Shown here: one piece after another, positions 1 through 54,052 of the stretch
Numbering within the stretch: position 1 is the first letter of the stretch
Layout of the letters: each line of letters begins with the position of its first letter
Origin: a virus
Length of the DNA: 54,052 nucleotides
Direction: 5' to 3' (one strand)
Virus genome (UHGV): UHGV-0210093
The notes under the pieces: generated by a model
The model's input: only the letters and a program-made list of their open reading frames with translations
Told to the model about the DNA's origin: nothing
Databases searched by the model: none
Position numbers and translations under genes: made by a program

Positions 1-1230
1 ATAATGCTAACACCTAAATATTTACAAAGAATAACAGAAGGGGCGGAGGAGATATCTTCGTCCCTTCATCGCACTATTATGGACATGATCATTGAGAGAA
101 TCATGAAGAGACTCGGCAGAGGTGAGGACTATCTGCTGACACAGACAGACCGATGGCAGATACAAGTGATTCAAGAGTCGGGTGAACTGTTAGAGGATAT
201 CCAGAAGGAAATAGCGGACAAGACAAAGTTACAGCAGAAAGAAATCAAGGATGCTTTCATTGATGCTGGTATCACTTCGTTAAAATGGGATGATGCTGTG
301 TATATTGCAGCTGGACTCACTCCAACAGCACTGATGCAATCTCCAACCATGCTCAGGATCCTTGAGAGAGATTACCTTGCTACTGCTGGAGAATGGAACA
401 ACTTCACACGGACCACAGCACTGGATGCACAGAGGACTTTCATTAATCAGATGGACAATGCCTATCATCTTGTATCTACTGGTGCTGTATCGTACACACA
501 AGCGGTCAGAGATGTAATTAACAATATCACAGAAGTAGGACTCAAAGTGAACTATCCTACTGGGTACAGAATGAGCATTGAGTCAGCAACGATGATGATC
601 GTGAGGACAGGAGTGGGACAAGCTGCTGCCGACATCTCTATGAAGAGAATGGAAGAAATGAACTGGGATACCGTTCTTGTGTCTGCTCACTTAGGAGCAC
701 GTACCGGCAACGGTGGAATGAATCCTGGCAATCACTTGTGGTGGCAAGGACGATTCTACTCACGAAGTGGAAAGGATAAGAGATTCCCGGACTTCGTTAA
801 GACCACGGGATTCGGAACTGGTGAAGGACTCTGCGGATGGAACTGCCGGCACTCTTTCGGAAGTGGTGACGGAGTGAACAATCCTTATGATGACAAGAAG
901 ATTAACTTTGCTGACAACCATAAGGTTGAGGAATTGCAGAAGAAACAGAGAGCACAGGAGCGTAGGATCCGTGACACCAAGCGGAAGATACAGAACTTGC
1001 AGACAGCTGTTGATAACTGTAAGGATGATAAGGCAAGGTTTGAATTGCAGAATATGCTAGACCGCAAGGCTCACACGCTGAAGCTTCAGAACAAGCGGTA
1101 CAGTGCATTTTGCGAAGAGAATGACCTAAGAGAGTATACAGAACGGTTGAAGGTCGCACAGTGGGACAGAAAGCAAGCTATGAAGAGTGCAGCTGCCGCC
1201 AGAAGATATGAAAGTGCGAAAAAAAGCTAA
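1..1230 (+). CDS. phage head morphogenesis / minor capsid protein (Mu F / SPP1 gp7-like), 5' end probably truncated by the window
   Basis: Frame is open from nt 1. The C-terminal CGWNCRHS motif resembles the conserved HxNCRC motif of the Mu F family. Sits directly upstream of scaffold and capsid genes. Confidence 0.7.
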   Translation: MMLTPKYLQRITEGAEEISSSLHRTIMDMIIERIMKRLGRGEDYLLTQTDRWQIQVIQESGELLEDIQKEIADKTKLQQKEIKDAFIDAGITSLKWDDAVYIAAGLTPTALMQSPTMLRILERDYLATAGEWNNFTRTTALDAQRTFINQMDNAYHLVSTGAVSYTQAVRDVINNITEVGLKVNYPTGYRMSIESATMMIVRTGVGQAAADISMKRMEEMNWDTVLVSAHLGARTGNGGMNPGNHLWWQGRFYSRSGKDKRFPDFVKTTGFGTGEGLCGWNCRHSFGSGDGVNNPYDDKKINFADNHKVEELQKKQRAQERRIRDTKRKIQNLQTAVDNCKDDKARFELQNMLDRKAHTLKLQNKRYSAFCEENDLREYTERLKVAQWDRKQAMKSAAAARRYESAKKS

Positions 1231-1547
1231 AGATGGGTACAACGAAGTAATCAAAAACATTCATAATGGATATTGGGTGAAGAATATATCGTATTTTTGC
1301 ACCTCCTTTTCAAAAAATAGCCTACTAGGGGAATCCTGTTAAGAGGTATCGCACATCTCGGTAGGCTTTGCTCCTAAGGGAGCTGGGGACAGATGTGAAT
1401 CTGCCTTTCTATAGCATCTGTTCTTGCGTGGTACTGGCTATGAGGGTTCGACTCCCTCAACCACGATTACCCTGACAGAGGTTTATCTGTCTGAATCCCT
1501 ACCGTGGACGAAACGGTTAATAAAATACGTTGAGGAGGATATGAAAC

Positions 1548-2159
1548 ATGAAAAACATTATTCAGATTCTTTCCGATGCTGGTCTTGAGATTACAGATGA
1601 GCAGAAGAAAACAATCGAAACCAGTGTGAATGAGAATTACAAGACTCTTGCCGAGTTTGAGAAACAGGGAAGAAAGCTTGATACAGTCACACAGGAAAGA
1701 GACAACATTCAAACACAGTATGACACAGCCAAGTCTACACTTGAAGGATTTGAGGGCAAAGACTTTGATGCTATCACAAAAGAACGTGATGAGTGGAAAA
1801 CCAAAGCAGAGACCGCAGAGAAAGAGTGGCAGACAAAACTTGCGAACAGCGAGAAAGATTATGCAGCAAAGATTGAAGAAAGAGACTTCAATGATGCACT
1901 GGTTAAGGCACTGTCAGGTGAGAAATTCACATCTGAGTTTGCTAAGACAGGAATTATCAGCATGATCAAAGATAAAGGGCTGAAACGTGAAGGTGAGAAA
2001 ATCCTTGGACTCGATGATTACATGAACGAGCTGAGAGAGTCACAGAAAGATGCATTTGCATCGACAGATTCTCCGAAAGTGCCGACCTTCACAACACCTA
2101 CAAACAAAGGTGGAGGAGACGGCAAGACTCCAGTGTACACACCACCGGCAGTATGGTAG
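1548..2159 (+). CDS. capsid scaffolding protein
   Basis: GAGGAGG RBS 7 nt upstream of the ATG. Acidic, coiled-coil-like 203-aa protein between the MuF-like gene and the major capsid gene. Confidence 0.6.
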   Translation: MKNIIQILSDAGLEITDEQKKTIETSVNENYKTLAEFEKQGRKLDTVTQERDNIQTQYDTAKSTLEGFEGKDFDAITKERDEWKTKAETAEKEWQTKLANSEKDYAAKIEERDFNDALVKALSGEKFTSEFAKTGIISMIKDKGLKREGEKILGLDDYMNELRESQKDAFASTDSPKVPTFTTPTNKGGGDGKTPVYTPPAVW

Positions 2160-2227
2160 TCATGCGATAGAACGGTTATCAATCAGAGATAATCGTTGAC
2201 CTTAAAAAGTTAAAGGAGATTACGAAC

Positions 2228-3079
2228 ATGGCAGATACAAGAATTCAGTCATTAAACATGCTTCTCGATCCAACTGGAAAAATGTTCCTCGCTGAGGAGT
2301 ACGGAAAAGTTATCGAGAACGTACAGAAACTTACAATTTCCGGAGCAATGAAGAACACAGAGCTTTCTGGTGATCCTCATGCTGGAACAGTAGAAGCAAA
2401 GAGATTTGCAAACGCAACACCGAAGAACTACGGAACAGCTAGAACAGCTGCAAAGGGTGACGGTGTTAAAGGTAAACCGGTAACAATTCCGATTGATCAG
2501 GACAGAGAGATCGTAGAAGAAGTAGAGCAGAAAGATGTTTCTCTTCTTGGTGTTGAAGGACTTATTGCTAAGAGAACAGCAAACCATGCGCTTAGAATGG
2601 CAGCAGAGCTTGATACAAAGTTCTTCGAAGTAGCTGGTACAGATGCTACAGAAGTAGATCTGACAGGAATCACAGCAATTGAAGATATTGCAGAGAAAAT
2701 GATTCAGCAGTGTGAGACAACAAAGAATGAGTACGTGGACGGAGTTCCAAGATCAATGATGCACATGGTACTGGATCCGGACTATTACGGAAAAATCAGA
2801 ACATACCTTGACAAGGTAACAGTTCCTGGTGTTGGAGCAGCTGACGAAGAGTTCTACGCTTTCCACGGTGTTAAGACATACTCTTGTGTGCATCTTCCAA
2901 CAGATGTTAAGGCTCTCGTAATGGTTGACGGTGCAATCGCGCAGCCAGTAATGTCAGACCCTTACAATGCAGAGAAGATTCCACTGTCAAACGCTTACGG
3001 AATCGAACTGTTCTACCACTTCGGAACAAAATCTGTTACACCGGATCTTATCTTCAAAAATAAGAAAATTGGTGGTTAA
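2228..3079 (+). CDS. major capsid protein
   Basis: AAAGGAGA RBS. 283 aa, placed after the scaffold gene and before the connectors; called on size and position. Confidence 0.6.
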   Translation: MADTRIQSLNMLLDPTGKMFLAEEYGKVIENVQKLTISGAMKNTELSGDPHAGTVEAKRFANATPKNYGTARTAAKGDGVKGKPVTIPIDQDREIVEEVEQKDVSLLGVEGLIAKRTANHALRMAAELDTKFFEVAGTDATEVDLTGITAIEDIAEKMIQQCETTKNEYVDGVPRSMMHMVLDPDYYGKIRTYLDKVTVPGVGAADEEFYAFHGVKTYSCVHLPTDVKALVMVDGAIAQPVMSDPYNAEKIPLSNAYGIELFYHFGTKSVTPDLIFKNKKIGG

Positions 3080-3084
3080 TTAAG

Positions 3085-3231
3085 ATGAAGTTCTTGGACA
3101 AAGAGACAGGATTGTATCTTTCTACTGACAATGCCGATAGTATTGCCAGTATGAAGAGCAATCCTAACAAATATGAAGAAGTAGCAGATAAGCCACAGAA
3201 GAAACAGCAGACAAGAAAAAAAGCTGAGTAA
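3085..3231 (+). CDS. small Lys-rich hypothetical protein (48 aa)
   Basis: ATG-to-TAA ORF filling the gap between capsid and connector genes. It is below the ORF-track length cutoff. Confidence 0.3.
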   Translation: MKFLDKETGLYLSTDNADSIASMKSNPNKYEEVADKPQKKQQTRKKAE

Positions 3232-3241
3232 GGAGATTCAC

Positions 3242-3718
3242 ATGGCATACACAGACTATCAGTTCTATACAACTAAATATTTTGGAGATGCCGTGACAGA
3301 GGAAGAGTTTCCTAAGTATGCAGAGCGAGCAAGCGAACGTGTGGACAGCATCACTTTTGACAGATTAGCCGATGGCCTTCCGGAGGACGAAAGAGCTAAC
3401 ACAAAGGTTCAAAAGGCTGTCTGTGCGGTCGCAGAAGTACTGCATCAGATTGACTCAATCAGAAAAGCATCAATGGATACGGTCGGAGTGGTAAAGCATG
3501 AAGACGGTACTGTGAGCAAGAAACAAGTAGCATCCATTACGTCAGGTGCTGAAAGCATTAGTTTCGTCACTGGGACTAGCGGAACAGCAGACAGCATCTA
3601 TGCACGAGCGTCAATGGATAAGAAAGTGGAAGCTTTGCTGATCAGACAGGTGGCTTCTGAATATCTGCAAGGTGTTGCGGATAAGAAAGGAGTGTGCCTA
3701 CTCTATGCTGGTATTTAG
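3242..3718 (+). CDS. head-tail connector (gp6-like DNA-packaging/connector protein)
   Basis: AAGGAGA RBS. 158 aa, immediately after the capsid gene; called on position and size. Confidence 0.45.
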   Translation: MAYTDYQFYTTKYFGDAVTEEEFPKYAERASERVDSITFDRLADGLPEDERANTKVQKAVCAVAEVLHQIDSIRKASMDTVGVVKHEDGTVSKKQVASITSGAESISFVTGTSGTADSIYARASMDKKVEALLIRQVASEYLQGVADKKGVCLLYAGI

Positions 3719-3863
3719 ATGGCTTAAGCGGTTAACATGCCGACATGAAAAATTAACATATTCTTCAACTTTCCTTGATGAGGTCGGAGACCATGAGTAC
3801 AAGACTCATCATGTGTGGAAGTGCAAAGAATGTGGAAAAGAATTCTATTAGGAGGGGATACCG

Positions 3864-4310
3864 ATGTATGACAAGACTGTGACTGTATTCAACAAATACA
3901 CTGACAAGAATGATGCCATATATTGGTATCCTCATGTTATATCTGGAGTCACACTTATAACGGACAAGGCAGCCAACATTGCCAAAACTGGCTTGGATAC
4001 GGCTGATACAGCTAATCTTCATGTACCGTTTAAGGTACGTGAGGGAGAAAGGGTGGTATGCAATCTTTCCTATCTCACTCCGAAAGTGTGGAAAACTGCG
4101 GAAAACAAAGAGGGTTCAATCACATTCTCGACAGGTGACATCTTCATGGAAGGCGAATATCCGGAAACGGTAATTGCCGATGAAGACTATACGTCACGCA
4201 CGAACAAAGGATTCTACGATTATCTGAATAAGAAGATGGATAATGTCTTTCTGATCACAAGCGTAGGTTCTTACACACTGATCCCTCATTTTGAGATTGG
4301 AGGAAAGTAA
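3864..4310 (+). CDS. head closure / head-tail joining protein
   Basis: AGGAGGGG RBS. 148 aa in the neck-gene position. Confidence 0.4.
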   Translation: MYDKTVTVFNKYTDKNDAIYWYPHVISGVTLITDKAANIAKTGLDTADTANLHVPFKVREGERVVCNLSYLTPKVWKTAENKEGSITFSTGDIFMEGEYPETVIADEDYTSRTNKGFYDYLNKKMDNVFLITSVGSYTLIPHFEIGGK

Positions 4311-4311
4311 T

Positions 4312-4767
4312 ATGGCAAGCAAGATATTTCATTTTCCTAGCTTCTCAATCGTAAAAGGTGATATCAAAGTAAATGTCAGCTTGAACCGATTTGAAAAGCA
4401 GTTCCAGGAAGCACAGAACTGGCTAGATGGTCGAGTGTTCACTGACATGGAAAAGTATATGCCGTTTCGTGACGGTAACATGAGAAACGTGTCTGCGATT
4501 ATGAGCAGGTCCATGCAAGGAAGCGGTCAAGTGATTGCCGGTGCTCCACCTTACGGAAGATTCCTCTACGAAGGAAAAGTTATGGTAGATCCTGTCACAG
4601 GCTCACCGTGGGCAAGAGCCGGAGCGAAGAAAGTGGTCACAGACAGAGACCTTGTGTTTGACAAGACAGCGCATCCACGCGCAACAGACCATTGGTTTGA
4701 TGCTGCAAAGGAACAATATGTGAAGTCTTGGGCGAAAGGAGTGAAGAAACGTGCCGGAGGAAAGTAA
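4312..4767 (+). CDS. neck/tail component (HK97 gp10-like)
   Basis: ATG at 4312 follows a GGAGGAAAG RBS and is in frame with track ORF 4291..4767. Confidence 0.4.
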   Translation: MASKIFHFPSFSIVKGDIKVNVSLNRFEKQFQEAQNWLDGRVFTDMEKYMPFRDGNMRNVSAIMSRSMQGSGQVIAGAPPYGRFLYEGKVMVDPVTGSPWARAGAKKVVTDRDLVFDKTAHPRATDHWFDAAKEQYVKSWAKGVKKRAGGK

Positions 4768-5263
4768 GAAACCGGTCAAGTACGATGTAGACGGTTACGA
4801 AGCTGTAACTGATGCACTCGTTTCTCTTCTCAATAGTTTTCCAGGATTAGAGGAAGACGAAAAGATAAGATTCTCCACGCTAGATGAAGATGGCGGTATT
4901 GCCTTCTATCCAGTGACAGGAGCAGTGATTGCACTGGAAAAGAAGAGTGTAACTGGCAAAGTAAATCAGTTGTGCAACTATCCTTTTTATGTGATCTACC
5001 GGTCTTCAATCGACTCTCCAAAGATTAAGGCCAGTATCAAAGAATTCCTCGACACTCTTGGAAAGTGGCTTGAGCAGCAGAACGTAATCATTAATGGAGA
5101 ACAGAAGAGGCTGGAAGAATATCCAGTGCTTACAGAAGAGAGAAAAATAGAGGAGATCATAAGACTTACACCGGCTCACTTAGATAATGTGAGTGATGGC
5201 AATGTCCAAGATTGGGCAATCAGCATCTCCTTGAAATACAGAAACATATTCTACAAGAAATAA
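4751..5263 (+). CDS. tail completion / neck protein
   Basis: GTG start preceded by AAAGGAG. 170 aa, overlapping the stop of the previous gene. Confidence 0.4.
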   Translation: MPEESKKPVKYDVDGYEAVTDALVSLLNSFPGLEEDEKIRFSTLDEDGGIAFYPVTGAVIALEKKSVTGKVNQLCNYPFYVIYRSSIDSPKIKASIKEFLDTLGKWLEQQNVIINGEQKRLEEYPVLTEERKIEEIIRLTPAHLDNVSDGNVQDWAISISLKYRNIFYKK

Positions 5264-5278
5264 CGGAGGATAACAAAC

Positions 5279-5782
5279 ATGAAATTAGAGCGTGAAGCGT
5301 TGATGCATTATCTTGATGCATCGTTTAAAAAGACACCGGCAACAGCAGAGTGGGCGGTTCTCGGTGACGATATCGAGGAAATGTCCGTGGAGCTTAATCC
5401 AGACACGGAACAGAAGAGGACCATTCTTGGAAAAACTGTGACAACTGATAATGGATATGCACCTTCCATGTCAGCTGATCCATTCTACGCAGATCCAGCG
5501 TCCAAACTGTATCCGAAGATTAGAGAGATTGCGTTTAACCGTCTGAAAGGTGAAGCTTGTAAGACACTTATGCTTGAAGTAATCGTAGAGGACACGGCAG
5601 CCACAAAGCATCTTGCTTATGTACAGGAAGTAATGGTTAAACCACAGAGCTATGGCGGAGACACAACTGGTGTTAATATCCCATTCGATGTAACAGATGA
5701 TGGTGAGAGAACAAAAGGTTATGTCACAGCTGAATCGCTGAAATCAGGTAATCCAGTATTCACAGAGGGAAATATTGAGTGA
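5279..5782 (+). CDS. major tail protein
   Basis: ACGGAGGA RBS. 167 aa, directly upstream of the chaperone pair and the tape measure gene. Confidence 0.55.
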   Translation: MKLEREALMHYLDASFKKTPATAEWAVLGDDIEEMSVELNPDTEQKRTILGKTVTTDNGYAPSMSADPFYADPASKLYPKIREIAFNRLKGEACKTLMLEVIVEDTAATKHLAYVQEVMVKPQSYGGDTTGVNIPFDVTDDGERTKGYVTAESLKSGNPVFTEGNIE

Positions 5783-5880
5783 CTGAAACGATGGTTTGAC
5801 ATCCGTGGAGACACAATATTAGACGTAAATGACGAAGAGATATACCTTATTGAAAAGACGATTTGAGAAAGGACGATACA

Positions 5881-6315
5881 ATGAGCAATAAATTAGCAAA
5901 ACCAATGGCAAACAAGATTGTAGTAGATGATGGTAGCAAGGTCTACACGATTGAGAACAAAAGAGGAAAGGTACTCGGCAAGTTCGAGTTCAGACCTACA
6001 GATACAAATATCGTGAAGAGATATGAGGAAGTGGTTGAATACTACAATTCATATCAGCTGCCAGAGAATCCAAGCGAAGCGGATATGAGAAAAGCTGAGG
6101 AAGATATTACAGGGAGAATCTCTTATCTTATCGGAGAAGATGCAAAAGAGACATTCTTCTCTATCCTCGGAGCATTCTCACCACTTGCAAATGGAGAACT
6201 GTACATGGAGAATGTTCTGTCCTCTATCGCAAAAGTGATTGAAAAGGAAATGAATATCCGCACAAAGAAGGTACAGAGTCGCATGAATAAGTATGTGGCT
6301 AAGTACCACAACTAA
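5881..6315 (+). CDS. tail assembly chaperone (gpG-like)
   Basis: GAAAGGA RBS before the ATG at 5881. Acidic ~144-aa protein immediately upstream of the tape measure gene; it overlaps the next ORF. Confidence 0.5.
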   Translation: MSNKLAKPMANKIVVDDGSKVYTIENKRGKVLGKFEFRPTDTNIVKRYEEVVEYYNSYQLPENPSEADMRKAEEDITGRISYLIGEDAKETFFSILGAFSPLANGELYMENVLSSIAKVIEKEMNIRTKKVQSRMNKYVAKYHN

Positions 6316-6316
6316 T

Positions 6317-6913
6317 ATGTATCCGTGGAAACTTCCTACATCTTTAGACGTTAATGGAAAGGAATATTCGATACGCTCTGATTTTAGAGTGATATTGGAT
6401 ATTCTTTCTGCTATGAATGATCCGGATATCTTCGAGCCTGGCATGACAGAAGAAGAGAAACAACAGGAGAAAACACTCACGATGCTTAGAATCCTCTATG
6501 TGGACTTTGATTCCATGCCACCTAAGGATTGGCAAGAAGCCTGTCAGAAAGCGTGTGAGTTCATCGATTGCGGTATCAAAAATGATGGCAAACCTAGACC
6601 TAGAACAATGGACTGGGAACAGGATGCACCAATCATCATACCGGCTGTGAATAAGGTGAATAACGCTGAAGTGCGAGCTACAGACTATATGCACTGGTGG
6701 ACGTTCTTCGGACTCTATATGGAGATTGGAGAAAGTACCTTCTCAACTGTAGTCAGCATCCGAGACAAGAAGAGAAAAGGTAAGAAGTTAGAGAAGTGGG
6801 AACAGGAATACTACAAAAATAATAAGTCTATTGTGGACTTACATCAGAAGAGTACAGAGAGAAGTGACGAAGAGAAAGCTGAACTCCGAGAACTCTTCGG
6901 ATTGAATAAATAA
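6317..6913 (+). CDS. Gp15-like tail chaperone partner protein
   Basis: ORF is open from 6293 in the +1 frame relative to the chaperone and overlaps its last 23 nt. No own RBS, so it may be made by frameshift or translational coupling. Confidence 0.4.
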   Translation: MYPWKLPTSLDVNGKEYSIRSDFRVILDILSAMNDPDIFEPGMTEEEKQQEKTLTMLRILYVDFDSMPPKDWQEACQKACEFIDCGIKNDGKPRPRTMDWEQDAPIIIPAVNKVNNAEVRATDYMHWWTFFGLYMEIGESTFSTVVSIRDKKRKGKKLEKWEQEYYKNNKSIVDLHQKSTERSDEEKAELRELFGLNK

Positions 6914-6972
6914 CCGGATATCGAAAGAGATATTCGCTGACCGCAGATAATTAGCGGTGGAAAGGATTAGAA

Positions 6973-9900
6973 ATGGCACAAGCCGACGGCTATATCATAA
7001 TTGACACAGAGATTAACGCTGACGGCATGAAAGCCGGAAGTAAAGAAGTTGAAGCAGCTGTCAGAAGAATGGCGAATTCCGTTGATGATATTGGGAACAA
7101 AGCTAAGACAGCTCTCAACAAACAAGCGGATGCATTCGCTAAATTAAACAATGAATATGCTGCACAGGAGCAGAAAGTATCTGAACTGAAGAAAAAGATT
7201 GCTGAGTACGGTGAGCAGAAAGTACCAACAGATGAATACAGAGAGATACAAACACAGATTTCACAGGCTACTCAGAAACTGAATTCGCTGAAAGCTGCAC
7301 AGGATAAATTTCTTTCTACTGGTGGAAAGCAGAGCAGTTCATCTTTCAAGAGGATGCAGTATGACATAGAAGAGCTTGAGAATGAAATCAAATATGCAAA
7401 AGCAGAATTAGCTGACTTAGAAGCGTCAGGTGGAGCGTTTACGCTTGGCTCTAAGACACAAGAAGCAGCTGCCAGTATGCGCACATTGCAAGCAGAAGAG
7501 AGAAAACTTGCTGACATGAATAATCGTCTTCATACTTCTTACAATTCTGTAAAAGGAAGTATTGATGATTACAAACAGAAGTTGATGAGTGCGGCACCGG
7601 CACAGCAAAAAATGGCGAATGCAAGTGAGAAGGCTTCAAAGTCTATCACTAAAACTGGGAAAGCTGCAAACAGTGCGAGGTTCGGCATTGGAAGAATGCT
7701 TAAGATGTCCTTACTAATGAGCATAGCATTCAGAGCGTTTTCGGCTGCAATTAGTGCTATCAAGGATGGGTTCACAAACCTTGCACAGTACTCAAGTAGC
7801 ACGAACAACAGTATATCAATGTTGTGGGGAAGTCTTGAGACGCTTAAGAACAGCCTTGCGACAGCGTTTGCACCGATTCTTAGTGTAGTAGCACCAATTC
7901 TTAGCAAATTCATTGACATGCTTTCAACAGCTGCAAGTTATGTAAGTATGTTCTTCTCATTCTTGTCCGGAAAGAGTACATACACGAAAGCTATCGCAGT
8001 ACAGAAAGATTATGCCGGAAGCCTTAAGGATACGGCAAGCGGTGCGAAAGATGCAGCAGACGGAACAAAAGAAGCTGCGGAAGCTGCGGAAGAGTACTTA
8101 TCACCACTTGATGATATCAACAAAATGGATAAGCAGGACTCGGGAAGTGATTCTGGTGGATCCGGTGGTGGTGGAGGTGGTGCCGGTGGCGGTAGTGGTT
8201 CCGGACCATTGTTCGAAGAAGTACCGATTGACAATAAGTTTGCATCCTTGCTTGATTCCGTATTGGACAAGCTGAAACAGATCAGAGACATCTTTATGGA
8301 TGGTTTCTGGGATGGACTTGGAGATTACAAGCCAGTACTTGAAGAACTGAAGAAAGACCTTAAGTCTATCGGAGAACACATCAAAGATATCTTCACAGAT
8401 AAAAATGTTCAGGAAGCAGCTAAGAGATTCGCTATATTGTTCATTTATAACATGGGCAAAACAGTAGGCTCATTTGTTTCGATTGGGTTAACAATAGCAG
8501 CAAATGTTGTTGGAGGTATTGAAAGCTACTTAGAAGAGAATACAGACAGAATCAAGAAGTGGCTTGTGAGGATGTTCGATTTAGGCTCAGAGATTTCCAT
8601 AATTGTAGGAAATTTAAGTGCAACAATTGCAGAGATATTCCAACAGACATTCGGATCACAGACAGCACAGAACATTACTGGCAATATTATTGGCATATTT
8701 ACCACAGCGTTCGGAGAAATTATTCTACTTGCCACAAGCTTTGCAAAAGATGTAATGGATGCGATTGCAACACCTATCATCGAGAACAAAGATAAGATTA
8801 TTGAAGCTATCAATAACACGCTGAAACCAATAGAGGAGATTACTCAATCTATAGAAGACTTCGTACAGAAGTTAGCAGATAAGCTGACGGAACTGTATGA
8901 TGAGCATATAGGACCGTTTATCAATGATGTTGGAAGTGGCTTATCAGAAATAGGTGGAACACTTCTTGATACCTATAACCAGTATATCGCACCGATTCTT
9001 GATCAGTGGGCGCAGAAGTTCGATGAAGTCTTAAACGGACCAGTGGGCGATGCAATTGACCACATCATTGACGAAATTGGAAGGCTGATTGATGGACTTA
9101 ATTGGCTGTGGAATAACGTACTTATTCCTCTTATACAGTGGTTGATAGAGAACGTGATTCCAGTACTTGCACCTATAGTGGCATGGATTGGTGATACGCT
9201 TCTTTCCATTGTTGCCAGCGTAACTGGAATGGCAGATAGCGTTCTCAAACAGCTTGATGGAATCATCCAATTTTTAACAGGAGTTTTCACTGGGGATTGG
9301 GCGCAAGCATTGAGTGGAATCCTGTTATACGTTGAAGGATTTAAGCAGAACATTAATATTATCTTCAATTTCATCAAGAATCAAATACTTGATCCGCTGT
9401 CAAAATGGCTTGACGGAGTATTCAAGGTGGATTGGGTAAAAGACTTTGGTGTAATTGGAGATTACATGAATGCATGGCTTGCGAATATTCAGAACATTGT
9501 TGCAGCTGTGAAACAGGCATTTAGCGGAATCGTTGATTTTGTAAATGGTGTCTTATCAGGAGATTGGCAACAGGCATGGGATGGTATCAAGAATATCTTC
9601 GGTGGTGCTTGGAATGGCATGTTAGCAATCATCAAATCTCCAATTAACGGAATCATCGGATTGATGAACGGACTCCTTAGAGCTGCACAGATCATGCAGA
9701 ATGGCGTTGCTAATGCACTGAACAAAATGAACATATCAGTTCCATCATGGGTTACATCATTAACTGGAGTATCATCTATCGGATTCCATATATCAAAATG
9801 GAGTGCTCCACATATCCCTTACCTTGCACAGGGTGCTGTTATCCCACCGAACAAAGAGTTCATGGCGGTACTTGGTGACCAGAAAAGCGGTAACAACATT

Positions 9901-10071
9901 GAAGCACCTGAAAGCCTTATCCGTAAGATTGTAAGGGAAGAAACTGGTAACAGCTCACGCAAGATTGAAGTGCCGGTATATCTGAACCGTAGACAGATTG
10001 CGAAGGCCGTACTTGAAGAAGGAAAGAACATGAGAACACAGACGGGAAGAAATCCGTTTGAAATGGCTTAG
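6973..10071 (+). CDS. tail tape measure protein
   Basis: 1032 aa with a coiled-coil N-terminus, a Gly/Ser-rich linker (GGSGGGGGGAGGGSGSG), hydrophobic segments, and repeated W/G-rich C-terminal motifs. Position after the chaperones fits. Confidence 0.85.
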   Translation: MAQADGYIIIDTEINADGMKAGSKEVEAAVRRMANSVDDIGNKAKTALNKQADAFAKLNNEYAAQEQKVSELKKKIAEYGEQKVPTDEYREIQTQISQATQKLNSLKAAQDKFLSTGGKQSSSSFKRMQYDIEELENEIKYAKAELADLEASGGAFTLGSKTQEAAASMRTLQAEERKLADMNNRLHTSYNSVKGSIDDYKQKLMSAAPAQQKMANASEKASKSITKTGKAANSARFGIGRMLKMSLLMSIAFRAFSAAISAIKDGFTNLAQYSSSTNNSISMLWGSLETLKNSLATAFAPILSVVAPILSKFIDMLSTAASYVSMFFSFLSGKSTYTKAIAVQKDYAGSLKDTASGAKDAADGTKEAAEAAEEYLSPLDDINKMDKQDSGSDSGGSGGGGGGAGGGSGSGPLFEEVPIDNKFASLLDSVLDKLKQIRDIFMDGFWDGLGDYKPVLEELKKDLKSIGEHIKDIFTDKNVQEAAKRFAILFIYNMGKTVGSFVSIGLTIAANVVGGIESYLEENTDRIKKWLVRMFDLGSEISIIVGNLSATIAEIFQQTFGSQTAQNITGNIIGIFTTAFGEIILLATSFAKDVMDAIATPIIENKDKIIEAINNTLKPIEEITQSIEDFVQKLADKLTELYDEHIGPFINDVGSGLSEIGGTLLDTYNQYIAPILDQWAQKFDEVLNGPVGDAIDHIIDEIGRLIDGLNWLWNNVLIPLIQWLIENVIPVLAPIVAWIGDTLLSIVASVTGMADSVLKQLDGIIQFLTGVFTGDWAQALSGILLYVEGFKQNINIIFNFIKNQILDPLSKWLDGVFKVDWVKDFGVIGDYMNAWLANIQNIVAAVKQAFSGIVDFVNGVLSGDWQQAWDGIKNIFGGAWNGMLAIIKSPINGIIGLMNGLLRAAQIMQNGVANALNKMNISVPSWVTSLTGVSSIGFHISKWSAPHIPYLAQGAVIPPNKEFMAVLGDQKSGNNIEAPESLIRKIVREETGNSSRKIEVPVYLNRRQIAKAVLEEGKNMRTQTGRNPFEMA

Positions 10072-10081
10072 GAGGTAGAAT

Positions 10082-10465
10082 ATGGCACAGAACTATTTAA
10101 AATTCGGCTCATTCACACCACCAGATGTGGATGAGGACGGATATCAAATTTCATTCGCTACTACCTCTACAGAAAACTCAGGAAGAACCATGAGGGGAAA
10201 TATGAAAAACTCCCCTCTCTTCACAATAGAAGCTTATGAGCTGAAATGGAGTGACATTAAGGTAAGTGACGCAAGCAAAATTCTCAAAGAGGTTATGGGA
10301 AAGAGCGGATTTGACTTTTTCCACCTTAACATTTATGAGGATAAATGGGAAACCAAAAGGTTTTATGCAGCAAACTTTAATGCTCCATGTGTAAGTTTAG
10401 TAGAAGGCGAAGAGAAACTGGATGAGCTGAGTTTTCAAGTAACATCGGAAAATCCAGTGTTATAG
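10082..10465 (+). CDS. small tail component (distal-tail-like)
   Basis: GGAGGTAG RBS. 127 aa between the tape measure gene and the giant tail gene. Confidence 0.35.
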   Translation: MAQNYLKFGSFTPPDVDEDGYQISFATTSTENSGRTMRGNMKNSPLFTIEAYELKWSDIKVSDASKILKEVMGKSGFDFFHLNIYEDKWETKRFYAANFNAPCVSLVEGEEKLDELSFQVTSENPVL

Positions 10466-10523
10466 ATTTCACCGGATATCGTTAGAGATATTCGCTGACC
10501 TTAAATAGTTAGAGGTAGAATTA

Positions 10524-13500
10524 ATGAAGAATGTAAGCAACGAATTCAAAAACATCATAAAGTCAGGCGGTCCGTTCTATGCTTACGCATCGATTACACT
10601 GAAAAACGGTGAGAAACTATATCTTGATTCGGATAACGATTTCTTCATAAGCGGTAATGGATACGCAGAAGACGGAGGAGATGGATTCCCACTGGGATCC
10701 GCTCTCTCCAAGTCCGTTACGCTTGTCATTGATAACATCGATGAGAGATTTTCCAAGTATGATTTTTACTATGCACAGATTTCACTCTTCACTGAAGCTG
10801 ACATCGAAAGTAGAAGCTATGATGCATGGAGAGATGTGAAAGGTGAGGAAATTCTCGATGTCAATGGCAACACGATTATGCTGACGAAATCAAGAATCGA
10901 GAGATTGAACGAGGGTACATTTACAGTACTTGAGCCAACAGCGGTTGGAGATACGATAGAACTTGTAGGTTATGATTCAATGTACAAAGCAGATGCAGAC
11001 TTCACGTCTAAGCTATCTTATCCAACAACAGCTGGGCAGCTTCTAAGAGAAGCGTGTAGTACATGTAACATCATGCTTGGAAGTCCGAAGTTTAACAATG
11101 ACGATTTCGTGATTGAACAGGCTCCGGAAAAAGTGACTTGCCGAGAAGTAATCGGATATATAGCAATGCTTTCCGTTGGTAATGCTGTGATTCAGAACGG
11201 AACACTTGTTATTAAGAGTTACGACTTTTCTGCAATATCGAAGATTACAAATAGGGATGACTTAGTGGAAGATGCTGGCTATAGCATTTTGATGGACTAT
11301 CAGTCAGATCCGGACATTAGCACAGATCCTGTTGTAATCACTGGAATTGCGACCACAAAGAAAGTAGAAAACGAGAGTACAATCTTAATAAGAGGTACAG
11401 ATGATTATGCACTTGAAATCACGAATCCTCTTATTGAAGGACATGAAGATGATGCAATCAATCTGATTGGAGATGTATTGATCGGAGTTAAGCTGAGAGG
11501 TTTTAGTGGAGAATTCTTCCCTGATCCAACGATCGAATTCATGGATCTGGCTTGCGTGGTAGATAGGAAAGACAAAGTTTATCCAACATTTATCACATCC
11601 CATGAGTTCAGCTATCTCGGAAGCAGTTCGTTCTCTTGCGGAATCAAAGATCCGGAACGTCAAAAGAGTACTTATTACAGCGAAGCTAAAAAGGTATATG
11701 AAAAAGCTAATAAGGAAATCAAGCAGAATAAGACGGACTTTGAAGCAGCTGTCGAGAATCTGAATAAGACGCTTGAGAATGCATCTGGAATGTATTCGAC
11801 AGAATCACCACAGCCGGACGGAAGTATGATTACATACATCCATGATAAGCCGACAGTAGAAGAGTCCAAGAATGTAATCAAAGTTACATCTGAAGCCATT
11901 GGTATATCAAATGATGGCGGTAAGACATATCCTTACGGCTTATTCCTTACCGGTGATCTGATAACAAGAATCTTGTATGCTATCGGCATAAATGCTGATT
12001 ATATCAATTCTGGTTCTCTTACCGTAAAAGATAAGAATGGAAACATTACTTTCTACGCTGACACAGAGACAGGGCGAGTAACTATCAATGCAGAGTCCAT
12101 AAGCATCACAGGAAAGTCTGTAGAAGATATCTCAAACGGAATCGTAGATGATTTTGTCACAAATATCTATAAGAATGACATTGATGAGATTAAAGAGTCT
12201 GTCCGGAATAAGATAGAGACATGGTATCAAGATAGTGATCCGTCTGTAAACTGGAAAGACAAGTCCGAACATGAAGGTGACCTGTGGAAGGACACAAGAG
12301 ATAACAAAGAGTATATCTATCGTTCCGGCAAATGGGAAGAAATGAATGTGCCGGATGAAGTGTTTGACGAGATTGACAGCAAAGCTCAAATCTTCATCAA
12401 TGAGCCGACAACTCCTTATAAGTTGGGAGACTTGTGGTTTGAGTCTGAAACAAAAGAGTTGCTTACTTGTATCAAGAGCAGAGCAACAGGCTCATGCGTA
12501 AAGGCAGACTGGGAGAAACGTACCAAGTATACGGACGATTCCACAGTGAACACATTTATCACAAAGATTTACGAATCGGACATTGATGATATCCGGAATC
12601 AAATCGACCAAAAGATTGAAACTTGGTATCAGAGTACAGATCCATCCGTAAACTGGGGTGGAACTGTTGAAATGGCATGGTGCGATGTCAATGGCGAATC
12701 AATCCTTGACGTAAACGGAAATGAAATCATCTTGCTATACGAAGAGTCTAAGGCTGAACATGAAGGAGACTTGTGGAAAGACCTGTCTACGAACGATGAG
12801 TATATTTATCGTGGCGGTCAGTGGATGAAGATGCAAGTGCCGGACGAAGTCTTTGACGAGATTGATGGCAAGGCACAGATATTCATTAACACTCCTGTTC
12901 CGCCGTATCGTGTTGGTGACTTATGGTTTGATGCAGATACACAGGAGCTTCTCACTTGCGTGGAAAGCAGAGATAAAGGAAGCTGTGTAAAGTCCGACTG
13001 GCAGAAGAAAACCAAGTACACTGACGATAGCGGACTGAATACCTTCATTTCTGCGGTATACGATCCGAAGATTGCGGAATTACAGAGTCAGATTGATGGA
13101 CAGATTGAAACATGGTTCTATGACCACGAACCTAGCTTACAGAACGAACCGGCTGTGAATTGGACAACCAACGAGCAGAGAAAAGACCACGAAGGTGATC
13201 TCTTCTTCTGGAAGTCCACTGGATATTCCTACCGATTCTTACAGGACGGAGCGGTTTGGAAGTGGCAGATCGTACAGGATACAGATATTTCAAAAGCACT
13301 TGCAGCTGCGGAGAAAGCACAGGATACAGCAGATCATAAGCGTAGAGTCTTTGTAGTGACTCCACAGCCACCTTACGACATAGGTGACCTTTGGGTACAG
13401 GGTGATGATGGTGACATCATGCGTTGCTGTGTTGCAAGAAGTGAATCGGCTTCTTTCTCGGCATCAGACTGGGAAAAGGCATCAAAGTACACGGACGATA

Positions 13501-15962
13501 CAAGAGCCAATGAGGTACAGAAAGAGCTGGAAACAGTCAATAAGGACTTGCAGAATCAGATTGATGGCAAGATTGAGACATACAATCAATCTGCTGATCC
13601 GGCAGCTTCATGGACAACAGCTGAACTGAAAGCAAAGCATACTGGCGACTTATGGTACAACTCAAAAACCGAAGAAACAATGCGTTGGAACGGTTCAGCG
13701 TGGTCAAAGTTAAGTGATGCGGATGCGAAAGCTGCAAAGAACCTTGCTGTCACAAAGAAACGTGTATTCAGCGTAACTCCTTATCCACCTTATGATACAG
13801 ATGATTTATGGGTGCAAGGTACAAACGGTGACTTGATGCGATGCGTGACCTCATGTCAGAGCGGAGAGTATGTCGCATCTGATTGGGTCAAGGCTACCAA
13901 GTACACAGACGATTCCGCAATCAATAACTTTGTTAAGAATACTTATGCTGCCGACCTTGAGAATATCAAGAATCAGATTGATCAGAAGATAGAAACTTGG
14001 TTCCAACCTACTGACCCGTCACTTAATTGGACTGGAAAAGAAACACAGCCTCTTTGCGATATAAACGGGAATGACATCTTAGATGTTAGTGGAAAAAATA
14101 TCACAATCACTGTGGAAACCGAAAAAGCAACTCATGAGGGTGACTTGTGGAAGAATTCCAAAACTGGTGATGAATACATCTACAGAAGCGGAAATTGGGA
14201 AAAAATGCCAGTTCCAGACTCTGTATTCGATGAGATTGACGGTAAAGCGCAGATTTTCTCAACACAGCCAAAGCCACCGTATAGCGTGGATGATTTGTAT
14301 TTCACTGGAAATGATATCCTTGTCTGCCTAAAGGACAGAGAAACTGGTGAGTATGTAGCAAGTGATTGGCAGAAGAAAGATAATTATACAGACGATTCTA
14401 CAGTAACGGACTTCATCGAAAACATTTATGATCCGAAAATTGAAGATATCCAAAATCAGATTGATGGAAAGATTGATACGTACTATTGCGATTATGAGCC
14501 TGCGAATTCAAACCATCCAGCATCTGAGTGGACTACAGCTTACGAAAGACAGAAGCATGTTGGTGACCTCTTCTTTTGGAAGAACAAAGGTTTCACTTAC
14601 CGCTATATGAAAGTCGATACATCTTATCAGTGGGTGAGAGTGAAAGATGCAGACATCGTATCTGCGATGGAAACAGCATCAAAGGCTCAAGATACCGCAG
14701 ACGGTAAGAGAAGAAACTTTATTACAACTCCTGTGCCACCTTACGATGTTGGAGATTTGTGGACACAAGGAAACGACGGTGACTTGATGCGATGCCGAAC
14801 CGCAAGAACTAGTGGTAACTTTGTTTCTTCTGATTGGGTAAAGGCTACAAAGTATACTGATGATTCTGCGGTCGATAAGCTAAATAAATCTCTGACTTCC
14901 GAAGAAGTGTTTAACAGACTTACTGATAACGGGAAGAAACAAGGGATATATATGCAAGGCGATCAGTTGTATATCAACTTCTCTTATGGCAAGGGCGGTA
15001 CACTTACATTGGGAGGTGTAAACAATGAAAATGGCTCAATACAGATACTAGATGCCATAGGAGCGGAAGTTGGTAAATGGGATAAAGATGGACTGAACAT
15101 CCAAAAAGGCTCGATTTATGGAAGCACGATATATTTAGATAAAGAAAAAGCGTATGCGCTCATCGTTGGCCGCAACAATTCGAAAGAAATATTCACTATC
15201 GGAAGCATGGGGATGCATATTGATAATACTAATATGGGACTTCTCGCATCAGACAGTATGGTTGTTGACCTTATGGGCGGTTGGTTTCATGGTTTGAGAA
15301 TGAAAGCATCTAATAATGGAAGGGGATACGGTTCTTCAATTTCCCCGGAATGCTTCTCTATTGGATGGGCTGAGGATTTACAAGGATGGTCTGATGCAAT
15401 GTCAACAGTAAAATCGTACACATTTAGCATTAGCGAGAACTCAACAGGTTGCCTTTCAATTAGAATTAATGGAAGTAGTTATATTAATGATTATGTAGAT
15501 ATAAGCCCAAGAGAAATAAAAACAACTGGAACTAAAAACCGTGTTGTTCCAACAGAGAATTATTCGAACAGACTTCAATATTGCTACGAAACAGCTTCGC
15601 CAATGTTTGGAGACATCGGTGAAGGAATTACTGATGAGAACGGTGAATGTATCGTTGAAATCGGAGATATCTTCACGGAAACTGTAACAACACGCATTGA
15701 GTACCAGGTATTCTTGCAGAAAGAAGGGAAAGGAGATTTGTGGATTGAAAAGAAGGAAGAGAATTACTTCATTGTGCACGGAACTCCGAATCTGAAATTT
15801 GCATGGGAACTGAAAGCAAAACAGAAAGATTACGAATATGTAAATCTTGAGGAAGATGTTGACAGGGAAGAAAAATTACCTGAAAGCCCTGAGAACATAT
15901 TAAACGCGGAACTAGAAACCTTGATTAAGGAACAGGAGGAACTTTTAAATGAAACAGCTTAG
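10524..15962 (+). CDS. giant tail / receptor-binding-region protein: Tal-like (tail-tip) N-terminal part plus about 8 tandem ~120-aa repeats
   Basis: 1812 aa. The N-terminal ~370 aa resemble prophage tail endopeptidase-type proteins. The central part repeats a module with the pattern IETW..DPS.NW..HEGDLWK..YIYR.G.W..M.VPD.VFDEIDGKAQIF..P.PPY..GDLW..C...DW.K.TKYTDDS. Confidence 0.7.
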   Translation: MKNVSNEFKNIIKSGGPFYAYASITLKNGEKLYLDSDNDFFISGNGYAEDGGDGFPLGSALSKSVTLVIDNIDERFSKYDFYYAQISLFTEADIESRSYDAWRDVKGEEILDVNGNTIMLTKSRIERLNEGTFTVLEPTAVGDTIELVGYDSMYKADADFTSKLSYPTTAGQLLREACSTCNIMLGSPKFNNDDFVIEQAPEKVTCREVIGYIAMLSVGNAVIQNGTLVIKSYDFSAISKITNRDDLVEDAGYSILMDYQSDPDISTDPVVITGIATTKKVENESTILIRGTDDYALEITNPLIEGHEDDAINLIGDVLIGVKLRGFSGEFFPDPTIEFMDLACVVDRKDKVYPTFITSHEFSYLGSSSFSCGIKDPERQKSTYYSEAKKVYEKANKEIKQNKTDFEAAVENLNKTLENASGMYSTESPQPDGSMITYIHDKPTVEESKNVIKVTSEAIGISNDGGKTYPYGLFLTGDLITRILYAIGINADYINSGSLTVKDKNGNITFYADTETGRVTINAESISITGKSVEDISNGIVDDFVTNIYKNDIDEIKESVRNKIETWYQDSDPSVNWKDKSEHEGDLWKDTRDNKEYIYRSGKWEEMNVPDEVFDEIDSKAQIFINEPTTPYKLGDLWFESETKELLTCIKSRATGSCVKADWEKRTKYTDDSTVNTFITKIYESDIDDIRNQIDQKIETWYQSTDPSVNWGGTVEMAWCDVNGESILDVNGNEIILLYEESKAEHEGDLWKDLSTNDEYIYRGGQWMKMQVPDEVFDEIDGKAQIFINTPVPPYRVGDLWFDADTQELLTCVESRDKGSCVKSDWQKKTKYTDDSGLNTFISAVYDPKIAELQSQIDGQIETWFYDHEPSLQNEPAVNWTTNEQRKDHEGDLFFWKSTGYSYRFLQDGAVWKWQIVQDTDISKALAAAEKAQDTADHKRRVFVVTPQPPYDIGDLWVQGDDGDIMRCCVARSESASFSASDWEKASKYTDDTRANEVQKELETVNKDLQNQIDGKIETYNQSADPAASWTTAELKAKHTGDLWYNSKTEETMRWNGSAWSKLSDADAKAAKNLAVTKKRVFSVTPYPPYDTDDLWVQGTNGDLMRCVTSCQSGEYVASDWVKATKYTDDSAINNFVKNTYAADLENIKNQIDQKIETWFQPTDPSLNWTGKETQPLCDINGNDILDVSGKNITITVETEKATHEGDLWKNSKTGDEYIYRSGNWEKMPVPDSVFDEIDGKAQIFSTQPKPPYSVDDLYFTGNDILVCLKDRETGEYVASDWQKKDNYTDDSTVTDFIENIYDPKIEDIQNQIDGKIDTYYCDYEPANSNHPASEWTTAYERQKHVGDLFFWKNKGFTYRYMKVDTSYQWVRVKDADIVSAMETASKAQDTADGKRRNFITTPVPPYDVGDLWTQGNDGDLMRCRTARTSGNFVSSDWVKATKYTDDSAVDKLNKSLTSEEVFNRLTDNGKKQGIYMQGDQLYINFSYGKGGTLTLGGVNNENGSIQILDAIGAEVGKWDKDGLNIQKGSIYGSTIYLDKEKAYALIVGRNNSKEIFTIGSMGMHIDNTNMGLLASDSMVVDLMGGWFHGLRMKASNNGRGYGSSISPECFSIGWAEDLQGWSDAMSTVKSYTFSISENSTGCLSIRINGSSYINDYVDISPREIKTTGTKNRVVPTENYSNRLQYCYETASPMFGDIGEGITDENGECIVEIGDIFTETVTTRIEYQVFLQKEGKGDLWIEKKEENYFIVHGTPNLKFAWELKAKQKDYEYVNLEEDVDREEKLPESPENILNAELETLIKEQEELLNETA

Positions 15963-16149
15963 TGGTTTTTCAATTTTAAATGTAAATGGAATGGACAGAG
16001 CTACATTTACTTATGACGAGATTGACGAGAGTGGAAATCTTGTATCGCACAACAATAAGAAATCGTTCTATATCGTTGATGCTGAACTCAAAACTCATGT
16101 AGATGCGATTAGAAAATTTATCACAGTAAACAAGGTTGACGAGGCGTAA
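15949..16149 (+). CDS. hypothetical protein (66 aa) overlapping the giant tail gene stop
   Basis: ATG overlaps the TAG stop of the giant tail gene, suggesting translational coupling. Confidence 0.3.
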   Translation: MKQLSGFSILNVNGMDRATFTYDEIDESGNLVSHNNKKSFYIVDAELKTHVDAIRKFITVNKVDEA

Positions 16150-16206
16150 GGGCATGAATAATGCTCTTACCCTTTTAATAAATGATTCAATAAAGGAGAA
16201 TTAATC

Positions 16207-16701
16207 ATGGAATGGACAAAGTACACAACTAAAGAAGCACTGAAAGACAATGATGAGTTAATGATTCTCGACAAGGATGCAAATGCAAACAAGCGTACAC
16301 TGATGGACAAGGTATGGGATTATGTTGTCGATAAGATGACTACGGCAGTTATCGCAAAGTTAGGAACAACTAACAAGACTTTGATTGGGGCAGTTAATGA
16401 ATTAAATAGCAACCGCTTTAAAATTAGAAGCTACATTATAGATAATACAACTGCATTTAAAATTACAAAAGTCGTAAAATGGAAAAATTCAAATGACCAT
16501 ATGGTAGCTTTACTACTTGCCGATGTTAATCGTTATGCCGACATATACATAATTGGAAGGTTATCAGGAGTAAATATACTGTCAAAAACATCTAATGTTG
16601 ATACACCACAAATTGATAGTTCTTCAAGTACATTAACAGTTACACTTGGAGCCTGGAGTTCAGCACTTCTGATTTGTTTTGAATCCGTAACGATAAGTTA
16701 A
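16207..16701 (+). CDS. expressed copy of the shufflon-like variable tail/adhesin gene: constant N-terminus (~65 aa) + in-frame repeat encoding LNSN + current variable cassette V0
   Basis: Strong AAAGGAGA RBS. The gene reads through repeat L0 (16402-16413) in the same frame (xNSN) that every silent cassette uses. It stops on a TAA created inside repeat L1. Confidence 0.6.
   Translation: MEWTKYTTKEALKDNDELMILDKDANANKRTLMDKVWDYVVDKMTTAVIAKLGTTNKTLIGAVNELNSNRFKIRSYIIDNTTAFKITKVVKWKNSNDHMVALLLADVNRYADIYIIGRLSGVNILSKTSNVDTPQIDSSSSTLTVTLGAWSSALLICFESVTIS
16402..16413 (+). repeat. shufflon repeat L0 (TTAAATAGCAAC), inside the expressed gene
   Basis: Matches the 12-bp family consensus ATAAAATAGCAA; translated as LNSN. 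Confidence 0.6.
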
Positions 16702-16709
16702 ATAGCAAT
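16698..16709 (+). repeat. shufflon repeat L1 (TTAAATAGCAAT)
   Basis: Supplies the TAA stop of the expressed gene. The next cassette begins in frame through it. Confidence 0.6.
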
Positions 16710-16942
16710 CTTGGAAAGAAGAATACCATTGACGTTGGTGAAGTGTATTTGAATGAAAACGGTTATTGTCTCCTTACGGATAGATTTCCAGAACTATCAA
16801 ATGCGAATCTTATAACCATTGCTTACTACGAGACAATTGAACCAACGGCAGCCATATCAGTATATTGCTCATCTTATAATGCCTATATATTTGGCTCAAA
16901 AAACACGCATATAACTGGGTTAAAAATAATTTATTGGAAATG

Positions 16943-16954
16943 ATAAAATAGCAA
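16943..16954 (+). repeat. shufflon repeat L2 (ATAAAATAGCAA)
   Basis: Exact consensus. Identical to the reverse complement of R2 and R7. Confidence 0.6.
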
Positions 16955-17240
16955 TAAACAAAATGCTGCTATGTTAGTTGAAAACACTTCTAATCTTTGT
17001 GAATATATGCTTTCAAACTGTAGAAGAACTGGCATATGTTTTTATGCGATACCAAGCACAGTAAAAGTAGAAAATGGTTCTCCTGACGGAAATGGTGGTT
17101 TTGGAATTGCATGCAAAAGTACATCTGAAGATTATGGTATGCTTATTGTTTTTTCATATGGTAAAGCTGTGTATATGAAAATTAAATCAATAACATGGGA
17201 TAATTGGAAGAAAGTAAAATTTATCGAATGATTATTCTAT

Positions 17241-17252
17241 ATAAAATAGTTT
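17241..17252 (+). repeat. degenerate terminal repeat L3 (ATAAAATAGTTT)
   Basis: 9 of 12 positions match; ends the plus-strand cassette run. Confidence 0.35.
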
Positions 17253-17429
17253 CTAATATGTTTCGTCTTTTGTATTTTTCAAACATACACTCCCTATTTC
17301 ATCACCATCACACATTTTCCGAAAACATCATTTTTGCATATCTGAAAACACAGACTTCTCATAAAAAATGGTATAGCAAACAAGCCATCGAGAAATGGCT
17401 TTAAAAAATCAATATTGAATCAAGTCAGC

Positions 17430-18440
17430 TTACGCTATATATCGTCTGAAAGATGCTTTTACATTAGATTCACTTACAGTGACGTACATCATGGTTGTAT
17501 CCGGCTTTTGGTGTCCGGCATAAGCCTGAATCTCTTGTAGCGGTATTCCTCTACTTCCAGCATCCGTGAGTAGGGTTCTTCGGAACTTATGCGGATGCGC
17601 ATGAATATCTGTTTTTTTACCAAGTTTCGACAGCATTGACCATATAGCTTCCTTTCCCATCCGGTTGTGTGGCTTTCGGTTCGATACAAACAACGCCGGG
17701 TTCATATCATCCCTTGACATAAGGTACTTCTTGAGATGATATGCGCATTCATCCGTCAGATACACTTTCCTCTCTTTCTTTCCCTTTTCTCCGTAAATGA
17801 TTACTTCCTTGTTTCCCCAATCAATATCACTGCGGTTGAGTGCTACAACTTCACCGATACGTGCTGCTGTGGAGTACAGGAACTCCATAATTGCCACATC
17901 TCTCTGACTCTTAGCATTGCAACGTAGATGCTCCCTCTCTGCGGAGGTAAACGGCTTTTTGATGCGCTGTGGCACTTTCATGTGCTTGATGCGTCTCATT
18001 GGATTTTTGCTTATGAATCCCTCGTCAGAGAGCCATCCAAAGAATGATGAAAAGTATCTTCTAAGTGTGTCCATGTACGAGATAGACACTTTCCTTGTCT
18101 CTTGATACATGGCAAGGTAGTAGCGGATATCGTTTGTGGTTATGTCCTCAAATCTCTTGTTGAGATAGTTGACTAGCTTGGTTACACAGTCCACATAGCG
18201 GTCAATCGTACCTTGTGAGCAGTTCTCCAAGCGTTTACTTGCAATGAACAATTTGAGAATCTTATCCCAGTGAGATTGACTTGTTACCAATGAGGTACAT
18301 TCCTCTTGAAGTTTGACTCCGTGGAACGAGATATACAACACATTCTCCAATTTGTGCATCTGTTCCTCGGTCAGTTCCTCTTGCATCATGTTTACAACAT
18401 TTTTGATTATCATGTTAATGTCTTTTTCCATAAAAAACAC
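17430..18440 (-). CDS. tyrosine recombinase (XerD/Rci-like), candidate shufflon invertase
   Basis: 336 aa with catalytic-looking residues: ARIGE (Arg), HPHKFRRT (HxxR), GHQKPDTTMMYV (His and Tyr). It sits between the oppositely oriented repeat arrays. Confidence 0.8.
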   Translation of the reverse strand: MFFMEKDINMIIKNVVNMMQEELTEEQMHKLENVLYISFHGVKLQEECTSLVTSQSHWDKILKLFIASKRLENCSQGTIDRYVDCVTKLVNYLNKRFEDITTNDIRYYLAMYQETRKVSISYMDTLRRYFSSFFGWLSDEGFISKNPMRRIKHMKVPQRIKKPFTSAEREHLRCNAKSQRDVAIMEFLYSTAARIGEVVALNRSDIDWGNKEVIIYGEKGKKERKVYLTDECAYHLKKYLMSRDDMNPALFVSNRKPHNRMGKEAIWSMLSKLGKKTDIHAHPHKFRRTLLTDAGSRGIPLQEIQAYAGHQKPDTTMMYVTVSESNVKASFRRYIA

Positions 18441-18536
18441 CCCTTTCTAAGCCAATTATGACTCAAAAAGAGGTGAAATTAAATGCTTTATTTCGGTTCA
18501 TGAAATAGGGAGTGTATATGGTTAAAAATCACGCTT

Positions 18537-18548
18537 TTGTTATTTTAT
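18537..18548 (-). repeat. degenerate repeat R-1 (TTGTTATTTTAT)
   Basis: One mismatch to consensus; next to the recombinase promoter region. Confidence 0.35.
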
Positions 18549-18809
18549 GATACGGTTGCAATCCAAGAAATGTTTGGTTTTGCACCTGATGTGGTACAAG
18601 CGTTTGAAAGCTTTATTGTAAAGCCATTTTTTGTTACAGAAGCGTAATCTACAAACGCAGTCAAATCACCATATGTAGTAATGCTTGAGCCACTTTTCAA
18701 AGTACACACGACTGTCGGTATGGTATTGAATGGCTTTTTAAAAACGACATCCACTGCTTGCGTACTGTTTGCTGCAATTCCTACAGCTCCAGTTGTACCA
18801 GATTGTGTC

Positions 18810-18821
18810 TTGCTATTTAAT
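18810..18821 (-). repeat. shufflon repeat R0 (TTGCTATTTAAT)
   Basis: 12-bp family member in inverted orientation relative to the L repeats. Confidence 0.55.
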
Positions 18822-19145
18822 GACTATTGTAGTTGTCTAGGCAATCCACCGATTTTAAGCACTGTTAATTTTACATAACAACTTGATTCACTTGATGGAA
18901 CATCTACGCTATATGTTCCGTTGCCATTGGCAACCGAAAATGACAGCAGCTTGTTTGTTGATGTACTCCATAATTCGTGTCTTGTATCGACATTATCACT
19001 CACATTTGCAAACGTAGTTTTTTGTCCAATTTTCACTGGAGCATGAATTATACAATATGGTTCGTAACTTATAATACTCCCATTACTGTTAATATATTTA
19101 CTGTTTTCAATTTTAAGTGGTATTGCGAATTTCAAAACCAAACTC

Positions 19146-19157
19146 TTGCTATTTTAT
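19146..19157 (-). repeat. shufflon repeat R1 (TTGCTATTTTAT)
   Basis: Exact consensus. Confidence 0.6.
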
Positions 19158-19440
19158 TAGAAACGCATTTATATCGTGTACATCTTTTTGCTGTATTGTA
19201 ACATCGCATGTTAGTACTTTCTCAGACACAATATATTTGAAATTCGATGCGTTACTAGCATTAGCAGAAATTAAATTTGCGGAATACGTACTTCCATATC
19301 CAATTAAAACACATGCATAAACAGAACTTGATACTGCAAATGTCAAACAAATAATACCGAATTCTGTATTATCGATAGAAAATTGTGCAGATAATTTATT
19401 GTTTTCAATTGTTATATTGACTGGTATCTGCTTAAATTTA

Positions 19441-19452
19441 TTGCTATTTTAT
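19441..19452 (-). repeat. shufflon repeat R2 (TTGCTATTTTAT)
   Basis: Exact consensus. Confidence 0.6.
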
Positions 19453-19764
19453 ATAAAAATAATCATGCCAGTAGGCTTGACGTTGGCAATTGATTTCGTT
19501 GTTATTGTTACAATTAATTGTTTTCTTTCCCAAGAAAATGAAAACATATTATCTGAAAAAGTCTTATTTAACGAGAATGCAATATTCTTCTCGGATTTAT
19601 AAGCATGTCCAATGGCTGTTATGCAGTAATCATCTTGTATATGACCGCAAGCCATTATAACAATATAGTGTCTATCTGATTCGATTTTTGATAAATCTAT
19701 TTTTGTTTCACATTCACCATTCATTATGGCATCTATGTAATATCTGAAAATCGCCTTGTTTTGA

Positions 19765-19776
19765 TTGCTATTTAAT
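19765..19776 (-). repeat. shufflon repeat R3 (TTGCTATTTAAT)
   Basis: Its reverse complement is identical to L1 (TTAAATAGCAATC). Confidence 0.6.
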
Positions 19777-20017
19777 CTTTAGCGTTATAATTTTGAAAGT
19801 AAAAGCCCCTGTTGGACTGTTGTTTACAAAGCATAAAGACCAATTATTTGTTCCTTCTGTACCACTCACACCTCGTGAGATAGTGTATATCCATCCATTT
19901 CTATCTATTGATTGGATTGAAATAATCATGTATTCATCTGCATTCACACCTAAATCATACGTATCTTTTTCAGATTCGGCAGTGATAACTTTGTTAACAG
20001 ATTCGATTATAGGAATA

Positions 20018-20029
20018 TTGCTATTTTAT
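20018..20029 (-). repeat. shufflon repeat R4 (TTGCTATTTTAT)
   Basis: Exact consensus. Confidence 0.6.
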
Positions 20030-20314
20030 AACTCGGTAACACTACCATCATTAGTTATGAGAATGAACGATGACCATGCACGCATAGGCATACTTATCGT
20101 ATTACCACTTTTTGATGGTTGAGGAGAATCTGCATTTCCAATACTTATTTGTTTGATTCCAGAACTAGCACCTACGGCATATATGTTTGTATATCTATTT
20201 TGATCTACGATAAGTATTCCAGCAAAGTGACCACTAAATGTTAACCGTACAGTTTTTTCTTCACTATCAACAAAACCAGAATAATATCGCAGACCATTTG
20301 ATTGTAGTATCGTG

Positions 20315-20327
20315 TTGCTATTTTTAT
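20315..20327 (-). repeat. shufflon repeat R5 (TTGCTATTTTTAT, one extra T)
   Basis: Consensus with a 1-nt insertion. Confidence 0.5.
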
Positions 20328-20645
20328 GAAAACATTTACCTTAAAACATACGTCAAAAAAATGCGTAATTTGCCTTTAACTGTATGTTTTCCGAACACTT
20401 TTATATTTCCATGCGTGTCTACAACGAGCTGAACAAAAGCTTTCGGATCATAAATATACCCAATGGTATATATATCTGATGCTGGTTTGTATCTTTCCGT
20501 AATTGTACATAATATCATATCTTCTTTAATATCAATAATATTTGTAACTATATTAACTGTCATAACACCGTAGTTAGCAATAAAATTTACGTTGTTTATA
20601 TTAGTATTCTCAGAGAAGAATTCGCCAACAGTATTTTTTATTGTC

Positions 20646-20657
20646 TTGCTATTTTAT
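20646..20657 (-). repeat. shufflon repeat R6 (TTGCTATTTTAT)
   Basis: Exact consensus. Confidence 0.6.
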
Positions 20658-20897
20658 TGTCAATACCAACACCGAATTTGTAAACCTTGTATTTCTGTAT
20701 TAGGAGACCCGAAAACATAAGCACCACCGTTTTCACCACGATATATATTTATAGCTGAAATTGGTGTTATTAATAAATAATAAGAGATTTCTACTATTTT
20801 TGTATAGATCGGATATTTTTCATTATCATTGATGCGATAATATCCCGATTCATCTAGACTGATAGTGCCTAAATCAATAACAACATATTGTAATTTA

Positions 20898-20909
20898 TTG
20901 CTATTTTAT
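20898..20909 (-). repeat. shufflon repeat R7 (TTGCTATTTTAT)
   Basis: Exact consensus. Confidence 0.6.
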
Positions 20910-21216
20910 AGAAAAGGCTGGCTTGTTTATAGAATATGATATTAATGCAGTACCAGTAACCCACGAACCGATTCTTACTGAAATTACAGTGTTGTTAACT
21001 GATGGTGTTACTTCTTCACCATAAATTGTGCTTATTTTTATTTCTGTAATGTTTTTTCCGTCCTCTGTGTACACACTAATATAAATCATTCGTTTTTTGT
21101 CCATTAAAAGAGCTTGTACAGAGTTGGATCTATCGCCTAAATTAATTTCAATGGTTGTGCGATTAGATGTATTATAATTGGTTGAATAAGAATTTACATT
21201 TCCGTTTAATAACTTA

Positions 21217-21228
21217 TTGCTATTTTAC
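21217..21228 (-). repeat. shufflon repeat R8 (TTGCTATTTTAC)
   Basis: One mismatch to consensus. Confidence 0.55.
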
Positions 21229-21486
21229 TGAAGAGCTGTCCAAGAACACCACTTGCCAGCACCGTCAGTTGTTCGAAACCACACAGAACATTTTTTGCTA
21301 TTCGATACTCGTCTTTCGAAAAATACGCATAATCTACTAGTTTTTCCATCACTTGCCATAATGCAAAAACCACCAGTACCTCCTGGAGTGTCTTTTGCAT
21401 TTACGCCTACATAGGAAAAACCGTAAGGAGTATCGTTTATGGACGTCATCACTATTGGCAAATTTTTATATTCGCTCATTGCACTA

Positions 21487-21498
21487 TTGCTATTTTAT
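21487..21498 (-). repeat. shufflon repeat R9 (TTGCTATTTTAT)
   Basis: Exact consensus. Confidence 0.6.
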
Positions 21499-21750
21499 TT
21501 CCAATCATTCCACACTTCATCCGTTGAATTCCATATTCTAGTTTTTACAACCAAAGTGTATAAATACTGAATCGCCACTTGATACTTAATGTCATCCGAA
21601 AGTGAACCAATACAGAAAATAAACCATATTGAATCGTCGTTTTTTGGTTTATGCAAAGCTGTACGAAACGCTATAGCAGATTCTCCAACAGGGAGATCAT
21701 TGCAATCTTTATAAATGCCTGAAGAATAAATCTGTTTTGAGCATATTTTA

Positions 21751-21762
21751 TTGCTATTTTAT
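21751..21762 (-). repeat. shufflon repeat R10 (TTGCTATTTTAT)
   Basis: Exact consensus. Confidence 0.6.
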
Positions 21763-21997
21763 GGTTTTCCACCCGGTAGATGAAACGTATTGAGCAAATG
21801 CCACTGTATGTTCAGCATTGGCTATTCCTATAAAATTGGCACTTCCGTTATTAACCATGACAATTCCCCATGCCCAGCCACCGAATAATCCGCCTATAGT
21901 TCCCCAAACAGGAAGAAACTCGCATTGGTATTTATTATTCTCAGTGAAAAAATCGTTGATATTATCATCTAAGCGTTTTGCTTTACAGAGCATCTTC

Positions 21998-22009
21998 TTG
22001 CTATTTTAT
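21998..22009 (-). repeat. shufflon repeat R11 (TTGCTATTTTAT)
   Basis: Exact consensus. Confidence 0.6.
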
Positions 22010-22291
22010 TCCTTAATTTCTTTAATCGTTCCTTTCGCTATTGAACCACCCAGTATGCAAGCGTAATGCGTGTATTTAGATTGGAATGTAATTCGCATTG
22101 TAAAATCATTTATTTCAATTTTGACTTGACCGACCGTGGTGTTTGTCGTTTGTGATACGGGTATGTTATATAGTTGTAAGTCTTGATTGATTGAGAGTAT
22201 AATAACTCCATAAAAAGTGGCTTTTGACTTCACCGTTATTTCTATACCTTTTACATCAATTCCACCAATTACTTTTATACTACCAAAAGTT

Positions 22292-22303
22292 TTGCTATTT
22301 CAT
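22292..22303 (-). repeat. shufflon repeat R12 (TTGCTATTTCAT)
   Basis: One mismatch; last repeat before the lysis genes. Confidence 0.5.
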
Positions 22304-22430
22304 CTATGACTTCAATATGGGTACAATCATCCGCTAAAAATCCAGTACAATTATCTTAAGATTGCATAAATATCATAATTAGCTGTATTAACATTAAGTC
22401 AGAACTATAAGTTGTTGAAGGAGAATGGTG

Positions 22431-22739
22431 ATGGAATATGTAGGACGAGAAGAACATACAGAATTTGCCAAACGTATCGAGGACGAGCAGCATAGACAGA
22501 ATAGACGGATTGAGCTGTTAGAGGAATCTGTAAAACAGAACACAGCACTTACGGTATCTGTTGAGAAGCTTGCGAATAATATGGAAAGTATGGCAAACGA
22601 ACAGGCGAAACAAGGAGAGAGACTAGAAGCCTTAGAGAGCAGAGATGGAGAAATGTGGAGAACAGTGGTCAAATATGTTCTCACAGCGGCTCTCGGACTT
22701 GTGATTGGATTGGTAGCAACGCAGATTGGATTAGGATAA
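22431..22739 (+). CDS. XhlA-like lysis-associated membrane protein
   Basis: AAGGAGA RBS. Coiled-coil N-terminus and C-terminal transmembrane helix, immediately upstream of the holin. Confidence 0.45.
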   Translation: MEYVGREEHTEFAKRIEDEQHRQNRRIELLEESVKQNTALTVSVEKLANNMESMANEQAKQGERLEALESRDGEMWRTVVKYVLTAALGLVIGLVATQIGLG

Positions 22740-22750
22740 GGAGAAAGAAC

Positions 22751-23044
22751 ATGGAACAGATTATCAATTATGTAAAGCCGGAACTCATCGTAGTGGCTAT
22801 TGTACTGTACTTTATCGGTATGGCTATCAAACAGAGTGAGACTATCGCAGACAAGTATATTCCTAGCATCTTAGGAATTGCTGGAATCGTGATCTGCGGT
22901 ATCTACGTGATTGCAACTTGTACTCTTGGAACTGGACAGGATATCGCAATGGCAATGTTTACCGCAATCGTACAAGGAATTTTAGTGGCTGGATTAAGTA
23001 ACTATGTCAACCAGTTAATCAAACAGAGTGGAAAGGAAGAGTAA
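22751..23044 (+). CDS. holin
   Basis: GGAGAAAG RBS. 97 aa with three predicted transmembrane segments, directly upstream of the endolysin. Confidence 0.6.
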   Translation: MEQIINYVKPELIVVAIVLYFIGMAIKQSETIADKYIPSILGIAGIVICGIYVIATCTLGTGQDIAMAMFTAIVQGILVAGLSNYVNQLIKQSGKEE

Positions 23045-23046
23045 TT

Positions 23047-23223
23047 ATGACAGAGCAGACAGTAAAAGAAATTATTAAGAGTTTCGCTTACGGGTTATCC
23101 GCAAAGGAAATCTCAGACAACGAAGGAACGTCGTTGGAAACAATGCAGAAATTTGCAGAGGAACACGCAGCGGAGATCGAGCAGAAGAAAGCAGAGCTGA
23201 AAGAAGGTGGCTGGTATGAGTAA
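23047..23223 (+). CDS. small hypothetical protein (58 aa) in the lysis cassette
   Basis: ATG-to-TAA ORF between holin and endolysin; it overlaps the endolysin start. Confidence 0.3.
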   Translation: MTEQTVKEIIKSFAYGLSAKEISDNEGTSLETMQKFAEEHAAEIEQKKAELKEGGWYE

Positions 23224-24286
23224 ACTTATTATTGATGTCAGCTATCATAACGGGGTCATTAACTGGGAAAGAGTCAAAGCGTCAGGTTGTGCCGGTGCAA
23301 TCCTCCGCTGTGGATATGGAGATGATATCGCATCACAGGATGATAAACAGTGGATTCGTAACCTTGCTGAGTGCGAAAGACTTGGAATTCCGGTGGGAGT
23401 CTATCTGTACAGCTATGCGACTTGTGACAGACAGGCGCAGAGCGAACTTGACCATATCTTGAGATTAATCAAAGGTCATACATTCCAGTTGCCTATCTTC
23501 CTTGATGTGGAAGAACCAGGCACACAGAACTATGCTCCTAGATGTTGTGAAATCGTCTGTGAAGGACTAAAAGCGAATGGATATACTCCGGGAATCTACG
23601 CTTCATTGAGTTGGTTCAACAACTACCTTGGCAGTGTTCGTGGTAAATACATCGAATGGATGGCAAGATACAAGAATCTTCCAGAAGATACATACAATGG
23701 TCAGTATGCTATTTGGCAGTATTCTTCTGATGGACAGGTAGATGGAGTCAGTGGAAGAGTAGATGTAAACCATTGCTATATGGAATTCGGTGGAAGTGTT
23801 CAGCCTGTTACACCTTCTGTTAAGCCGGCACCGGCTACAAAGAAAGATTTAGGACAGGTCGATATTACATATCAGGCTTATACAACTAAGTGGTGGGATC
23901 CAGTAACCAACAAAGCGGATTGGGCCGGTAAAGGTGATGATGTTCCGATTAAGTGGCTTGCTATCAAGGTAAGCAGAGGAAGCATCCGCTGTAGAGTATA
24001 CACAAGAAAGAATGGTTGGCTTCCGTACCTTACATTCGGCAACAGCTATGATCTGAATGACAAGGTAAATGGAATCCTCGGAGATGGTTCAGAGATTCTT
24101 GCTATTGAGTTGTATTACATCACACCGGATGGATATAAGTACAAGATGGTTCACTACAGAGTTTCTGTACAGAACAACAAGAACTTCTATGCAGATCAGG
24201 TTGACACACTGAAAGCAAGTGGCATGGACGGATACGCAGGAGACAAATACAGATTCATTGACAAGTTCCAGGCTTGGATTGAGTAA
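23216..24286 (+). CDS. endolysin: GH25 muramidase with a C-terminal cell-wall-binding region
   Basis: N-terminal DVSxHNGxINW and later DVE/ Y.S.SW motifs are typical of GH25 lysozymes; about 150 aa of extra C-terminal domain. The ATG at 23216 has an AAGGTGG RBS. Confidence 0.8.
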   Translation: MSKLIIDVSYHNGVINWERVKASGCAGAILRCGYGDDIASQDDKQWIRNLAECERLGIPVGVYLYSYATCDRQAQSELDHILRLIKGHTFQLPIFLDVEEPGTQNYAPRCCEIVCEGLKANGYTPGIYASLSWFNNYLGSVRGKYIEWMARYKNLPEDTYNGQYAIWQYSSDGQVDGVSGRVDVNHCYMEFGGSVQPVTPSVKPAPATKKDLGQVDITYQAYTTKWWDPVTNKADWAGKGDDVPIKWLAIKVSRGSIRCRVYTRKNGWLPYLTFGNSYDLNDKVNGILGDGSEILAIELYYITPDGYKYKMVHYRVSVQNNKNFYADQVDTLKASGMDGYAGDKYRFIDKFQAWIE

Positions 24287-24289
24287 AAA

Positions 24290-24320
24290 AGATGCCCCGG
24301 AGTATTTGACTCTGGGGCAT
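24290..24320 (+). terminator. hairpin after the lysis cassette (GCCCCGGAG / CTCTGGGGC)
   Basis: 9-bp stem with one G-T wobble; no clear T-tract follows. Confidence 0.3.
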
Positions 24321-24344
24321 TAATATTGTATCATCTTCTTCTAT

Positions 24345-24370
24345 TTTCGTGTTGCATTTCGTGTTGCATA
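24345..24370 (+). repeat. attP arm-type direct repeat, copy 1 (tandem TTTCGTGTTGCA x2)
   Basis: 26-bp element repeated at 24562-24587, flanking the attP core. Confidence 0.45.
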
Positions 24371-24490
24371 GTTTTCCAATATCGTATAATTCCTCTAACT
24401 TATAAGAATTATTCTAATATGCTAGAATCTGTGAAACCCTTGTATTTACTGGGAAAAACAAAAAAACCAGCAACCATAACGATTACTGGT

Positions 24491-24550
24491 TTTACAGGGG
24501 ATGAGAGAATCGAACTCCCATAGAAAGTGCTAAAACCCCTGTAAAATCAA
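24491..24550 (-). other. attP core candidate containing a tRNA 3'-end mimic (T-arm GGGAGTTCGATTCTCTC + acceptor ATCCCCT)
   Basis: Minus-strand sequence GGGAG-TTCGATT-CTCTC-ATCCCCT-G, flanked by the inverted repeat ACAGGGG/CCCCTGT. Lies directly beside the integrase and occurs once in the window. Confidence 0.45.
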
Positions 24551-24556
24551 TGATTG

Positions 24557-25660
24557 TTATGTTTCGTGTTGCATTTCGTGTTGCATAGACTCAAAATAGT
24601 TGATTGCAATCTTATTCATTTTATCTTCCATGTCCGGAAGAGTGTGACGGTAGACTTCTTTCAGCACCGAATCATTTCCCCATCCACCAGATTGCATGAT
24701 ATACGCATCTGGTATTCCTAGCGCATGTTGAACAGAAGCGTTGTAATGCCTTAAGTCGTGGAATCGGAAGTGAGGTATCTCTAATTTCTTAAGGAGATTT
24801 CCAAATGATGTTGTTAATGTATTCGGATTCATGTCTACAGTGTCGGTTGAAAGTTCCAAGAACTTCTCGATTACGAATGATGGATAATTCACATATCTGT
24901 CACCAGCATAAGACTTAGGTGCTTTCACAATCCATTCGCCCTCATCATTCATAACCATTGTTTTTGTAACGTGTATCGTGTGATTCTTGATGTCGGACTT
25001 CTGTAATGCACAGATCTCACCTCTTCGCATAGCTCCAAACGCTGCGAGGAGAATTGGCACTTCCATGATAGTTCCTTCTGATGCACGAACAATCTTCTTA
25101 ATGTCCACTTCTGTAGGAATGCAAATGTTGCTCCTGAGTTTTTTTGGAAGAGTGATATTGATTACAATTCCCGGACGAAATCTTTTCATTACCGCGCTGA
25201 TCAGTCCATTCATGTCACGAACAGACTTAGGTGACAGCTCTGTAGATGCCTTATTAATCACCTTTTGAATTACGCTTTGTGTGATTTCCTTTAGCTGATA
25301 CTCTTTGAGCGGTACCATGCAATTACGTTGCATACTCTTGTACTTTCTGATGCTGGACGGCGAGAGGACAGCGGACCGTTCCTGGATGTACTTTTCTAGT
25401 GCATCACCGAAAGTCATTTGTACTTCTTCATCTTTCTTGATTTCTTTGTTATCTGCCCATTCAGCAGCCATTGCTTCAGCTTTTCTTTTTCCTCTTGCCG
25501 ATGGATCATCACAAGTGAAAGACTTATAGATTCTTTTCTGTTTCTGTTTCTTCGTTTTCGGATCAATAACAGGTTTTCCGTTTTTATCTAAGACAATTTC
25601 ATAGTGGCTGAATACCTGACATCTCCAGGATCCGGAAGGTAACTTCTTAGCTGTTGCCAT
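24557..25660 (-). CDS. int: phage integrase (tyrosine recombinase)
   Basis: AAAGGAGA RBS before MATAKKLPSGSWRC, an arm-binding-type N-terminus. Catalytic-looking R (AMRRGE), HDLRHY (HxxR) and a C-terminal Y. Adjacent to the attP candidate. Confidence 0.85.
   Translation of the reverse strand: MATAKKLPSGSWRCQVFSHYEIVLDKNGKPVIDPKTKKQKQKRIYKSFTCDDPSARGKRKAEAMAAEWADNKEIKKDEEVQMTFGDALEKYIQERSAVLSPSSIRKYKSMQRNCMVPLKEYQLKEITQSVIQKVINKASTELSPKSVRDMNGLISAVMKRFRPGIVINITLPKKLRSNICIPTEVDIKKIVRASEGTIMEVPILLAAFGAMRRGEICALQKSDIKNHTIHVTKTMVMNDEGEWIVKAPKSYAGDRYVNYPSFVIEKFLELSTDTVDMNPNTLTTSFGNLLKKLEIPHFRFHDLRHYNASVQHALGIPDAYIMQSGGWGNDSVLKEVYRHTLPDMEDKMNKIAINYFESMQHEMQHET
24562..24587 (+). repeat. attP arm-type direct repeat, copy 2
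   Basis: Identical 24-bp tandem TTTCGTGTTGCA x2; overlaps the 3' end of the integrase gene. Confidence 0.45.
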
Positions 25661-25828
25661 ATAATCATCTCCTTTTAAGTATAAAAATAACAGCCATACA
25701 ATAGAACAACAGTTCTGATTGATTGACTGCTCCGAAGATGATACAATATTACTGTTCATATAATTCGCACTGCTCTTCGGAGTTGTGTATCAACCGTTCC
25801 TGCGCCAACAGGAGCGGTTTTATTTTAT

Positions 25829-25999
25829 TTAATTATCTCTGTTTACAAATTCGCTACATACATCTCTTAGTTCTGTATATAACTTATCTGTAAGTTCTTC
25901 ACCGGCATATTGTCTTGCCAGTAGTTCTCTTCCATAAGCTCTCAATTCTGTATCGGATAAGGAAGAAAGTTTGTTGTCATAAACGTATTCTTTTATATT
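25829..25999 (-). CDS. hypothetical small protein
   Basis: GAGAGGAAC RBS before MNIKEY; leftward lysogeny-side operon. Confidence 0.3.
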   Translation of the reverse strand, partial: NIKEYVYDNKLSSLSDTELRAYGRELLARQYAGEELTDKLYTELRDVCSEFVNRDN

Positions 26000-26048
26000 C
26001 ATGGTTCCTCTCATGCAAATGAACCTTGTTCCAAACACCGCAAATTAA

Positions 26049-26627
26049 CTATTTACTGTAAACAAACTGAATATCTTTTGATGACCAGAAATCAGGAGCA
26101 ACGCTAACCTCGAATTTCGAGAAAGTTGTAGGTACCTGATATGCAATCACACCGTTCATCTTCTTTCCAGCAGCAACACTTCCATCAAGCTGATTCTTTC
26201 CACTGGCTTCAGGGGCTTGAAGTCCAACAAGATCTTGTGTTAGTGAGTAATCATCGCAATAGGCTTCGAAATTCATTACGGAGCTGATGCTGATATCTTT
26301 TGATGAGTTGTTTGCAATCTCAAACTCAAGGATTAAGAACTCGTTTCCTTCGTCAGGGGTAGTATATTCCCCACCGGCAGATTCGGTGATGTTCACAAGT
26401 GTAATTTCAACATCATTGAGATTCACAGTATCTCCAACGTTAAATACAGTCTGTTCCGGTTCTGATTCATTCTTTGAAGCATCTTGCGTTGCGTCAGTAG
26501 AAGTGTCACTGTTTACCTTTTTAGGTCCGTCATCCTTTCCACCAATAACAGAACCTATGATACCGAGTATAATAATTACGCCGATAACAATTAATACAGT
26601 TTTTAAACATCCACCTTTCTTTTTCAT
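26049..26627 (-). CDS. membrane-anchored DUF4352-like protein (candidate superinfection-exclusion or immunity factor)
   Basis: N-terminal K-rich segment plus a transmembrane/lipoprotein-like signal, then a Thr/Asp-rich linker and a beta-rich domain; GAGGGAAAC RBS. Confidence 0.4.
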   Translation of the reverse strand: MKKKGGCLKTVLIVIGVIIILGIIGSVIGGKDDGPKKVNSDTSTDATQDASKNESEPEQTVFNVGDTVNLNDVEITLVNITESAGGEYTTPDEGNEFLILEFEIANNSSKDISISSVMNFEAYCDDYSLTQDLVGLQAPEASGKNQLDGSVAAGKKMNGVIAYQVPTTFSKFEVSVAPDFWSSKDIQFVYSK

Positions 26628-26717
26628 TCGTGTTTCCCTCTCTTTCTTTTTGTGATAGAGTCTTGTTTTCTAAGCACACCACGCGCTTTATATAAATCCC
26701 TTCCGGGAGTTATATCC

Positions 26718-27515
26718 TTATTTTGTTAATTCCTCATATTGGTCACGATTTTCCTTGTCATCTTCCCTTTTTAGCTTGTAATTCTGGCTCTTGATATTCC
26801 TGAGCATATCATCTTCAATCCGCTTTTGCCTAAACTTCCAATGCTGATCAATCTCACGCTGCATTTTATATTTTTCTCGGAGCTTTTTTCTTTCTTCTGC
26901 TGACAATTTGGTAACTTTAGGTTGCTGTAAAAAAGAATATCCGCACTCTGTACAAAAATTGTAATTCTTGTCTACTATTACTCCACAAGAAGGACAACGT
27001 TTCTCTTTTTGAGGAACGTTTTGGGGTTGATGCGGAATTAGTGAAAAACCACAAGAAGTACAGAAATTATAACCATTTTCCATTGTGGATCCGCAGAGAG
27101 GACAGACTGTCGTATCTCGCTTTGCTGTTTCATCTCTCTTCTGCACTATGTATCGAATCATCGGATACAGAAGAAAAATTCCCCATCCGATTAAAAGAAA
27201 CAATGAATCCAGAAAGCTATCAGATGGTCTTGTAGGTATACTTATCACACAAAACCAAAGAATAAACCATCCAAAGAAAATAGCAATAGTTATATTCCTA
27301 TAGAAGCGAGAAGTGTGGATAACTTTAGGAACTGGATACATTTGTGTGCATAACTTTCGTTGTTCTTTTCTCCAAACTCTCTGAGCATTCTTTTCTTGCT
27401 TGTGGATAAGCTTTAATTCCTTCGTCCTGTTCTTTCTTGCAATCTTTTCACGGTATCTGAACCTTGTTGCACGAATCCACATTCTTCTGATGAGATTAAA
27501 TTGACTAGGTTTCAT
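26718..27515 (-). CDS. membrane protein with two C-terminal zinc ribbons
   Basis: Two transmembrane segments and two CPxCG...NFCxxCG motifs. Confidence 0.4.
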   Translation of the reverse strand: MKPSQFNLIRRMWIRATRFRYREKIARKNRTKELKLIHKQEKNAQRVWRKEQRKLCTQMYPVPKVIHTSRFYRNITIAIFFGWFILWFCVISIPTRPSDSFLDSLFLLIGWGIFLLYPMIRYIVQKRDETAKRDTTVCPLCGSTMENGYNFCTSCGFSLIPHQPQNVPQKEKRCPSCGVIVDKNYNFCTECGYSFLQQPKVTKLSAEERKKLREKYKMQREIDQHWKFRQKRIEDDMLRNIKSQNYKLKREDDKENRDQYEELTK

Positions 27516-27528
27516 AACTCATTCCTCA

Positions 27529-27936
27529 TTATAAATCCTTGCCATATAAGTAGTTATATTCGGCAAGTCGGAATGTGTCACAATGCTCACGAATAAAATC
27601 AATGCGCTGTGTATCTCTGGTTCTTCTTCTACGTCTTCTTTTTCGTCTAGTACGGTTCTGCTCCATACATTTACTGTATGCTGATATAACCGGATCAGGT
27701 GCTTTCGTAGTAGTATGAGCCAGATATTCTATCTCTTGCACATCTTCTTTATAGAAATCATCGTTTTCAATGTGACTCATAGCATGTTTAAGTGCTGCTT
27801 GCTGTGACTCATAGTTGAGTGCTGCATTGATAAATATGGTATAACTGCCATCTTCATTCGGCACTACCATTTCATGTCCTTTCCCTTTTGGAAAGTCCAT
27901 AAGGATGATGTTAACATCCGGTGTCAAAGTCACCAC
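27529..27936 (-). CDS. hypothetical protein downstream of the repressor with an Arg-rich tail (RRKRRRRRRTR)
   Basis: Overlaps the repressor 3' end, so the start is uncertain. No clean HExxH motif, so an ImmA-type call is not supported. Confidence 0.3.
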   Translation of the reverse strand: MVTLTPDVNIILMDFPKGKGHEMVVPNEDGSYTIFINAALNYESQQAALKHAMSHIENDDFYKEDVQEIEYLAHTTTKAPDPVISAYSKCMEQNRTRRKRRRRRRTRDTQRIDFIREHCDTFRLAEYNYLYGKDL

Positions 27937-28285
27937 GTTCCTTTCGTTTCAGTGCGAGAGCCATGTTGTGTAATGCTCTTAAATCGTCTGGATCCATGTC
28001 TTTCTGAACATCGAATAGTGTTCTAAGTTCCTTGTTTTCAAAAATTTCTTGAGCAACTTTAGCAGTTTCCTCATTCAGATAGTATTTTTCTGATTCGTTC
28101 TCCTCACCTGTCATAAGGTAATCAACAGATACATTAAAATAATCAGCAATCAACTTGATTTTAGCAGTATTCGGTGTAGTGTTTCCTAATTTACTTATGT
28201 ATCCCTTTCCGAATCCAAGTGTTTCTTCTAGCTTATTCATAGAAATTCCATGCTCTTTACATAAGCTTTTGATACGTTCTTTCAT
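27911..28285 (-). CDS. XRE-family HTH repressor (cI-like)
   Basis: HTH segment ISMNKLEETLGFGKGYISKLGN. Divergent from the Cro-like gene; AAAGGA RBS before the ATG at 28285. Confidence 0.7.
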   Translation of the reverse strand: MKERIKSLCKEHGISMNKLEETLGFGKGYISKLGNTTPNTAKIKLIADYFNVSVDYLMTGEENESEKYYLNEETAKVAQEIFENKELRTLFDVQKDMDPDDLRALHNMALALKRKERGDFDTGC

Positions 28286-28295
28286 GGTTTCCATC

Positions 28296-28384
28296 CTTTC
28301 TGAAAAAATCGCAAAAAACCACTTGACTTTCTGAATATATCGCGTATAATACAATTACGGGTTCTGAAAAAAACGCAAAAAATA
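28296..28384. promoter_or_regulatory. operator-like direct repeats (TTCTGAAAAAAWCGCAAAAAA x2) around the rightward promoter
   Basis: 20-bp direct repeats at 28298-28321 and 28362-28384. GGTTCTGAAAAAA at 28358 is a perfect inverted match to TTTTTTCAGAACC at 28477. Confidence 0.4.
28323..28350 (+). promoter_or_regulatory. rightward sigma70-like promoter (TTGACT-16-TATAAT)
   Basis: Consensus hexamers oriented toward the Cro-like gene. Confidence 0.5.
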
Positions 28385-28432
28385 AACAGAGTGTCGAAAG
28401 TGCTTTATTTAATTTGTTTGTGGTAATTCAAA

Positions 28433-28461
28433 TTATAGGATATTTTCAGAGATTAGTCAAT
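28433..28461 (-). promoter_or_regulatory. leftward sigma70-like promoter (TTGACT-17-TATAAT on the minus strand)
   Basis: Reverse complement of 28433-28461 is TTGACTAATCTCTGAAAATATCCTATAAT. It faces the rightward promoter. Confidence 0.45.
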
Positions 28462-28473
28462 ATTTTTAGTGAT

Positions 28474-28492
28474 TTTTTCAGAACCTACGCAC
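28474..28492. promoter_or_regulatory. operator-like inverted half-site (TTTTTTCAGAACC)
   Basis: Perfect 13-bp inverted repeat partner of 28358-28370. Confidence 0.35.
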
Positions 28493-28513
28493 TAAAAAAG
28501 CGGAGGTGAAAAC

Positions 28514-28720
28514 GTGATTTACGACAACATTTTTGAACGAGCTAAAAAGCGTGGAATCTCAATAAACAAACTTGAGGAACAAGCTGAGTTGTCAAAGGGA
28601 AGCATCTGTAAATGGGGAAAAAGCGTAAGTCCTACAGTAAAAAGCATTAAGAAAGTTGCTGACATACTTGGATGTACGGTTGATGAGCTGATTACAGAGA
28701 AGAAATTAAAAAGGAAGTGA
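28514..28720 (+). CDS. Cro-like XRE HTH protein
   Basis: GTG start after a GGAGGTG RBS; 68 aa with an HTH segment (ISINKLEEQAELSKGSICKWG). Confidence 0.55.
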   Translation: MIYDNIFERAKKRGISINKLEEQAELSKGSICKWGKSVSPTVKSIKKVADILGCTVDELITEKKLKRK

Positions 28721-28724
28721 TTGG

Positions 28725-28973
28725 ATGCCGAAGTTAAAGACATCTGAAAGAGAAAGGCAGAACAGAACGCTTCTTGCAATCATCGAGTCAGGAAAGACTA
28801 TGACAGCTATCGATACTCAGAAGCTTTCAAAACTGACCGGTATCCCGCCAAGTACTCTGTACCAGAGATTAAGTCAGCCGGACAACATCCGAATCAGTGA
28901 ATTACGAGAAATCCTAAGGGTACTCAAAATCACTGATGAGGAAAAGGCGAAGATTGGTAGGGAAGTGATATGA
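28725..28973 (+). CDS. small HTH DNA-binding protein (excisionase- or regulator-like)
   Basis: HTH segment MTAIDTQKLSKLTGIPPSTLYQRL. Confidence 0.35.
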   Translation: MPKLKTSERERQNRTLLAIIESGKTMTAIDTQKLSKLTGIPPSTLYQRLSQPDNIRISELREILRVLKITDEEKAKIGREVI

Positions 28974-29116
28974 GAGATTGTAGTTACTGCAAAAAGAGAA
29001 ACAGATGCATGGAAAGAAGCAGATGTATTCCGTGTGCATCATTTCAGAAAGAAGGTGAGAAAAACGAATCAGATCGATATGATCGACATCCAAAGAAGAA
29101 CAATCCAGATCATTGA
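28970..29116 (+). CDS. small Cys-rich protein (48 aa, CxxC...C...CxxC)
   Basis: ATGA overlap with the previous gene. Competes with overlapping ORF 29034..29246 in another frame. Confidence 0.25.
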   Translation: MRDCSYCKKRNRCMERSRCIPCASFQKEGEKNESDRYDRHPKKNNPDH

Positions 29117-29246
29117 TATCAAGAGACAGCCAAGAAGAATTGAGCATGATGACAGAGAAGAAAAAATATCTGCTGTTAAGACCGTAGTTGCGATGGGATT
29201 GGTAATCTTCTTAAGTATCGCAACATGGGTTATCTTCGGATATTAA
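29034..29246 (+). CDS. small protein with a C-terminal transmembrane helix (alternative to 28970..29116)
   Basis: GTG start; hydrophobic C-terminus. Confidence 0.2.
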   Translation: MHHFRKKVRKTNQIDMIDIQRRTIQIIDIKRQPRRIEHDDREEKISAVKTVVAMGLVIFLSIATWVIFGY

Positions 29247-29331
29247 AATAAGCGCCCGGGAAAGACGGCAAATCTTCAGGCGCTTAGGTAATTAACCAAC
29301 TTAATAATAGCAATTTAAAAAGGAGAAAGCA

Positions 29332-29565
29332 ATGAAAAAAGATAATTTTACCATAACTTTGGATAAGCTGAACGCAATCATTCCAATATTTGCATCAGAG
29401 TTTTGTGACATGAATGGTGTCAAAGACGAAGATTTGATTATGAAAGCATCAGCATACATTTTCGCAAACGTAGAACGGTACGTGCGTGGAGATAGAGATG
29501 TTGACGAAAAACTTCTTGCAATTAGCACACTTGTTCTGCAATTAGTACAAGAACTGCCATTGTGA
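29332..29565 (+). CDS. hypothetical protein
   Basis: AAAGGAGAAAG RBS. Confidence 0.35.
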   Translation: MKKDNFTITLDKLNAIIPIFASEFCDMNGVKDEDLIMKASAYIFANVERYVRGDRDVDEKLLAISTLVLQLVQELPL

Positions 29566-29577
29566 AAGGAGAAAGCA

Positions 29578-29871
29578 ATGTTGTTAGAAAAAACACTTGA
29601 AGTAAGCGTTTCAAAATTTGAAGAGCTGTGCAAAACAGATGCACGAATGGAAACGCTCAAAGCTTACATCAGCAATGAAGAAAACGGATATATCAAGTTG
29701 GACACAGTGAAAGCAATTATCGGACTTCCGGTTAAGCGCGAAGAGCCTTCAGTTTGGGAGCATGAGGAACTGTCCTTTGATGAATTAGGAATCACACAAC
29801 ATAAGATGCATAAGAGACTTGCAGACAATTACAATGCGGAGGAAATGAAAGATGAACGAACTGAAATTTAA
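29578..29871 (+). CDS. hypothetical protein
   Basis: AAAGGAGAAAG RBS (a repeat of the upstream RBS context). Confidence 0.35.
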   Translation: MLLEKTLEVSVSKFEELCKTDARMETLKAYISNEENGYIKLDTVKAIIGLPVKREEPSVWEHEELSFDELGITQHKMHKRLADNYNAEEMKDERTEI

Positions 29872-30769
29872 TGTGGTGCAGAGCATTGGAGAAATCACAG
29901 CTAACTTTGATGAATTTAAGAACCAGGTGTCACGGGAGCTTGAGAAATATAAAAGCAAAGAGTTTACGGAAGATACAAAAAAGGATGCGAAGAAAGACCT
30001 TGCAGAGCTGAGAAAGAAAAAGGCAGCAGTAAACGAGAGAAGAATTGAAGTAAAGAAAGAATATATGAAGCCTTATGATGAGTTCGAAGCTAAGGTAAAG
30101 GAACTTATCACATTGATTGATGAGCCAATCACACTGATTGATTACAAGGTAAAAGAGTTCGAAGAGAAGCGAATCAATGAACGTAAAGAAGAAATTCTGC
30201 TTGCTTATGAAGAAATTGTACCGGGTGAATTACAGGATTACATTCCATTGGAGCGTATCTACGGAAAGAAGTGGACGAATGCCGGCACGAAAATGAAAGA
30301 CATTAGAGAAGAACTTACTAGCAGAGTTGCAACTACAAATGCTGATATCAATGCTATCAAAGCCATGAGATCAGAAAAAGAAGAAACTGCTCTTAACTTC
30401 TACATGGAGAATAACAACCTTGCATCAGCAATTAAGTACCTTAGTGATTACGAAATTCAGAAAGCAGAGATCCTTAAGAGAAAAGAAGCAGAAGAAGCTG
30501 CCAGAAGAGAAAGAGAATTGGAAGCTGAAAGAGAACGCATCCGTCTTGAAGAACGTAGAAGAATCCTCGAAGAAGAGGAAATCAAAAGAAAAGCGGAGAA
30601 AGAAACTGTTGAAAAGCTGAAAGAAGTAGATGAGGAACAGGCAAGATTCTTGAGCAGTGAAGAGTCTAAGAAGGTAATTTACACCGTTGTTGCTACAGAA
30701 GAGGAACTTAAAGATATTGAACAGGCAATGACAAGCTTCGGTGTTTATTTCGAAAGGAAGGATGTTTAA
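29852..30769 (+). CDS. DUF1351-like phage protein (coiled-coil)
   Basis: Long charged coiled-coil protein immediately upstream of the Rad52-like recombinase gene. Confidence 0.45.
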   Translation: MNELKFNVVQSIGEITANFDEFKNQVSRELEKYKSKEFTEDTKKDAKKDLAELRKKKAAVNERRIEVKKEYMKPYDEFEAKVKELITLIDEPITLIDYKVKEFEEKRINERKEEILLAYEEIVPGELQDYIPLERIYGKKWTNAGTKMKDIREELTSRVATTNADINAIKAMRSEKEETALNFYMENNNLASAIKYLSDYEIQKAEILKRKEAEEAARRERELEAERERIRLEERRRILEEEEIKRKAEKETVEKLKEVDEEQARFLSSEESKKVIYTVVATEEELKDIEQAMTSFGVYFERKDV

Positions 30770-30772
30770 AGG

Positions 30773-31447
30773 ATGCTTACGTTTAGAGATTTGAAAGCCA
30801 GTGAGATTGATTGTCGAATCGCAACGGTTAAGCCTAATGGAATTTCACTTCTTCTCTACAAAGATGCAAGAGTCGATCAGAATATCCTAGATGAGACAGT
30901 CGAACCTTTTAACTGGCAAAGATCGCATGAAGTGCTAGACGGCAATCTGTACTGTACAGTATCAATCTACGATGCAGAAAAAGGTATCTGGGTATCCAAA
31001 CAGGATGTAGGAAAAGAGTCTTACACGGAGAAAGAGAAAGGTCAGGCATCTGATTCTTTCAAGAGAGCGTGCTTTAATTGGGGAATCGGAAGAGAACTGT
31101 ACACAGTACCATTTATTTGGATTAATGCTGATAATTGCAATATCAACGGAACGAAGTGCAATGACAGATTCATTGTTGACCAGATTGTGATTGAAGACAA
31201 GACGATCAAAGCATTGTCCATCAAGAATAAGAACACTGGAAAAATTGTGTACACGATGGGAAAGCCAGCTGAACAGCCAGTGACACCACATACTCTTGAT
31301 GCTTCTCATGTAGCAACATTACAAGCGTGCATTCAGAGTCACGGACAGACCGTTGAAAATGTCTGCAAGGCATTCAAGGTCAAGTCACTGGAAGAACTGA
31401 ACATTGAACAATTTGACTACTTGATGAAAAGAATGGGTGAGAAATAA
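30773..31447 (+). CDS. Rad52/Sak-like single-strand annealing protein
   Basis: Motif SDSFKRACFNWGIGRELY, matching the Rad52-family GxGRxLY signature. Confidence 0.5.
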   Translation: MLTFRDLKASEIDCRIATVKPNGISLLLYKDARVDQNILDETVEPFNWQRSHEVLDGNLYCTVSIYDAEKGIWVSKQDVGKESYTEKEKGQASDSFKRACFNWGIGRELYTVPFIWINADNCNINGTKCNDRFIVDQIVIEDKTIKALSIKNKNTGKIVYTMGKPAEQPVTPHTLDASHVATLQACIQSHGQTVENVCKAFKVKSLEELNIEQFDYLMKRMGEK

Positions 31448-32023
31448 ATGCGTTTCACTGGAAAACTCAAAGAACCAATCATCGACTTCGTAACGCATCG
31501 TCTGACCATTCTATTTGAGCCAAATGAGGACTTTCTTGAGACTTACGAGGAATTGAAAGGCAAAGAGGTTTTAAGCCTTGAAATAAAGCCATACAGGAAG
31601 AAAAGAAGTCTTGATGCTAATGCTTACTACTGGGTACTACTCACCAAGCTTGCAAAGGTAATGAACACATCTAATGCAGAAATGCATAACTTGATGCTGA
31701 TTCACTACGGAGAGCCGGAGATCATTGAAGGAAAGCCGATATACATGACAGTACCGGATACGGAAGATGCGGAAAAGAAAGTGATGCAAGCAACAGAATA
31801 TCATCTGATGCCAACATCACAAGTAAGGCAAGGCTTGGACGGTATCATGTACAGAACGTACAAGTTGTTGAGAGGTTCAAGTACCTACGATACATCAGAG
31901 ATGGCAAGGCTCATTGATGGACTTATTACAAGTTGCAAAGAAGCAGGACTTTCAGCATCAGAGATTGCCACACCGGATGAAAAGAGATTACTGAAAGAAA
32001 GGTATGGCGTGGATATTGGCTAA
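31448..32023 (+). CDS. NinB/Orf-like recombination mediator candidate
   Basis: RSLDANAYYWVLL resembles the lambda NinB RSLDQNRKLWA region. Confidence 0.35.
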   Translation: MRFTGKLKEPIIDFVTHRLTILFEPNEDFLETYEELKGKEVLSLEIKPYRKKRSLDANAYYWVLLTKLAKVMNTSNAEMHNLMLIHYGEPEIIEGKPIYMTVPDTEDAEKKVMQATEYHLMPTSQVRQGLDGIMYRTYKLLRGSSTYDTSEMARLIDGLITSCKEAGLSASEIATPDEKRLLKERYGVDIG

Positions 32024-32312
32024 ACGATTGAAAAGTGTGTTCACCGATGATATGGACCACTGCTACTTCACTGGATATCCTTATCCACACATACACCATA
32101 TCTTTTGTGGCAGCAGAAGAAAGATATCTGAGAGATACGGATTTGTGATTCCCCTTGCACCGTATCTCCATGAATTTCAAAAGGGGAGCGTACATGACAA
32201 TCCGAATCACGGTTTGGACTTGGAACTCAAGCAGATGGCTCAACGATATTTTGAAGAGCATATAGGCAGCAGAGAAGAGTTCAGAGAGGTATTCGGAAAG
32301 TCTTGGCTATAA
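32004..32312 (+). CDS. hypothetical His/Cys-rich protein
   Basis: HIHHIFCGS ... HDNPNHG motifs; function unknown. Confidence 0.3.
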   Translation: MAWILAKRLKSVFTDDMDHCYFTGYPYPHIHHIFCGSRRKISERYGFVIPLAPYLHEFQKGSVHDNPNHGLDLELKQMAQRYFEEHIGSREEFREVFGKSWL

Positions 32313-32441
32313 CCGGTATTAACCTAGCGGATAAGGTTGATATATAAACTCCTAATGGCTGACTGAACAGCATGTCACAATCCTTTTCAAAAGCCATGAT
32401 GATTCATCTCCTCGGCTTGTCCGGGGAGAGAAAGGAGAACA

Positions 32442-32816
32442 ATGCAGACTTACGATATTGACATATTAGATTACATCAGAACCGGACATGACAGAGCAAT
32501 TACAAGAGCTGAGCTGTCTAATCTGACCGGTATAGACGATAGAACGATAAGAGACATGATCCATTATGCAAGACGAGATATACCAATTCTCAACATGCAA
32601 GATGGAAGAGGGTACTTCGTTCCAGACATGAACATCTTAGAAGAGAGAATGATGCTGATGAAGTACATCAGACAAGAAGAAAGCCGGCTGAAGAGTATCG
32701 GCTGGGCACTAAAAACAGCAAGGCGAACAGCCAAGAATTGCAACATGGAGGTAGACACAGATGAACCCAAACCGAAAAGGGAAAGAGGGAGAAAGAGAGT
32801 TAGCAAATCTGCTTAA
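32442..32816 (+). CDS. winged-helix DNA-binding protein
   Basis: GAAAGGAGAAC RBS; basic C-terminus. Confidence 0.35.
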   Translation: MQTYDIDILDYIRTGHDRAITRAELSNLTGIDDRTIRDMIHYARRDIPILNMQDGRGYFVPDMNILEERMMLMKYIRQEESRLKSIGWALKTARRTAKNCNMEVDTDEPKPKRERGRKRVSKSA

Positions 32817-33087
32817 AGACAGATACGGATATGATTGCCGGAGAGGACAGCAGTTCTGCGGATCCAATGGAGATGCGGATGTAGTTGGTCTTCCTGGCAT
32901 CCATATTGAGTGCAAGAGAGTAGAGAAGCTTAATATTGATACCGCTATGGAACAGTCCATAAACGATGCGAGAGAGGGCGAAATGCCTACGGTAATGCAT
33001 CGGAAGAATCACAAGGATTGGCTGGTCACAATGACAATGGAAGATTGGATGAAATTGTATGAAAAATGGGTACATAGAAATCAATAG
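32761..33087 (+). CDS. PD-(D/E)xK Holliday-junction-resolvase-like nuclease
   Basis: GDADVV ... IHIECK pattern (D...ExK); GGAGGTAG RBS. Confidence 0.4.
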   Translation: MNPNRKGKEGERELANLLKDRYGYDCRRGQQFCGSNGDADVVGLPGIHIECKRVEKLNIDTAMEQSINDAREGEMPTVMHRKNHKDWLVTMTMEDWMKLYEKWVHRNQ

Positions 33088-33625
33088 AGATATTGAGAAT
33101 CTACTAAAAAACGAAAGTGCACATACTTTCCTTATACTGATTGACATTTTACTCAGAAGTGATGATGAAACAAATTCTTTGAAAACATCAATCAGCCAAA
33201 TATCCGGAACATTTGGGATAGACAAAAAGGAAGTTAAGAAATGCTTATCCAGATTAAGAAAGATTGATCTGATAGAAGTTTATAAGAACCAGGGGAATAA
33301 AGACTCTCTGATTATCGCACTTAGAAAAGAAAATGCGTGTTACCGCATAACTCCAAAAGAGCTTGTCTTGGATCCAACAGAGGTCGCAGCTCTTTCAGAC
33401 AGCAGAAGTGAGAAAGGGTACGCTAAATTCCGAAAAACGGTATTGGAAAGAGACGGATATGTATGCCAAATATGTGGAGAAACAGATAAGTTGGAAGTTC
33501 ATCATATTAAACCTTATGCAAGATATCCTAAGCTCAGAACAACAGTCAGTAACGGGATCACCTTGTGTAAGAAGTGTCATAAGGAAGTACATAGAAAGCG
33601 TGAAACACAATGCAAGGATGGATAA
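33059..33625 (+). CDS. HNH endonuclease domain protein
   Basis: C-terminal CQICG ... HHIKP ... N ... CKKCH motif. Confidence 0.55.
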   Translation: MKNGYIEINRDIENLLKNESAHTFLILIDILLRSDDETNSLKTSISQISGTFGIDKKEVKKCLSRLRKIDLIEVYKNQGNKDSLIIALRKENACYRITPKELVLDPTEVAALSDSRSEKGYAKFRKTVLERDGYVCQICGETDKLEVHHIKPYARYPKLRTTVSNGITLCKKCHKEVHRKRETQCKDG

Positions 33626-34446
33626 AGATTCACAGGGATTTATTGGACAATGAACTGTGGAGCGACAAGCCTTTTACCAAAGGACAAGCGTGGGTTGACC
33701 TATTGTTACTTGCTAATCACAGAGACAAAAATGTGCTGTTAGGGAACTGTACAGAACTGGTTGAAAGAGGTTCATTTATCACTTCCGAACTCAAATTAAT
33801 GGAGCGTTGGGGGTGGGGGAGAAAGAAGGTCAAACTCTTTTTAAACTTCTTAGAAAGTCAAAAGATGATAGAACGAAATGCGAACAACAAAAGAACAGCT
33901 ATAACCATTGTAAATTATGGGTTTTATCAAGATTGTGACCTACCAAAGGAACAGCAAAAGGACAGCAAAAGGACAGCAAAGGAACAGCGTAGGGACAGCA
34001 CAGGAACAGCAAAGGAACACAAACAAGAAAGAAAGAATGAAAGAATGAAAGAATATATAGATACTAACGTATCTATAAAGCAGCATAGCATTCAATCCAT
34101 CATCGATGCATGGAATCAGCTAGAGCCTTACGGTATCAAAATGATTTACCGCATCAACCCGGGTTCTAAGAGATGCACTTCACTGATTGCTTTACTTGAG
34201 CAATTCGGAGAAGAGAAAGTGATACAAGCTGTTGATAAGGTCAAACAGAGTGACTTCCTTCAGGGAAAGACAGATGCGAGATTCTCACTGAACTTCGATT
34301 GGTTTATCAATCCGAACAACTTTGTGAAGGTGCTTGAAGGAAAGTATGATGAACGGCACGATAAGAAACTAACGAAGAACAATAACAACTTTGAGCGAAG
34401 ACAGTATGACATGGATGATCTGGAGAGCAAGCTACTTGGAAGGTGA
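33610..34446 (+). CDS. replisome organizer / replication initiation protein
   Basis: N-terminal IKIHRDLLDNELW-type motif. Internal iteron cluster at 33945-34030. Confidence 0.45.
   Translation: MQGWIKIHRDLLDNELWSDKPFTKGQAWVDLLLLANHRDKNVLLGNCTELVERGSFITSELKLMERWGWGRKKVKLFLNFLESQKMIERNANNKRTAITIVNYGFYQDCDLPKEQQKDSKRTAKEQRRDSTGTAKEHKQERKNERMKEYIDTNVSIKQHSIQSIIDAWNQLEPYGIKMIYRINPGSKRCTSLIALLEQFGEEKVIQAVDKVKQSDFLQGKTDARFSLNFDWFINPNNFVKVLEGKYDERHDKKLTKNNNNFERRQYDMDDLESKLLGR
33945..34030 (+). repeat. iteron-like direct repeats (GGACAGCAAAR / GGAACAGCAAAGG) inside the replication gene
   Basis: At least 6 near-identical 10-12-bp units in 85 bp; candidate replication origin. Confidence 0.45.
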
Positions 34447-34452
34447 TTAAGA

Positions 34453-34797
34453 ATGGCAGAGATAAAAAGTGGCTGGGCGGTATGCTCAGTCTGCGGAAAA
34501 GAATTTGAGATAGTCGGCAACCGAAAGAAGTGTTGTAGTAAGGCTTGCGGAGAAGAAAGAAGCCGAAGACAGTGTTGTGAGAGAGGAAAGGCAAGATACA
34601 GAGCCTTGAGTCCTGAACAGAAAAAGGAACTGGCAATGAAACGAAAGCAAGCCAAACCAAAGAAAGTAAAAGGCGCAAAAGAACCGAAGTATCGAAGCGA
34701 ATTAGTAAGAGTCGCAGCTGAAGCAAAGCAGCATGGTATGAGCTACGGAGAATATGTTGCGAAAAGCGAAAGGAGAAGAGATGGGGAAAACGATTGA
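34453..34797 (+). CDS. zinc-ribbon / basic protein
   Basis: CSVCG ... CCSKAC motif followed by a Lys/Arg-rich tail. Confidence 0.3.
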   Translation: MAEIKSGWAVCSVCGKEFEIVGNRKKCCSKACGEERSRRQCCERGKARYRALSPEQKKELAMKRKQAKPKKVKGAKEPKYRSELVRVAAEAKQHGMSYGEYVAKSERRRDGEND

Positions 34798-35224
34798 TGC
34801 AGAAGAGTTTCTTTCATGGCTGAATGAAGCTGAGGAAGAACTAAAGGGAGAAAGAGCGGATGAGCTGAACCCTGATCGCAAGGATGAAGGAATCCTACTG
34901 GCAACCGAGAATGTCAGAAAGTATGTCGAGAAGATGTGCAAGATTGATGATGCCGATGAGGACTGTAGATGGATTCCGGTAACGGAAAGACTCCCAGAAG
35001 ATGAAAGTGATGTCCTTACAACAATCGCATCCAAGAGCGGTAGCGGATACAGAGAATACAGTGTTGGATGTTACATCAAGGTATTTGATGAGGATGAGGA
35101 AAAGCACTGGCTTGATAGACAGTATGGTTACCTTGAGTGGGACAGATATTCAAACGGACATGGCGGTTGTTCACTGTACAAGGTGACAGCATGGATGCCA
35201 CTTCCGAAACTGTACAAGGGATAA
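34781..35224 (+). CDS. DUF551-like protein (paralog of 42797..43213)
   Basis: C-terminal WIPVTERLPEDE ... YLEWDRYSNG ... WMPLPKLYKG is shared with the other copy; AAAGGAGAAG RBS. Confidence 0.4.
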   Translation: MGKTIDAEEFLSWLNEAEEELKGERADELNPDRKDEGILLATENVRKYVEKMCKIDDADEDCRWIPVTERLPEDESDVLTTIASKSGSGYREYSVGCYIKVFDEDEEKHWLDRQYGYLEWDRYSNGHGGCSLYKVTAWMPLPKLYKG

Positions 35225-35229
35225 AGACC

Positions 35230-35346
35230 ATGAACAGACAAGAGAAAGAGGATCAGGCTCAACTTGAGTACCTGAGACGATGGAAAGAGAAGAAACAGAA
35301 GAGAAAGAATCTGTCAGAAAAACTGAGAAAGAGAGGTATGAAATGA
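35230..35346 (+). CDS. small basic protein (38 aa)
   Basis: AAGGGATAAAG RBS; ATGA-type overlap with the next gene. Confidence 0.25.
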   Translation: MNRQEKEDQAQLEYLRRWKEKKQKRKNLSEKLRKRGMK

Positions 35347-35915
35347 AATACAAAGTTGGAGACAAGGTAAGAGTCAGGAGTAATTTAAAAAATACGGTGC
35401 TGTATGGTGGTTTATATGCAGTTGATGAAATGTTAAAGAAAAAGATCGTAACGATTACATCCGTGCATGATGATTACTACAAAGTTGTAGAAGATGACTA
35501 TAAGTGGACAGACGGAATGCTTGAAGGATTAGTCGAGGACGAACTGACAGCGGAAGAAGCAACTAAGATTTTAAGTGAAATTTGTTGTGAAAACGAATTA
35601 TGTGGTGGATGTCCTATTAGTGAAGCAAAAGGAAAAATGACGTGTCAAAGCTTCCGAAGAGATAAAACAGAAGAAGTGCTTGAAATCCTCAAGCGGTGGA
35701 AGAAAGACCATGAAAAGAAAGAAGTTGAGACGGAGTTTACGTGGTGTGTGCTGATTATCGAAGCTGATACTCATACCTTGAAACACGAAGAAAATGTTGG
35801 AACTGATTTCAAATCAATGGATGCGAAAAAGGCAGAAATCCTTAAGAAATACTGTTCAGAGCATGATGGAAAATATTATGCGATCAGCGAGCGCAGATGC
35901 GTAGTAAAGGAGTAG
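35343..35915 (+). CDS. hypothetical protein
   Basis: ATG after a GAGAGG RBS; 190 aa. Confidence 0.35.
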   Translation: MKYKVGDKVRVRSNLKNTVLYGGLYAVDEMLKKKIVTITSVHDDYYKVVEDDYKWTDGMLEGLVEDELTAEEATKILSEICCENELCGGCPISEAKGKMTCQSFRRDKTEEVLEILKRWKKDHEKKEVETEFTWCVLIIEADTHTLKHEENVGTDFKSMDAKKAEILKKYCSEHDGKYYAISERRCVVKE

Positions 35916-36136
35916 TCATGAACACAGGAGAAAAGATAGATTACATGATTCAGTGTTTGAAAGTCGCAAAAGCTGAGTATGATTACATGGCTGATTACGT
36001 TGCAAATGAACCGACTGAAAGACAAGAGTTGTGGAAATTCCTTGATACACACAGAAGTCCAAACAAAGCATTAATTAAAGACAACTTGAAGAATGTGGCA
36101 AGAATGGGATTCCAGCTTGCGAATGAGGTGAAGTAA
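35897..36136 (+). CDS. hypothetical protein
   Basis: Tightly packed plus-strand operon. Confidence 0.3.
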   Translation: MRSKGVVMNTGEKIDYMIQCLKVAKAEYDYMADYVANEPTERQELWKFLDTHRSPNKALIKDNLKNVARMGFQLANEVK

Positions 36137-36384
36137 TGGATATCAAAGTTCATGAGGACTATGTAAGCATCGACAGAGAGAATCTTGAAGTGTTTAATAA
36201 GACAGGCTTGAAACGTTTTAGCGAGAACCGTTTTCGCTGTGTAATCTGCGGAGAGCCAGCAAGCATTGATAGCAGTATGAGTTGTCGCGGACATCGGTTA
36301 GTACATACGCATTGCGCATACCAAACATTCGGAATTGACAACATGGTCAATGTTATTAAATGGATGGAAGAACAGGATAAATAA
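36136..36384 (+). CDS. hypothetical Cys/His-rich small protein
   Basis: CVICGE ... CRGH ... HTHC motifs. Confidence 0.3.
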   Translation: MDIKVHEDYVSIDRENLEVFNKTGLKRFSENRFRCVICGEPASIDSSMSCRGHRLVHTHCAYQTFGIDNMVNVIKWMEEQDK

Positions 36385-36446
36385 ATTACAGAAAGGAGCA
36401 GGAGATTTGTGCGCACAGAAAAGATATCTTTGCTCTGATAAGAAAA

Positions 36447-36995
36447 ATGGAAAATAAGTTATTAAAAGAATATTTAGGTGAATTTAACGAGGATTCGGAC
36501 GTAAGTATTATAATTGCAAATCCGAAAGACAGAAAAATGTATAAGTCGGAGATTATGTTTATGATTGCCCCTGAAGACGAAGAAGAAAAAGAAGGACCGG
36601 TAATCTGTATCGAGTTTGGACAGCCAAGAGACATGGATAAAGAAGAACCGGAAATGGCAATGGACGTTGAAAGAGAAGCACAGCCAGAGTTGCCAAGACT
36701 TAAGAACAATAACCAGAGAAAAGAGTTCTTGAAAACTTACAGAGATTGGCTTGTATGGTTTGAAGTACCACAGGCAGAGGAAATCTATTACAGATATATT
36801 CTTCCGGATGAAAGTGCAATCGTTATTTGTGAGTATAAGCAGTATGTAGCTTGGAAAGAAAGATATACAGACGAGAACCCGGAAAGCACGTACACAAAAT
36901 CATATCTGTTGGAGCCAGGTTATTATCATCTGCATGATTGTGAGACCAATGAGACAGCACTGGTGAAGAAACTGATGGAGGTACAGAAGAAATGA
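36447..36995 (+). CDS. hypothetical acidic protein
   Basis: 182 aa ORF. Confidence 0.35.
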   Translation: MENKLLKEYLGEFNEDSDVSIIIANPKDRKMYKSEIMFMIAPEDEEEKEGPVICIEFGQPRDMDKEEPEMAMDVEREAQPELPRLKNNNQRKEFLKTYRDWLVWFEVPQAEEIYYRYILPDESAIVICEYKQYVAWKERYTDENPESTYTKSYLLEPGYYHLHDCETNETALVKKLMEVQKK

Positions 36996-37252
36996 ATGCA
37001 GAAGAGTTCGTAAAAACTGTACAGAGCTGCGGATACGGTACAAAAAATGGAGCAAAGAAGTATGTAGAGCTGAATCCGAAAGAAGAATATGGAACAGATG
37101 ATTTGATTGCCTTGCATGAAGGTAATATGCACTGGCAAGGAATCAGTGCAGATAAAGGACTTAACTATGCATGGTGCGCAAACGGAAGAACAACAGCGTT
37201 CAGTAATGGGATTGCTGGAAACTCTGGAAGTAGGCAAGATTGGAACATGTAG
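36992..37252 (+). CDS. hypothetical protein
   Basis: 86 aa with an ATGA overlap. Confidence 0.3.
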   Translation: MNAEEFVKTVQSCGYGTKNGAKKYVELNPKEEYGTDDLIALHEGNMHWQGISADKGLNYAWCANGRTTAFSNGIAGNSGSRQDWNM

Positions 37253-37336
37253 TAACATAAGAGAATTTTAGAAAAGAATACAGAAAGGAGTACGGAGCTC
37301 CGGCCGGGCAAAGATATATCGGCTCCTTTCGAGAAG

Positions 37337-38461
37337 ATGAAAACAGGAGTAAGTAAAGTATACACAGATAGACCGGATTATGCAGACTTTGATTCTCCGG
37401 CGAAATTTGAAGCAATTAAGAGTATTATCGCAAAAAGATTGAGGGAACATCCTAATGCTATTTGTTCCTACTCTGGCGGTGCTGATAGTGACATTATGAT
37501 TGACCTGATTGAAAGGACGAGACGGATATTTGAACTTCCACCAATCAAATATGTGTTTTTCAACACTGGATTGGAGATGAAAGCAACGAAAGACCATGTG
37601 AAATATGTTGCTGAGAAATATGGTGTCGAGATTGAAGAAGTAAGACCGAAAATCAACATCGTGCAATCCACAAGAAAATATGGAATTCCGTTCGTATCAA
37701 AGATTATGTCTGGAGGATTATCTGATTGGCAGAAAAAAGGAGTTCCGCTGTCTATTGCTCAAGAGTATGACCAGGCAGAGGATAAAGAAGCAAAGAGAAA
37801 AGAGCTGAAAGAAAGATATCCGAAGTGTGAGAGCTTAATCAACTTTCTTTGTTGCTGTAATTCTAAAGGAGAACCAAGACCGAACATTCAGCTGGTAATT
37901 AATTCATCAAAATACATGCGTGATTTCATTGAGGAATGCCCACCGGATTTTATGATAAGTGCGAAATGTTGTGACTACTGCAAAAAGCAGATTGCCCATA
38001 AAGTTCAGAAATCATACGACATGGTAATAACTGGAGAGCGAAGAGATGAGGGTGGAATGAGATCAGTTCCTAGAAAAGATAACACAGCATTGTGCTTCAC
38101 CGAGACTGCAAGCGGACAGTATCGTTTAAGACCGCTCTACTATGTATCAGACAAGGATAAGGAATGGTACAAAAACTACTACGGAATCAAGTATTCCGAT
38201 GCTTATGAGGTATACGGACTGACAAGAACAGGATGTTGTGGTTGCCCTATATCATACAAAGCTGTAGATGATTTGGAGAAAATAAGACCTTATGAGCCGA
38301 ATGTCGTTAAAGCAGCATGGAACATTTTCGGTAAAAGCTATGAGTACAGAAAGAAATACAACGAGTATAAGAAGCAAAGGATGGAAGAGGAAAAGTCTGG
38401 TGTAGGACACATTAAAGGACAGATGAGCATTGAAGACTTTCTTGAAAGCGAAATGAATTAA
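37337..38461 (+). CDS. PAPS-reductase-family (PP-loop ATP pyrophosphatase) protein with a Cys-rich C-terminal extension
   Basis: PP-loop motif SYSGGADSD near the N-terminus; C-terminal CCCNSKGE, CCDYC and GCCGCP cysteine clusters. Confidence 0.55.
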   Translation: MKTGVSKVYTDRPDYADFDSPAKFEAIKSIIAKRLREHPNAICSYSGGADSDIMIDLIERTRRIFELPPIKYVFFNTGLEMKATKDHVKYVAEKYGVEIEEVRPKINIVQSTRKYGIPFVSKIMSGGLSDWQKKGVPLSIAQEYDQAEDKEAKRKELKERYPKCESLINFLCCCNSKGEPRPNIQLVINSSKYMRDFIEECPPDFMISAKCCDYCKKQIAHKVQKSYDMVITGERRDEGGMRSVPRKDNTALCFTETASGQYRLRPLYYVSDKDKEWYKNYYGIKYSDAYEVYGLTRTGCCGCPISYKAVDDLEKIRPYEPNVVKAAWNIFGKSYEYRKKYNEYKKQRMEEEKSGVGHIKGQMSIEDFLESEMN

Positions 38462-38502
38462 CGATACACAGGAACAATTGAGATTTGCATAGGTGAGAAA
38501 AA

Positions 38503-38895
38503 ATGAGAATTGAATTAAAAGAGATAGACAAAGACACATTGAAAGTTGGAGATTGGGTCGGGATTGCAAGAGAAGTAAGCTACGGATGGGGTTTATCATT
38601 CCGGCATAAACTGATTTTTCCGGCACAAATTACAAGAATCACTCCAAAGCGAACCAAATTCTTTACGGATAAGTTTGGAGAACATGACAAAAGAGAAGTA
38701 TTTTATGAGTGTGATAGTGAAGCTGCGAGAGAAACTTTTCTTGCTAAGACATTTAGAGATATTCAGGACGGAATATTTGAGTTAACTGAATCGAAAAGAA
38801 AAGATCGCATTGGGAAAATCAGTGATGAAGATCTTCCGGAAGTAGCTAGACACATGAAAGCAATTACAGAGATTTTGAAGAAATACAAGGAGTAG
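38503..38895 (+). CDS. hypothetical protein
   Basis: 130 aa ORF. Confidence 0.3.
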   Translation: MRIELKEIDKDTLKVGDWVGIAREVSYGWGLSFRHKLIFPAQITRITPKRTKFFTDKFGEHDKREVFYECDSEAARETFLAKTFRDIQDGIFELTESKRKDRIGKISDEDLPEVARHMKAITEILKKYKE

Positions 38896-39084
38896 CAATG
38901 TTTGAAGAATTATATAAATTCATATCCAGATTGCATTACGGGATAAAGTTCATGCCGGAAAAGGATTTTGACGAGCTTTTATCTCGGTGCGACTGGGAGC
39001 AAAAGATGTATGCATTGTGCTTTAGATATTTGTAAACGTGGAGAAAAATCATGAAAGCACCTTGACAATTGAATATTGATGGTT

Positions 39085-39097
39085 GGAGTGGTATAAT
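39085..39097 (+). promoter_or_regulatory. extended -10 promoter (TGGTATAAT)
   Basis: A TGn-TATAAT element sits upstream of the 39129 gene block. Confidence 0.3.
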
Positions 39098-39128
39098 TTC
39101 CGTATAAATGTACGGGAGGAAATGCCAT

Positions 39129-39413
39129 ATGAAAGTAATTATTAGCCAAACAGTTTACATTGACGGAGAAAATTTTCCTAGTAGTTGGGAAAAAGGATAC
39201 GATTCAACAGTTATTCCACGAGTAGGAGATATGATAGAAGATCCCATCTGGAAAGATCCGGGGGAGTATGAAGTAAGGAATGTTACTATTAACTATTATG
39301 CAAATGAATGTTATGTGTATGTAGGAAGATATGCTGTTACGATTCCAAATGAAAGAAAAGAAGAATTTGGAAAAATGGCAGGATTACACGGCTGGAAAGC
39401 GAATTGGATGTAA
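39129..39413 (+). CDS. hypothetical protein
   Basis: GGGAGGAAATG RBS. Confidence 0.35.
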   Translation: MKVIISQTVYIDGENFPSSWEKGYDSTVIPRVGDMIEDPIWKDPGEYEVRNVTINYYANECYVYVGRYAVTIPNERKEEFGKMAGLHGWKANWM

Positions 39414-39492
39414 AAAAATAATTTTACCAACCATCAATATTTGGTGGTTGGTATTTTTTTACGATTTTTTAAGGAGAAAGGGACGAATTATA

Positions 39493-40113
39493 ATGTCAAA
39501 ATTTAATATTGAGGTAGAACTTGATTGGGTAGACGAGGAAACCGGATACACAATTGATGAAGAAATTAAAGAACAGGTTGTAAGAGGTGTGAAAGATGCA
39601 CTTCTTAGAAAAGCAACAGATGAAGCAGTACAGAGAGTGGATAAGGCTATTGCAGATAAGATTCTTGAAGCAGAAGAAACAATTCAAGATACTGTAGACA
39701 AATTTGTTAAGAGTGTATCGGAAGAAAAGATTGCAGAGATTGCGATTCCTGTAAAAGAAGATTCTTGGAGTAGCAAAGTAGCATATATACCGTTGTCTGA
39801 ATATGTAGGAAAGCGGTTTGGATTGTTTCTTACAGAGAAGAGATACGATAGGGACGGACGCACTGCAAGTTATTCCAGTGACAAAAACCTATCTGCTGCC
39901 GATCTCATTACGAGAAAATATTTGGAAAAAGAACTTGGTACAAAAGTAGAAAATATGATTGCTACTGCAAAAAGAGAAGTGGAAGAAAGTCTTGTGAAGT
40001 CACTGGAACAGAAATTAAAAGAAAATCTTGCGAAAGAAACGATCGAGAGAATGAATATCCCTGATGTTTTGAAGAGGTTTAGTGAGATGGCACTTGAAGA
40101 TAAAACGGAATAG
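39493..40113 (+). CDS. hypothetical acidic coiled-coil protein
   Basis: TAAGGAGAAAGG RBS. Confidence 0.35.
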   Translation: MSKFNIEVELDWVDEETGYTIDEEIKEQVVRGVKDALLRKATDEAVQRVDKAIADKILEAEETIQDTVDKFVKSVSEEKIAEIAIPVKEDSWSSKVAYIPLSEYVGKRFGLFLTEKRYDRDGRTASYSSDKNLSAADLITRKYLEKELGTKVENMIATAKREVEESLVKSLEQKLKENLAKETIERMNIPDVLKRFSEMALEDKTE

Positions 40114-40136
40114 ATGGATGGGAGAAAAACCGAATT

Positions 40137-40565
40137 ATGAGAAGTTATATGGTTAAATTGCCGAGAGGTATTGAAGTAGATATTTTCGACCTTCCGGAAG
40201 ATTTTGAAGAGCAGATAAAAGAATCTTTCAGAGATTATACAGAGGAAACCGCAAAAGAATATAGGTATTGCGACAAGCTTGGATATATTGATCGTTGTGT
40301 ATGGTATCTGAATAATGGCAAAGATTCTGAAGATGCCGTAAATGAAATGGTCGAGGGACGTATCCTTTATGAGTGGAGAGAAAACGGAGAAATCATACAG
40401 GAAGATGATGTGTACTGTTTTGAATTCATGAGCGAATGCTATGACAGAGGAAATAAAGATGCAAAGCTGTATTCTCACTTCGGCGGTGATGACCATCACA
40501 TTTACGATCAGATTCAAAAAGTGTTGGTAAAAGTAATTACAATTGTAATGAATTATGAGGAATAA
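40137..40565 (+). CDS. hypothetical protein
   Basis: 142 aa ORF. Confidence 0.3.
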   Translation: MRSYMVKLPRGIEVDIFDLPEDFEEQIKESFRDYTEETAKEYRYCDKLGYIDRCVWYLNNGKDSEDAVNEMVEGRILYEWRENGEIIQEDDVYCFEFMSECYDRGNKDAKLYSHFGGDDHHIYDQIQKVLVKVITIVMNYEE

Positions 40566-40568
40566 ATT

Positions 40569-40814
40569 ATGACAGAACAGGAGAAACAAGAAATCATTGC
40601 GGAAGTTAAGGCTTCCGTGATGGATGAGCACAGATGTGTATGTAAACCGATTATACTTAGGAGATATCCTAATTTTTTCAATTACATTCAGTATAAGTGC
40701 ACACAATGTGGAGCAGAGACAGTGACAGATGCAGAGTATCAAAGTGTTAACTATTGTAGCGCATGTGGTTGCAAACTAGATTGGAGCGGTGAAGATGAAA
40801 ATTGTAAAAGGTAA
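40569..40814 (+). CDS. zinc-ribbon protein
   Basis: CTQCG ... CSACGC motif. Confidence 0.3.
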   Translation: MTEQEKQEIIAEVKASVMDEHRCVCKPIILRRYPNFFNYIQYKCTQCGAETVTDAEYQSVNYCSACGCKLDWSGEDENCKR

Positions 40815-41136
40815 AGAACAGGAATATAAAGACTGGTATGAAAAAAACAGTGATCCATACGGTAGAGCGTGTTTTACATATGCTGAAAGATGGGCTGGAA
40901 TGATGGAAGAGAAGATAGAAGCATCAGAAGAAGACGAAATGAAAGTTATTGTTGATAATGCAAAGCAGCTGAGCTATGAAGCGGATAAAGAAGGAATTAC
41001 AGGATTTATGTACGGAGCAGCTGTCAGTATTCTTTCTCAATACTGGGAATACGGAGAATGTCTAAGAAAATGGCACAACAAAGATTATGGATATGACGGT
41101 AACGGCGTTGTAAATCCGGCAGTTATAACTGTTTAG
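40789..41136 (+). CDS. hypothetical protein
   Basis: 115 aa ORF. Confidence 0.3.
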   Translation: MKMKIVKGKEQEYKDWYEKNSDPYGRACFTYAERWAGMMEEKIEASEEDEMKVIVDNAKQLSYEADKEGITGFMYGAAVSILSQYWEYGECLRKWHNKDYGYDGNGVVNPAVITV

Positions 41137-41154
41137 TTGAAAAGGAAAGAAAAG

Positions 41155-41415
41155 ATGAATGGTAAAGACTTTATAAGAGCGCTTGAAGAAGCCAGGCTAA
41201 AAATAGAGCTGTCAAATAAACGTATTTTGTTTATGCATCCGGAAGATATCGCAATACTTGATTTGGACAAGGTGAGCAACGTTATATATCTTGTTGAAGA
41301 AAGAAGATTGGAACATGGGAAAGTAATAGCGATTACAGATGAAGAATTTAAAAGGATTGTATGGGATGCAATCAAAAACAATAAAGTGAAGTATCACAGA
41401 GGAAGAGAAAAATGA
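41155..41415 (+). CDS. hypothetical protein
   Basis: AAAGGAAAGAAAAG then ATG. Confidence 0.3.
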   Translation: MNGKDFIRALEEARLKIELSNKRILFMHPEDIAILDLDKVSNVIYLVEERRLEHGKVIAITDEEFKRIVWDAIKNNKVKYHRGREK

Positions 41416-41717
41416 GAAGGTTTGATATCGGTGACAAAATCAGATGTTACGAATCAGGTGTAAGAGGTATATGTGTGAAATTCTACACACCTACAGCATG
41501 TGAGGAACAGACGATGGTAGAGACAGCAGACGGAAGATTTTACCACGCACCAACAAGGACATGGGAAAAGACGGATACAAATTATTTTGAGAGCCTGTCG
41601 AGAAACATTGGGATATCAGCAATATGTGATTCGATTTATGGTGAATTGCAGAAAAGCGGAAAGCACATGGTCATGGCAAGAAGAAAGAGGGAAATAAAGT
41701 GCGAAAAGAATCACTGA
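41412..41717 (+). CDS. hypothetical protein
   Basis: ATGA overlap with the previous gene. Confidence 0.3.
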   Translation: MRRFDIGDKIRCYESGVRGICVKFYTPTACEEQTMVETADGRFYHAPTRTWEKTDTNYFESLSRNIGISAICDSIYGELQKSGKHMVMARRKREIKCEKNH

Positions 41718-41881
41718 TTCATAAAATCCTGAGGAAGCTCGGTTTTATTAAAGACATTGAAGATGATAGGAAATTGAAAATGGAGATGTGCGAAAGAGCA
41801 ATAAAGGCAAATGTATGTCCTGAGGATTGCGACATTTGCGCATGGGATACGAAAGGTGGAGTTAGTTATGAGAATCATTAG
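41699..41881 (+). CDS. hypothetical small Cys-containing protein
   Basis: GTG start after AGAGGGAAA. Confidence 0.25.
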   Translation: MRKESLIHKILRKLGFIKDIEDDRKLKMEMCERAIKANVCPEDCDICAWDTKGGVSYENH

Positions 41882-42209
41882 TCAGAGCGGATTACTGGAT
41901 GCGCCTTATGAATTGCTTGCAATATCCCCATATTCAAAAAATATGGCAACAATCATTGGAACGTTTCCGGGGAATGACCTCGGCAAAGGAGATAGAGTTT
42001 ATATTTTAGGCGAATATTCCACCGAAGAAAAAGCAATCAAAGCTATGGAAATGTGCAGAGAACAGTATGCACAGAGTGAACTTAACAAAGATATGATTCA
42101 GAAGATGGCTGACACTTTGTCGAAAATATCCGTTTCTGTTATCGATGATGTTAGAAAACAACTTGCCGAAAAGTATTTATTTCAGTTTCCAGCAGATGAT
42201 GAGATTTAG
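41868..42209 (+). CDS. hypothetical protein
   Basis: ATG after an AGGTGGAG RBS. Confidence 0.3.
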   Translation: MRIISQSGLLDAPYELLAISPYSKNMATIIGTFPGNDLGKGDRVYILGEYSTEEKAIKAMEMCREQYAQSELNKDMIQKMADTLSKISVSVIDDVRKQLAEKYLFQFPADDEI

Positions 42210-42223
42210 AGAGCGAGGAAGAA

Positions 42224-42553
42224 ATGAAAGAGCCAAGCGAAAAGAAAGCGATCATCAAAAAGATGATGAAAGAGGGAAAGACATATAAGCAGATTTCGGA
42301 AGAGACTGGAATTTCCTATAGCACTATCAGCATATACGCCGGTCAAATTAGAAGGAAAGAAAGAGAAGCACATAGCTTCAACGGAAACAGACATCTTTGC
42401 ATGACATGTAAATACAGAGCATCTGACGCAAGAAAAGGCTGCGACTATATTTTAATCACTGACCATGAACGGGGTTGTGATCCGTCGGAATGTACAAAGT
42501 ATGAAAAAGGAGTGAGATATCGTGAGATTAAGACCAAAGGTAAAAGCAAGTGA
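42224..42553 (+). CDS. HTH protein (sigma-region-4 / LuxR-like helix)
   Basis: KTYKQISEETGISYSTISIYAGQIRR HTH segment. Confidence 0.35.
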   Translation: MKEPSEKKAIIKKMMKEGKTYKQISEETGISYSTISIYAGQIRRKEREAHSFNGNRHLCMTCKYRASDARKGCDYILITDHERGCDPSECTKYEKGVRYREIKTKGKSK

Positions 42554-42800
42554 GTTTGCGAGATTCGGATTCAAGCCTTGCCGAGGACTTCCAAAAAGCG
42601 CAGAGAGTTACTATCTCTGCGTGAAGAACGGACACAGAGTGATGTTTGTGGACAGTAAGCATTTTACGGAATCTGAATGCCCGATCAAAGATGCAAGGAT
42701 ACACAAGAATCCAAACTGTAAATTCAGTGACAAGCGGACAGCAACCGAGATCGAGTGTGAATTGGTAGTGAATGGCTTGCTGGAAGAGGTGAGAGAATGA
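42522..42800 (+). CDS. hypothetical protein
   Basis: GTG start after AAAGGAGTGAG. Confidence 0.3.
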   Translation: MRLRPKVKASEFARFGFKPCRGLPKSAESYYLCVKNGHRVMFVDSKHFTESECPIKDARIHKNPNCKFSDKRTATEIECELVVNGLLEEVRE

Positions 42801-43213
42801 AGGAAAGATTAACAACCTATCACTGCGGTAAAGCAGTGATTAAGGACAAGAACAAGCTGTCAGAAGCGATGGAGAAGTTAGCGGAGTTTGAGGAAAAAGA
42901 AAAATGTGGAGAATGGCTTGACGCTATCGAACTTGCGAAAATTGCTATTGCGCTGCAGAGTCAGAAGTGGATTCCGGTAACTGAGAGGTTGCCGAAAGAC
43001 GAAAAAATGTGTTTGGTAAACCTGGAAAAAACTGCGGGAATACCGGAAACACTGATGAGCATTGCGAACTATCTAGTATTTCCAGATGGAGGCCATTGGA
43101 ATGATATCAAACATGGTTTTCTTGGGTGGGATAGATACAAGAATGGGAGCGCAGGAACGCTGATGTATAAGGTGGTTGCCTGGATGCCACTTCCGAAACC
43201 GTATAAGGAGTGA
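42797..43213 (+). CDS. DUF551-like protein (paralog of 34781..35224)
   Basis: KWIPVTERLPKDE ... FLGWDRYKNG ... WMPLPKPYKE. Confidence 0.4.
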   Translation: MKERLTTYHCGKAVIKDKNKLSEAMEKLAEFEEKEKCGEWLDAIELAKIAIALQSQKWIPVTERLPKDEKMCLVNLEKTAGIPETLMSIANYLVFPDGGHWNDIKHGFLGWDRYKNGSAGTLMYKVVAWMPLPKPYKE

Positions 43214-43339
43214 GATTGATGAAAGTTCATTTTGGGGAGAAACCTAAATATATTAGATTTGATGGAAATGATATATTTGTAAGTTTTGATTCGATATATT
43301 GGATCTATTACGGAACACTTGACGAGGAGCGTGAAGAAG

Positions 43340-43726
43340 ATGAGACTAATTGATGCGGATGCAGAAATCGCAAGAATTGAAGAGGAGATAATGAAATTGA
43401 CAAAAGCAATAGAGAGATGGCAAGCGAGAAAACTTGAAGGAAGCACAATATATGATATAGATGCAAAAATTCAAGAATTACAAAATAACAGGACTAACTG
43501 TAGAGTTGAAATCCGAACATTAAGGAATTACAAAACAGCGTTTGATGTGGAGAAAGTCATACATGAATTGCAAAATTTGCGTATGGATATTTTTGAAAAA
43601 GTAAGGAAAGGCTATCCGACTGAAACCATAGAAGATTATTTTAATTGTGGCGAAATGGTTGGGAAGAATAACGCATATCGTGATGCCATTGAAATTGTTA
43701 AGCGAGGTGGAAGAGATGAAAAATAA
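43340..43726 (+). CDS. hypothetical coiled-coil protein
   Basis: GAGGAG RBS before the ATG. Confidence 0.3.
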   Translation: MRLIDADAEIARIEEEIMKLTKAIERWQARKLEGSTIYDIDAKIQELQNNRTNCRVEIRTLRNYKTAFDVEKVIHELQNLRMDIFEKVRKGYPTETIEDYFNCGEMVGKNNAYRDAIEIVKRGGRDEK

Positions 43727-44147
43727 AGAGAAGTTTGCAACAGAGATTGTGGAGATTGCTTGCAAAGGACACGATTTTAGGGTTGATAAAAATACGAATG
43801 AAGTTGCGGATTGCTGTGACGCTCCATGTACAGCTTGTTTGTTTTTGGAGATGGGAGACTGTGACAAGGCAAGAAGAGAATGGGCAGAGTCAGAGTACAT
43901 CGAAAAGTCAGTGATAGTGATAAGCAAGAAGGACAGGGTGTTTTTGGAGTATCTTGGTGAAGAATTCAAATACATCGGAAGACATAGAGATGGTACTTTA
44001 TTTGCATATAAAGACGGTCTTACTAATTGGTTTAGTTTAAATTGCCGTTTTGATGTAGACTTTCCAATGGTCAAATGGGAAGGCAATGAAGAGATATGGT
44101 CAATCGAGGATCTGAAAAAGTTGGAGGTGGTTGACAGTTATGAATAG
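43716..44147 (+). CDS. hypothetical protein
   Basis: GAGGTGGAAGAG then ATG. Confidence 0.3.
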   Translation: MKNKEKFATEIVEIACKGHDFRVDKNTNEVADCCDAPCTACLFLEMGDCDKARREWAESEYIEKSVIVISKKDRVFLEYLGEEFKYIGRHRDGTLFAYKDGLTNWFSLNCRFDVDFPMVKWEGNEEIWSIEDLKKLEVVDSYE

Positions 44148-44541
44148 AGAAATGCTTTTCAGAGCGAAACATATTCATGCAACTTCAGGTAATGAGCATC
44201 TCAACGGAACATGGGTACATGGCTATCTTAGTGATAAGGATTATATTTACGATAAAAGTCTCTAGGGTGAATTTCTGATTGATGAAGATACCATTTGCCA
44301 GTATACAGGATTAACCGACAAGGACGGGAAGAAAATCTTTGAGGGAGATATTGTTCAGGCTGGATGGTATAAAGGAGTAGTTGGATACGAAGATGGCTAT
44401 TTCTTGATTAAGTGGAACAATGTTAATTTTCTTAGAAAAGACTTGGGATATTGGGCGAATTTAGATGGTTTCCAAACTATTGGCAATATCTATGACAATC
44501 CTGAACTGTTAGAAGAGGAGAATGTACATGGAACAGATTAA
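44140..44541 (+). pseudogene. YopX-family gene interrupted by an in-frame TAG at 44263-44265
   Basis: Translation gives MNREMLFRAKHIHATSGNEHLNGTWVHGYLSDKDYIYDKSL, then a stop, then GEFLIDEDTICQYTGLTDKDGKKIFEGDIV...TIGNIYDNPELL. Conserved YopX motifs lie on both sides of the stop in one frame. Confidence 0.5.
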
Positions 44542-44710
44542 GCTAGGGCTGAGAATCGCAAGCATTGTGGTTGGTATTATCGGTTATAGTGCGATATGGA
44601 TGTGGCTGATTAATAATCGCAGGAACGAAAAAAGTGAACTTGCGTGGGTATTATGGAAATGCTTTCATGCAGTTGTGATTGCGCTTGCGTTTCTTTGGGT
44701 GTGGTTTTAG
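44522..44710 (+). CDS. small membrane protein
   Basis: Two hydrophobic helices. Confidence 0.3.
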   Translation: MYMEQIKLGLRIASIVVGIIGYSAIWMWLINNRRNEKSELAWVLWKCFHAVVIALAFLWVWF

Positions 44711-44719
44711 GAGAAGATT

Positions 44720-44950
44720 ATGATGGATGATAAAAAAATTAACGTGTGGCATCATGGAGCTTTCGGAAGATACAGACCGAGGAAGAATAATTTCCCGGAA
44801 TGCGCGTGGAGCAACAGAAGACGGAGAAAGAGACATATAGGTGATATTTTAGTTGTCCACGAAGAAAGAGGACAAGTGCTCTGGATGTACACAAGACATT
44901 GTAAGTGGAGAAGATTAGGAATTGGTGAAAAACGGGAAGGAAGAGAATAA
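44720..44950 (+). CDS. hypothetical basic protein
   Basis: 76 aa ORF. Confidence 0.25.
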   Translation: MMDDKKINVWHHGAFGRYRPRKNNFPECAWSNRRRRKRHIGDILVVHEERGQVLWMYTRHCKWRRLGIGEKREGRE

Positions 44951-45369
44951 TGAAAGCAAATGAATATCAGAAATTAGCAATGAGAACAAATGACGGGAAA
45001 ACAACAAAAAGACTGCTTGAATGCATGTTGACATGTGATATGGAATACTTATTATCACAGAATCTTGTGTATGAAGATGAACAGCACTTAGATTTAGGCG
45101 GTATTTTCAATGCATGCCTTGGATTGTCTGGAGAAGTCGGTGAGTTCAATGACATGATTAAGAAGTGGGTTTTCCATGAAAAAGAATTGGATATGGAACA
45201 CGCAAAGAAAGAAATGGGAGATGTGCTTTGGTATGTGGCTATGATGTGCGAATCGTTCGGTTGGAATATGGACGAAATCATGCAGATGAACGTAGATAAG
45301 CTCAAAGCAAGATATCCGGAAGGGTTTAGTGTTGACAGATCATTACATAGAGCGGATGGTGATGTATAG
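44950..45369 (+). CDS. MazG-like nucleotide pyrophosphohydrolase
   Basis: Motifs EVGEFND and ELGDVLWY. Confidence 0.55.
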   Translation: MKANEYQKLAMRTNDGKTTKRLLECMLTCDMEYLLSQNLVYEDEQHLDLGGIFNACLGLSGEVGEFNDMIKKWVFHEKELDMEHAKKEMGDVLWYVAMMCESFGWNMDEIMQMNVDKLKARYPEGFSVDRSLHRADGDV

Positions 45370-45594
45370 ATGAAAGATGCGGTCAGAGATTGGATTGGAG
45401 TGATGAACAGTGAAAAGAAGTACAGAAACAAGAAGATGCCAGGCAGAGATTAAAGCAAATCTGCAAAAGCATTATGGTGGAATGGCAGAAAGACCGGTAG
45501 ACAAGAAAGCGAGCGAAGAGTTTAACCGTCCGGCATATCAGGCAAGGAAGCTGATAAGGACACAAGGTGATTATTTGCAAGAAGATCCGAATGA

Positions 45595-45951
45595 ATGACT
45601 GACAAGAGTTGGGATAGATATAAAAGCATGCGTGGGAGGTGGATACCATTGAGCGTGAGAGAAACATATTTGAGTGATTACGGCATCACTCATGAGCAAG
45701 GGAAGAAGATAATTGACTACTGCCGGAAAGCCACTGGATATGAGCAAGTCCTTCTTCTTCAAAGCTGTCAGAACGTAAAGCCGGAGATAGCAAATTTCCT
45801 CTTCATCAATCTGACAACAGGACTTGGATACGATAATATCTGCAAAAGGGAATACATTCCGATGCAGAGAAAGGATTTCCAGGGATACAGACGAAAAGTG
45901 ATTGAAGAGTACAACAGATTAATGACATTACTGGGAAGACCGATAATCTAG
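45595..45951 (+). CDS. hypothetical protein, possible late-gene regulator (last gene before the terminator and late promoter)
   Basis: The regulator role is suggested by position only. Confidence 0.25.
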   Translation: MTDKSWDRYKSMRGRWIPLSVRETYLSDYGITHEQGKKIIDYCRKATGYEQVLLLQSCQNVKPEIANFLFINLTTGLGYDNICKREYIPMQRKDFQGYRRKVIEEYNRLMTLLGRPII

Positions 45952-46126
45952 GTTTGGCAACCAAATGTCTACCACTTGTCTGCCAAATGACGGACAGACG
46001 GTAGGCATTTGTCCTACCCAGGTTAGGTTAGGTAAGGATATATATAATATATGTTCACCGCAAGGCGTTGAACGAGCGCATTTAGATCAAAATGAGCAAG
46101 AAAGAACTGATGTTACAGATACGGTA

Positions 46127-46164
46127 AGACTAGAAAGGCTACGTGTAAAAGCGTAGTCTTTTTT
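46127..46164 (+). terminator. rho-independent terminator (stem CTACG/CGTAG extended by AGACTA/TAGTCT, then a T6 run)
   Basis: Hairpin followed by TTTTTT. Confidence 0.55.
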
Positions 46165-46186
46165 ATTGAAAAATTCATAAAAGTGG

Positions 46187-46215
46187 TTGACTATTGGTGT
46201 CCAATACGCTATAAT
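46187..46215 (+). promoter_or_regulatory. strong sigma70-like promoter TTGACT-17-TATAAT for the late operon
   Basis: Consensus hexamers 45 nt upstream of the 46260 gene; rightward genes run uninterrupted to the portal. Confidence 0.5.
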
Positions 46216-46259
46216 AAAGACAGTTAAAGAAGAGAAGCAAATTCAAGGAGGTATGGAAA

Positions 46260-46652
46260 ATGACAATCGAAGAAATCAGAAATATCATTGAGAAAGCAGA
46301 ATATGATTACATCGGAATTAGAGCAGACAGCAGAGATTATCAGATTGGTGAAGTAATGGATAATTCACATCAGCTTTTCCAGGATCCTCAGTACGCAGAC
46401 TTTGCCTGCACAGAGTTGTTATATCCATACATCACAGACGGTGTTTACGCTGGATTCTATGACGCTGGAGAACTTGATGGAACATGTGCACTTGAAATAT
46501 CTGAGAGCAACATCAAAGAAATGCTTGAAGCCATAAAATCTTACATTGAAGAAGGGGACAAAATATACTTAATCGGCGGTAATGCAATGGAATATGGAAA
46601 TGACGTTGACGAAATCATTATCAAAGAAGCAGAAGTGATTGCAGTATTGTAA
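46260..46652 (+). CDS. hypothetical acidic protein
   Basis: AAGGAGGT RBS. Confidence 0.35.
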   Translation: MTIEEIRNIIEKAEYDYIGIRADSRDYQIGEVMDNSHQLFQDPQYADFACTELLYPYITDGVYAGFYDAGELDGTCALEISESNIKEMLEAIKSYIEEGDKIYLIGGNAMEYGNDVDEIIIKEAEVIAVL

Positions 46653-46665
46653 TAAAGGAGAAAAA

Positions 46666-47292
46666 ATGAAAAGGACAAAAAGAGCTTGTATAAAATGCGG
46701 AAAGCTTTTTTACGGAGGAACGGACAAAACATATTGCGATGAGTGTGCGAAAGTTATAAAAAGTAATGTTATGCGTACAAGAACGTGTAAATCGTGCGGA
46801 GCTGAATTTTTGGGAGGTCCACGTGCATCCTATTGTCCGAACTGTCGCAGAATAAGGCAAAGAGAAGCAAACGAAAGAGCAAGAAAAAGAGGAGGTGCAA
46901 CTAGACCAATCGGAAGTATCGACAAGTGCAAATTGTGTGGAGCTGAATATGTTGTTAATTCCGGAAGGCAAAAATATTGTTCGGACGAGTGCCAAAGAGA
47001 AGCGGTACTTGCATGGCAACGAGAACACAAAAAAGGATATGGCCAGGCATCTGGACAAGACATAAAAAAAGCAGAACGAAGAAAAGAGAAAAAGAAAATC
47101 TGCGTATATTGCGGACGTGTTTTTTCTTCTAATACAGCAACAAACACATGTTCCGATTATTGCCGAAAGAAAAATACGAAAATAATTGAGTACAGAGCGG
47201 AAATAAAACGTGGAATTAACGCAAATATCGAAAAACTGATAGAAGAAAGAAATGAATATAGAACAAAAATAAAAAAGGACGAGGAGGTATGA
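46666..47292 (+). CDS. protein with four tandem zinc-ribbon modules
   Basis: AAAGGAGAAAAA RBS. Four CxxCG-x(n)-YC-x2-C units with basic linkers. Confidence 0.4.
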   Translation: MKRTKRACIKCGKLFYGGTDKTYCDECAKVIKSNVMRTRTCKSCGAEFLGGPRASYCPNCRRIRQREANERARKRGGATRPIGSIDKCKLCGAEYVVNSGRQKYCSDECQREAVLAWQREHKKGYGQASGQDIKKAERRKEKKKICVYCGRVFSSNTATNTCSDYCRKKNTKIIEYRAEIKRGINANIEKLIEERNEYRTKIKKDEEV

Positions 47293-47295
47293 ATT

Positions 47296-47523
47296 ATGAA
47301 GGCAAACACAGGAATCGAAAGATTAAACAAATTAAAAGAACTTGGATGGGAAGTAGTAGCAGATGATCGCAAAAATGGAGTCGGAGAAGTGCGGTTAGAA
47401 ACAACAGTGTTAAGAAAGAGCGAAGACCCTTTTGGAAATTCTACTGGCGAGGATTGGGAACAACTTATGCACTGCCAAATCTTCTTCTATGATGATGGAA
47501 CATACGAAGAGACAAGAGGCTGA
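47296..47523 (+). CDS. hypothetical protein
   Basis: 75 aa ORF. Confidence 0.3.
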   Translation: MKANTGIERLNKLKELGWEVVADDRKNGVGEVRLETTVLRKSEDPFGNSTGEDWEQLMHCQIFFYDDGTYEETRG

Positions 47524-47528
47524 TAGGA

Positions 47529-47729
47529 GTGAATGATACAATGAAAGAAGTTGAAAGAAACGTCATGTTCGCAAAAGCTGGTGGAAACGCAAGCAAGAAC
47601 GCATACACTTGCAGAATCTCACTTCCGATGGATGCGATCAAGGCACTTGGAGTCACACCGGACGATAGATCGGTTACATTGACAATCGATGAAAATAGAG
47701 TAGTAATTACAAAAGCTACAGAGAGTTAA
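47529..47729 (+). CDS. AbrB/MazE-type swapped-hairpin DNA-binding protein
   Basis: RISLPMDAIKALGVTPDDRSVTLTIDENRVVITK resembles the AbrB N-domain. Confidence 0.4.
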   Translation: MNDTMKEVERNVMFAKAGGNASKNAYTCRISLPMDAIKALGVTPDDRSVTLTIDENRVVITKATES

Positions 47730-47812
47730 TTCCAAGAAAACAGAGAAATAATTAAATATGGGTACAAAAAAAAGATTTTACATAGGTACAATGATATAAG
47801 AGACATTGTATC

Positions 47813-48103
47813 ATGTGTGGAATCTTTTTTTATTTTGGAGGCAGAAAGGTGAATCTCAATGGAATATCCAAGAAGCTACAGAGAGCAATCTTGCAGACAG
47901 GCTTGATCATAAAGTACAGTCAGAGACAATTCTATTCAGCTGAACAGAACAGACTCATCAACATCTATATATTATCTACTCCGGCACTAGGAAGAGACAG
48001 GCATGGAGAGTGGAAAGAGAAAGATTTAGAACTGATCAGAACAACATCACAGCTTGAAATAGTGAATTGTCTGAAAGAAATATGGGACGAGGTGAAGCCT
48101 TGA
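47813..48103 (+). CDS. hypothetical protein
   Basis: 96 aa ORF. Confidence 0.25.
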   Translation: MCGIFFYFGGRKVNLNGISKKLQRAILQTGLIIKYSQRQFYSAEQNRLINIYILSTPALGRDRHGEWKEKDLELIRTTSQLEIVNCLKEIWDEVKP

Positions 48104-48279
48104 GGATTGCAAACAGAGAGATAACAGATGAATGTACGTATTGTGGGAACATCTTACAGTGTGAACTATTCCGTCAAGGACATGGGATACATACGGAGAG
48201 GACAAATGTACTACAGATGATTAAGTGTCAAATGGAACACAGGGAGAAAAGAGACAGTAAAGAAAAGGGTGGTGGTTAA
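48067..48279 (+). CDS. hypothetical Cys-containing protein
   Basis: 70 aa ORF. Confidence 0.25.
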   Translation: MSERNMGRGEALRIANREITDECTYCGNILQCELFRQGHGIHTERTNVLQMIKCQMEHREKRDSKEKGGG

Positions 48280-48281
48280 AT

Positions 48282-48746
48282 GTGCCTAAGGATAAGCTAA
48301 CACCTAAGCAGAAAAAGTTCTGTGATGAGTACCTAAAGTTAGGAAACGCAACACAGGCAGCGAAGAATGCAGGATACAGTGAAAAGACAGCATATAGAAC
48401 TGGAGCTGATAACCTCAAAGTTCCTCATATTTTGGACTATATCAACGCTAGACAGGAGCAAATCGCAAGTAAAGACATAGCAGATATTGAGGAAATCATG
48501 AAGTATCTAACTGATGTCATGCGAGGGAAAATCAAAGATCAGTTCGACCTAGACGCATCATTGTCTGAACGAACCAAAGCAGCACAGGAACTTCTGAAAC
48601 GTAACGTTGACGATAGGAAGATGAACCTTGAGCTTGCAAAACTGGAAGCACAGTTCAAAGACAATGGATCTGATGAAGATGCAAAAGACAACTTCATGGA
48701 TGCACTGAATTCCGCAGCGAGTGAGGTGTGGACAGATGATGAATAA
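48282..48746 (+). CDS. terS: terminase small subunit
   Basis: KQKKFCDEYLKLGNATQAAKNAGYS is an HTH-type TerS N-terminus. Directly upstream of the large subunit. Confidence 0.6.
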   Translation: MPKDKLTPKQKKFCDEYLKLGNATQAAKNAGYSEKTAYRTGADNLKVPHILDYINARQEQIASKDIADIEEIMKYLTDVMRGKIKDQFDLDASLSERTKAAQELLKRNVDDRKMNLELAKLEAQFKDNGSDEDAKDNFMDALNSAASEVWTDDE

Positions 48747-50061
48747 CTTTGAGGAGAGATTAGCTTCCGTCCGGCAAGGAATCATGAAACGCGCTGCTGC
48801 CATGAAAGAGAAAGCTAAGAAACAAGGATTTGAGTTCAAGCCTTTCTCAAGAAAGCAGAAACAGGTGCTGACATGGTGGTGTCCTAGCAGTCCGGTGAAG
48901 GACAAAGATGGAATCATAGCAGACGGAGCAATCCGAAGTGGTAAGACACTGTGTATGTCACTGTCCTACGTGCTGTGGGCAATGGAAAGTTTCAACCAAC
49001 AGAACTTCGGTATGGCTGGAAAGACAATCGGATCATTCCGAAGAAACGTATTGTTTTGGTTGAAATTGATGCTGAAAAGCCGAGGATATCAAGTTGTGGA
49101 CCATAGATCAGACAATCTGATTGCGGTCAGCAAGGGAGATACACAGAACTTCTTCTACATCTTCGGCGGTAAGGATGAAAGGTCACAGGACTTGATTCAA
49201 GGTATCACTCTTGCCGGTATGTTCTTCGATGAGGTCGCTCTGATGCCGGAGTCATTCGTCAACCAGGCAACAGGACGATGTTCTGTTACCGGTTCTAAGT
49301 TTTGGTTTAACTGCAATCCGAACAGCCCTCGACACTGGTTTAAGGTCAACTGGATAGACAAGTGTGAAGAGAAGCACATCATTTATCTGCATTTTACGAT
49401 GGATGACAACCTATCGCTCTCTGAGAAGATCAAAGAACGATACCGAAGTATGTATGTAGGTGTGTTCTTCAAGCGGTATATCTTAGGATTGTGGTGCGTG
49501 GCTGAAGGACTTGTCTATTCGATGTTCGATGAAGAAAAACATGTCACTGATGAACACATGAGTGGTGCACTGGAATATGTTGTGTCAATCGACTACGGTA
49601 CGGTCAATCCTTTCTCAGCTGGTCTGTGGGCATTCGATGGGAAATATTCGCAGCGTGAAGCAGAACTGTACTACAACAGTAGAGAGGTCGGCAAGCGTGT
49701 AGACGATGAAGCTTATTACAAGATGCTAAAGGAACTGATCGGAGACAGAAAAGTATCATGTATCATCATAGATCCATCTGCAGCATCCTTCATTGAAGTT
49801 ATCAAGAAGTACGGAGAGTACACAGTGAGGAAAGCTGACAATGATGTACTGGACGGAATCCGAGTGGTCACAACAATGCTGAATAAAGGACTCCTGAAGA
49901 TATACAAGGATTGCACAAGCTGTATCAATGAGTTTGGACTCTATTGTTGGGATGAGGAAAAGAACAATGATACAGTGATCAAAGAGAATGACCATGTGAT
50001 GGATGATACAAGATATTATGTCTACACATTCTTGCGTAGGCGGTTGAGGTGGAAATACTAA
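48721..50061 (+). CDS. terL: terminase large subunit
   Basis: Walker-A-like GAIRSGKT and a nuclease-domain acidic motif; 446 aa. Confidence 0.8.
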   Translation: MRCGQMMNNFEERLASVRQGIMKRAAAMKEKAKKQGFEFKPFSRKQKQVLTWWCPSSPVKDKDGIIADGAIRSGKTLCMSLSYVLWAMESFNQQNFGMAGKTIGSFRRNVLFWLKLMLKSRGYQVVDHRSDNLIAVSKGDTQNFFYIFGGKDERSQDLIQGITLAGMFFDEVALMPESFVNQATGRCSVTGSKFWFNCNPNSPRHWFKVNWIDKCEEKHIIYLHFTMDDNLSLSEKIKERYRSMYVGVFFKRYILGLWCVAEGLVYSMFDEEKHVTDEHMSGALEYVVSIDYGTVNPFSAGLWAFDGKYSQREAELYYNSREVGKRVDDEAYYKMLKELIGDRKVSCIIIDPSAASFIEVIKKYGEYTVRKADNDVLDGIRVVTTMLNKGLLKIYKDCTSCINEFGLYCWDEEKNNDTVIKENDHVMDDTRYYVYTFLRRRLRWKY

Positions 50062-51458
50062 TGGGACTAATACAAAAAATTAAGGCGGTATTTAACAGAA
50101 TGTTTGGAGTAAACGAAGTAAGAGATATATTTGGAATTGAGGCTAGTCGCTCTTCTGAAATGCAGACTGCCTTAGATTTGTATAAGGGCATGAGATCAGG
50201 ACTGCCGACATGGTGCATGGACGGAACAATCAAACCGACAAGGTTCTCTAATGTCATTTGCCGGGAGATTGCAAACCTTACACTATTCAATGTCAATGTT
50301 GAGATTGATGGTAACGATGCGCTCAAGAAGAAATTTGATGAAGTGTTGAACGCGTTACAAGAGAAACAGGAAGAGAGCTGTGCTACTTGCGGAATGATGA
50401 TCAAGACGGACGGACAAGGAATTGAGTTCCTAGATCCGGACTACTTCATCATCACAGACACCAATACCAACGGTGATGTACTTGCAGCAGTGTTCTTCTC
50501 GTACATCAAAAAGGGAAACAGGTACTACACAAAAGCAGAATATCACAGGTTTGAGGATGTGAATGGTGAAAGAGTCTATAAGATTTCATCAAAAGCATTC
50601 AAGAGTGAAGATAAGAACCGTATCGGATCTGAAATTTCCCTAGAGAAAGTAGATGAATGGAAAGATATTCTCCCGGAAGTAGAAGTAAGAGGGTTGGAGT
50701 ATCCATTATTTGTGTACTGGCGAAATCCTTATGCGAATGCAATCGACAAGGAGTCTCCTCTTACTGTACCGGTATTTGCTGAATGCATTGAAGAGTTGAG
50801 ATGGCTCGATATCGCACTCAATAAGATGGGGGACGAACAGGAAGACAGCCAGCACGTTACTTTTGTATCACAGACAGTAATCCAATATGCTAATCAGAAT
50901 GGAATCAAGCTCCCTCGATTCGTGCAAGGACTTGAAATGGGAGTGGATGCAGACGGTACGATTCAAGAACATGTACCGACTATGTTGGTAGCCGAAAGAA
51001 CTTCTGCCATCAACTTCTATCTATCCATCATCGGATACAAGTGTGGATTCTCTAATGGATACTTCTCGTTTGATGAGTCAAGAGGAATTCAGACAGCAAC
51101 ACAGGTTGAATCGGATGATAGAAGAACGCTACATACAATTGAAGCATTCAGAACAATCCTTGATGGAAAGAACCATGATGGAGTTATCCACAGAATCTTA
51201 TACATTCTCTACGCTACAGGAACAGCTAATGGAACAATTCCAGCTTCCGGATATCAGACAGCTTGTGAGTTTGAAGACCTTGTGTACAACCTTGAAGATG
51301 ATCGTGCTCGTTGGTGGAATTATGTAGTACAGGGAAAAGTACCGGCATGGATGTACTTCGTGAAGTTTGAAGGGATGACAGAGCCAGAAGCGAAAGCAAT
51401 GATTGAAGAAGCCAGTGACAAAGGCGAAACTCTCTTTGATAAATTCCAAGATGAGTAA
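50049..51458 (+). CDS. portal protein
   Basis: 469 aa immediately after terL, overlapping its stop. Confidence 0.75.
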   Translation: MEILMGLIQKIKAVFNRMFGVNEVRDIFGIEASRSSEMQTALDLYKGMRSGLPTWCMDGTIKPTRFSNVICREIANLTLFNVNVEIDGNDALKKKFDEVLNALQEKQEESCATCGMMIKTDGQGIEFLDPDYFIITDTNTNGDVLAAVFFSYIKKGNRYYTKAEYHRFEDVNGERVYKISSKAFKSEDKNRIGSEISLEKVDEWKDILPEVEVRGLEYPLFVYWRNPYANAIDKESPLTVPVFAECIEELRWLDIALNKMGDEQEDSQHVTFVSQTVIQYANQNGIKLPRFVQGLEMGVDADGTIQEHVPTMLVAERTSAINFYLSIIGYKCGFSNGYFSFDESRGIQTATQVESDDRRTLHTIEAFRTILDGKNHDGVIHRILYILYATGTANGTIPASGYQTACEFEDLVYNLEDDRARWWNYVVQGKVPAWMYFVKFEGMTEPEAKAMIEEASDKGETLFDKFQDE

Positions 51459-51533
51459 ATTATGGGGACAATGAAAGCAAGCGAATACGGTACTATGTAC
51501 TTGAGGACGAAAAGTTCATTCGTTTTTCATTCC

Positions 51534-51562
51534 TTGACAGTGCAATGTACAGCACTATAAAT
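51534..51562 (+). promoter_or_regulatory. sigma70-like promoter TTGACA-16-TATAAA upstream of the tRNA cluster
   Basis: Consensus hexamers. Confidence 0.35.
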
Positions 51563-51724
51563 ATTGCTACTAACCGTCAGATGGCGGTTAAGGCTTGTTC
51601 CTTAGTAGGACACAGAACCCGGAGCATAACCGGGACAGGCCTATTCCCGGTTTCTTGTCATCTCCCCGGGAACACCTAAAATAATGTATCGAGCGGTTTT
51701 TCTTGGTTCACGCTCGATACTTAA

Positions 51725-51797
51725 GCTATCATAGCTCAAATGGTAGAGCGGTTGACTTTTAATCAACAGGTTTTCGGTTCGAATCCGAACGGTAGCT
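51725..51797 (+). tRNA. tRNA-Lys (anticodon UUU)
   Basis: Cloverleaf folded by hand: acceptor GCTATCA/CGGTAGC, D-stem GCTC/GAGC, anticodon loop CTTTTAA, T-arm TTCGG-TTCGAAT-CCGAA. Confidence 0.7.
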
Positions 51798-51828
51798 TTC
51801 TCCGGAATTCGGAGAGAAATCTTTTTCA
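51798..51828 (+). terminator. rho-independent terminator (TCTCCGGAATTCGGAGA + T run)
   Basis: Perfect hairpin followed by AATCTTTTT. Confidence 0.55.
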
Positions 51829-51861
51829 TAACAAATTTTTCCTTACTACAGTGTAGTTGGA

Positions 51862-51940
51862 AGCCGTATAGCTTAATGGTAAAGCGTTCATCCTACCCCT
51901 ACCCAAGTGAAAGATTGAGGTTCGAATCCTTATACGGCTA
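51862..51940 (+). ncRNA. aberrant tRNA-like gene with a 15-nt anticodon loop
   Basis: Acceptor (AGCCGTA/TACGGCT), D-arm (GCTT-AATGGTA-AAGC) and T-arm (TGAGG-TTCGAAT-CCTTA) are all good. The anticodon stem TTCAT/GTGAA encloses CCTACCCCTACCCAA, which looks like a tandem CCTACCC duplication. Confidence 0.4.
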
Positions 51941-52663
51941 TTTTCAAATATGATTACCTCGGTGCAGAGTGATTTTTCAGTCATGCCGAGATGCAATGGT
52001 GACGAGATAGGCTTGTTCGAGATATTGGATAAGCTGATTCTTTCCACTGGGAGTGATTCCATTGGTGAAGACGGAAACCGTCAACAATGCCTTGCAGTGT
52101 ATCATCATAGAGAAGTCAAATGCAGAATCCTTGTGGTCAGTGATTAATAGACGTCTGCGGTGCAGAAATAATCCAGTGATGTGAGTGGTGTGAGAGACTA
52201 CAGACTAACTGGAAATTCTCAATAAGCTGATTTGCCTTGAATCTGAGAAATCGGAGTATAACACAAGAGGTTCGTTAAAGTAGCGGTATGGCAAGTTCTT
52301 AAATAAGCAATTTCGATATGAGCAATGCAAAAGGTGCAAAATAGGCGAAAACATAATCTGAAAGAACCGTGAAATTTATGGGTATCAATCCCATGTGTGC
52401 TTTGACAGTGGTAGGAAGCCAAGAGTCGCTCTCGGAAGCTCAGACCTATCATCGCAGTGGCAGAATATGACTTTTACCATGATTGAATAAGGGGAAACCC
52501 TAATTGTGTTTGAAAATTTATGTAACAGGCGGATTTTAGCTGCGGAGTTCCGTCAAAGATTTAATATTCACATTTTTGCACGATAGTCACAGTGTTTATT
52601 ATTTTCTTCGTACTGTCTAAAAGAACCGTAGCAGAGGTGGTTTGATTACTGTCCACCTGCTAA

Positions 52664-52735
52664 CGGAACGTAGCTCAGTGGTAGAGCAACTGGCTTATAT
52701 CCAGCGTGTCGGAGGTTCGATACCTCCCGTTCCGA
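52664..52735 (+). tRNA. tRNA-Ile (anticodon UAU; anticodon loop CTTATAT)
   Basis: Acceptor CGGAACG/CGTTCCG, D-arm GCTC-AGTGGTA-GAGC, T-arm GGAGG-TTCGATA-CCTCC. There is an A27-C43 mismatch. Confidence 0.55.
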
Positions 52736-52740
52736 TTTAA

Positions 52741-52812
52741 TGACGTATAGCTCAATGGCAGAGCATCCGGCCGTTAACCGGAGGGTTGCCGGTTCAAGTC
52801 CGGCTATGTCAG
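52741..52812 (+). tRNA. tRNA-Asn (anticodon GUU), with an unusual C33
   Basis: Acceptor TGACGTA/TATGTCA, D-arm GCTC-AATGGCA-GAGC, anticodon arm TCCGG-CCGTTAA-CCGGA, T-arm GCCGG-TTCAAGT-CCGGC. Confidence 0.55.
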
Positions 52813-52841
52813 TTTTTTTTAATTGAAAGGAGAAACGAACA

Positions 52842-53336
52842 ATGACATTTAAAGAAGCATTTGAAGCAATGAAACATGGAGCAAAGGTGAAACTTCCATC
52901 ATGGGCTGGGTATTGGTTCTGGTGTATTCCGGCACAGTCAATTCTGATGCATACAAAAGATGGTAATGACATTGATGTCCGTAGCACCGAGTGTGTGGAT
53001 TACACATTTACAAATATTTGTTCCGATGAATGGATTTTTGCGAATGACACGAACTGTCCGGCACTTGGTGGTGCAGCAACTTTTTCTTTCGGTGAAGCTA
53101 TTAAGCAATTAAAGAAAGGACGTAAAGTAGCTCGTAAAGGTTGGAATGGAAAGGAGCAGTACATTCAGCTTGCCACTGGTATTTCTTACAAAACAGCAGA
53201 TGGAGAAATTGTAAACTGTGAACATGATGCTATTGGAAATATGGCTATTGCATTTGTCGGAACATCAGGAGTACAGATGGGATGGCTTGCAAGTCAGGCA
53301 GATATGCTTGCAGAAGATTGGGTATTTGCAGAGTAG
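52842..53336 (+). CDS. tandem DUF2829 (Tad2-like) protein
   Basis: Two copies of the DUF2829 signature: FKEAFEAMKHGAKVKLPSWAGYW and FGEAIKQLKKGRKVARKGWNGKEQYIQL. GAAAGGAGAAAC RBS. Confidence 0.5.
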   Translation: MTFKEAFEAMKHGAKVKLPSWAGYWFWCIPAQSILMHTKDGNDIDVRSTECVDYTFTNICSDEWIFANDTNCPALGGAATFSFGEAIKQLKKGRKVARKGWNGKEQYIQLATGISYKTADGEIVNCEHDAIGNMAIAFVGTSGVQMGWLASQADMLAEDWVFAE

Positions 53337-53347
53337 GAGGATTAATC

Positions 53348-53674
53348 ATGAAGAAAGCAATGTTAAGTCAGCCAATGGCTGGAAAGACTGATGAAGAAAT
53401 CGTAGCAACAAGAGAGAAAGCAATTAAGGTTCTTGAAGAAAAAGGATATGAAGTTGTGAATACTCTTTTCACAGATGAGTGGTACAGCAATGAATCTATG
53501 AAAGAACGTGGAGTAGTTCAGATTCCATTATGTTTTCTTGCTAAGTCCTTAGAGAATATGTCTCTGTGCCATGCAGCGTACTTCTGTAAAGGCTGGGAGA
53601 ATGCAAGAGGATGCAAGATTGAGCATGATGCTGCGGTTGCTTATGGTTTGGATATTATTTATGAGGAGGCTTAA
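53348..53674 (+). CDS. hypothetical protein (possibly nucleoside-deoxyribosyltransferase-like / DUF4406-like)
   Basis: GGAGGATTAATC then ATG. The motif is weak; the call is tentative. Confidence 0.3.
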   Translation: MKKAMLSQPMAGKTDEEIVATREKAIKVLEEKGYEVVNTLFTDEWYSNESMKERGVVQIPLCFLAKSLENMSLCHAAYFCKGWENARGCKIEHDAAVAYGLDIIYEEA

Positions 53675-53676
53675 TC

Positions 53677-53868
53677 ATGATTATCACAGGAATGAATCAC
53701 TTCCAGAGTGTATGTAAAAAGAAACTTGTTGAATGGTACCATGAGCATAAACCGGAGGTTGAGATTGATTTAAGCAATGTATTTGTCGTATGGAGCTGTA
53801 AGACATTACAGAATTATAAGTGCCTTGCTTCAACCGATATCAGTGGAGATGGTATCTATGCAGAGTAA
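53677..53868 (+). CDS. hypothetical small protein
   Basis: GAGGAGG RBS. Confidence 0.3.
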   Translation: MIITGMNHFQSVCKKKLVEWYHEHKPEVEIDLSNVFVVWSCKTLQNYKCLASTDISGDGIYAE

Positions 53869-53936
53869 CACATACAATGGTGACAAACAGGAGCTGTATG
53901 AAGATGTGTACAAGAAACTGACAAACACCTGTCATA

Positions 53937-54052
53937 CAGAGGAATAAACAAGGCGGTGACAATATGGCGGTATCAACTATGAATATTCTTATCATTTGCG
54001 TAACAGTTTTGCTTTTTGCAATCATTACAAAGGATGATAAAGATGGTGAGGA
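53937..54052 (+). CDS. small membrane protein, 3' end truncated by the window
   Basis: Hydrophobic N-terminus; open to the end of the window. Confidence 0.25.

Follow-up and report, generated by a model that had tools for sequence, protein, structure and literature searches.

A likely shufflon with a single expression site in a temperate phage genome of Mediterraneibacter faecis

Constant head, repeats and cassette arrays

The window (the whole stretch of DNA analysed, 54,052 nucleotides of the virus genome UHGV-0210093) contains tape measure, tail, holin, GH25 endolysin and integrase genes, and its host is the human-gut bacterium Mediterraneibacter faecis. This context supports a temperate phage of a Gram-positive host. 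Between the tail protein and the holin/endolysin genes lies a variable gene, preceded just upstream by a gene for a separate 1812-aa tail protein. In this region a 12-nt site, AT[A/T]A-AATAGCAA, forms the boundary of 16 cassettes, each of 80-109 codons and each without a promoter or start codon. The features of the expressed gene and the left array are as follows.

16207..16701, plus: expressed gene, constant head plus cassette A, 164 aa, with RBS AAGGAG and ATG
16207..16404, plus: constant N-terminal module, 66 aa, ending ...GAVNEL; conservation boundary at NELNS[N/K]
16401..16412, plus: site L0 (ATTAAATAGCAA), inside the expressed gene, reads L-N-S-N; expression-site crossover point
16405..16701, plus: cassette A, 98 aa, currently expressed, paralogue of 20322
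16697..16708, plus: site L1, holds the TAA stop of the expressed gene
16701..16943, plus: cassette B, 80 aa, silent, paralogue of 20905
16943..16954, plus: site L2 (ATAAAATAGCAA)
16947..17231, plus: cassette C, 94 aa, silent in the window, head-fused in contig L004
17241..17252, plus: degenerate site (ATAAAATAGTTT), then a 3-codon stub

The features of the right array are as follows.

18537..18548, minus: degenerate site (TTGTTATTTTAT) with an 18-codon stub
18545..18817, minus: cassette D, 90 aa, silent in the window; site 18810-18821
18824..19153, minus: cassette E, 109 aa; site 19146-19157
19149..19448, minus: cassette F, 99 aa; site 19441-19452
19449..19772, minus: cassette G, 107 aa; site 19765-19776
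19768..20025, minus: cassette H, 85 aa; site 20018-20029
20026..20322, minus: cassette I, 98 aa, paralogue of A; site 20315-20326
20336..20653, minus: cassette J, 105 aa; site 20646-20657
20660..20905, minus: cassette K, 81 aa, paralogue of B; site 20898-20909
20901..21224, minus: cassette L, 107 aa; site 21217-21228
21225..21494, minus: cassette M, 89 aa; site 21487-21498
21495..21758, minus: cassette N, 87 aa; site 21751-21762
21754..22005, minus: cassette O, 83 aa; site 21998-22009
22006..22299, minus: cassette P, 97 aa
22292..22303, minus: terminal site (TTGCTATTTCAT), fixed right boundary of the shufflon

Allowing up to two mismatches, TTGCTATTTTAT occurs 27 times in the window, while shuffled sequences had 11.7 +/- 3.9 copies and none of 100 shuffles reached 27; 18 of the 27 matches fall within 16401-22303. 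The exact 8-mer AATAGCAA has 21 copies in the 54 kb, 17 of them in the 6-kb shufflon stretch, where 16 are at cassette boundaries and one (21295) is internal to cassette M and was not used as a breakpoint in the rearranged contigs compared. Four further copies of the 9-mer core are found elsewhere in the genome, outside the locus. The polarity of the sites is strict: the three left of the recombinase gene (16401, 16697 and 16943) are in the coding (plus) orientation, the 13 on its right (18810 to 22292) are all inverted, and the two degenerate copies (17241 and 18537) adjoin the gene. The plus strand carries three cassettes and the minus strand 13, and both arrays converge on an Xer-like tyrosine recombinase gene. 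With only 12-14 nt conserved, the site is very short compared with tyrosine-recombinase sites that have two binding arms. The 13 right-array sites are direct repeats of one another, and how the sites are recognised and deletion between them avoided is unexplained.

Each site starts an open reading frame in the AAT-AGC-AAx frame (N-S-N/K) that ends a few codons from the next site, giving the 16 cassettes (80-109 aa) and two stubs. Across 168 sites in about 49-50 related loci, an NSN-frame reading frame spans at least 85% of the spacing at 98% of the sites, and the other two frames do so at 0%. Beyond the terminal site there is neither a start codon nor an RBS, and there is therefore no second expression site.

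The first-pass annotation had counted 18 repeats spaced 246-336 nt apart, all reading in a common xNSN frame, with the sole RBS and ATG at gene 16207-16701. These claims held, the two degenerate copies being included in the 18. Its count of about 17 cassettes did not hold, since 16 are real. The claim that every cassette directly follows a stop held in part: an in-frame stop immediately precedes 11 of the 15 silent cassettes (10 TAA, 1 TGA), with TTA or AAA before the others. The cassettes had also been called mutually unrelated, which failed for two pairs, as cassettes A (16405) and I (20322) are 35% identical paralogues and cassettes B (16701) and K (20905) fall in one BLASTP cluster. Examined as possible promoter or terminator motifs, which would have refuted the inversion reading, the repeats proved to be neither.

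The identical 164-aa protein is present in public assemblies. Its constant module is predicted to form a beta-hairpin and a long helix (AF2 pLDDT 87-91 over residues 11-50), and we infer that it is a virion-attachment or stalk part. Among 262 database proteins with this head, the top 120 have more than 40 different C-terminal families. Fusion to the head is seen for 14-15 of the 16 cassettes in the window. The module is present in 484 representative clusters, among them long fibres that carry collagen-like repeats, GDSL esterase and Big_2 domains. The C-terminal domain of the variable protein was predicted with low AF2 confidence, and no significant PDB match to the protein was found by sequence or by fold; the weak fold matches are to tail fibres and also to a head fibre. 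Cassette D is an H-type lectin domain (Pfam PF09458, 4.6e-10).

Recombinase segment and second site class

The features of the recombinase segment are as follows.

17285..17302, no strand: left arm of a perfect 18-nt inverted repeat (ATACACTCCCTATTTCAT), second inversion-site class
17382..17401, minus: terminator-like hairpin just 3' of the recombinase stop codon
17430..18440, minus: Xer-like tyrosine recombinase (Pfam), putative invertase, without an arm-binding domain
18438..18475, minus: 17-bp hairpin plus U-run, sequesters the recombinase RBS
18500..18517, no strand: right arm of the same perfect 18-nt inverted repeat, on the other side of the recombinase segment

The recombinase reading frame matched Pfam Phage_integrase (1.7e-30) and SAM_4 (1.2e-13) as well as NCBIfam XerA (2.2e-58, under the family cut-off). 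Its probable start, an ATG at 18431, would make the protein 333 aa long. Alignment with the XerA structure 4a8e recovers the catalytic R, K, HxxR, H and Y. By these matches and residues the enzyme is Xer-like and catalytically intact; catalysis at these sites is inferred. The gene is located within the invertible DNA and is embedded in the array in 47 of 47 related loci. Relatives with 38-43% identity are inside other inversion systems, namely hsdS (L003, plasmids) and a Lachnospiraceae prophage tail fibre (L077). The core AAATAGCAA accompanies recombinases of 99-100% identity and the core AAATAGTAA those of 76% and 93-94%; the core variant (C or T) and the recombinase sequence group thus change together.

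The 18-nt inverted repeat was the exact breakpoint in L006, L011, L013 and L086. Its position is conserved across relatives, in which its arms co-vary, and it has the ATRAAATAG half in common with the cassette site and a different centre. The hairpin over the RBS has an MFE of -27.4 kcal/mol (z = -4.3), and its stem is retained in relatives with compensatory changes in three pairs. It is likely that this conserved hairpin holds recombinase expression low by burying the RBS.

Rearrangements among related genomes

Three metagenomic contigs (L004, L005 and L006) match the window at 99.4-100% identity, yet have their cassettes permuted and inverted. Adjacent BLAST segments of these contigs overlap by the repeat alone, and all breakpoints are inside the 9-nt core, the flanks being exchanged exactly at A-AATAGCAA. 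L005 is the product of a single inversion between L0 and 18810, with an intact head plus H-lectin gene. In L004 the head is joined in frame to cassette C, and L006 has about 12 new adjacencies with substitutions of only about 0.1-0.6%. The right flank past the 22292 site is identical in L004 and L006, yet joined to different cassettes. An M. faecis isolate genome (L086) contains a prophage, 95.5% identical, in which 10 cassettes are arranged differently. L0 was a breakpoint in L004, L005, L011, L013 and L086; cassette D was head-fused in L005, L011 and L013, and a homologue of cassette K in L086. The 213 cassettes of the related loci fall into 77 families. Among the contigs, L004 contains just four cassettes and L015 two, and L089 is palindrome-like.

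This evidence comes from assembly comparison throughout, without reads, and switching inside one population or lysogen was not shown. Individual whole-array orders remain uncertain, because metagenomic contigs across a heterogeneous locus can be chimeric paths; every single junction still requires spanning reads. At 12 and 18 nt, the repeats fall below the k-mer lengths used by assemblers and so cannot themselves produce false joins. Taken together, the assembly comparison shows that near-identical genomes have recombined precisely at sites of both classes, with in-frame fusion products.

The first-pass annotation had proposed that inversion between left and right repeats fuses the constant N-terminus to new cassettes. 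The near-identical rearranged contigs support this: other orders and orientations were found in L004, L005, L006 and L086, and the predicted product of L0 and the first right repeat, the head plus cassette 18817, is that of L005. Its Rci/R64-type shufflon held in part, as the working is shufflon-like and the enzyme, compared with the Rci and Xer families, is XerA/XerC/D-like. The temperate Gram-positive phage also held, and host-range or adhesin switching remains an inference as regards host range. The suggestion that the system might be unannotated failed as to kind.

Alternative explanations and proposed mechanism

We conclude that the locus is very likely a multiple-inversion cassette-switching system (shufflon) with a single expression site. 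The internal recombinase is the most plausible catalyst of the left/right inversions, an inference, as its catalysis is untested. A receptor-binding role is likewise inferred: one cassette is an H-type lectin, the N-terminal module is of the fibre type and the gene lies between tail and lysis genes. This role has no structural support.

The alternative that survives best, itself unlikely, is a real shufflon whose variable protein is not the host-receptor determinant: it could bind mucus glycans, for example, as a decoration or head-fibre-like adhesin, or its variation could evade antibodies or a surface-exposed host defence. In its favour, the protein has no detectable homology to characterised receptor-binding proteins, its weak fold matches include a head fibre, and it is small (164 aa) beside the separate 1812-aa tail protein. 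Against it, the gene is located between tail and lysis genes, where siphophages of Firmicutes encode their adhesion devices, its head module is also found on esterase, collagen-like and lectin fibre proteins, and the known analogues Rin, Min and BV01-like all vary tail fibres or RBPs.

Catalysis in trans, by the phage integrase (24557-25759), host Xer or homologous recombination at the short repeats, with the internal recombinase otherwise employed, is very unlikely. This integrase is indeed a second tyrosine recombinase in the window, and no biochemical data connect the internal recombinase with the sites. However, the internal enzyme is always embedded in the array (47 related loci), its sequence groups follow the core variant, the enzymes most closely related to it sit within other inversion systems, and breakpoints are restricted to one 9-nt core. 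An identity of 9-12 nt is far below that used by RecA-type recombination, which counts against homologous recombination.

A static array of tandem decayed paralogues with a common motif, rearranged only by assembly artefacts, can draw on several contigs that terminate in or near the locus and on L089, L004 and L015, which are implausible as whole molecules, but is all but excluded by the same junction classes in independent samples and an isolate genome, by cassettes that all remain open and in frame, and by the perfect array polarity (3 versus 13).

The shufflon is not unprecedented, because its kind, seen before in a few other phages, has been published as phage 'Rin' shufflons, those of Bifidobacterium and Eggerthella prophages being the closest known system. 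Compared with known systems, the locus is much larger (16-17 cassettes per genome) and differently arranged, the invertible DNA includes its recombinase gene, a second inverted repeat, which is conserved, inverts that gene and nothing else, and close relatives carry one cassette that is a complete diversity-generating retroelement. It has shufflon-like working in common with Rci/R64, whereas its recombinase is not of the Rci family, the nearest relatives being hsdS-shuffling and tail-fibre invertases.

In the shufflon model, the late operon would encode a small fibre or receptor-binding-type protein with its first 66 residues fixed (...NEL-NS(N/K)), and the AAT-AGC-AA codons inside the 12-nt site would set the same frame at the start of each of the 16 cassettes. 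The recombinase would bring a site of the left array together with an inverted site of the right array and exchange strands within the invariant 8-9-nt core, inverting all DNA between them, its own gene included. When the left partner is L0, the head would gain a new C-terminal domain in frame; when it is another left site, silent cassettes would be re-sorted between the arrays, priming later switches. The 18-nt inverted repeat pair would act as a separate site class that flips the recombinase gene alone, and the two classes may stay separate because strand exchange requires identical centres. The frequency and timing of switching are also matters of inference. The result would be a phage population with virions of differing distal domains, at least one a lectin, which most likely would alter the host surface glycans that are bound. 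In this way, one short fixed gene start could take any of 16 stored endings of a likely host-attachment protein.

Recombination sites and cassettes

The genome is of the temperate siphophage type, with the variable locus between the tail genes and the lysis genes. Its expressed gene starts with a constant 66-residue N-terminus (the head), followed by a recombination site (L0, at 16401) and a variable C-terminal cassette.

Features of the locus and its surroundings
6973-10071: tape measure gene
10524-15962: tail protein of 1812 aa
between the 1812-aa tail protein and the shufflon: conserved ORF of 66 aa
16207-16701, plus strand: expressed variable gene
17241 and 18537: degenerate sites, one on each side, adjoining the recombinase gene
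17285-17302 and 18500-18517: perfect 18-nt inverted repeat bracketing the recombinase gene, its 5' leader and terminator
17430-18440, minus strand: recombinase gene
18438-18475, minus strand: 17-bp hairpin and U-run directly before the recombinase start codon, with the RBS buried
after the shufflon: lysis-side genes for an XhlA-like protein, a holin and a GH25 endolysin
24557-25759: integrase of 400 aa, separate from the shufflon recombinase

The 12-mer TTGCTATTTTAT with up to two mismatches was found 27 times in the window, as compared with 11.7 +/- 3.9 times in shuffled sequences (27 was reached in none of 100 shuffles), and 18 of the 27 matches lie within 16401-22303. The exact 8-mer AATAGCAA occurs 21 times in the 54 kb, and 17 of these copies are in a 6-kb stretch, 16 at the unit boundaries and one internal (21295). 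The consensus site is A-T-[A/T]-A-AATAGCAA-[T/G/C]-A, with no conservation in the flanks beyond it. The polarity of the sites is perfect, with the three left sites in the plus-strand coding orientation and the 13 right sites inverted. The 16 good and two degenerate sites, split 3(+1) versus 13(+1) by orientation, meet the shufflon criterion of three or more sites in both orientations. Each cassette has a single 12-nt site, and within either array the sites are all direct repeats.

From each site the frame AAT-AGC-AAx is open for 80-109 codons and ends a few codons short of the next site, giving 16 cassettes and two stubs. Among these units, an RBS and ATG are present only at 16207-16701. Because no in-frame start codon was found past the last site (22292-22303), the locus has a single expression site. 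The further criterion of a shufflon, a constant 5' part and startless alternative 3' parts joined in frame at the site, is likewise met. The array of 18 repeat copies in two polarities and the single expression site had been described in the first-pass annotation, and both held. Three other of its claims held in part: the real cassettes are 16 rather than about 17, 11 of the 15 silent cassettes (not every one) directly follow an in-frame stop, and the cassettes, described as unrelated to one another, include two clear paralogue pairs. The possibility that the repeat is a promoter or terminator motif was rejected, as promoter-like sites were no more than expected (31 vs 32.3) and the repeats are in the coding frame.

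To find related loci, the recombinase was used as search query, which returned 72 viral contigs and 10 genome contigs. Reading frames were then examined in the window and 49 related loci at the 168 sites having a further site after them. At 98% of these sites an ORF spanning at least 85% of the spacing was open in the NSN frame, while none of the 168 opened such an ORF in the other two frames. Thus, cassettes out of frame with the repeats in other isolates, which would have refuted the shufflon, were not what the relatives contain.

The 213 cassettes of the related loci fall into 77 BLAST families, or 88 when database tails are added, and profile-profile comparison showed almost no similarity between the families. 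Among the 22 largest families, hhalign found only one weak pair (probability 40%) of 231; with profiles this shallow, the result leaves a shared cassette fold neither demonstrated nor ruled out. The 66-aa head is common to 262 database proteins, with the similarity stopping sharply at NELNS[N/K]. The best 120 of these proteins carry more than 40 tail families, and 14-15 of the 16 window cassettes were observed somewhere joined to the head. The split of cassettes around the recombinase varies by locus (6+7, 3+10, 8+2 and others), and the recombinase gene points with or against the late genes at about equal frequency.

Mediterraneibacter faecis is the annotated source of proteins with the same N-terminus, and an isolate genome of this species (GCA_020538205.1) contains a prophage 95.5% identical to the window across 10 kb of tail genes, with host genes past the endolysin. 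A blastn search of the 6.5-kb locus against 50,697 phage records gave no match. The 1812-aa tail protein upstream has about five internal repeats of ~150-300 aa each, recurring ...ETWYQ..DPS.NW...HEGDLW..YIYR.G.W... modules, and the repeat number varies among relatives, whose tail proteins are of 1531, 1693 and 1812 aa. A terminator-like hairpin (16146-16170, plus strand) was also observed between the 66-aa ORF and the RBS of the expressed shufflon gene, so transcription of the variable gene may be partly uncoupled from that of the tail genes upstream.

Rearrangement in related genomes

Three related contigs (L004, L005 and L006) match the window at 99.4-100% identity in each segment, yet are rearranged, and adjacent alignment segments overlap solely by the repeat. 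A single inversion joining L0 (16401) to the first site on the right (18810) yields exactly the arrangement of L005. In this contig the tail genes and the constant head run into cassette D, the first of the right array (...AVNELNSKTQSGTTG...), with the gene intact. In L004, cassette C of the left array is joined to the head. In-frame fusion products were found in L004, L005, the M. faecis isolate prophage (L086) and database proteins. In L006, 13 cassettes lie to one side of the recombinase, ordered and oriented such that just two adjacencies are shared with the window. L006 also carries a 17th cassette (NSNRLSAIRIGANSE..., 2325-2590 in reverse-complement coordinates) that is absent from the window. 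Since L006 is otherwise 99.4-100% identical, cassette content, and not order alone, varies between near-identical phages.

At the junctions, the left and right flanks are swapped precisely at A-AATAGCAA. The codon preceding the core, which is TTA in the head and in most other places TAA, remains with the left partner, and the base following the core remains with the cassette. This pattern of flank exchange places the crossover within at most 9 nt, which fits the overlap region of 6-8 bp of tyrosine recombinases. The internal 8-mer at 21295 has no AT[A/T]A arm and was never a breakpoint, indicating that the functional site is at least 12 nt.

Assembler k-mers exceed the repeats (12 and 18 nt) in length, so the junctions are not assembly artefacts; the order along a whole contig may nevertheless be a chimeric path taken through a mixed population. 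We observed that L004 and another related contig, L015, are suspiciously short. A further contig (L089; ERZ650940 NODE_711, 1-19311) encodes exactly the 164-aa protein of the window, with two tail-gene modules placed head to head on either side of the shufflon; the assembly probably followed a path through inverted isoforms or two related phages.

Every observed order is reachable by inversions alone, and each event between a left and a right site would exchange recombinase-proximal blocks between the arrays. Taken together, the comparison of assemblies demonstrated that inversions occur at the sites; it rests on no read data and does not show inversion within one population. Coexisting isoforms in one sample were not found, as look-ups of isoform proteins gave contigs from different samples. 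The first-pass annotation had suggested looking for the locus in different configurations in related phages, and this expectation was borne out by L004, L005, L006 and L086.

A second class of inversion, not described in the first-pass annotation, involves the recombinase gene itself. Relative to its neighbours, the recombinase segment is flipped exactly at the 18-nt inverted repeat in L006, two other related contigs (L011 and L013) and the isolate prophage L086. The position of this repeat is kept across the family while its two arms co-vary (ATACACTCCCTATTTCAT, ATACACCTCCCATTTCAT, AATCTCCGATTTC and TTTCCTCTTCCCATTT). It has ATRAAATAG in common with the cassette site, followed by GGGAG and not CAA. 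By analogy with heterospecific lox spacers, we infer that one enzyme may act on two site classes that would be unable to cross-react. Possibly, the 18-nt flip resets which way the recombinase gene points with respect to late transcription.

In three relatives with a 99% identical recombinase (L008, L021 and L012), one "cassette" is a complete 3.1-kb diversity-generating retroelement (DGR).

Position of the DGR cassette in the relatives
L008, 4597-7569: at the expression site
L021, same coordinates as L008: at the expression site
L012, 3604-6375: silent, adjoining the right flank

The element consists of a 277-aa C-terminal domain ending in the VR, an Avd-like ORF, the TR and a reverse transcriptase (PF00078, 9.6e-19), and the TR and VR differ solely at TR adenines. 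The silent copy in L012 has a different VR and an identical reverse transcriptase. With a DGR as a cassette, this phage family nests diversification by inversion and by retro-mutagenesis on a single gene. No reverse transcriptase was found in the window by tblastn with that of the relatives; the locus is not itself a DGR. In the literature searched, no paper joining a DGR and a shufflon was found.

The recombinase and the variable protein

The recombinase encoded at 17430-18440 is built like the Xer-type enzymes, from a SAM-like core-binding domain and a catalytic domain that align to Xer proteins over residues ~65-332, and no arm-binding domain is present. Its best NCBIfam matches are the XerA, XerC and XerD models, with XerA at 2.2e-58, a match short of the family cut-off. 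In an alignment with the XerA structure 4a8e, every catalytic residue (R, K, HxxR, H and Y) is matched. The locus therefore meets the remaining shufflon criterion, a site-specific recombinase within it with catalytic residues intact. Relatives at 38-43% identity are embedded in other inversion systems; those of the hsdS type are in phase-variable type I loci, in a human faecal contig (L003) and in Lactobacillales plasmids, where the best matches are named "xerA" (38-43%). The site core is AAATAGCAA with recombinases 99-100% identical to that of the window, and AAATAGTAA with the 93-94% and 76% groups. Because the relatives are so embedded and the core variant tracks the recombinase group, the internal recombinase is likely the catalyst, although catalysis is inferred.

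Two of these relatives deserve description. L003 (MT835621.1, 4026-13057), the faecal "phage" contig, has a 39% identical recombinase in a phase-variable type I restriction-modification locus with hsdM, split hsdS genes with 15-31-nt inverted sites, and hsdR. A prophage in a Lachnospiraceae MAG (L077, 7261-10584) has a simpler tail-fibre inversion switch, also with a 39% identical recombinase. There, a collagen-like fibre gene and two further C-terminal ORFs provide three alternative C-termini, the recombinase lies between four alternately oriented ~30-nt sites, and the holin and endolysin genes adjoin. Two other candidates were rejected as like systems. The nearest relatives in named phages, phiCs5676-1 and phiCp-D, have no cassette array nearby. 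In contig L055 (370-6068), close to a recombinase homologue of 37% identity, small genes are preceded by 14 copies of the repeat TATAATGAA, all in one orientation; this repeat appears to be a promoter or start-context motif belonging to a block of small early genes and not a cassette array.

The hairpin that buries the RBS of the recombinase gene has a minimum free energy of -27.4 kcal/mol (z = -4.3), and its stem is kept in the 76% recombinase group with compensatory changes. Its conservation suggests that recombinase expression is tightly limited, and the hairpin could be an attenuator or translational brake on the invertase.

The function of the variable protein was approached through its domains. 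Cassette D is an H-type lectin domain (PF09458, 4.6e-10). In an AF2 run with 89 sequences, the head module is predicted to be a beta-hairpin and a long helix (pLDDT 87-91), and only this N-terminal module is confident, the C-terminal domain having a pLDDT of 50-66; with 22 sequences the model was unusable (pLDDT 50). Foldseek against the PDB returned nothing at E <= 0.001, BFVD gave only uncharacterised homologues and weak fibre-like matches, and sequence and profile searches of the PDB gave chance matches only. Thus, no solved structure or characterised receptor-binding protein (RBP) matching the variable protein was found in the PDB and BFVD searches, and Pfam, PHROG and PDB searches showed no similarity to the RBPs of TP901-1 or 1358. 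The head module is present in 484 representative clusters, most of them ~150-aa proteins with unrelated tails. It also starts long proteins with collagen-like repeats, GDSL esterases, Big_2 or lectin domains, and its last motif (TTNKTxxGAINEL) recurs as a joint in long coiled fibres. Because of the lectin- and fibre-type features, the location between tail and lysis functions, and precedents in other phage systems (Rin, Min and BV01-like), we infer that the variable protein is probably a distal glycan-binding adhesin setting adsorption specificity. The switching of host range or adhesin that the first-pass annotation proposed remains an inference.

Its central proposal, a recombinase-driven cassette-switching shufflon, is supported and in our view very likely, with switching within a population and the identity of the catalyst inferred from the comparison of assemblies. 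The receptor-binding role, being inferred, is held with less confidence than the shufflon itself. A bolder and merely possible reading joins all parts into a two-tier, self-regulating diversification machine. One recombinase would serve two heterospecific site classes, of which the 18-nt pair would flip its own gene alone. The orientation of that gene against late-operon transcription, together with the RBS hairpin, would set the timing and rate of shuffling. Cassettes would be freely exchangeable modules, even whole DGRs, so that coarse switching by inversion and fine tuning by retro-mutagenesis may act on the same virion protein.

Relation to known inversion systems

The closest logic is that of the Rin shufflon, reported in Bifidobacterium breve/longum prophages (Mavrich et al. 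2018, PMC6109161) and also in Eggerthella lenta prophages (PMC8778435). Both systems are phage-encoded and located in the tail module (here between the tail protein and holin genes), and combine a constant N-terminal RBP part with promoterless C-terminal cassettes (~95-100 aa in Rin, 80-109 aa here), each preceded 5' by a short asymmetric site (11 bp in Rin, 12 nt here). Both have a XerD-like tyrosine recombinase without an arm-binding domain and apart from the integrase, a likeness at the domain level from which sequence kinship is not established. In both, inversions were inferred from differently arranged related genomes, and how deletion between direct sites is avoided is unexplained. Unlike Rin, which has five cassettes, the present system has 16-17 in two converging arrays. 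Its recombinase lies in the middle of the invertible DNA and is inverted by every event between a left and a right site, whereas that of Rin is at the far end of one array, and there is an additional inverted repeat at which the recombinase gene is flipped. The constant part has 66 aa as opposed to 168 aa in Rin, the site sequence differs, similarity to the RBPs of TP901-1 or 1358 was not detected, and a Firmicute (Lachnospiraceae) takes the place of an Actinobacterium as host.

The R64 shufflon has four segments with 19-bp sfx sites, seven PilV tails and rci outside the segments. As in R64/IncI (Rci, sfx, pilV), a tyrosine recombinase is encoded, multiple inversions occur at short asymmetric repeats, a constant N-terminus receives alternative adhesin C-termini, and inversion is strongly favoured over deletion. 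Unlike R64, the locus has one 12-nt site per cassette, 16 tails and an internal recombinase, and sfx-type sites (a 7-bp core and a conserved 12-bp arm, inverted on both sides of a segment) are absent. The architecture of the Rci/R64 type assigned in the first-pass annotation therefore held only in part: the locus is a shufflon in the general sense, without the sfx-type site layout. It likely falls outside the Rci/R64 family, judging from best matches to XerA and XerC/D models and hsdS-type invertases, without a direct alignment to Rci.

Min of p15B (a multi-site system), Gin of Mu and Cin of P1 also switch tail-fibre C-termini by site-specific inversion, changing the host range there. In contrast to the present system, they use serine invertases and Fis-dependent enhancers with two to about six alternatives; domain searches found solely tyrosine-recombinase domains here and no serine recombinase. 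The shufflon of a BV01-like Phocaeicola vulgatus phage (2026 preprint, PMC13596623), with three cassettes in 1.7 kb and six variants, is likewise a recombinase-flanked multi-cassette region of a gut temperate phage that overlaps the distal end of a tail-fibre gene, with short directional motifs (10 bp) and configurations differing between samples. The present locus differs in having 16 cassettes in 6 kb, a host of another phylum, and a recombinase that is internal and flippable.

Outside phages, the vsa/HvsR system of M. pulmonis and the vpma/Xer1 system of M. agalactiae have silent 5'-truncated genes, a single promoter-bearing expression site and Xer-like inversion. The likeness of one expression site and many silent alternatives is one of logic, as kinship of the recombinases is not established; the Mycoplasma switches vary cellular lipoproteins and not a virion protein, with repeats in the 5' region of whole genes. 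The hsdS inversion loci, which hold the nearest recombinase relatives (38-43% identity), also have a recombinase gene between inverted half-genes, but they target the HsdS specificity subunit, not a phage structural gene, through two to four sites of 15-31 nt.

No described Lachnospiraceae phage shufflon and no paper on the present system were found in the literature searched. The remark in the first-pass annotation that this exact system was not known to be annotated is consistent with this result, but the kind has already been published, as Rin. It appears likely that the system follows the Rin logic, and is thus not unprecedented, while being distinct in scale and architecture.

To our knowledge, no phage shufflon has a larger cassette repertoire than 16-17; Rin has five, the BV01-like phage three and Min a handful. 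If confirmed, a single prophage storing 16-17 distal domains would have by far the largest reported repertoire. Tyrosine-recombinase enzymology gains tractable questions from the very short site, the bias towards inversion only and the recombinase-flip pair. The cassette library would offer, on one common scaffold, a naturally occurring collection of small glycan-binding modules, with possible use in engineering phage host range. Such loci break assemblies, and host prediction from tail genes sees only the expressed cassette. Phages of gut Firmicutes are abundant and hard to culture, with poorly known rules of host range, and the present group is prevalent yet little studied in the gut. Its close relatives draw on a pool of at least 77 unrelated domain families, and a single metagenomic "viral species" may equal many adsorption phenotypes.

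What the first reader, a model, noticed from the sequence alone, without database searches (positions are those of the whole stretch)
16683..17404. Present arrangement looks like the product of an earlier inversion: two silent cassettes lie in direct orientation downstream of the expressed copy, and the recombinase sits inside the invertible segment
If all silent cassettes originally lay in one inverted array, an inversion between L0 and an internal R repeat would do three things. It would place the chosen cassette in the expression site. It would carry the cassettes that followed it into direct orientation behind it, which fits L1 and L2. It would also flip the recombinase gene. The current map fits this exactly: expressed V0, then L1 and L2 on the plus strand, then the recombinase on the minus strand, then the remaining array. 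The recombinase orientation is therefore coupled to the isoform state.
Basis: inference. Interest (0 to 1): 0.55.

Follow-up and report, generated by a model that had tools for sequence, protein, structure and literature searches.

The report
Phage shufflon with self-flipping recombinase
A gut-bacterium prophage swaps the tip of a small tail protein among at least 16 alternative endings by flipping DNA around a recombinase gene that sits in the middle of the flipped segment, and that gene can also flip by itself, so its direction does not record which ending is in use.

Summary
Two in-frame silent cassettes (16701-16943, 16947-17231) lie in direct orientation behind the expressed 164-aa gene (16207-16701). 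A Xer-like tyrosine recombinase follows on the minus strand (17430-18431), then 13 inverted cassettes run to 22303. All are bounded by the 12-nt core ATWAAATAGCAA.

The inversion model is supported. About 30 public contigs carry this prophage at 99-100% identity, with cassette order scrambled and breakpoints exactly at the cores. In every contig, cassettes left of the recombinase are direct and those right of it are inverted. The recombinase occurs in both orientations relative to the tail and lysis genes (13 versus 6 contigs). There is no second expression site.

The claimed coupling between recombinase orientation and isoform state is wrong. The recombinase module is flanked by its own perfect 18-nt inverted repeat (17285-17302 / 18500-18517). 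It flips alone at that repeat (14 versus 13 contigs). L004 and L005 have the same cassette order and differ only by this flip. Equivalent repeats flank the recombinase in relatives with 61-81% identical enzymes.

This is a large, pivot-organised variant of the Rin/R64 type of shufflon with a nested self-inversion. Who catalyses the nested flip, and what it is for, are inferred rather than shown.

The parts
16207..16400 (+). Constant 5' part (Rc, 66 codons) of the expressed small tail protein gene, with a good RBS upstream
   Evidence: ORF 16207-16701. The N-terminal 66 aa are invariant or nearly so in 262 homologues that carry many different C-termini.
16401..16412 (+). L0 core site ATTAAATAGCAA inside the expressed gene (reads L-N-S-N)
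   Evidence: It is the junction between Rc and six different window cassettes, plus two not in the window, in public contigs.
16413..16701 (+). Expressed cassette V0 (C-terminal 98 aa, stop 16699-16701)
   Evidence: Found inverted on the other side of the recombinase in L001-L005.
16697..16708 (+). L1 core site GTTAAATAGCAA, overlapping the V0 stop codon
   Evidence: Used as a breakpoint in L001.
16709..16943 (+).
   Evidence: 39% identical to cassette R8. Seen fused to Rc in public protein P0050.
16943..16954 (+). L2 core site ATAAAATAGCAA
   Evidence: Breakpoint in L002-L005 and L007.
16955..17231 (+). It stays attached to the recombinase module wherever it occurs.
   Evidence: It is the expressed cassette in L010, L035 and L070.
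17241..17252 (+). Decayed core L3 (ATAAAATAGTTT). No cassette follows it and it is never a breakpoint.
   Evidence: Sequence. No HSP boundary falls here in any contig.
17285..17302 (+). Left arm of the nested inverted repeat IR' (ATACACTCCCTATTTCAT), of R polarity
   Evidence: pair I12 (18 nt, 100% complementary). Breakpoint of the recombinase-only inversion.
17382..17401 (-). Terminator-like hairpin just after the recombinase stop codon, inside the IR'-bounded module
17430..18431 (-). Xer-like tyrosine recombinase, 333 aa
   Evidence: Pfam. NCBIfam XerA 2.3e-58, below the curated cut-off. PDB 4a8e 4e-27. The identical protein is listed in 91 blocks of the public contig collection.
18438..18475 (-). 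Leader hairpin that pairs the recombinase Shine-Dalgarno sequence, followed by U6 and then the ATG
   Evidence: dG -24.7 kcal/mol, z = -7.2. Equivalent hairpins with different sequence occur in 6 relatives.
18500..18517 (+). Right arm of IR' (ATGAAATAGGGAGTGTAT), of L polarity. It shares ATGAAATAG with the standard core.
18537..18548 (+). Decayed core R0 (TTGTTATTTTAT) holding the stop codon of cassette R1. Never a breakpoint.
18545..22303 (-). Array of 13 inverted silent cassettes R1-R13. Their cores start on the plus strand at 18810, 19146, 19441, 19765, 20018, 20315, 20646, 20898, 21217, 21487, 21751, 21998 and 22292.
   Evidence: R1 is an H-type lectin domain (4.6e-10). The core at 20315 has a 1-nt insertion and is never used, so R6 and R7 are always linked.

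Best explanation
What it is. This is a multiple-inversion system (shufflon) in a temperate siphophage-type prophage of Mediterraneibacter faecis. It exchanges the C-terminal ~80-110 aa of a small tail protein that is probably the receptor-binding tip.

Layout. The constant 5' part ends in a 12-nt core. To its right come one or more cassettes in direct orientation, each preceded by a core of the same polarity. Next comes the recombinase module. Last come the remaining cassettes, inverted, each with a core of opposite polarity.

Main inversion. The Xer-like tyrosine recombinase recombines any left core with any right core, with strand exchange inside the invariant AAATAGCAA. Each event inverts everything between the two cores. 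It puts a new cassette at the expression site, carries the cassettes that followed it into direct orientation, moves formerly direct cassettes into the inverted array, and flips the recombinase. The pattern 'all left cores, pivot, all right cores' is preserved by every such event. This part is shown by comparing isoforms.

Nested inversion. The recombinase module (17303-18499) is flanked by its own 18-nt perfect inverted repeat, IR'. IR' keeps the first 9 nt of the core (ATGAAATAG) and differs in the next positions. The two arms recombine only with each other and flip the recombinase gene alone, so its orientation is uncoupled from cassette state. The inversion itself is shown. That the same enzyme catalyses it, and that a different overlap sequence keeps the two site classes apart, are inferred.

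Expression of the recombinase. It is probably autonomous and kept low. The module carries a terminator. A conserved hairpin masks the ribosome-binding site, and a -10-like box sits in its loop. This suggests that only transcripts started inside the module are translated, which would make expression independent of orientation. This is inferred and is the weakest step.
For: Anatomy.

Isoforms. The identical 333-aa recombinase is encoded on many public contigs. L001-L010 are 99-100% identical to the window, with cassette order scrambled and HSP boundaries overlapping by about 12 nt at the cores. Nineteen more contigs came from a metagenome scan.

Invariant. Across about 30 contigs there is no exception to 'direct left of the recombinase, inverted right of it'.

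Crossover mapping. Positions 1-3 of the 12-mer always travel with the upstream flank and the base after the 12-mer travels with the cassette, so exchange lies within AAATAGCAA.

Natural negative controls. The core at 20315 with a 1-nt insertion and the decayed cores at 17241 and 18537 are never breakpoints.

Expression. Twelve window cassettes are found at 90% identity or more fused to Rc in public proteins. R2 and R4 are at the expression site in L002 and L003.

Nested flip. The HSPs w16943-17302(+), w17285-18517(-) and w18500-18820(+) occur in L002, L005, L006 and L009. L004 and L005 differ only by this flip. The two states are found 14 versus 13 times. Both states also occur in a strain with a different inner cassette (L036 versus L077). 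Contigs L022, L081 and L043 begin exactly at IR'.

Conservation. IR' pairs sit in the same position in relatives: L023 at 81% recombinase identity, L011 and L022 at 76%, L079-L081 at 74%. Standard cores or another inverted repeat sit there in phage B (64%) and in a Wansuia hejianensis prophage (61%).

Hairpins.
Against: All isoforms come from different samples or assemblies. No read-level data from one clone were available. Metagenome contigs can be chimeric paths through a mixed population, so whole-contig cassette orders are less secure than individual junctions.

Catalysis by this recombinase is not demonstrated for either site class. The window also encodes a second tyrosine recombinase, the prophage integrase at 24557-25759.

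Array size varies from 3 to 17 cassettes among contigs. This implies deletions between direct cores (which R64 Rci avoids), strain differences or assembly artefacts.

The promoter scan gave no more hits than shuffled sequence, so the internal-promoter idea rests only on a conserved -10-like box.

The protein's role as a receptor binder rests on context and one H-lectin cassette. The structure model was poor and had no significant PDB match.
Confidence: 0.8

Rival explanations
1. Only core-to-core inversions occur, so the orientation of the recombinase gene is a parity record of the cassette state and is coupled to which isoform is expressed.
For: Every left-core by right-core inversion must flip the recombinase, because of the geometry. 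The window and L001 show such a flip of the block 16700-18821.
Against: L004 and L005 have identical cassette order and expressed cassette but opposite recombinase orientation. All four combinations of module orientation and recombinase orientation are observed. The breakpoints lie at the 18-nt IR', not at cores.
Confidence: 0.05
2. The differences among contigs are fixed strain alleles or assembly artefacts, not ongoing programmed inversion. The direct cassettes would then be a frozen relic.
For: No within-clone read data were available. The contigs come from different samples. Array content differs from 3 to 17 cassettes, which could reflect strain history.
Against: Flanks and cassettes are 99-100% identical, yet each cassette has up to five different upstream neighbours among 11 sequences, always joined exactly at a core. 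A 12-nt repeat is too short to mislead assemblers. Contig L006 ends in a junction of the opposite IR' state, and contigs L022, L043 and L081 break exactly at IR', as expected for mixed populations. In 65 of the 91 collection blocks that list the identical recombinase, the longest contig carrying it is under 2 kb. The recombinase ORF, all 16 cassettes and the cores are intact.
Confidence: 0.1
3. The nested IR' inversion is an on/off switch for the recombinase. The promoter lies outside the module, so flipping disconnects the gene, giving bursts of shuffling followed by locking.
For: In relatives the recombinase is co-oriented with the tail genes in every contig seen: 8/8 for phage B, 6/6 for the Wansuia prophage, and also L011, L023 and L079. 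An absorbing state would produce that pattern. IR' lies only 68 nt upstream of the ATG.
Against: In this phage the two IR' states are equally frequent (14 versus 13), and both orientations relative to the tail genes occur (13 versus 6). The module contains its own terminator, and a conserved hairpin with a -10-like box in its loop. Upstream of IR', on either side, lies a silent cassette that points towards the module, with no evident promoter.
Confidence: 0.15
4. The nested flip has no function. IR' would be the decaying remnant of the two inner cores that bound the recombinase in simpler relatives, still similar enough to recombine.
For: In phage B and the Wansuia prophage the recombinase is flanked by ordinary sites that serve as inner ends of two invertible segments. 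The 50:50 state distribution is what neutral flipping would give.
Against: IR' arms are perfect or differ at one base over 16-18 nt in four lineages with 74-100% identical recombinases, and both arms have changed together between lineages. The truly unused cores next to them (17241, 18537) have decayed.
Confidence: 0.25

Closest known systems
Rin shufflon of Bifidobacterium (and Eggerthella lenta) prophages (PMC6109161, PMC8778435)
   Same: It is phage-encoded and uses a tyrosine recombinase. A constant N-terminal coding part of a tail receptor-binding protein is joined to alternative C-terminal cassettes. The crossover site is short (11-12 bp), asymmetric and lies upstream of each cassette. 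Inversions were seen by comparing prophage and virion sequences.
   Different: Rin has 5 variable cassettes, and rin sits at the end of the array opposite Rc. Here there are 16 cassettes in the window and at least 17 in the population. The recombinase is at the pivot inside every invertible segment, and it has its own nested inverted repeat. The core sequence differs (TTCCCTAACCC versus ATWAAATAGCAA). The host phylum differs (Actinomycetota versus Bacillota). Homology between the two recombinases beyond the superfamily was not tested.
R64/IncI plasmid shufflon with Rci (own knowledge; cited in PMC9881135)
   Same: It is a multiple-inversion system run by a tyrosine recombinase. The sites are short and asymmetric. 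It selects the C-terminus of an adhesin (PilV) from alternative segments.
   Different: In R64, rci lies outside the shufflon, and sites alternate in polarity so that segments invert individually or in groups. Here all cores of one polarity lie on one side and every inversion spans the recombinase. The target is a phage tail protein.
Type I restriction-modification hsdS invertons with an internal invertase, such as the S. pneumoniae cod/ivr locus, E. faecalis, S. agalactiae and T. denticola (PMC7672463)
   Same: The tyrosine invertase gene lies within the invertible region and flips with it.
   Different: The target is a specificity subunit rather than a phage protein. There are 2-4 partial genes. 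No separate inverted repeat that flips the invertase gene alone is described in the passages read.
Hin and the H segment of Salmonella; Gin, Cin and Min of phages Mu, P1 and p15B (own knowledge; Min, Gin and Cin summarised in PMC6109161)
   Same: Hin is a recombinase gene that lies inside the segment it inverts. Gin, Cin and Min vary phage tail-fibre C-termini by inversion, and Min is a multi-segment shufflon.
   Different: All are serine recombinases that need an enhancer and Fis. The H segment carries a promoter for a neighbouring gene. Here the self-inverting module is nested in a second, larger inversion system and uses a tyrosine recombinase.

Membership tests
Shufflon / multiple-inversion system (functional class) | Three or more copies of a short crossover site in both orientations, bounding coding segments | tested here: met
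   3 cores of one polarity and 13 of the other, 12 nt each. 18 matches against 1.37 expected.
Shufflon / multiple-inversion system (functional class) | Alternative arrangements exist whose breakpoints fall in the sites | tested here: met
   About 30 public contigs at 99-100% identity have scrambled order with junctions at the cores. This is between-sample evidence, not within-clone evidence.
Shufflon / multiple-inversion system (functional class) | One constant 5' coding part is fused in frame to whichever cassette is adjacent | tested here: met
   All 16 cassettes are open in the Rc frame. Public proteins fuse Rc to 12 window cassettes and to many others.
Shufflon / multiple-inversion system (functional class) | Inversion is favoured and deletion between direct sites is avoided (as for Rci) | tested here: inconclusive
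   Three direct cores coexist in the window without loss, but array size varies from 3 to 17 among contigs. This could be deletion, strain difference or chimeric assembly.
Tyrosine recombinase superfamily, Xer-like simple recombinases | Phage_integrase catalytic domain plus SAM-like core-binding domain, with no arm-binding domain | tested here: met
   PF00589 1.7e-30 and PF13495 1.2e-13. Best NCBIfam model is XerA at 197.9 bits, below its 220-bit cut-off, so it is not an equivalog. PDB 4a8e Xer-like 4e-27. Individual catalytic residues were not checked.
Rin shufflon family (Bifidobacterium prophages) | rix core TTCCCTAACCC | tested here: not met
   The core here is ATWAAATAGCAA.
Rin shufflon family (Bifidobacterium prophages) | Recombinase gene at the end of the cassette array, outside the invertible segments | tested here: not met
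   The recombinase lies between the two site sets and flips.
Rin shufflon family (Bifidobacterium prophages) | Recombinase orthologous to Rin | not tested
Serine invertase systems (Hin/Gin/Cin/Min) | Resolvase-type serine recombinase | tested here: not met
   Only tyrosine-recombinase domains were found in the recombinase (17430-18440, 336-aa reading from the GTG).
Phage receptor-binding protein | Tail-module location and a carbohydrate- or receptor-binding head domain | tested here: inconclusive
   The gene follows the tape measure and a 1812-aa tail protein and precedes the holin and endolysin. Cassette R1 is an H-type lectin domain. The other cassettes have no family hit. The V0 model has pLDDT 61.6 and no PDB match with E below 0.02.

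The most novel reading that the evidence does not exclude
The recombinase gene is a self-contained, self-inverting module nested inside the shufflon it drives. One tyrosine recombinase would use two orthogonal site classes that share the binding part (ATNAAAT) but differ in the overlap. Cassette shuffling and enzyme orientation would then be independent switches. A ribosome-binding-site hairpin with an internal promoter would make recombinase output insensitive to read-through from the late operon in either orientation. This would be a natural two-layer inversion circuit not described for any shufflon.
Probability: 0.35. Interest if true: 0.72.

Novelty: new variant of a known kind. Interest (0 to 1): 0.6.

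Why it matters
Inversion systems run by tyrosine recombinases that vary phage receptor-binding proteins have so far been described in only a few actinobacterial prophages, each with about five variants. This one belongs to a common human-gut Lachnospiraceae species and offers at least 17 alternative tips. Homologues show a pan-repertoire of many more, and the system is visibly active across public metagenomes. It bears on how temperate gut phages track variation in host surface glycans.

The pivot arrangement gives a simple rule for reading such loci: direct cassettes on one side of the recombinase, inverted on the other. The nested self-inversion is conserved in relatives and uses sites that differ from the main cores only after the first 7-9 nt. 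That is a natural example of orthogonal sites for what is probably one recombinase, which interests both mechanistic work and recombinase-based circuit design.

It also explains why this region fragments in short-read assemblies.

Tried and rejected
- Megablast of 15900-22400 against the phage collection found no match.
- The first look-up of the recombinase from the GTG at 18440 found nothing. The ATG at 18431 is the start used in public gene calls.
- Pfam, PHROGs and NCBIfam gave no family for the expressed 164-aa protein. Pfam on ten cassettes found only the H-lectin domain in R1.
- The AlphaFold model of the V0 isoform was weak (pLDDT 61.6), and Foldseek against the PDB gave nothing below E = 0.02. 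No fold assignment is made.
- The promoter scan of 16100-18900 gave 13 hits against 10.7 in shuffles, which is uninformative.
Folding each one separately showed the hairpins.
- Of the 47 metagenome hits to the 18-mer, 28 had no similarity to the locus. This is roughly what I estimate for chance matches of an 18-mer in a collection of that size (my estimate, not a tool output), so they were discarded.
- A second expression site on the right was rejected, because there is an in-frame stop just upstream of the outermost core.
- RecA-type homologous recombination at IR' was considered unlikely, because 18 nt is too short (own knowledge).
- A literature search for natural cases of a recombinase gene flipping alone inside a shufflon found nothing relevant in the library.
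Full report
CONTEXT. The window is a temperate siphophage-type genome. It holds a tape measure gene (6973-10071), a 1812-aa tail protein (10524-15962), a 66-aa ORF, and then the gene in question (16207-16701). After the region of interest come a holin (22655-23044), a GH25 endolysin (23207-24286) and an integrase (24557-25759, minus strand). Sources name close homologues as Mediterraneibacter faecis, family Lachnospiraceae.

CHECK OF THE OBSERVATION. A 12-nt core, TTGCTATTTWAT or its complement ATWAAATAGCAA, occurs 18 times with at most 1 mismatch, against 1.37 expected. Sixteen copies lie between 16401 and 22303. Three in one polarity are left of the recombinase (16401, 16697, 16943). Thirteen in the other polarity are right of it (18810 to 22292, including a 2-mismatch copy at 20315). 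In addition there are decayed copies at 17241 and 18537.

In the frame of the expressed gene the core reads ..L-N-S-N/K. Every core is followed by an open cassette of 80-109 codons that stops at or in the next core. Stop codons make up 5-7% of codons in the array, so this is far beyond chance.

The recombinase (17430-18431, minus strand) is a Xer-like tyrosine recombinase. It lies between the two site sets, so it is inside any segment that can invert.

TEST OF THE INVERSION MODEL WITH PUBLIC ISOFORMS. The identical 333-aa recombinase is listed in 91 blocks of the contig collection. Ten loci (L001-L010) are 99-100% identical to the window outside and inside the cassettes. Their cassette order is scrambled, and BLAST segments abut with overlaps of about 12 nt at the cores. 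A metagenome scan with the 18-mer described below added 19 more contigs.

Four results follow from block maps of all these contigs.
(1) Without exception, cassettes left of the recombinase are direct and those right of it are inverted. This is the invariant expected if every event is a left-core by right-core inversion.
(2) V0, C1 and C2 appear inverted on the right in L001-L005, so the direct cassettes of the window are movable.
(3) The window and L001 share the block C1-C2-recombinase-R1 (16700-18821) at 100% identity in opposite orientation, bounded by two cores.
(4) The recombinase is co-directional with the tail and lysis genes in 13 contigs and antisense in 6, the window included.

The proposed refutation is absent: on the minus strand the outermost core reads A-TGA-AAT-AGC, with a stop in frame, and the right flank carries a plus-strand gene.

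WHERE THE EXCHANGE HAPPENS. Cores differ at positions 1-3 (ATT, ATA, GTT, GTA, ATG). In all junctions these three bases travel with the upstream flank, and the first base after the 12-mer travels with the cassette. Exchange therefore lies within the invariant AAATAGCAA.

Three natural controls agree. The core at 20315 has a 1-nt insertion (ATAAAAATAGCAA) and is never used, so R6 and R7 are always linked. The decayed cores at 17241 (..TAGTTT) and 18537 (..TAACAA) are never breakpoints.

EXPRESSION. 262 homologues share the 66-aa N-terminus, and most have unrelated C-termini. Twelve window cassettes occur at 90% identity or more fused to that N-terminus in public proteins. R2 and R4 are at the expression site in L002 and L003. 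A seventeenth cassette (X, 88 codons) is present in six loci and absent from the window. Only V0/R6 and C1/R8 are detectably related, at about 40% identity. R1 is an H-type lectin domain. This fits a carbohydrate-binding tip, but the receptor-binding role is otherwise inferred from context.

A perfect 18-nt inverted repeat, IR', flanks the recombinase module: 17285-17302 is ATACACTCCCTATTTCAT and 18500-18517 is its complement (pair I12).

In L002, L005, L006 and L009 the segment 17285-18517 is inverted relative to both neighbours (C2 and R1), with breakpoints in IR'. L004 and L005 have the same expressed cassette and the same order of all 14 cassettes, and differ only by this flip. All four combinations of module orientation and recombinase orientation occur. 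Over all contigs the two IR' states are found 14 and 13 times. Both also occur in a strain with a different inner cassette (L036 versus L077).

Contig L006 ends in a junction of the opposite state. Contigs L022, L043 and L081 begin exactly at IR'. In 65 of the 91 collection blocks that list the identical recombinase, the longest contig carrying it is under 2 kb. This is what mixed orientations within samples would produce.

RELATION OF IR' TO THE CORES. In L polarity the right arm reads ATGAAATAGGGA.., against ATGAAATAGCAA for the outermost core. The first 9 nt are the same and the next differ. The polarity of the IR' pair is opposite to that of the surrounding arrays (L L L [R' rec L'] R R R). 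If IR' recombined with cores it would place inverted cassettes on the left, which is never seen.

The simplest reading is one enzyme and two site classes kept apart by non-identical overlap regions, since tyrosine recombinases need overlap identity between partners (established knowledge). This is inference.

CONSERVATION. Relatives keep an inverted repeat in the same place, about 45-70 nt upstream of the start codon and about 120-130 nt downstream of the stop.
- L023 (81% recombinase identity): TTGCTATTCCGATTTAAT.
- L011 and L022 (76%): CCTCTTCCCATTTAAT.
- L079-L081 (74%): CCTATTCCCATTTAAT. L079 also has the same pivot architecture, with 2 left and 7 right cores.
- Phage B (64%) and a Wansuia hejianensis prophage (61%): the recombinase is flanked by ordinary sites that are the inner ends of two invertible segments.

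This looks like the simpler ancestral layout. The window type then appears as an expansion of the outer arrays together with divergence of the inner sites into a private pair.

EXPRESSION OF THE RECOMBINASE (WEAKEST PART). The module contains a terminator-like hairpin after the stop codon. It also has a leader hairpin that pairs the Shine-Dalgarno sequence (dG -24.7 kcal/mol, z = -7.2), followed by U6 and the ATG. Six relatives have equivalent hairpins built from different sequence (z from -2.3 to -8.1). All have a -10-like hexamer in the loop or 5' arm.

I propose that transcripts starting inside the hairpin are translatable, while read-through transcripts from either flank are not. That would make recombinase output independent of orientation. 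The promoter scan itself was uninformative.

COMPARISON WITH KNOWN SYSTEMS. The nearest described system is the Rin shufflon of Bifidobacterium prophages (PMC6109161), also noted in Eggerthella lenta prophages (PMC8778435). It has a tyrosine recombinase, an 11-bp site, a constant N-terminal part and five variable C-terminal cassettes, with rin at the far end of the array. R64/Rci is the classical tyrosine-recombinase shufflon. Min, Gin and Cin do the same job in coliphages with serine recombinases. A recombinase inside its own invertible region is known for hsdS invertons (PMC7672463), is stated generally in PMC9881135, and applies to Hin (own knowledge).

New here are the size of the repertoire, the pivot layout, and the nested private inversion of the recombinase gene. 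I found no description of the last in the library. I rate it a new variant of a known kind.

CAVEATS. All comparisons are between assemblies from different samples. Metagenome contigs may be chimeric paths, so individual junctions are firmer than whole orders. Array sizes of 3 to 17 cassettes may reflect deletions, strain differences or such chimeras. No experiment links the recombinase to either inversion.

Noticed in passing
window 18438-18475 (minus strand); L022 29-68, L011 7950-7985, L023 7950-7992, L024 7953-8001, L079 6950-7000, L082 6950-7004: A strong hairpin in the recombinase leader pairs the Shine-Dalgarno sequence (dG -24.7 kcal/mol, z = -7.2) and is followed by U6 and then the ATG. 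Six relatives with 61-81% identical recombinases have equivalent hairpins made of different sequence, each with a -10-like hexamer in the loop or 5' arm.
   Followed up: partly
window 10524-15962; L001-L003, L007: The 1812-aa tail protein contains internal repeats of about 470-490 nt (D1-D7). A 1649-aa allele in several contigs lacks exactly one 489-nt unit.
   Followed up: no
window 20315-20326: The core of cassette R6 has a 1-nt insertion (ATAAAAATAGCAA). R6 and R7 stay linked in all seven sequences that carry them. An R6-type cassette is nevertheless found fused to the constant part in a public protein (P0007), so the site is intact in some strains.
   Followed up: partly
L001 11732-11988; also L003, L004, L005, L008, L009, L038, L052, L077: A seventeenth cassette (X, 88 codons, NSNRLSAIRIG...) flanked by normal cores is absent from the window. 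Fifty-six of the 120 listed homologues of the expressed protein carry C-termini matching no window cassette, so the pan-repertoire is much larger.
   Followed up: partly
L010, L040 (3-4 cassettes); L002 (13); L004 (14); window (16); L003 (17): Array size differs widely among contigs that are otherwise 99-100% identical. This may mean deletions between directly repeated cores, strain differences or chimeric assembly paths.
   Followed up: no
expression site in 15 contigs: The two cassettes that adjoin the recombinase are over-represented at the expression site: R1 six times and C2 three times. This suggests that flipping the minimal C2-recombinase-R1 unit between L0 and the nearest right core is the commonest event.
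   Followed up: no
L024-L031 (phage B), L082-L087 (Wansuia hejianensis prophage), L011, L023, L079: In relatives the recombinase is co-oriented with the tail genes in every contig seen. In phage B this holds even though segments have moved across the recombinase. In the window phage both orientations occur (13 versus 6). Unexplained.
   Followed up: partly
L036 6788-6847, L077 512-571, L021 3' end, L053 2207-2266: Some strains carry a different cassette next to IR' in place of R1 (at least two other types), so the innermost cassettes are not fixed across the population.
   Followed up: no

Follow-up and report, generated by a model that had tools for sequence, protein, structure and literature searches.

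The DNA analyzed here (the window) is a stretch of 54,052 nt from the virus genome UHGV-0210093, and the locus of interest is a plus strand gene at 16207-16701 that codes for a protein of 164 aa. This gene is located between the gene for a 1812-aa tail protein (10524-15962) and the genes for a holin (22655-23044) and a GH25 lysin (23207-24286). The surrounding genes, which also include a terminase and, in the tape-measure position, an ORF of 1032 aa (6973-10071) that has no Pfam match, are those of a temperate tailed phage. Cultured and INPHARED phages gave no megablast match to the locus; the source names of homologues, together with a prophage found in an isolate genome, point to Mediterraneibacter faecis as the probable host.

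Among 23 full-length homologues of the 164-aa protein, the head is nearly invariant up to N-E-L-N-S and the sequence beyond it is hypervariable. The window gene is likewise composed of a constant N-terminal coding part of 66 codons (16207-16404, +), which ends in ...GAVNEL, and an expressed cassette of 98 codons plus TAA (16405-16701, +). A PDB sequence search with this protein and scans of Pfam, PHROG and NCBIfam were all empty, and an AlphaFold2 model built with the 23 homologues is poor (pLDDT 55), with a helical head and a beta-rich tail. Several of the homologues carry an H-type lectin domain (PF09458), and one of the 16 cassettes in the window matches Pfam H_lectin (4.6e-10); judging from its sequence pattern, this is probably the 18810 cassette (18545-18821). 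The position of the gene and this one lectin domain suggest that the 164-aa protein may have a receptor-binding role.

Where the constant part meets the expressed cassette there is a 12-bp repeat, (A/T)T(A/T/G)AAATAGCAA, which is present at 16401-16412 (+) as ATTAAATAGCAA and is read (GA)A TTA AAT AGC AA(C), with the gene running GAA TTA AAT AGC AAC (E-L-N-S-N) across it. An earlier note on this DNA had placed the repeat at 16402-16413, which is the codon-aligned TTA AAT AGC AAC; the repeat itself is real. With up to two mismatches to the consensus ATAAAATAGCAA there are 27 matches in the window versus 11.2 expected, a number reached by none of 100 shuffles, and 18 of these copies fall in 16.4-22.3 kb. 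The exact 9-mer core AAATAGCAA occurs 17 times in the window versus 1.0 expected, and 16 of the 17 are in the 16.4-22.3 kb cluster, within 6 kb. Three of the clustered cores are on the plus strand (starting at 16404, 16700 and 16946) and 13 are on the minus strand (running from 18810 to 22292), and the two groups surround a recombinase gene at 17430-18440 (-). More than three short asymmetric copies, in both orientations, thus separate segments of this locus from one another, which is the arrangement of shufflon repeats. The count of 18 copies in the earlier note is right, but two of them are not working sites. Specifically, the copy at 21295-21306 is an in-frame N-S-K within a cassette and is intact wherever it is found, and the copy at 18537-18548 (-; AATAACAA, ATAAAATAACAA) is a degenerate terminal one that gives the last minus strand cassette its TAA and is followed by 18 codons only. 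Both flanks of this terminal copy remain joined in two relatives (L001 and L002). A second degenerate terminal copy, ATAAAATAGTTT at 17241-17252 (+), was read from the sequence at the inner end of the plus strand array, and no exchange at this copy was seen in relatives.

The recombinase gene between the two groups codes for a Xer-like tyrosine recombinase of 336 aa (likely true start ATG at 18431) that is the putative shufflon invertase. It matches Pfam Phage_integrase (1.7e-30) and the N-terminal SAM-like Phage_int_SAM_4 (1.2e-13) and lacks an arm-binding domain; its best NCBIfam matches are Xer-type, with a XerA-like model at the top and all of them below cut-off. Looking up its exact sequence found no record. 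A distinct gene at 24557-25759 codes for the phage integrase (400 aa). A scan of IMG/VR with the recombinase recovered 72 related loci, and a scan with a 26-nt constant-region junction recovered 19. In 51 related loci the recombinase gene is central to the arrays. Loci L049-L072, which have recombinases of ~35% identity, were discarded because their frequent 10-mers are tandem repeats and promoter-like or terminator-like motifs, not shufflon sites. A relative in Clostridium scindens phage phiCs5676-1 was also discarded as a shufflon, as it is placed among replication genes and has no cassettes.

Translation from every core in the AAT-AGC-AA frame, along with translation of all three frames across the sites, revealed that in each of the 16 cassettes (80-109 codons) the N-S-N frame stays open between its own core and the one that follows, with no read-through. 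The earlier note had given this as the frame used by the expressed gene and by every cassette, and that assignment is borne out. In the plus strand array the expressed cassette, with a site spacing of 296, is followed by silent cassette 2 (16697-16943; site GTTAAATAGCAA, 80 codons, TGA) and silent cassette 3 (16943-17231; site ATAAAATAGCAA, 94 codons, TGA). The minus strand array starts with the silent cassette to which the H-type lectin domain is assigned (18545-18821; site ATTAAATAGCAA, 90 codons, TAA). Beyond it are the silent cassettes at 18824-19157 (109 codons, TAG 9 nt ahead of the next core), 19149-19452 (99 codons, stop is the TAG within the next core), 19449-19776 (site ATTAAATAGCAA, 107 codons, in-frame TAA of the next site), 19768-20029 (85 codons, TAG within the next core), 20026-20326 (site TAAAAATAGCAA, 98 codons, in-frame TAA), 20336-20657 (105 codons, TAA 16 nt ahead of the next core) and 20660-20909 (81 codons, TGA 9 nt ahead of the next core). 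The rest of the array, also silent, is made up of the cassettes at 20901-21228 (site GTAAAATAGCAA, 107 codons, TAG in the next core), 21225-21498 (89 codons, in-frame TAA, with the internal in-frame AATAGCAA at 21295-21302), 21495-21762 (87 codons, in-frame TAA) and 21754-22009 (83 codons, TAG in the next core), and the outermost one at 22006-22303 (97 codons, TAA), where the site ATGAAATAGCAA has an in-frame TGA. Compared with the expressed cassette, those of the window have 7-35% identity (35% for the 20026-20326 cassette); some are paralogous at 22-35%, and together they form 14 clusters at 30% identity. The relatives that were fetched contain at least 181 distinct cassette peptides in ~75 sequence clusters.

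The stops within the repeat do not fall where they had been expected. The earlier note described the N-S-N frame of the repeat as free of stops, with TAA and TAG in the other two frames, and held that the spacings are never multiples of 3, so that each cassette would reach the next repeat in a stop frame. When the bases of ATAAAATAGCAA are numbered from A1 to A12, TAA (bases 2-4) shares its frame with AAT AGC AA (bases 5-12), TAG (bases 7-9) is in the +2 frame, and it is the +1 frame (AAA ATA GCA, K-I-A) that is open, being closed by TTAAAT variants only. The silent copies read stop-N-S-N/K. Site spacings are 296 and 246 on the plus strand and 294, 247, 264, 270, 319, 252, 331, 297, 253, 324, 295, 336 and 273 on the minus strand; 9 of these 15 are multiples of 3, 5 leave a remainder of 1 and one leaves a remainder of 2. 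That model fits in that every cassette begins in the N-S-N frame and finishes at the following repeat or shortly ahead of it, but the frame that carries TAA and the spacings, both here and in a pooled set of cassettes where all three spacing classes are common, leave it with practically no chance of being correct as it was worded. The TTAAAT copies, which the earlier note had asked about as possible preferred read-through junctions, are not such points; in each of the three silent ones an in-frame stop 9-21 nt upstream shuts the N-S-N frame. Overall the earlier interpretation is partly supported; its main idea holds, and its frame mechanism is wrong.

We then looked at where the cassettes actually stop. 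In the window 11 of 15 stop within the next 12-mer; six are closed by an in-frame TAA directly before AAT, four by the TAG in the core, and one, the expressed gene, by T-TAA-AT (a TAA at -2) of the TTAAAT variant at 16697. The other four stop 6-16 nt ahead of the core. The idea that an upstream cassette is closed at the next repeat is therefore right in that nothing reads through, but these four stop before reaching it. The expression site has to remain open and for this reason has TTA (Leu); it is the only copy that combines TTA with an open upstream frame. In relatives the expression-site copy is always TTA AAT AG(C/T) AA, and the codon ahead of this TTA is GAA or CAA, or ACA in one lineage.

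The same analysis of 135 non-identical cassettes pooled from related loci revealed that 89 stop in the next 12-mer (32 with TAA/TGA at -3, 36 with TAG at +2 and 21 with TAA at -2) and 41 stop 6-35 nt upstream of the next site. Of the other five, one has an early stop and four continue past copies that occur by chance within a cassette; no real cassette reads through. Since all three spacing classes are in use, the frame of arrival is unconstrained, and what is constrained is a stop in whichever frame arrives. Specifically, frame +1 arrivals end before the site or run into an xTA left half, which gives them a TAA; such a left half is present in 17 of 17 frame +1 arrivals that reach the site versus 5 of 59 in other frames (Fisher p ~7e-13, a descriptive value only, as the cassettes are phylogenetically non-independent).

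A different reading of these stops is that they are incidental, with the 12-mer being fixed by recombinase binding and N-S-N coding and the cassettes simply packed in AT-rich DNA. This would fit with the 4 of 15 window cassettes and 46 of 135 pooled cassettes that stop upstream of the site, with the conservation of bases 1-2 (A, T) even where there is no need for a stop, and with the fact that frame +2 arrivals mostly carry TAA anyway (21 of 31). We nevertheless regard it as unlikely, given that C occupies base 3 of the 12-mer in only 1 of 84 sites, the others having A, T or G, so that the in-frame triplet is nearly always a stop or Leu codon. The match of xTA left halves to frame +1 arrivals, with the same caution about non-independence, and the absence of read-through among real cassettes also argue for stops that matter. 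A stop in the site is common yet not obligatory, as about a third of cassettes stop before it. Thus the earlier proposal that a single site serves as crossover site, cassette start and cassette terminator stands for the crossover and the in-frame start, whereas the terminator role is usual and not universal. Within the cassettes, 29% of the substitutions between related copies are synonymous versus 22-25% in shifted frames (codon-position test), and this weak excess indicates either that purifying selection on cassettes is weak or that diversifying selection acts.

Conservation of the site in related loci ends beyond ~14 bp. The core variant, AGC or AGT, is uniform within each locus except for three related loci that have one off-type copy each, and it tracks the recombinase lineage; recombinases that are 99-100% identical to that of the window go with AGC sites, and the 93% and 76% lineages go with AGT sites. 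Both variants code for Ser, so the change is synonymous, and neither TAA nor TAG is lost through it. Furthermore, TTAAATAG(C/T)AA is preserved in all expression junctions recovered, and GAATTAAATAGTAA is preserved even in homologues whose constant region is 40-46% identical at the protein level, which points to selection on the DNA itself.

Rearrangement of the locus is observed in natural variants. Three contigs from other samples (L001, L002 and L003) are 99.8-100% identical to the window, the comparison being between samples and not between reads within one population. L002 is the window after one inversion, 16412<->18821, between the copies at 16401-16412 and 18810-18821, and L003 (7.2 kb, 99.8-100% identical) contains twelve window cassettes in a changed order and orientation. 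In L003 the expressed cassette of the window is silent behind a TAA-type left half, silent cassette 2 has another position, and the 18824-19157 cassette is relocated, as it also is in L001. Again, the constant region itself is found fused in frame to five different window cassettes in nature, four besides the one that is expressed in the window. Specifically, it is fused to the 16947 cassette (silent cassette 3) in L001 and L074 (99.6% identity), to the 18810 cassette in L002 (100%) and L010, to the 22292 cassette (the outermost one) in L089 (100%) and L004 (89%), and to the 21217 cassette (20901-21228) in L073. A prophage in the M. faecis isolate genome GCA_020538205.1 (L103) contains the same module with ten cassettes in another arrangement, and its expressed cassette is of the 20898 type, being 96% identical to the 20660-20909 cassette of the window. 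Across relatives the number of cassettes is 10-16, indicating that gain or loss occurs as well. Finally, MT836842.1 retains the constant gene, the junction sequence and the recombinase, and further sites are absent; it appears to be a decayed system.

The junctions locate the exchange. Those in L001, L002 and L003 that match the window on both sides combine a left flank that is identical over 24/24 nt to one site with a right flank that is identical over 24/24 nt (23/24 in one case) to another. Base 3 of the 12-mer moves with the left flank and the first variable base past CAA moves with the right flank, and this segregation of markers to the left and right of the core indicates that exchange occurs within AAATAGCAA. 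The mobile unit is thus a right half-site plus the cassette body plus the left half of the next site, which carries its own stop. In 51 related loci 237 of 240 sites face the recombinase gene, an invariant that is expected if only inversions between the two arrays occur, and arrays that face each other in this manner imply that each inversion carries the recombinase gene along.

Could the repeat instead be a coding motif of tandem paralogous small genes, or the rearrangements a product of general homologous recombination or assembly error? Some cassettes are indeed paralogous (22-35% identity) and the contigs are metagenomic, such that those spanning the shufflon may be path chimeras, although no junction could have been assembled without reads across it, since assembler k-mers are always longer than 12 bp. 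Several of the contigs recovered with the 26-nt junction break off there, which fits an assembly that fails where a locus is heterogeneous. However, the silent cassettes are immediately preceded by an in-frame stop and lack a conserved start, and exchange at 9 bp of identity between unrelated flanks is too short for RecA or for assembler k-mers. The tyrosine recombinase gene is moreover always central, and the isolate genome has another arrangement. We therefore judge this family of explanations to be very improbable. A DGR-type mechanism was also rejected, as the rearrangements are exact cassette exchanges and not point diversification.

The recombinase gene is itself flanked by an 18-bp perfect inverted repeat that has its left arm, ATACACTCCCTATTTCAT, at 17285-17302 and its right arm, ATGAAATAGGGAGTGTAT, at 18500-18517 (both given on the plus strand), with the right arm sharing ATGAAATAG with the cassette site at 22292. 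L003 joins 17302 to 18517, so that the module is flipped relative to its flanks (99.7-100% identity), an arrangement that inversions at cassette sites cannot yield. In other recombinase lineages an inverted repeat is found ~58-76 nt before the start codon and 122-131 nt past the stop, and its arms co-vary. A hairpin at 18438-18475 (-) covers the ribosome-binding site of the recombinase and a terminator-like hairpin follows the gene at 17382-17401; a promoter scan was no better than with shuffled sequence. A tentative reading, which we think doubtful but worth stating, is that the recombinase module is a separately invertible cassette with its own co-evolving inverted repeat that has the left part of the cassette site, ATGAAATAG, in common with it, and that resetting its orientation makes shuffling self-limiting. 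The part of this reading in which the inverted repeat acts as an on/off switch for shuffling is speculation. If true, the extra repeat would allow the phage to turn the recombinase gene back with respect to transcription from outside, and a switch would be layered on a 16-way lottery of receptor proteins. Combined with left half-sites that match the arriving frame, such an architecture is not described for Rin, R64 or Min.

The locus has repeats, a constant 5' part with alternative 3' segments, rearranged isoforms and a local recombinase gene as putative catalyst, and we consider it highly probable that the repeat is the crossover site of a multiple-inversion shufflon that generates diversity in the receptor-binding C-terminal half of a small tail protein in a temperate M. 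faecis phage. In this mechanism, the Xer-like tyrosine recombinase coded at 17430-18440, positioned between two cassette arrays that both point to it, would catalyze strand exchange inside the 9-bp AAATAGCAA between any plus copy and any minus copy, and would do so by inversions only. Inversion at the expression-site copy would place the 66-codon constant head in frame with a new tail of 80-109 codons, giving 16 possible proteins that presumably differ in the host receptor they recognize; each fusion would be in frame because the core is read AAT AGC AA(N) in the constant part and in all cassettes. A mobile unit running from one right half-site through the cassette body to the left half of the next site would bring along its own terminator. 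Frame 0 arrivals stop at TAA/TGA directly before AAT, frame +2 arrivals stop at the TAG inside the core, and frame +1 arrivals need either a TTA-type left half (T-TAA-AT) or an earlier stop. The in-frame TAA in addition closes silent cassettes to translation coming from upstream.

Systems of this kind are already known. Tail-fibre inversion by the serine invertases Gin, Cin and Min and the R64 Rci shufflon are the classical ones, and Rci of R64 carries out inversion without deletion. The R64/IncI shufflon (Rci, sfx, PilV) resembles the present locus in multiple inversion by a tyrosine recombinase, in a constant N-terminus with alternative C-termini, and in short asymmetric sites that are conserved only in part. 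It differs in that its target is a conjugative pilus adhesin, in having a 19-bp sfx, 7 sites and 4 segments, and in having rci outside of the invertible segments; the site described here is a 12-mer of unrelated sequence and its target is a gene of the phage structural module. Min (p15B), Gin (Mu), Cin (P1) and Pin also switch the C-terminus of a tail fibre by inversion to alter host range, with Min being multi-segment, but these are serine invertases that recombine 26-bp crossover sites with the help of a Fis-dependent enhancer, whereas the sole recombinase at our locus is Pfam Phage_integrase, of the tyrosine type. In Salmonella Hin/hix the recombinase gene is within its own inverted segment, and it is likewise inside the DNA that is inverted at this locus; Hin differs in being a serine invertase that acts on a single segment as a promoter switch rather than as a shufflon of coding sequence.

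Among gut phages, a tail-fibre shufflon with three cassettes and six isoforms is described in a BV01-like phage of Phocaeicola vulgatus (PMC13596623, 2026 preprint). It is similarly multi-cassette, adjoins a recombinase, and has directional 10-bp motifs between its cassettes, with inversions that alter the stop position and the C-terminus; its motif, TGGGAGAACT with 14-18-bp extensions, and its Bacteroidota host are different. The closest system appears to be the Rin shufflon of Bifidobacterium breve/longum prophages (Mavrich et al. 2018, PMC6109161), this likeness being one of layout and build. Rin consists of a XerD-like tyrosine invertase, an 11-bp rix site within a receptor-binding-protein gene, and five cassettes of 95-100 codons (PMC6109161), and a Rin-type shufflon with H-type lectin cassettes has also been reported in Eggerthella lenta prophages (PMC8778435), the latter being a further likeness to this locus. 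Both Rin and the present system have a phage-encoded XerD-like tyrosine recombinase that lacks an arm-binding domain and is separate from the phage integrase, a constant N-terminal gene that contains a short asymmetric repeat of 11 bp (Rin) or 12 bp (this locus), and promoterless C-terminal cassettes of ~95-100 codons with a repeat before each, at which inversions take place. The differences are the site (TTCCCTAACCC in Rin versus (A/T)TAAAATAG(C/T)AA here), the host (a low-GC Lachnospiraceae here versus an actinobacterium), the number of cassettes (16 versus 5), the length of the constant part (66 residues versus 168), and the recombinase gene, which is in the middle of two convergent arrays with its own flanking inverted repeat, while that of Rin is described at one end. 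No Bifidobacterium prophage record was among the matches listed of 170 tblastn hits in the phage collection, and a description of this Lachnospiraceae phage shufflon family was not found in the literature.

The locus is thus an unusually large Rin-like shufflon with its recombinase gene inside the invertible DNA. Its 12-bp site is under three constraints, as it is at once the recombinase target, a set of L/stop-N-S-N codons, and the terminator of the preceding cassette, and the synonymous AGC/AGT switch that tracks recombinase lineage is a natural handle on site specificity. A heterogeneous shufflon also means that metagenome assemblies of these phages break at the 16207-16701 gene, which is relevant for host-range prediction and for phage engineering in Bacillota. 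Shufflons are a means by which phages hedge their bets on host receptors; to our knowledge the known phage shufflons offer 2-6 alternatives, and in this prophage family of a common human-gut Lachnospiraceae species there are up to 16 alternatives per genome.

The putative shufflon invertase, a Xer-like tyrosine recombinase (17430-18440, - strand), lies between the two convergent cassette arrays and is flanked on either side by the arms of a perfect 18 bp inverted repeat (17285-17302 and 18500-18517). In L003, a 7.2 kb contig that is 99.8-100% identical to the window, the module between these repeats is in the flipped orientation relative to its own flanks. Inverted repeats with co-varying arms, situated at equal distances from the gene, are present in the lineages with 99%, 93% and 76% recombinase identity. 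The sequence ATGAAATAG is common to this inverted repeat and one cassette site. Also within the module are two hairpins on the - strand. The first (18438-18475) has 17 pairs with a T-run after them; it stops at the start codon of the recombinase, whose ribosome-binding site it covers. The second, terminator-like hairpin comes after the recombinase stop (17382-17401).

The shufflon core also tracks recombinase lineage. The window and L001-L012 have AAT AGC AA whereas L013-L047 have AAT AGT AA, one synonymous base apart, with AGC accompanying recombinases of 99-100% identity and AGT those of 93% and 76%. Each locus has only one core variant, the exceptions being three related loci.

Several site copies in the window are atypical. 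The cassette at 21225-21498 (-) contains an internal, in-frame copy, AATAGCAA (21295-21306, -), that is read V-S-N-S-K-K and has ATCG instead of ATAA as its left context. There is no sign that this copy is used, since wherever it was seen (the window and L003) both flanks are intact. Degenerate copies adjoin the recombinase module at the inner ends of the + array (ATAAAATAGTTT, 17241-17252, +) and the - array (ATAAAATAACAA, 18537-18548, -), and no exchange at either was seen in relatives. Outside the shufflon, the lysogeny region has a single copy of AAATAGCAA (27278-27286, +), which is the number predicted by chance. Several long internal repeats occur in the 1812-aa tail protein (10524-15962, +), where a module that includes ...KYTDDS...IETWYQ..DPS.NW...HEGDLW...PPY..GDLW... 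is present about six or seven times.

In a distant relative, MT836842.1, the constant gene is retained, GAATTAAATAGTAA included, and next to it lies a recombinase of 32% identity (6040-7765). No further site copies are present on this 12.4 kb contig, and the shufflon thus seems to have become fixed or to have decayed.

Among related cassettes of the window and related loci with 80-98.5% nucleotide identity, 29% of differences are synonymous versus 22-25% in shifted frames. The enrichment is only slight, so either purifying selection on the cassettes is weak or they are under diversifying selection. Finally, in many IMG/VR contigs (L073, L074, L080, L082, L084, L089 and L091) the constant-region junction, where the constant coding part meets the expression-site repeat, falls within a few dozen bases of a contig end, which is the effect that population heterogeneity at the shufflon would have on short-read assemblies.
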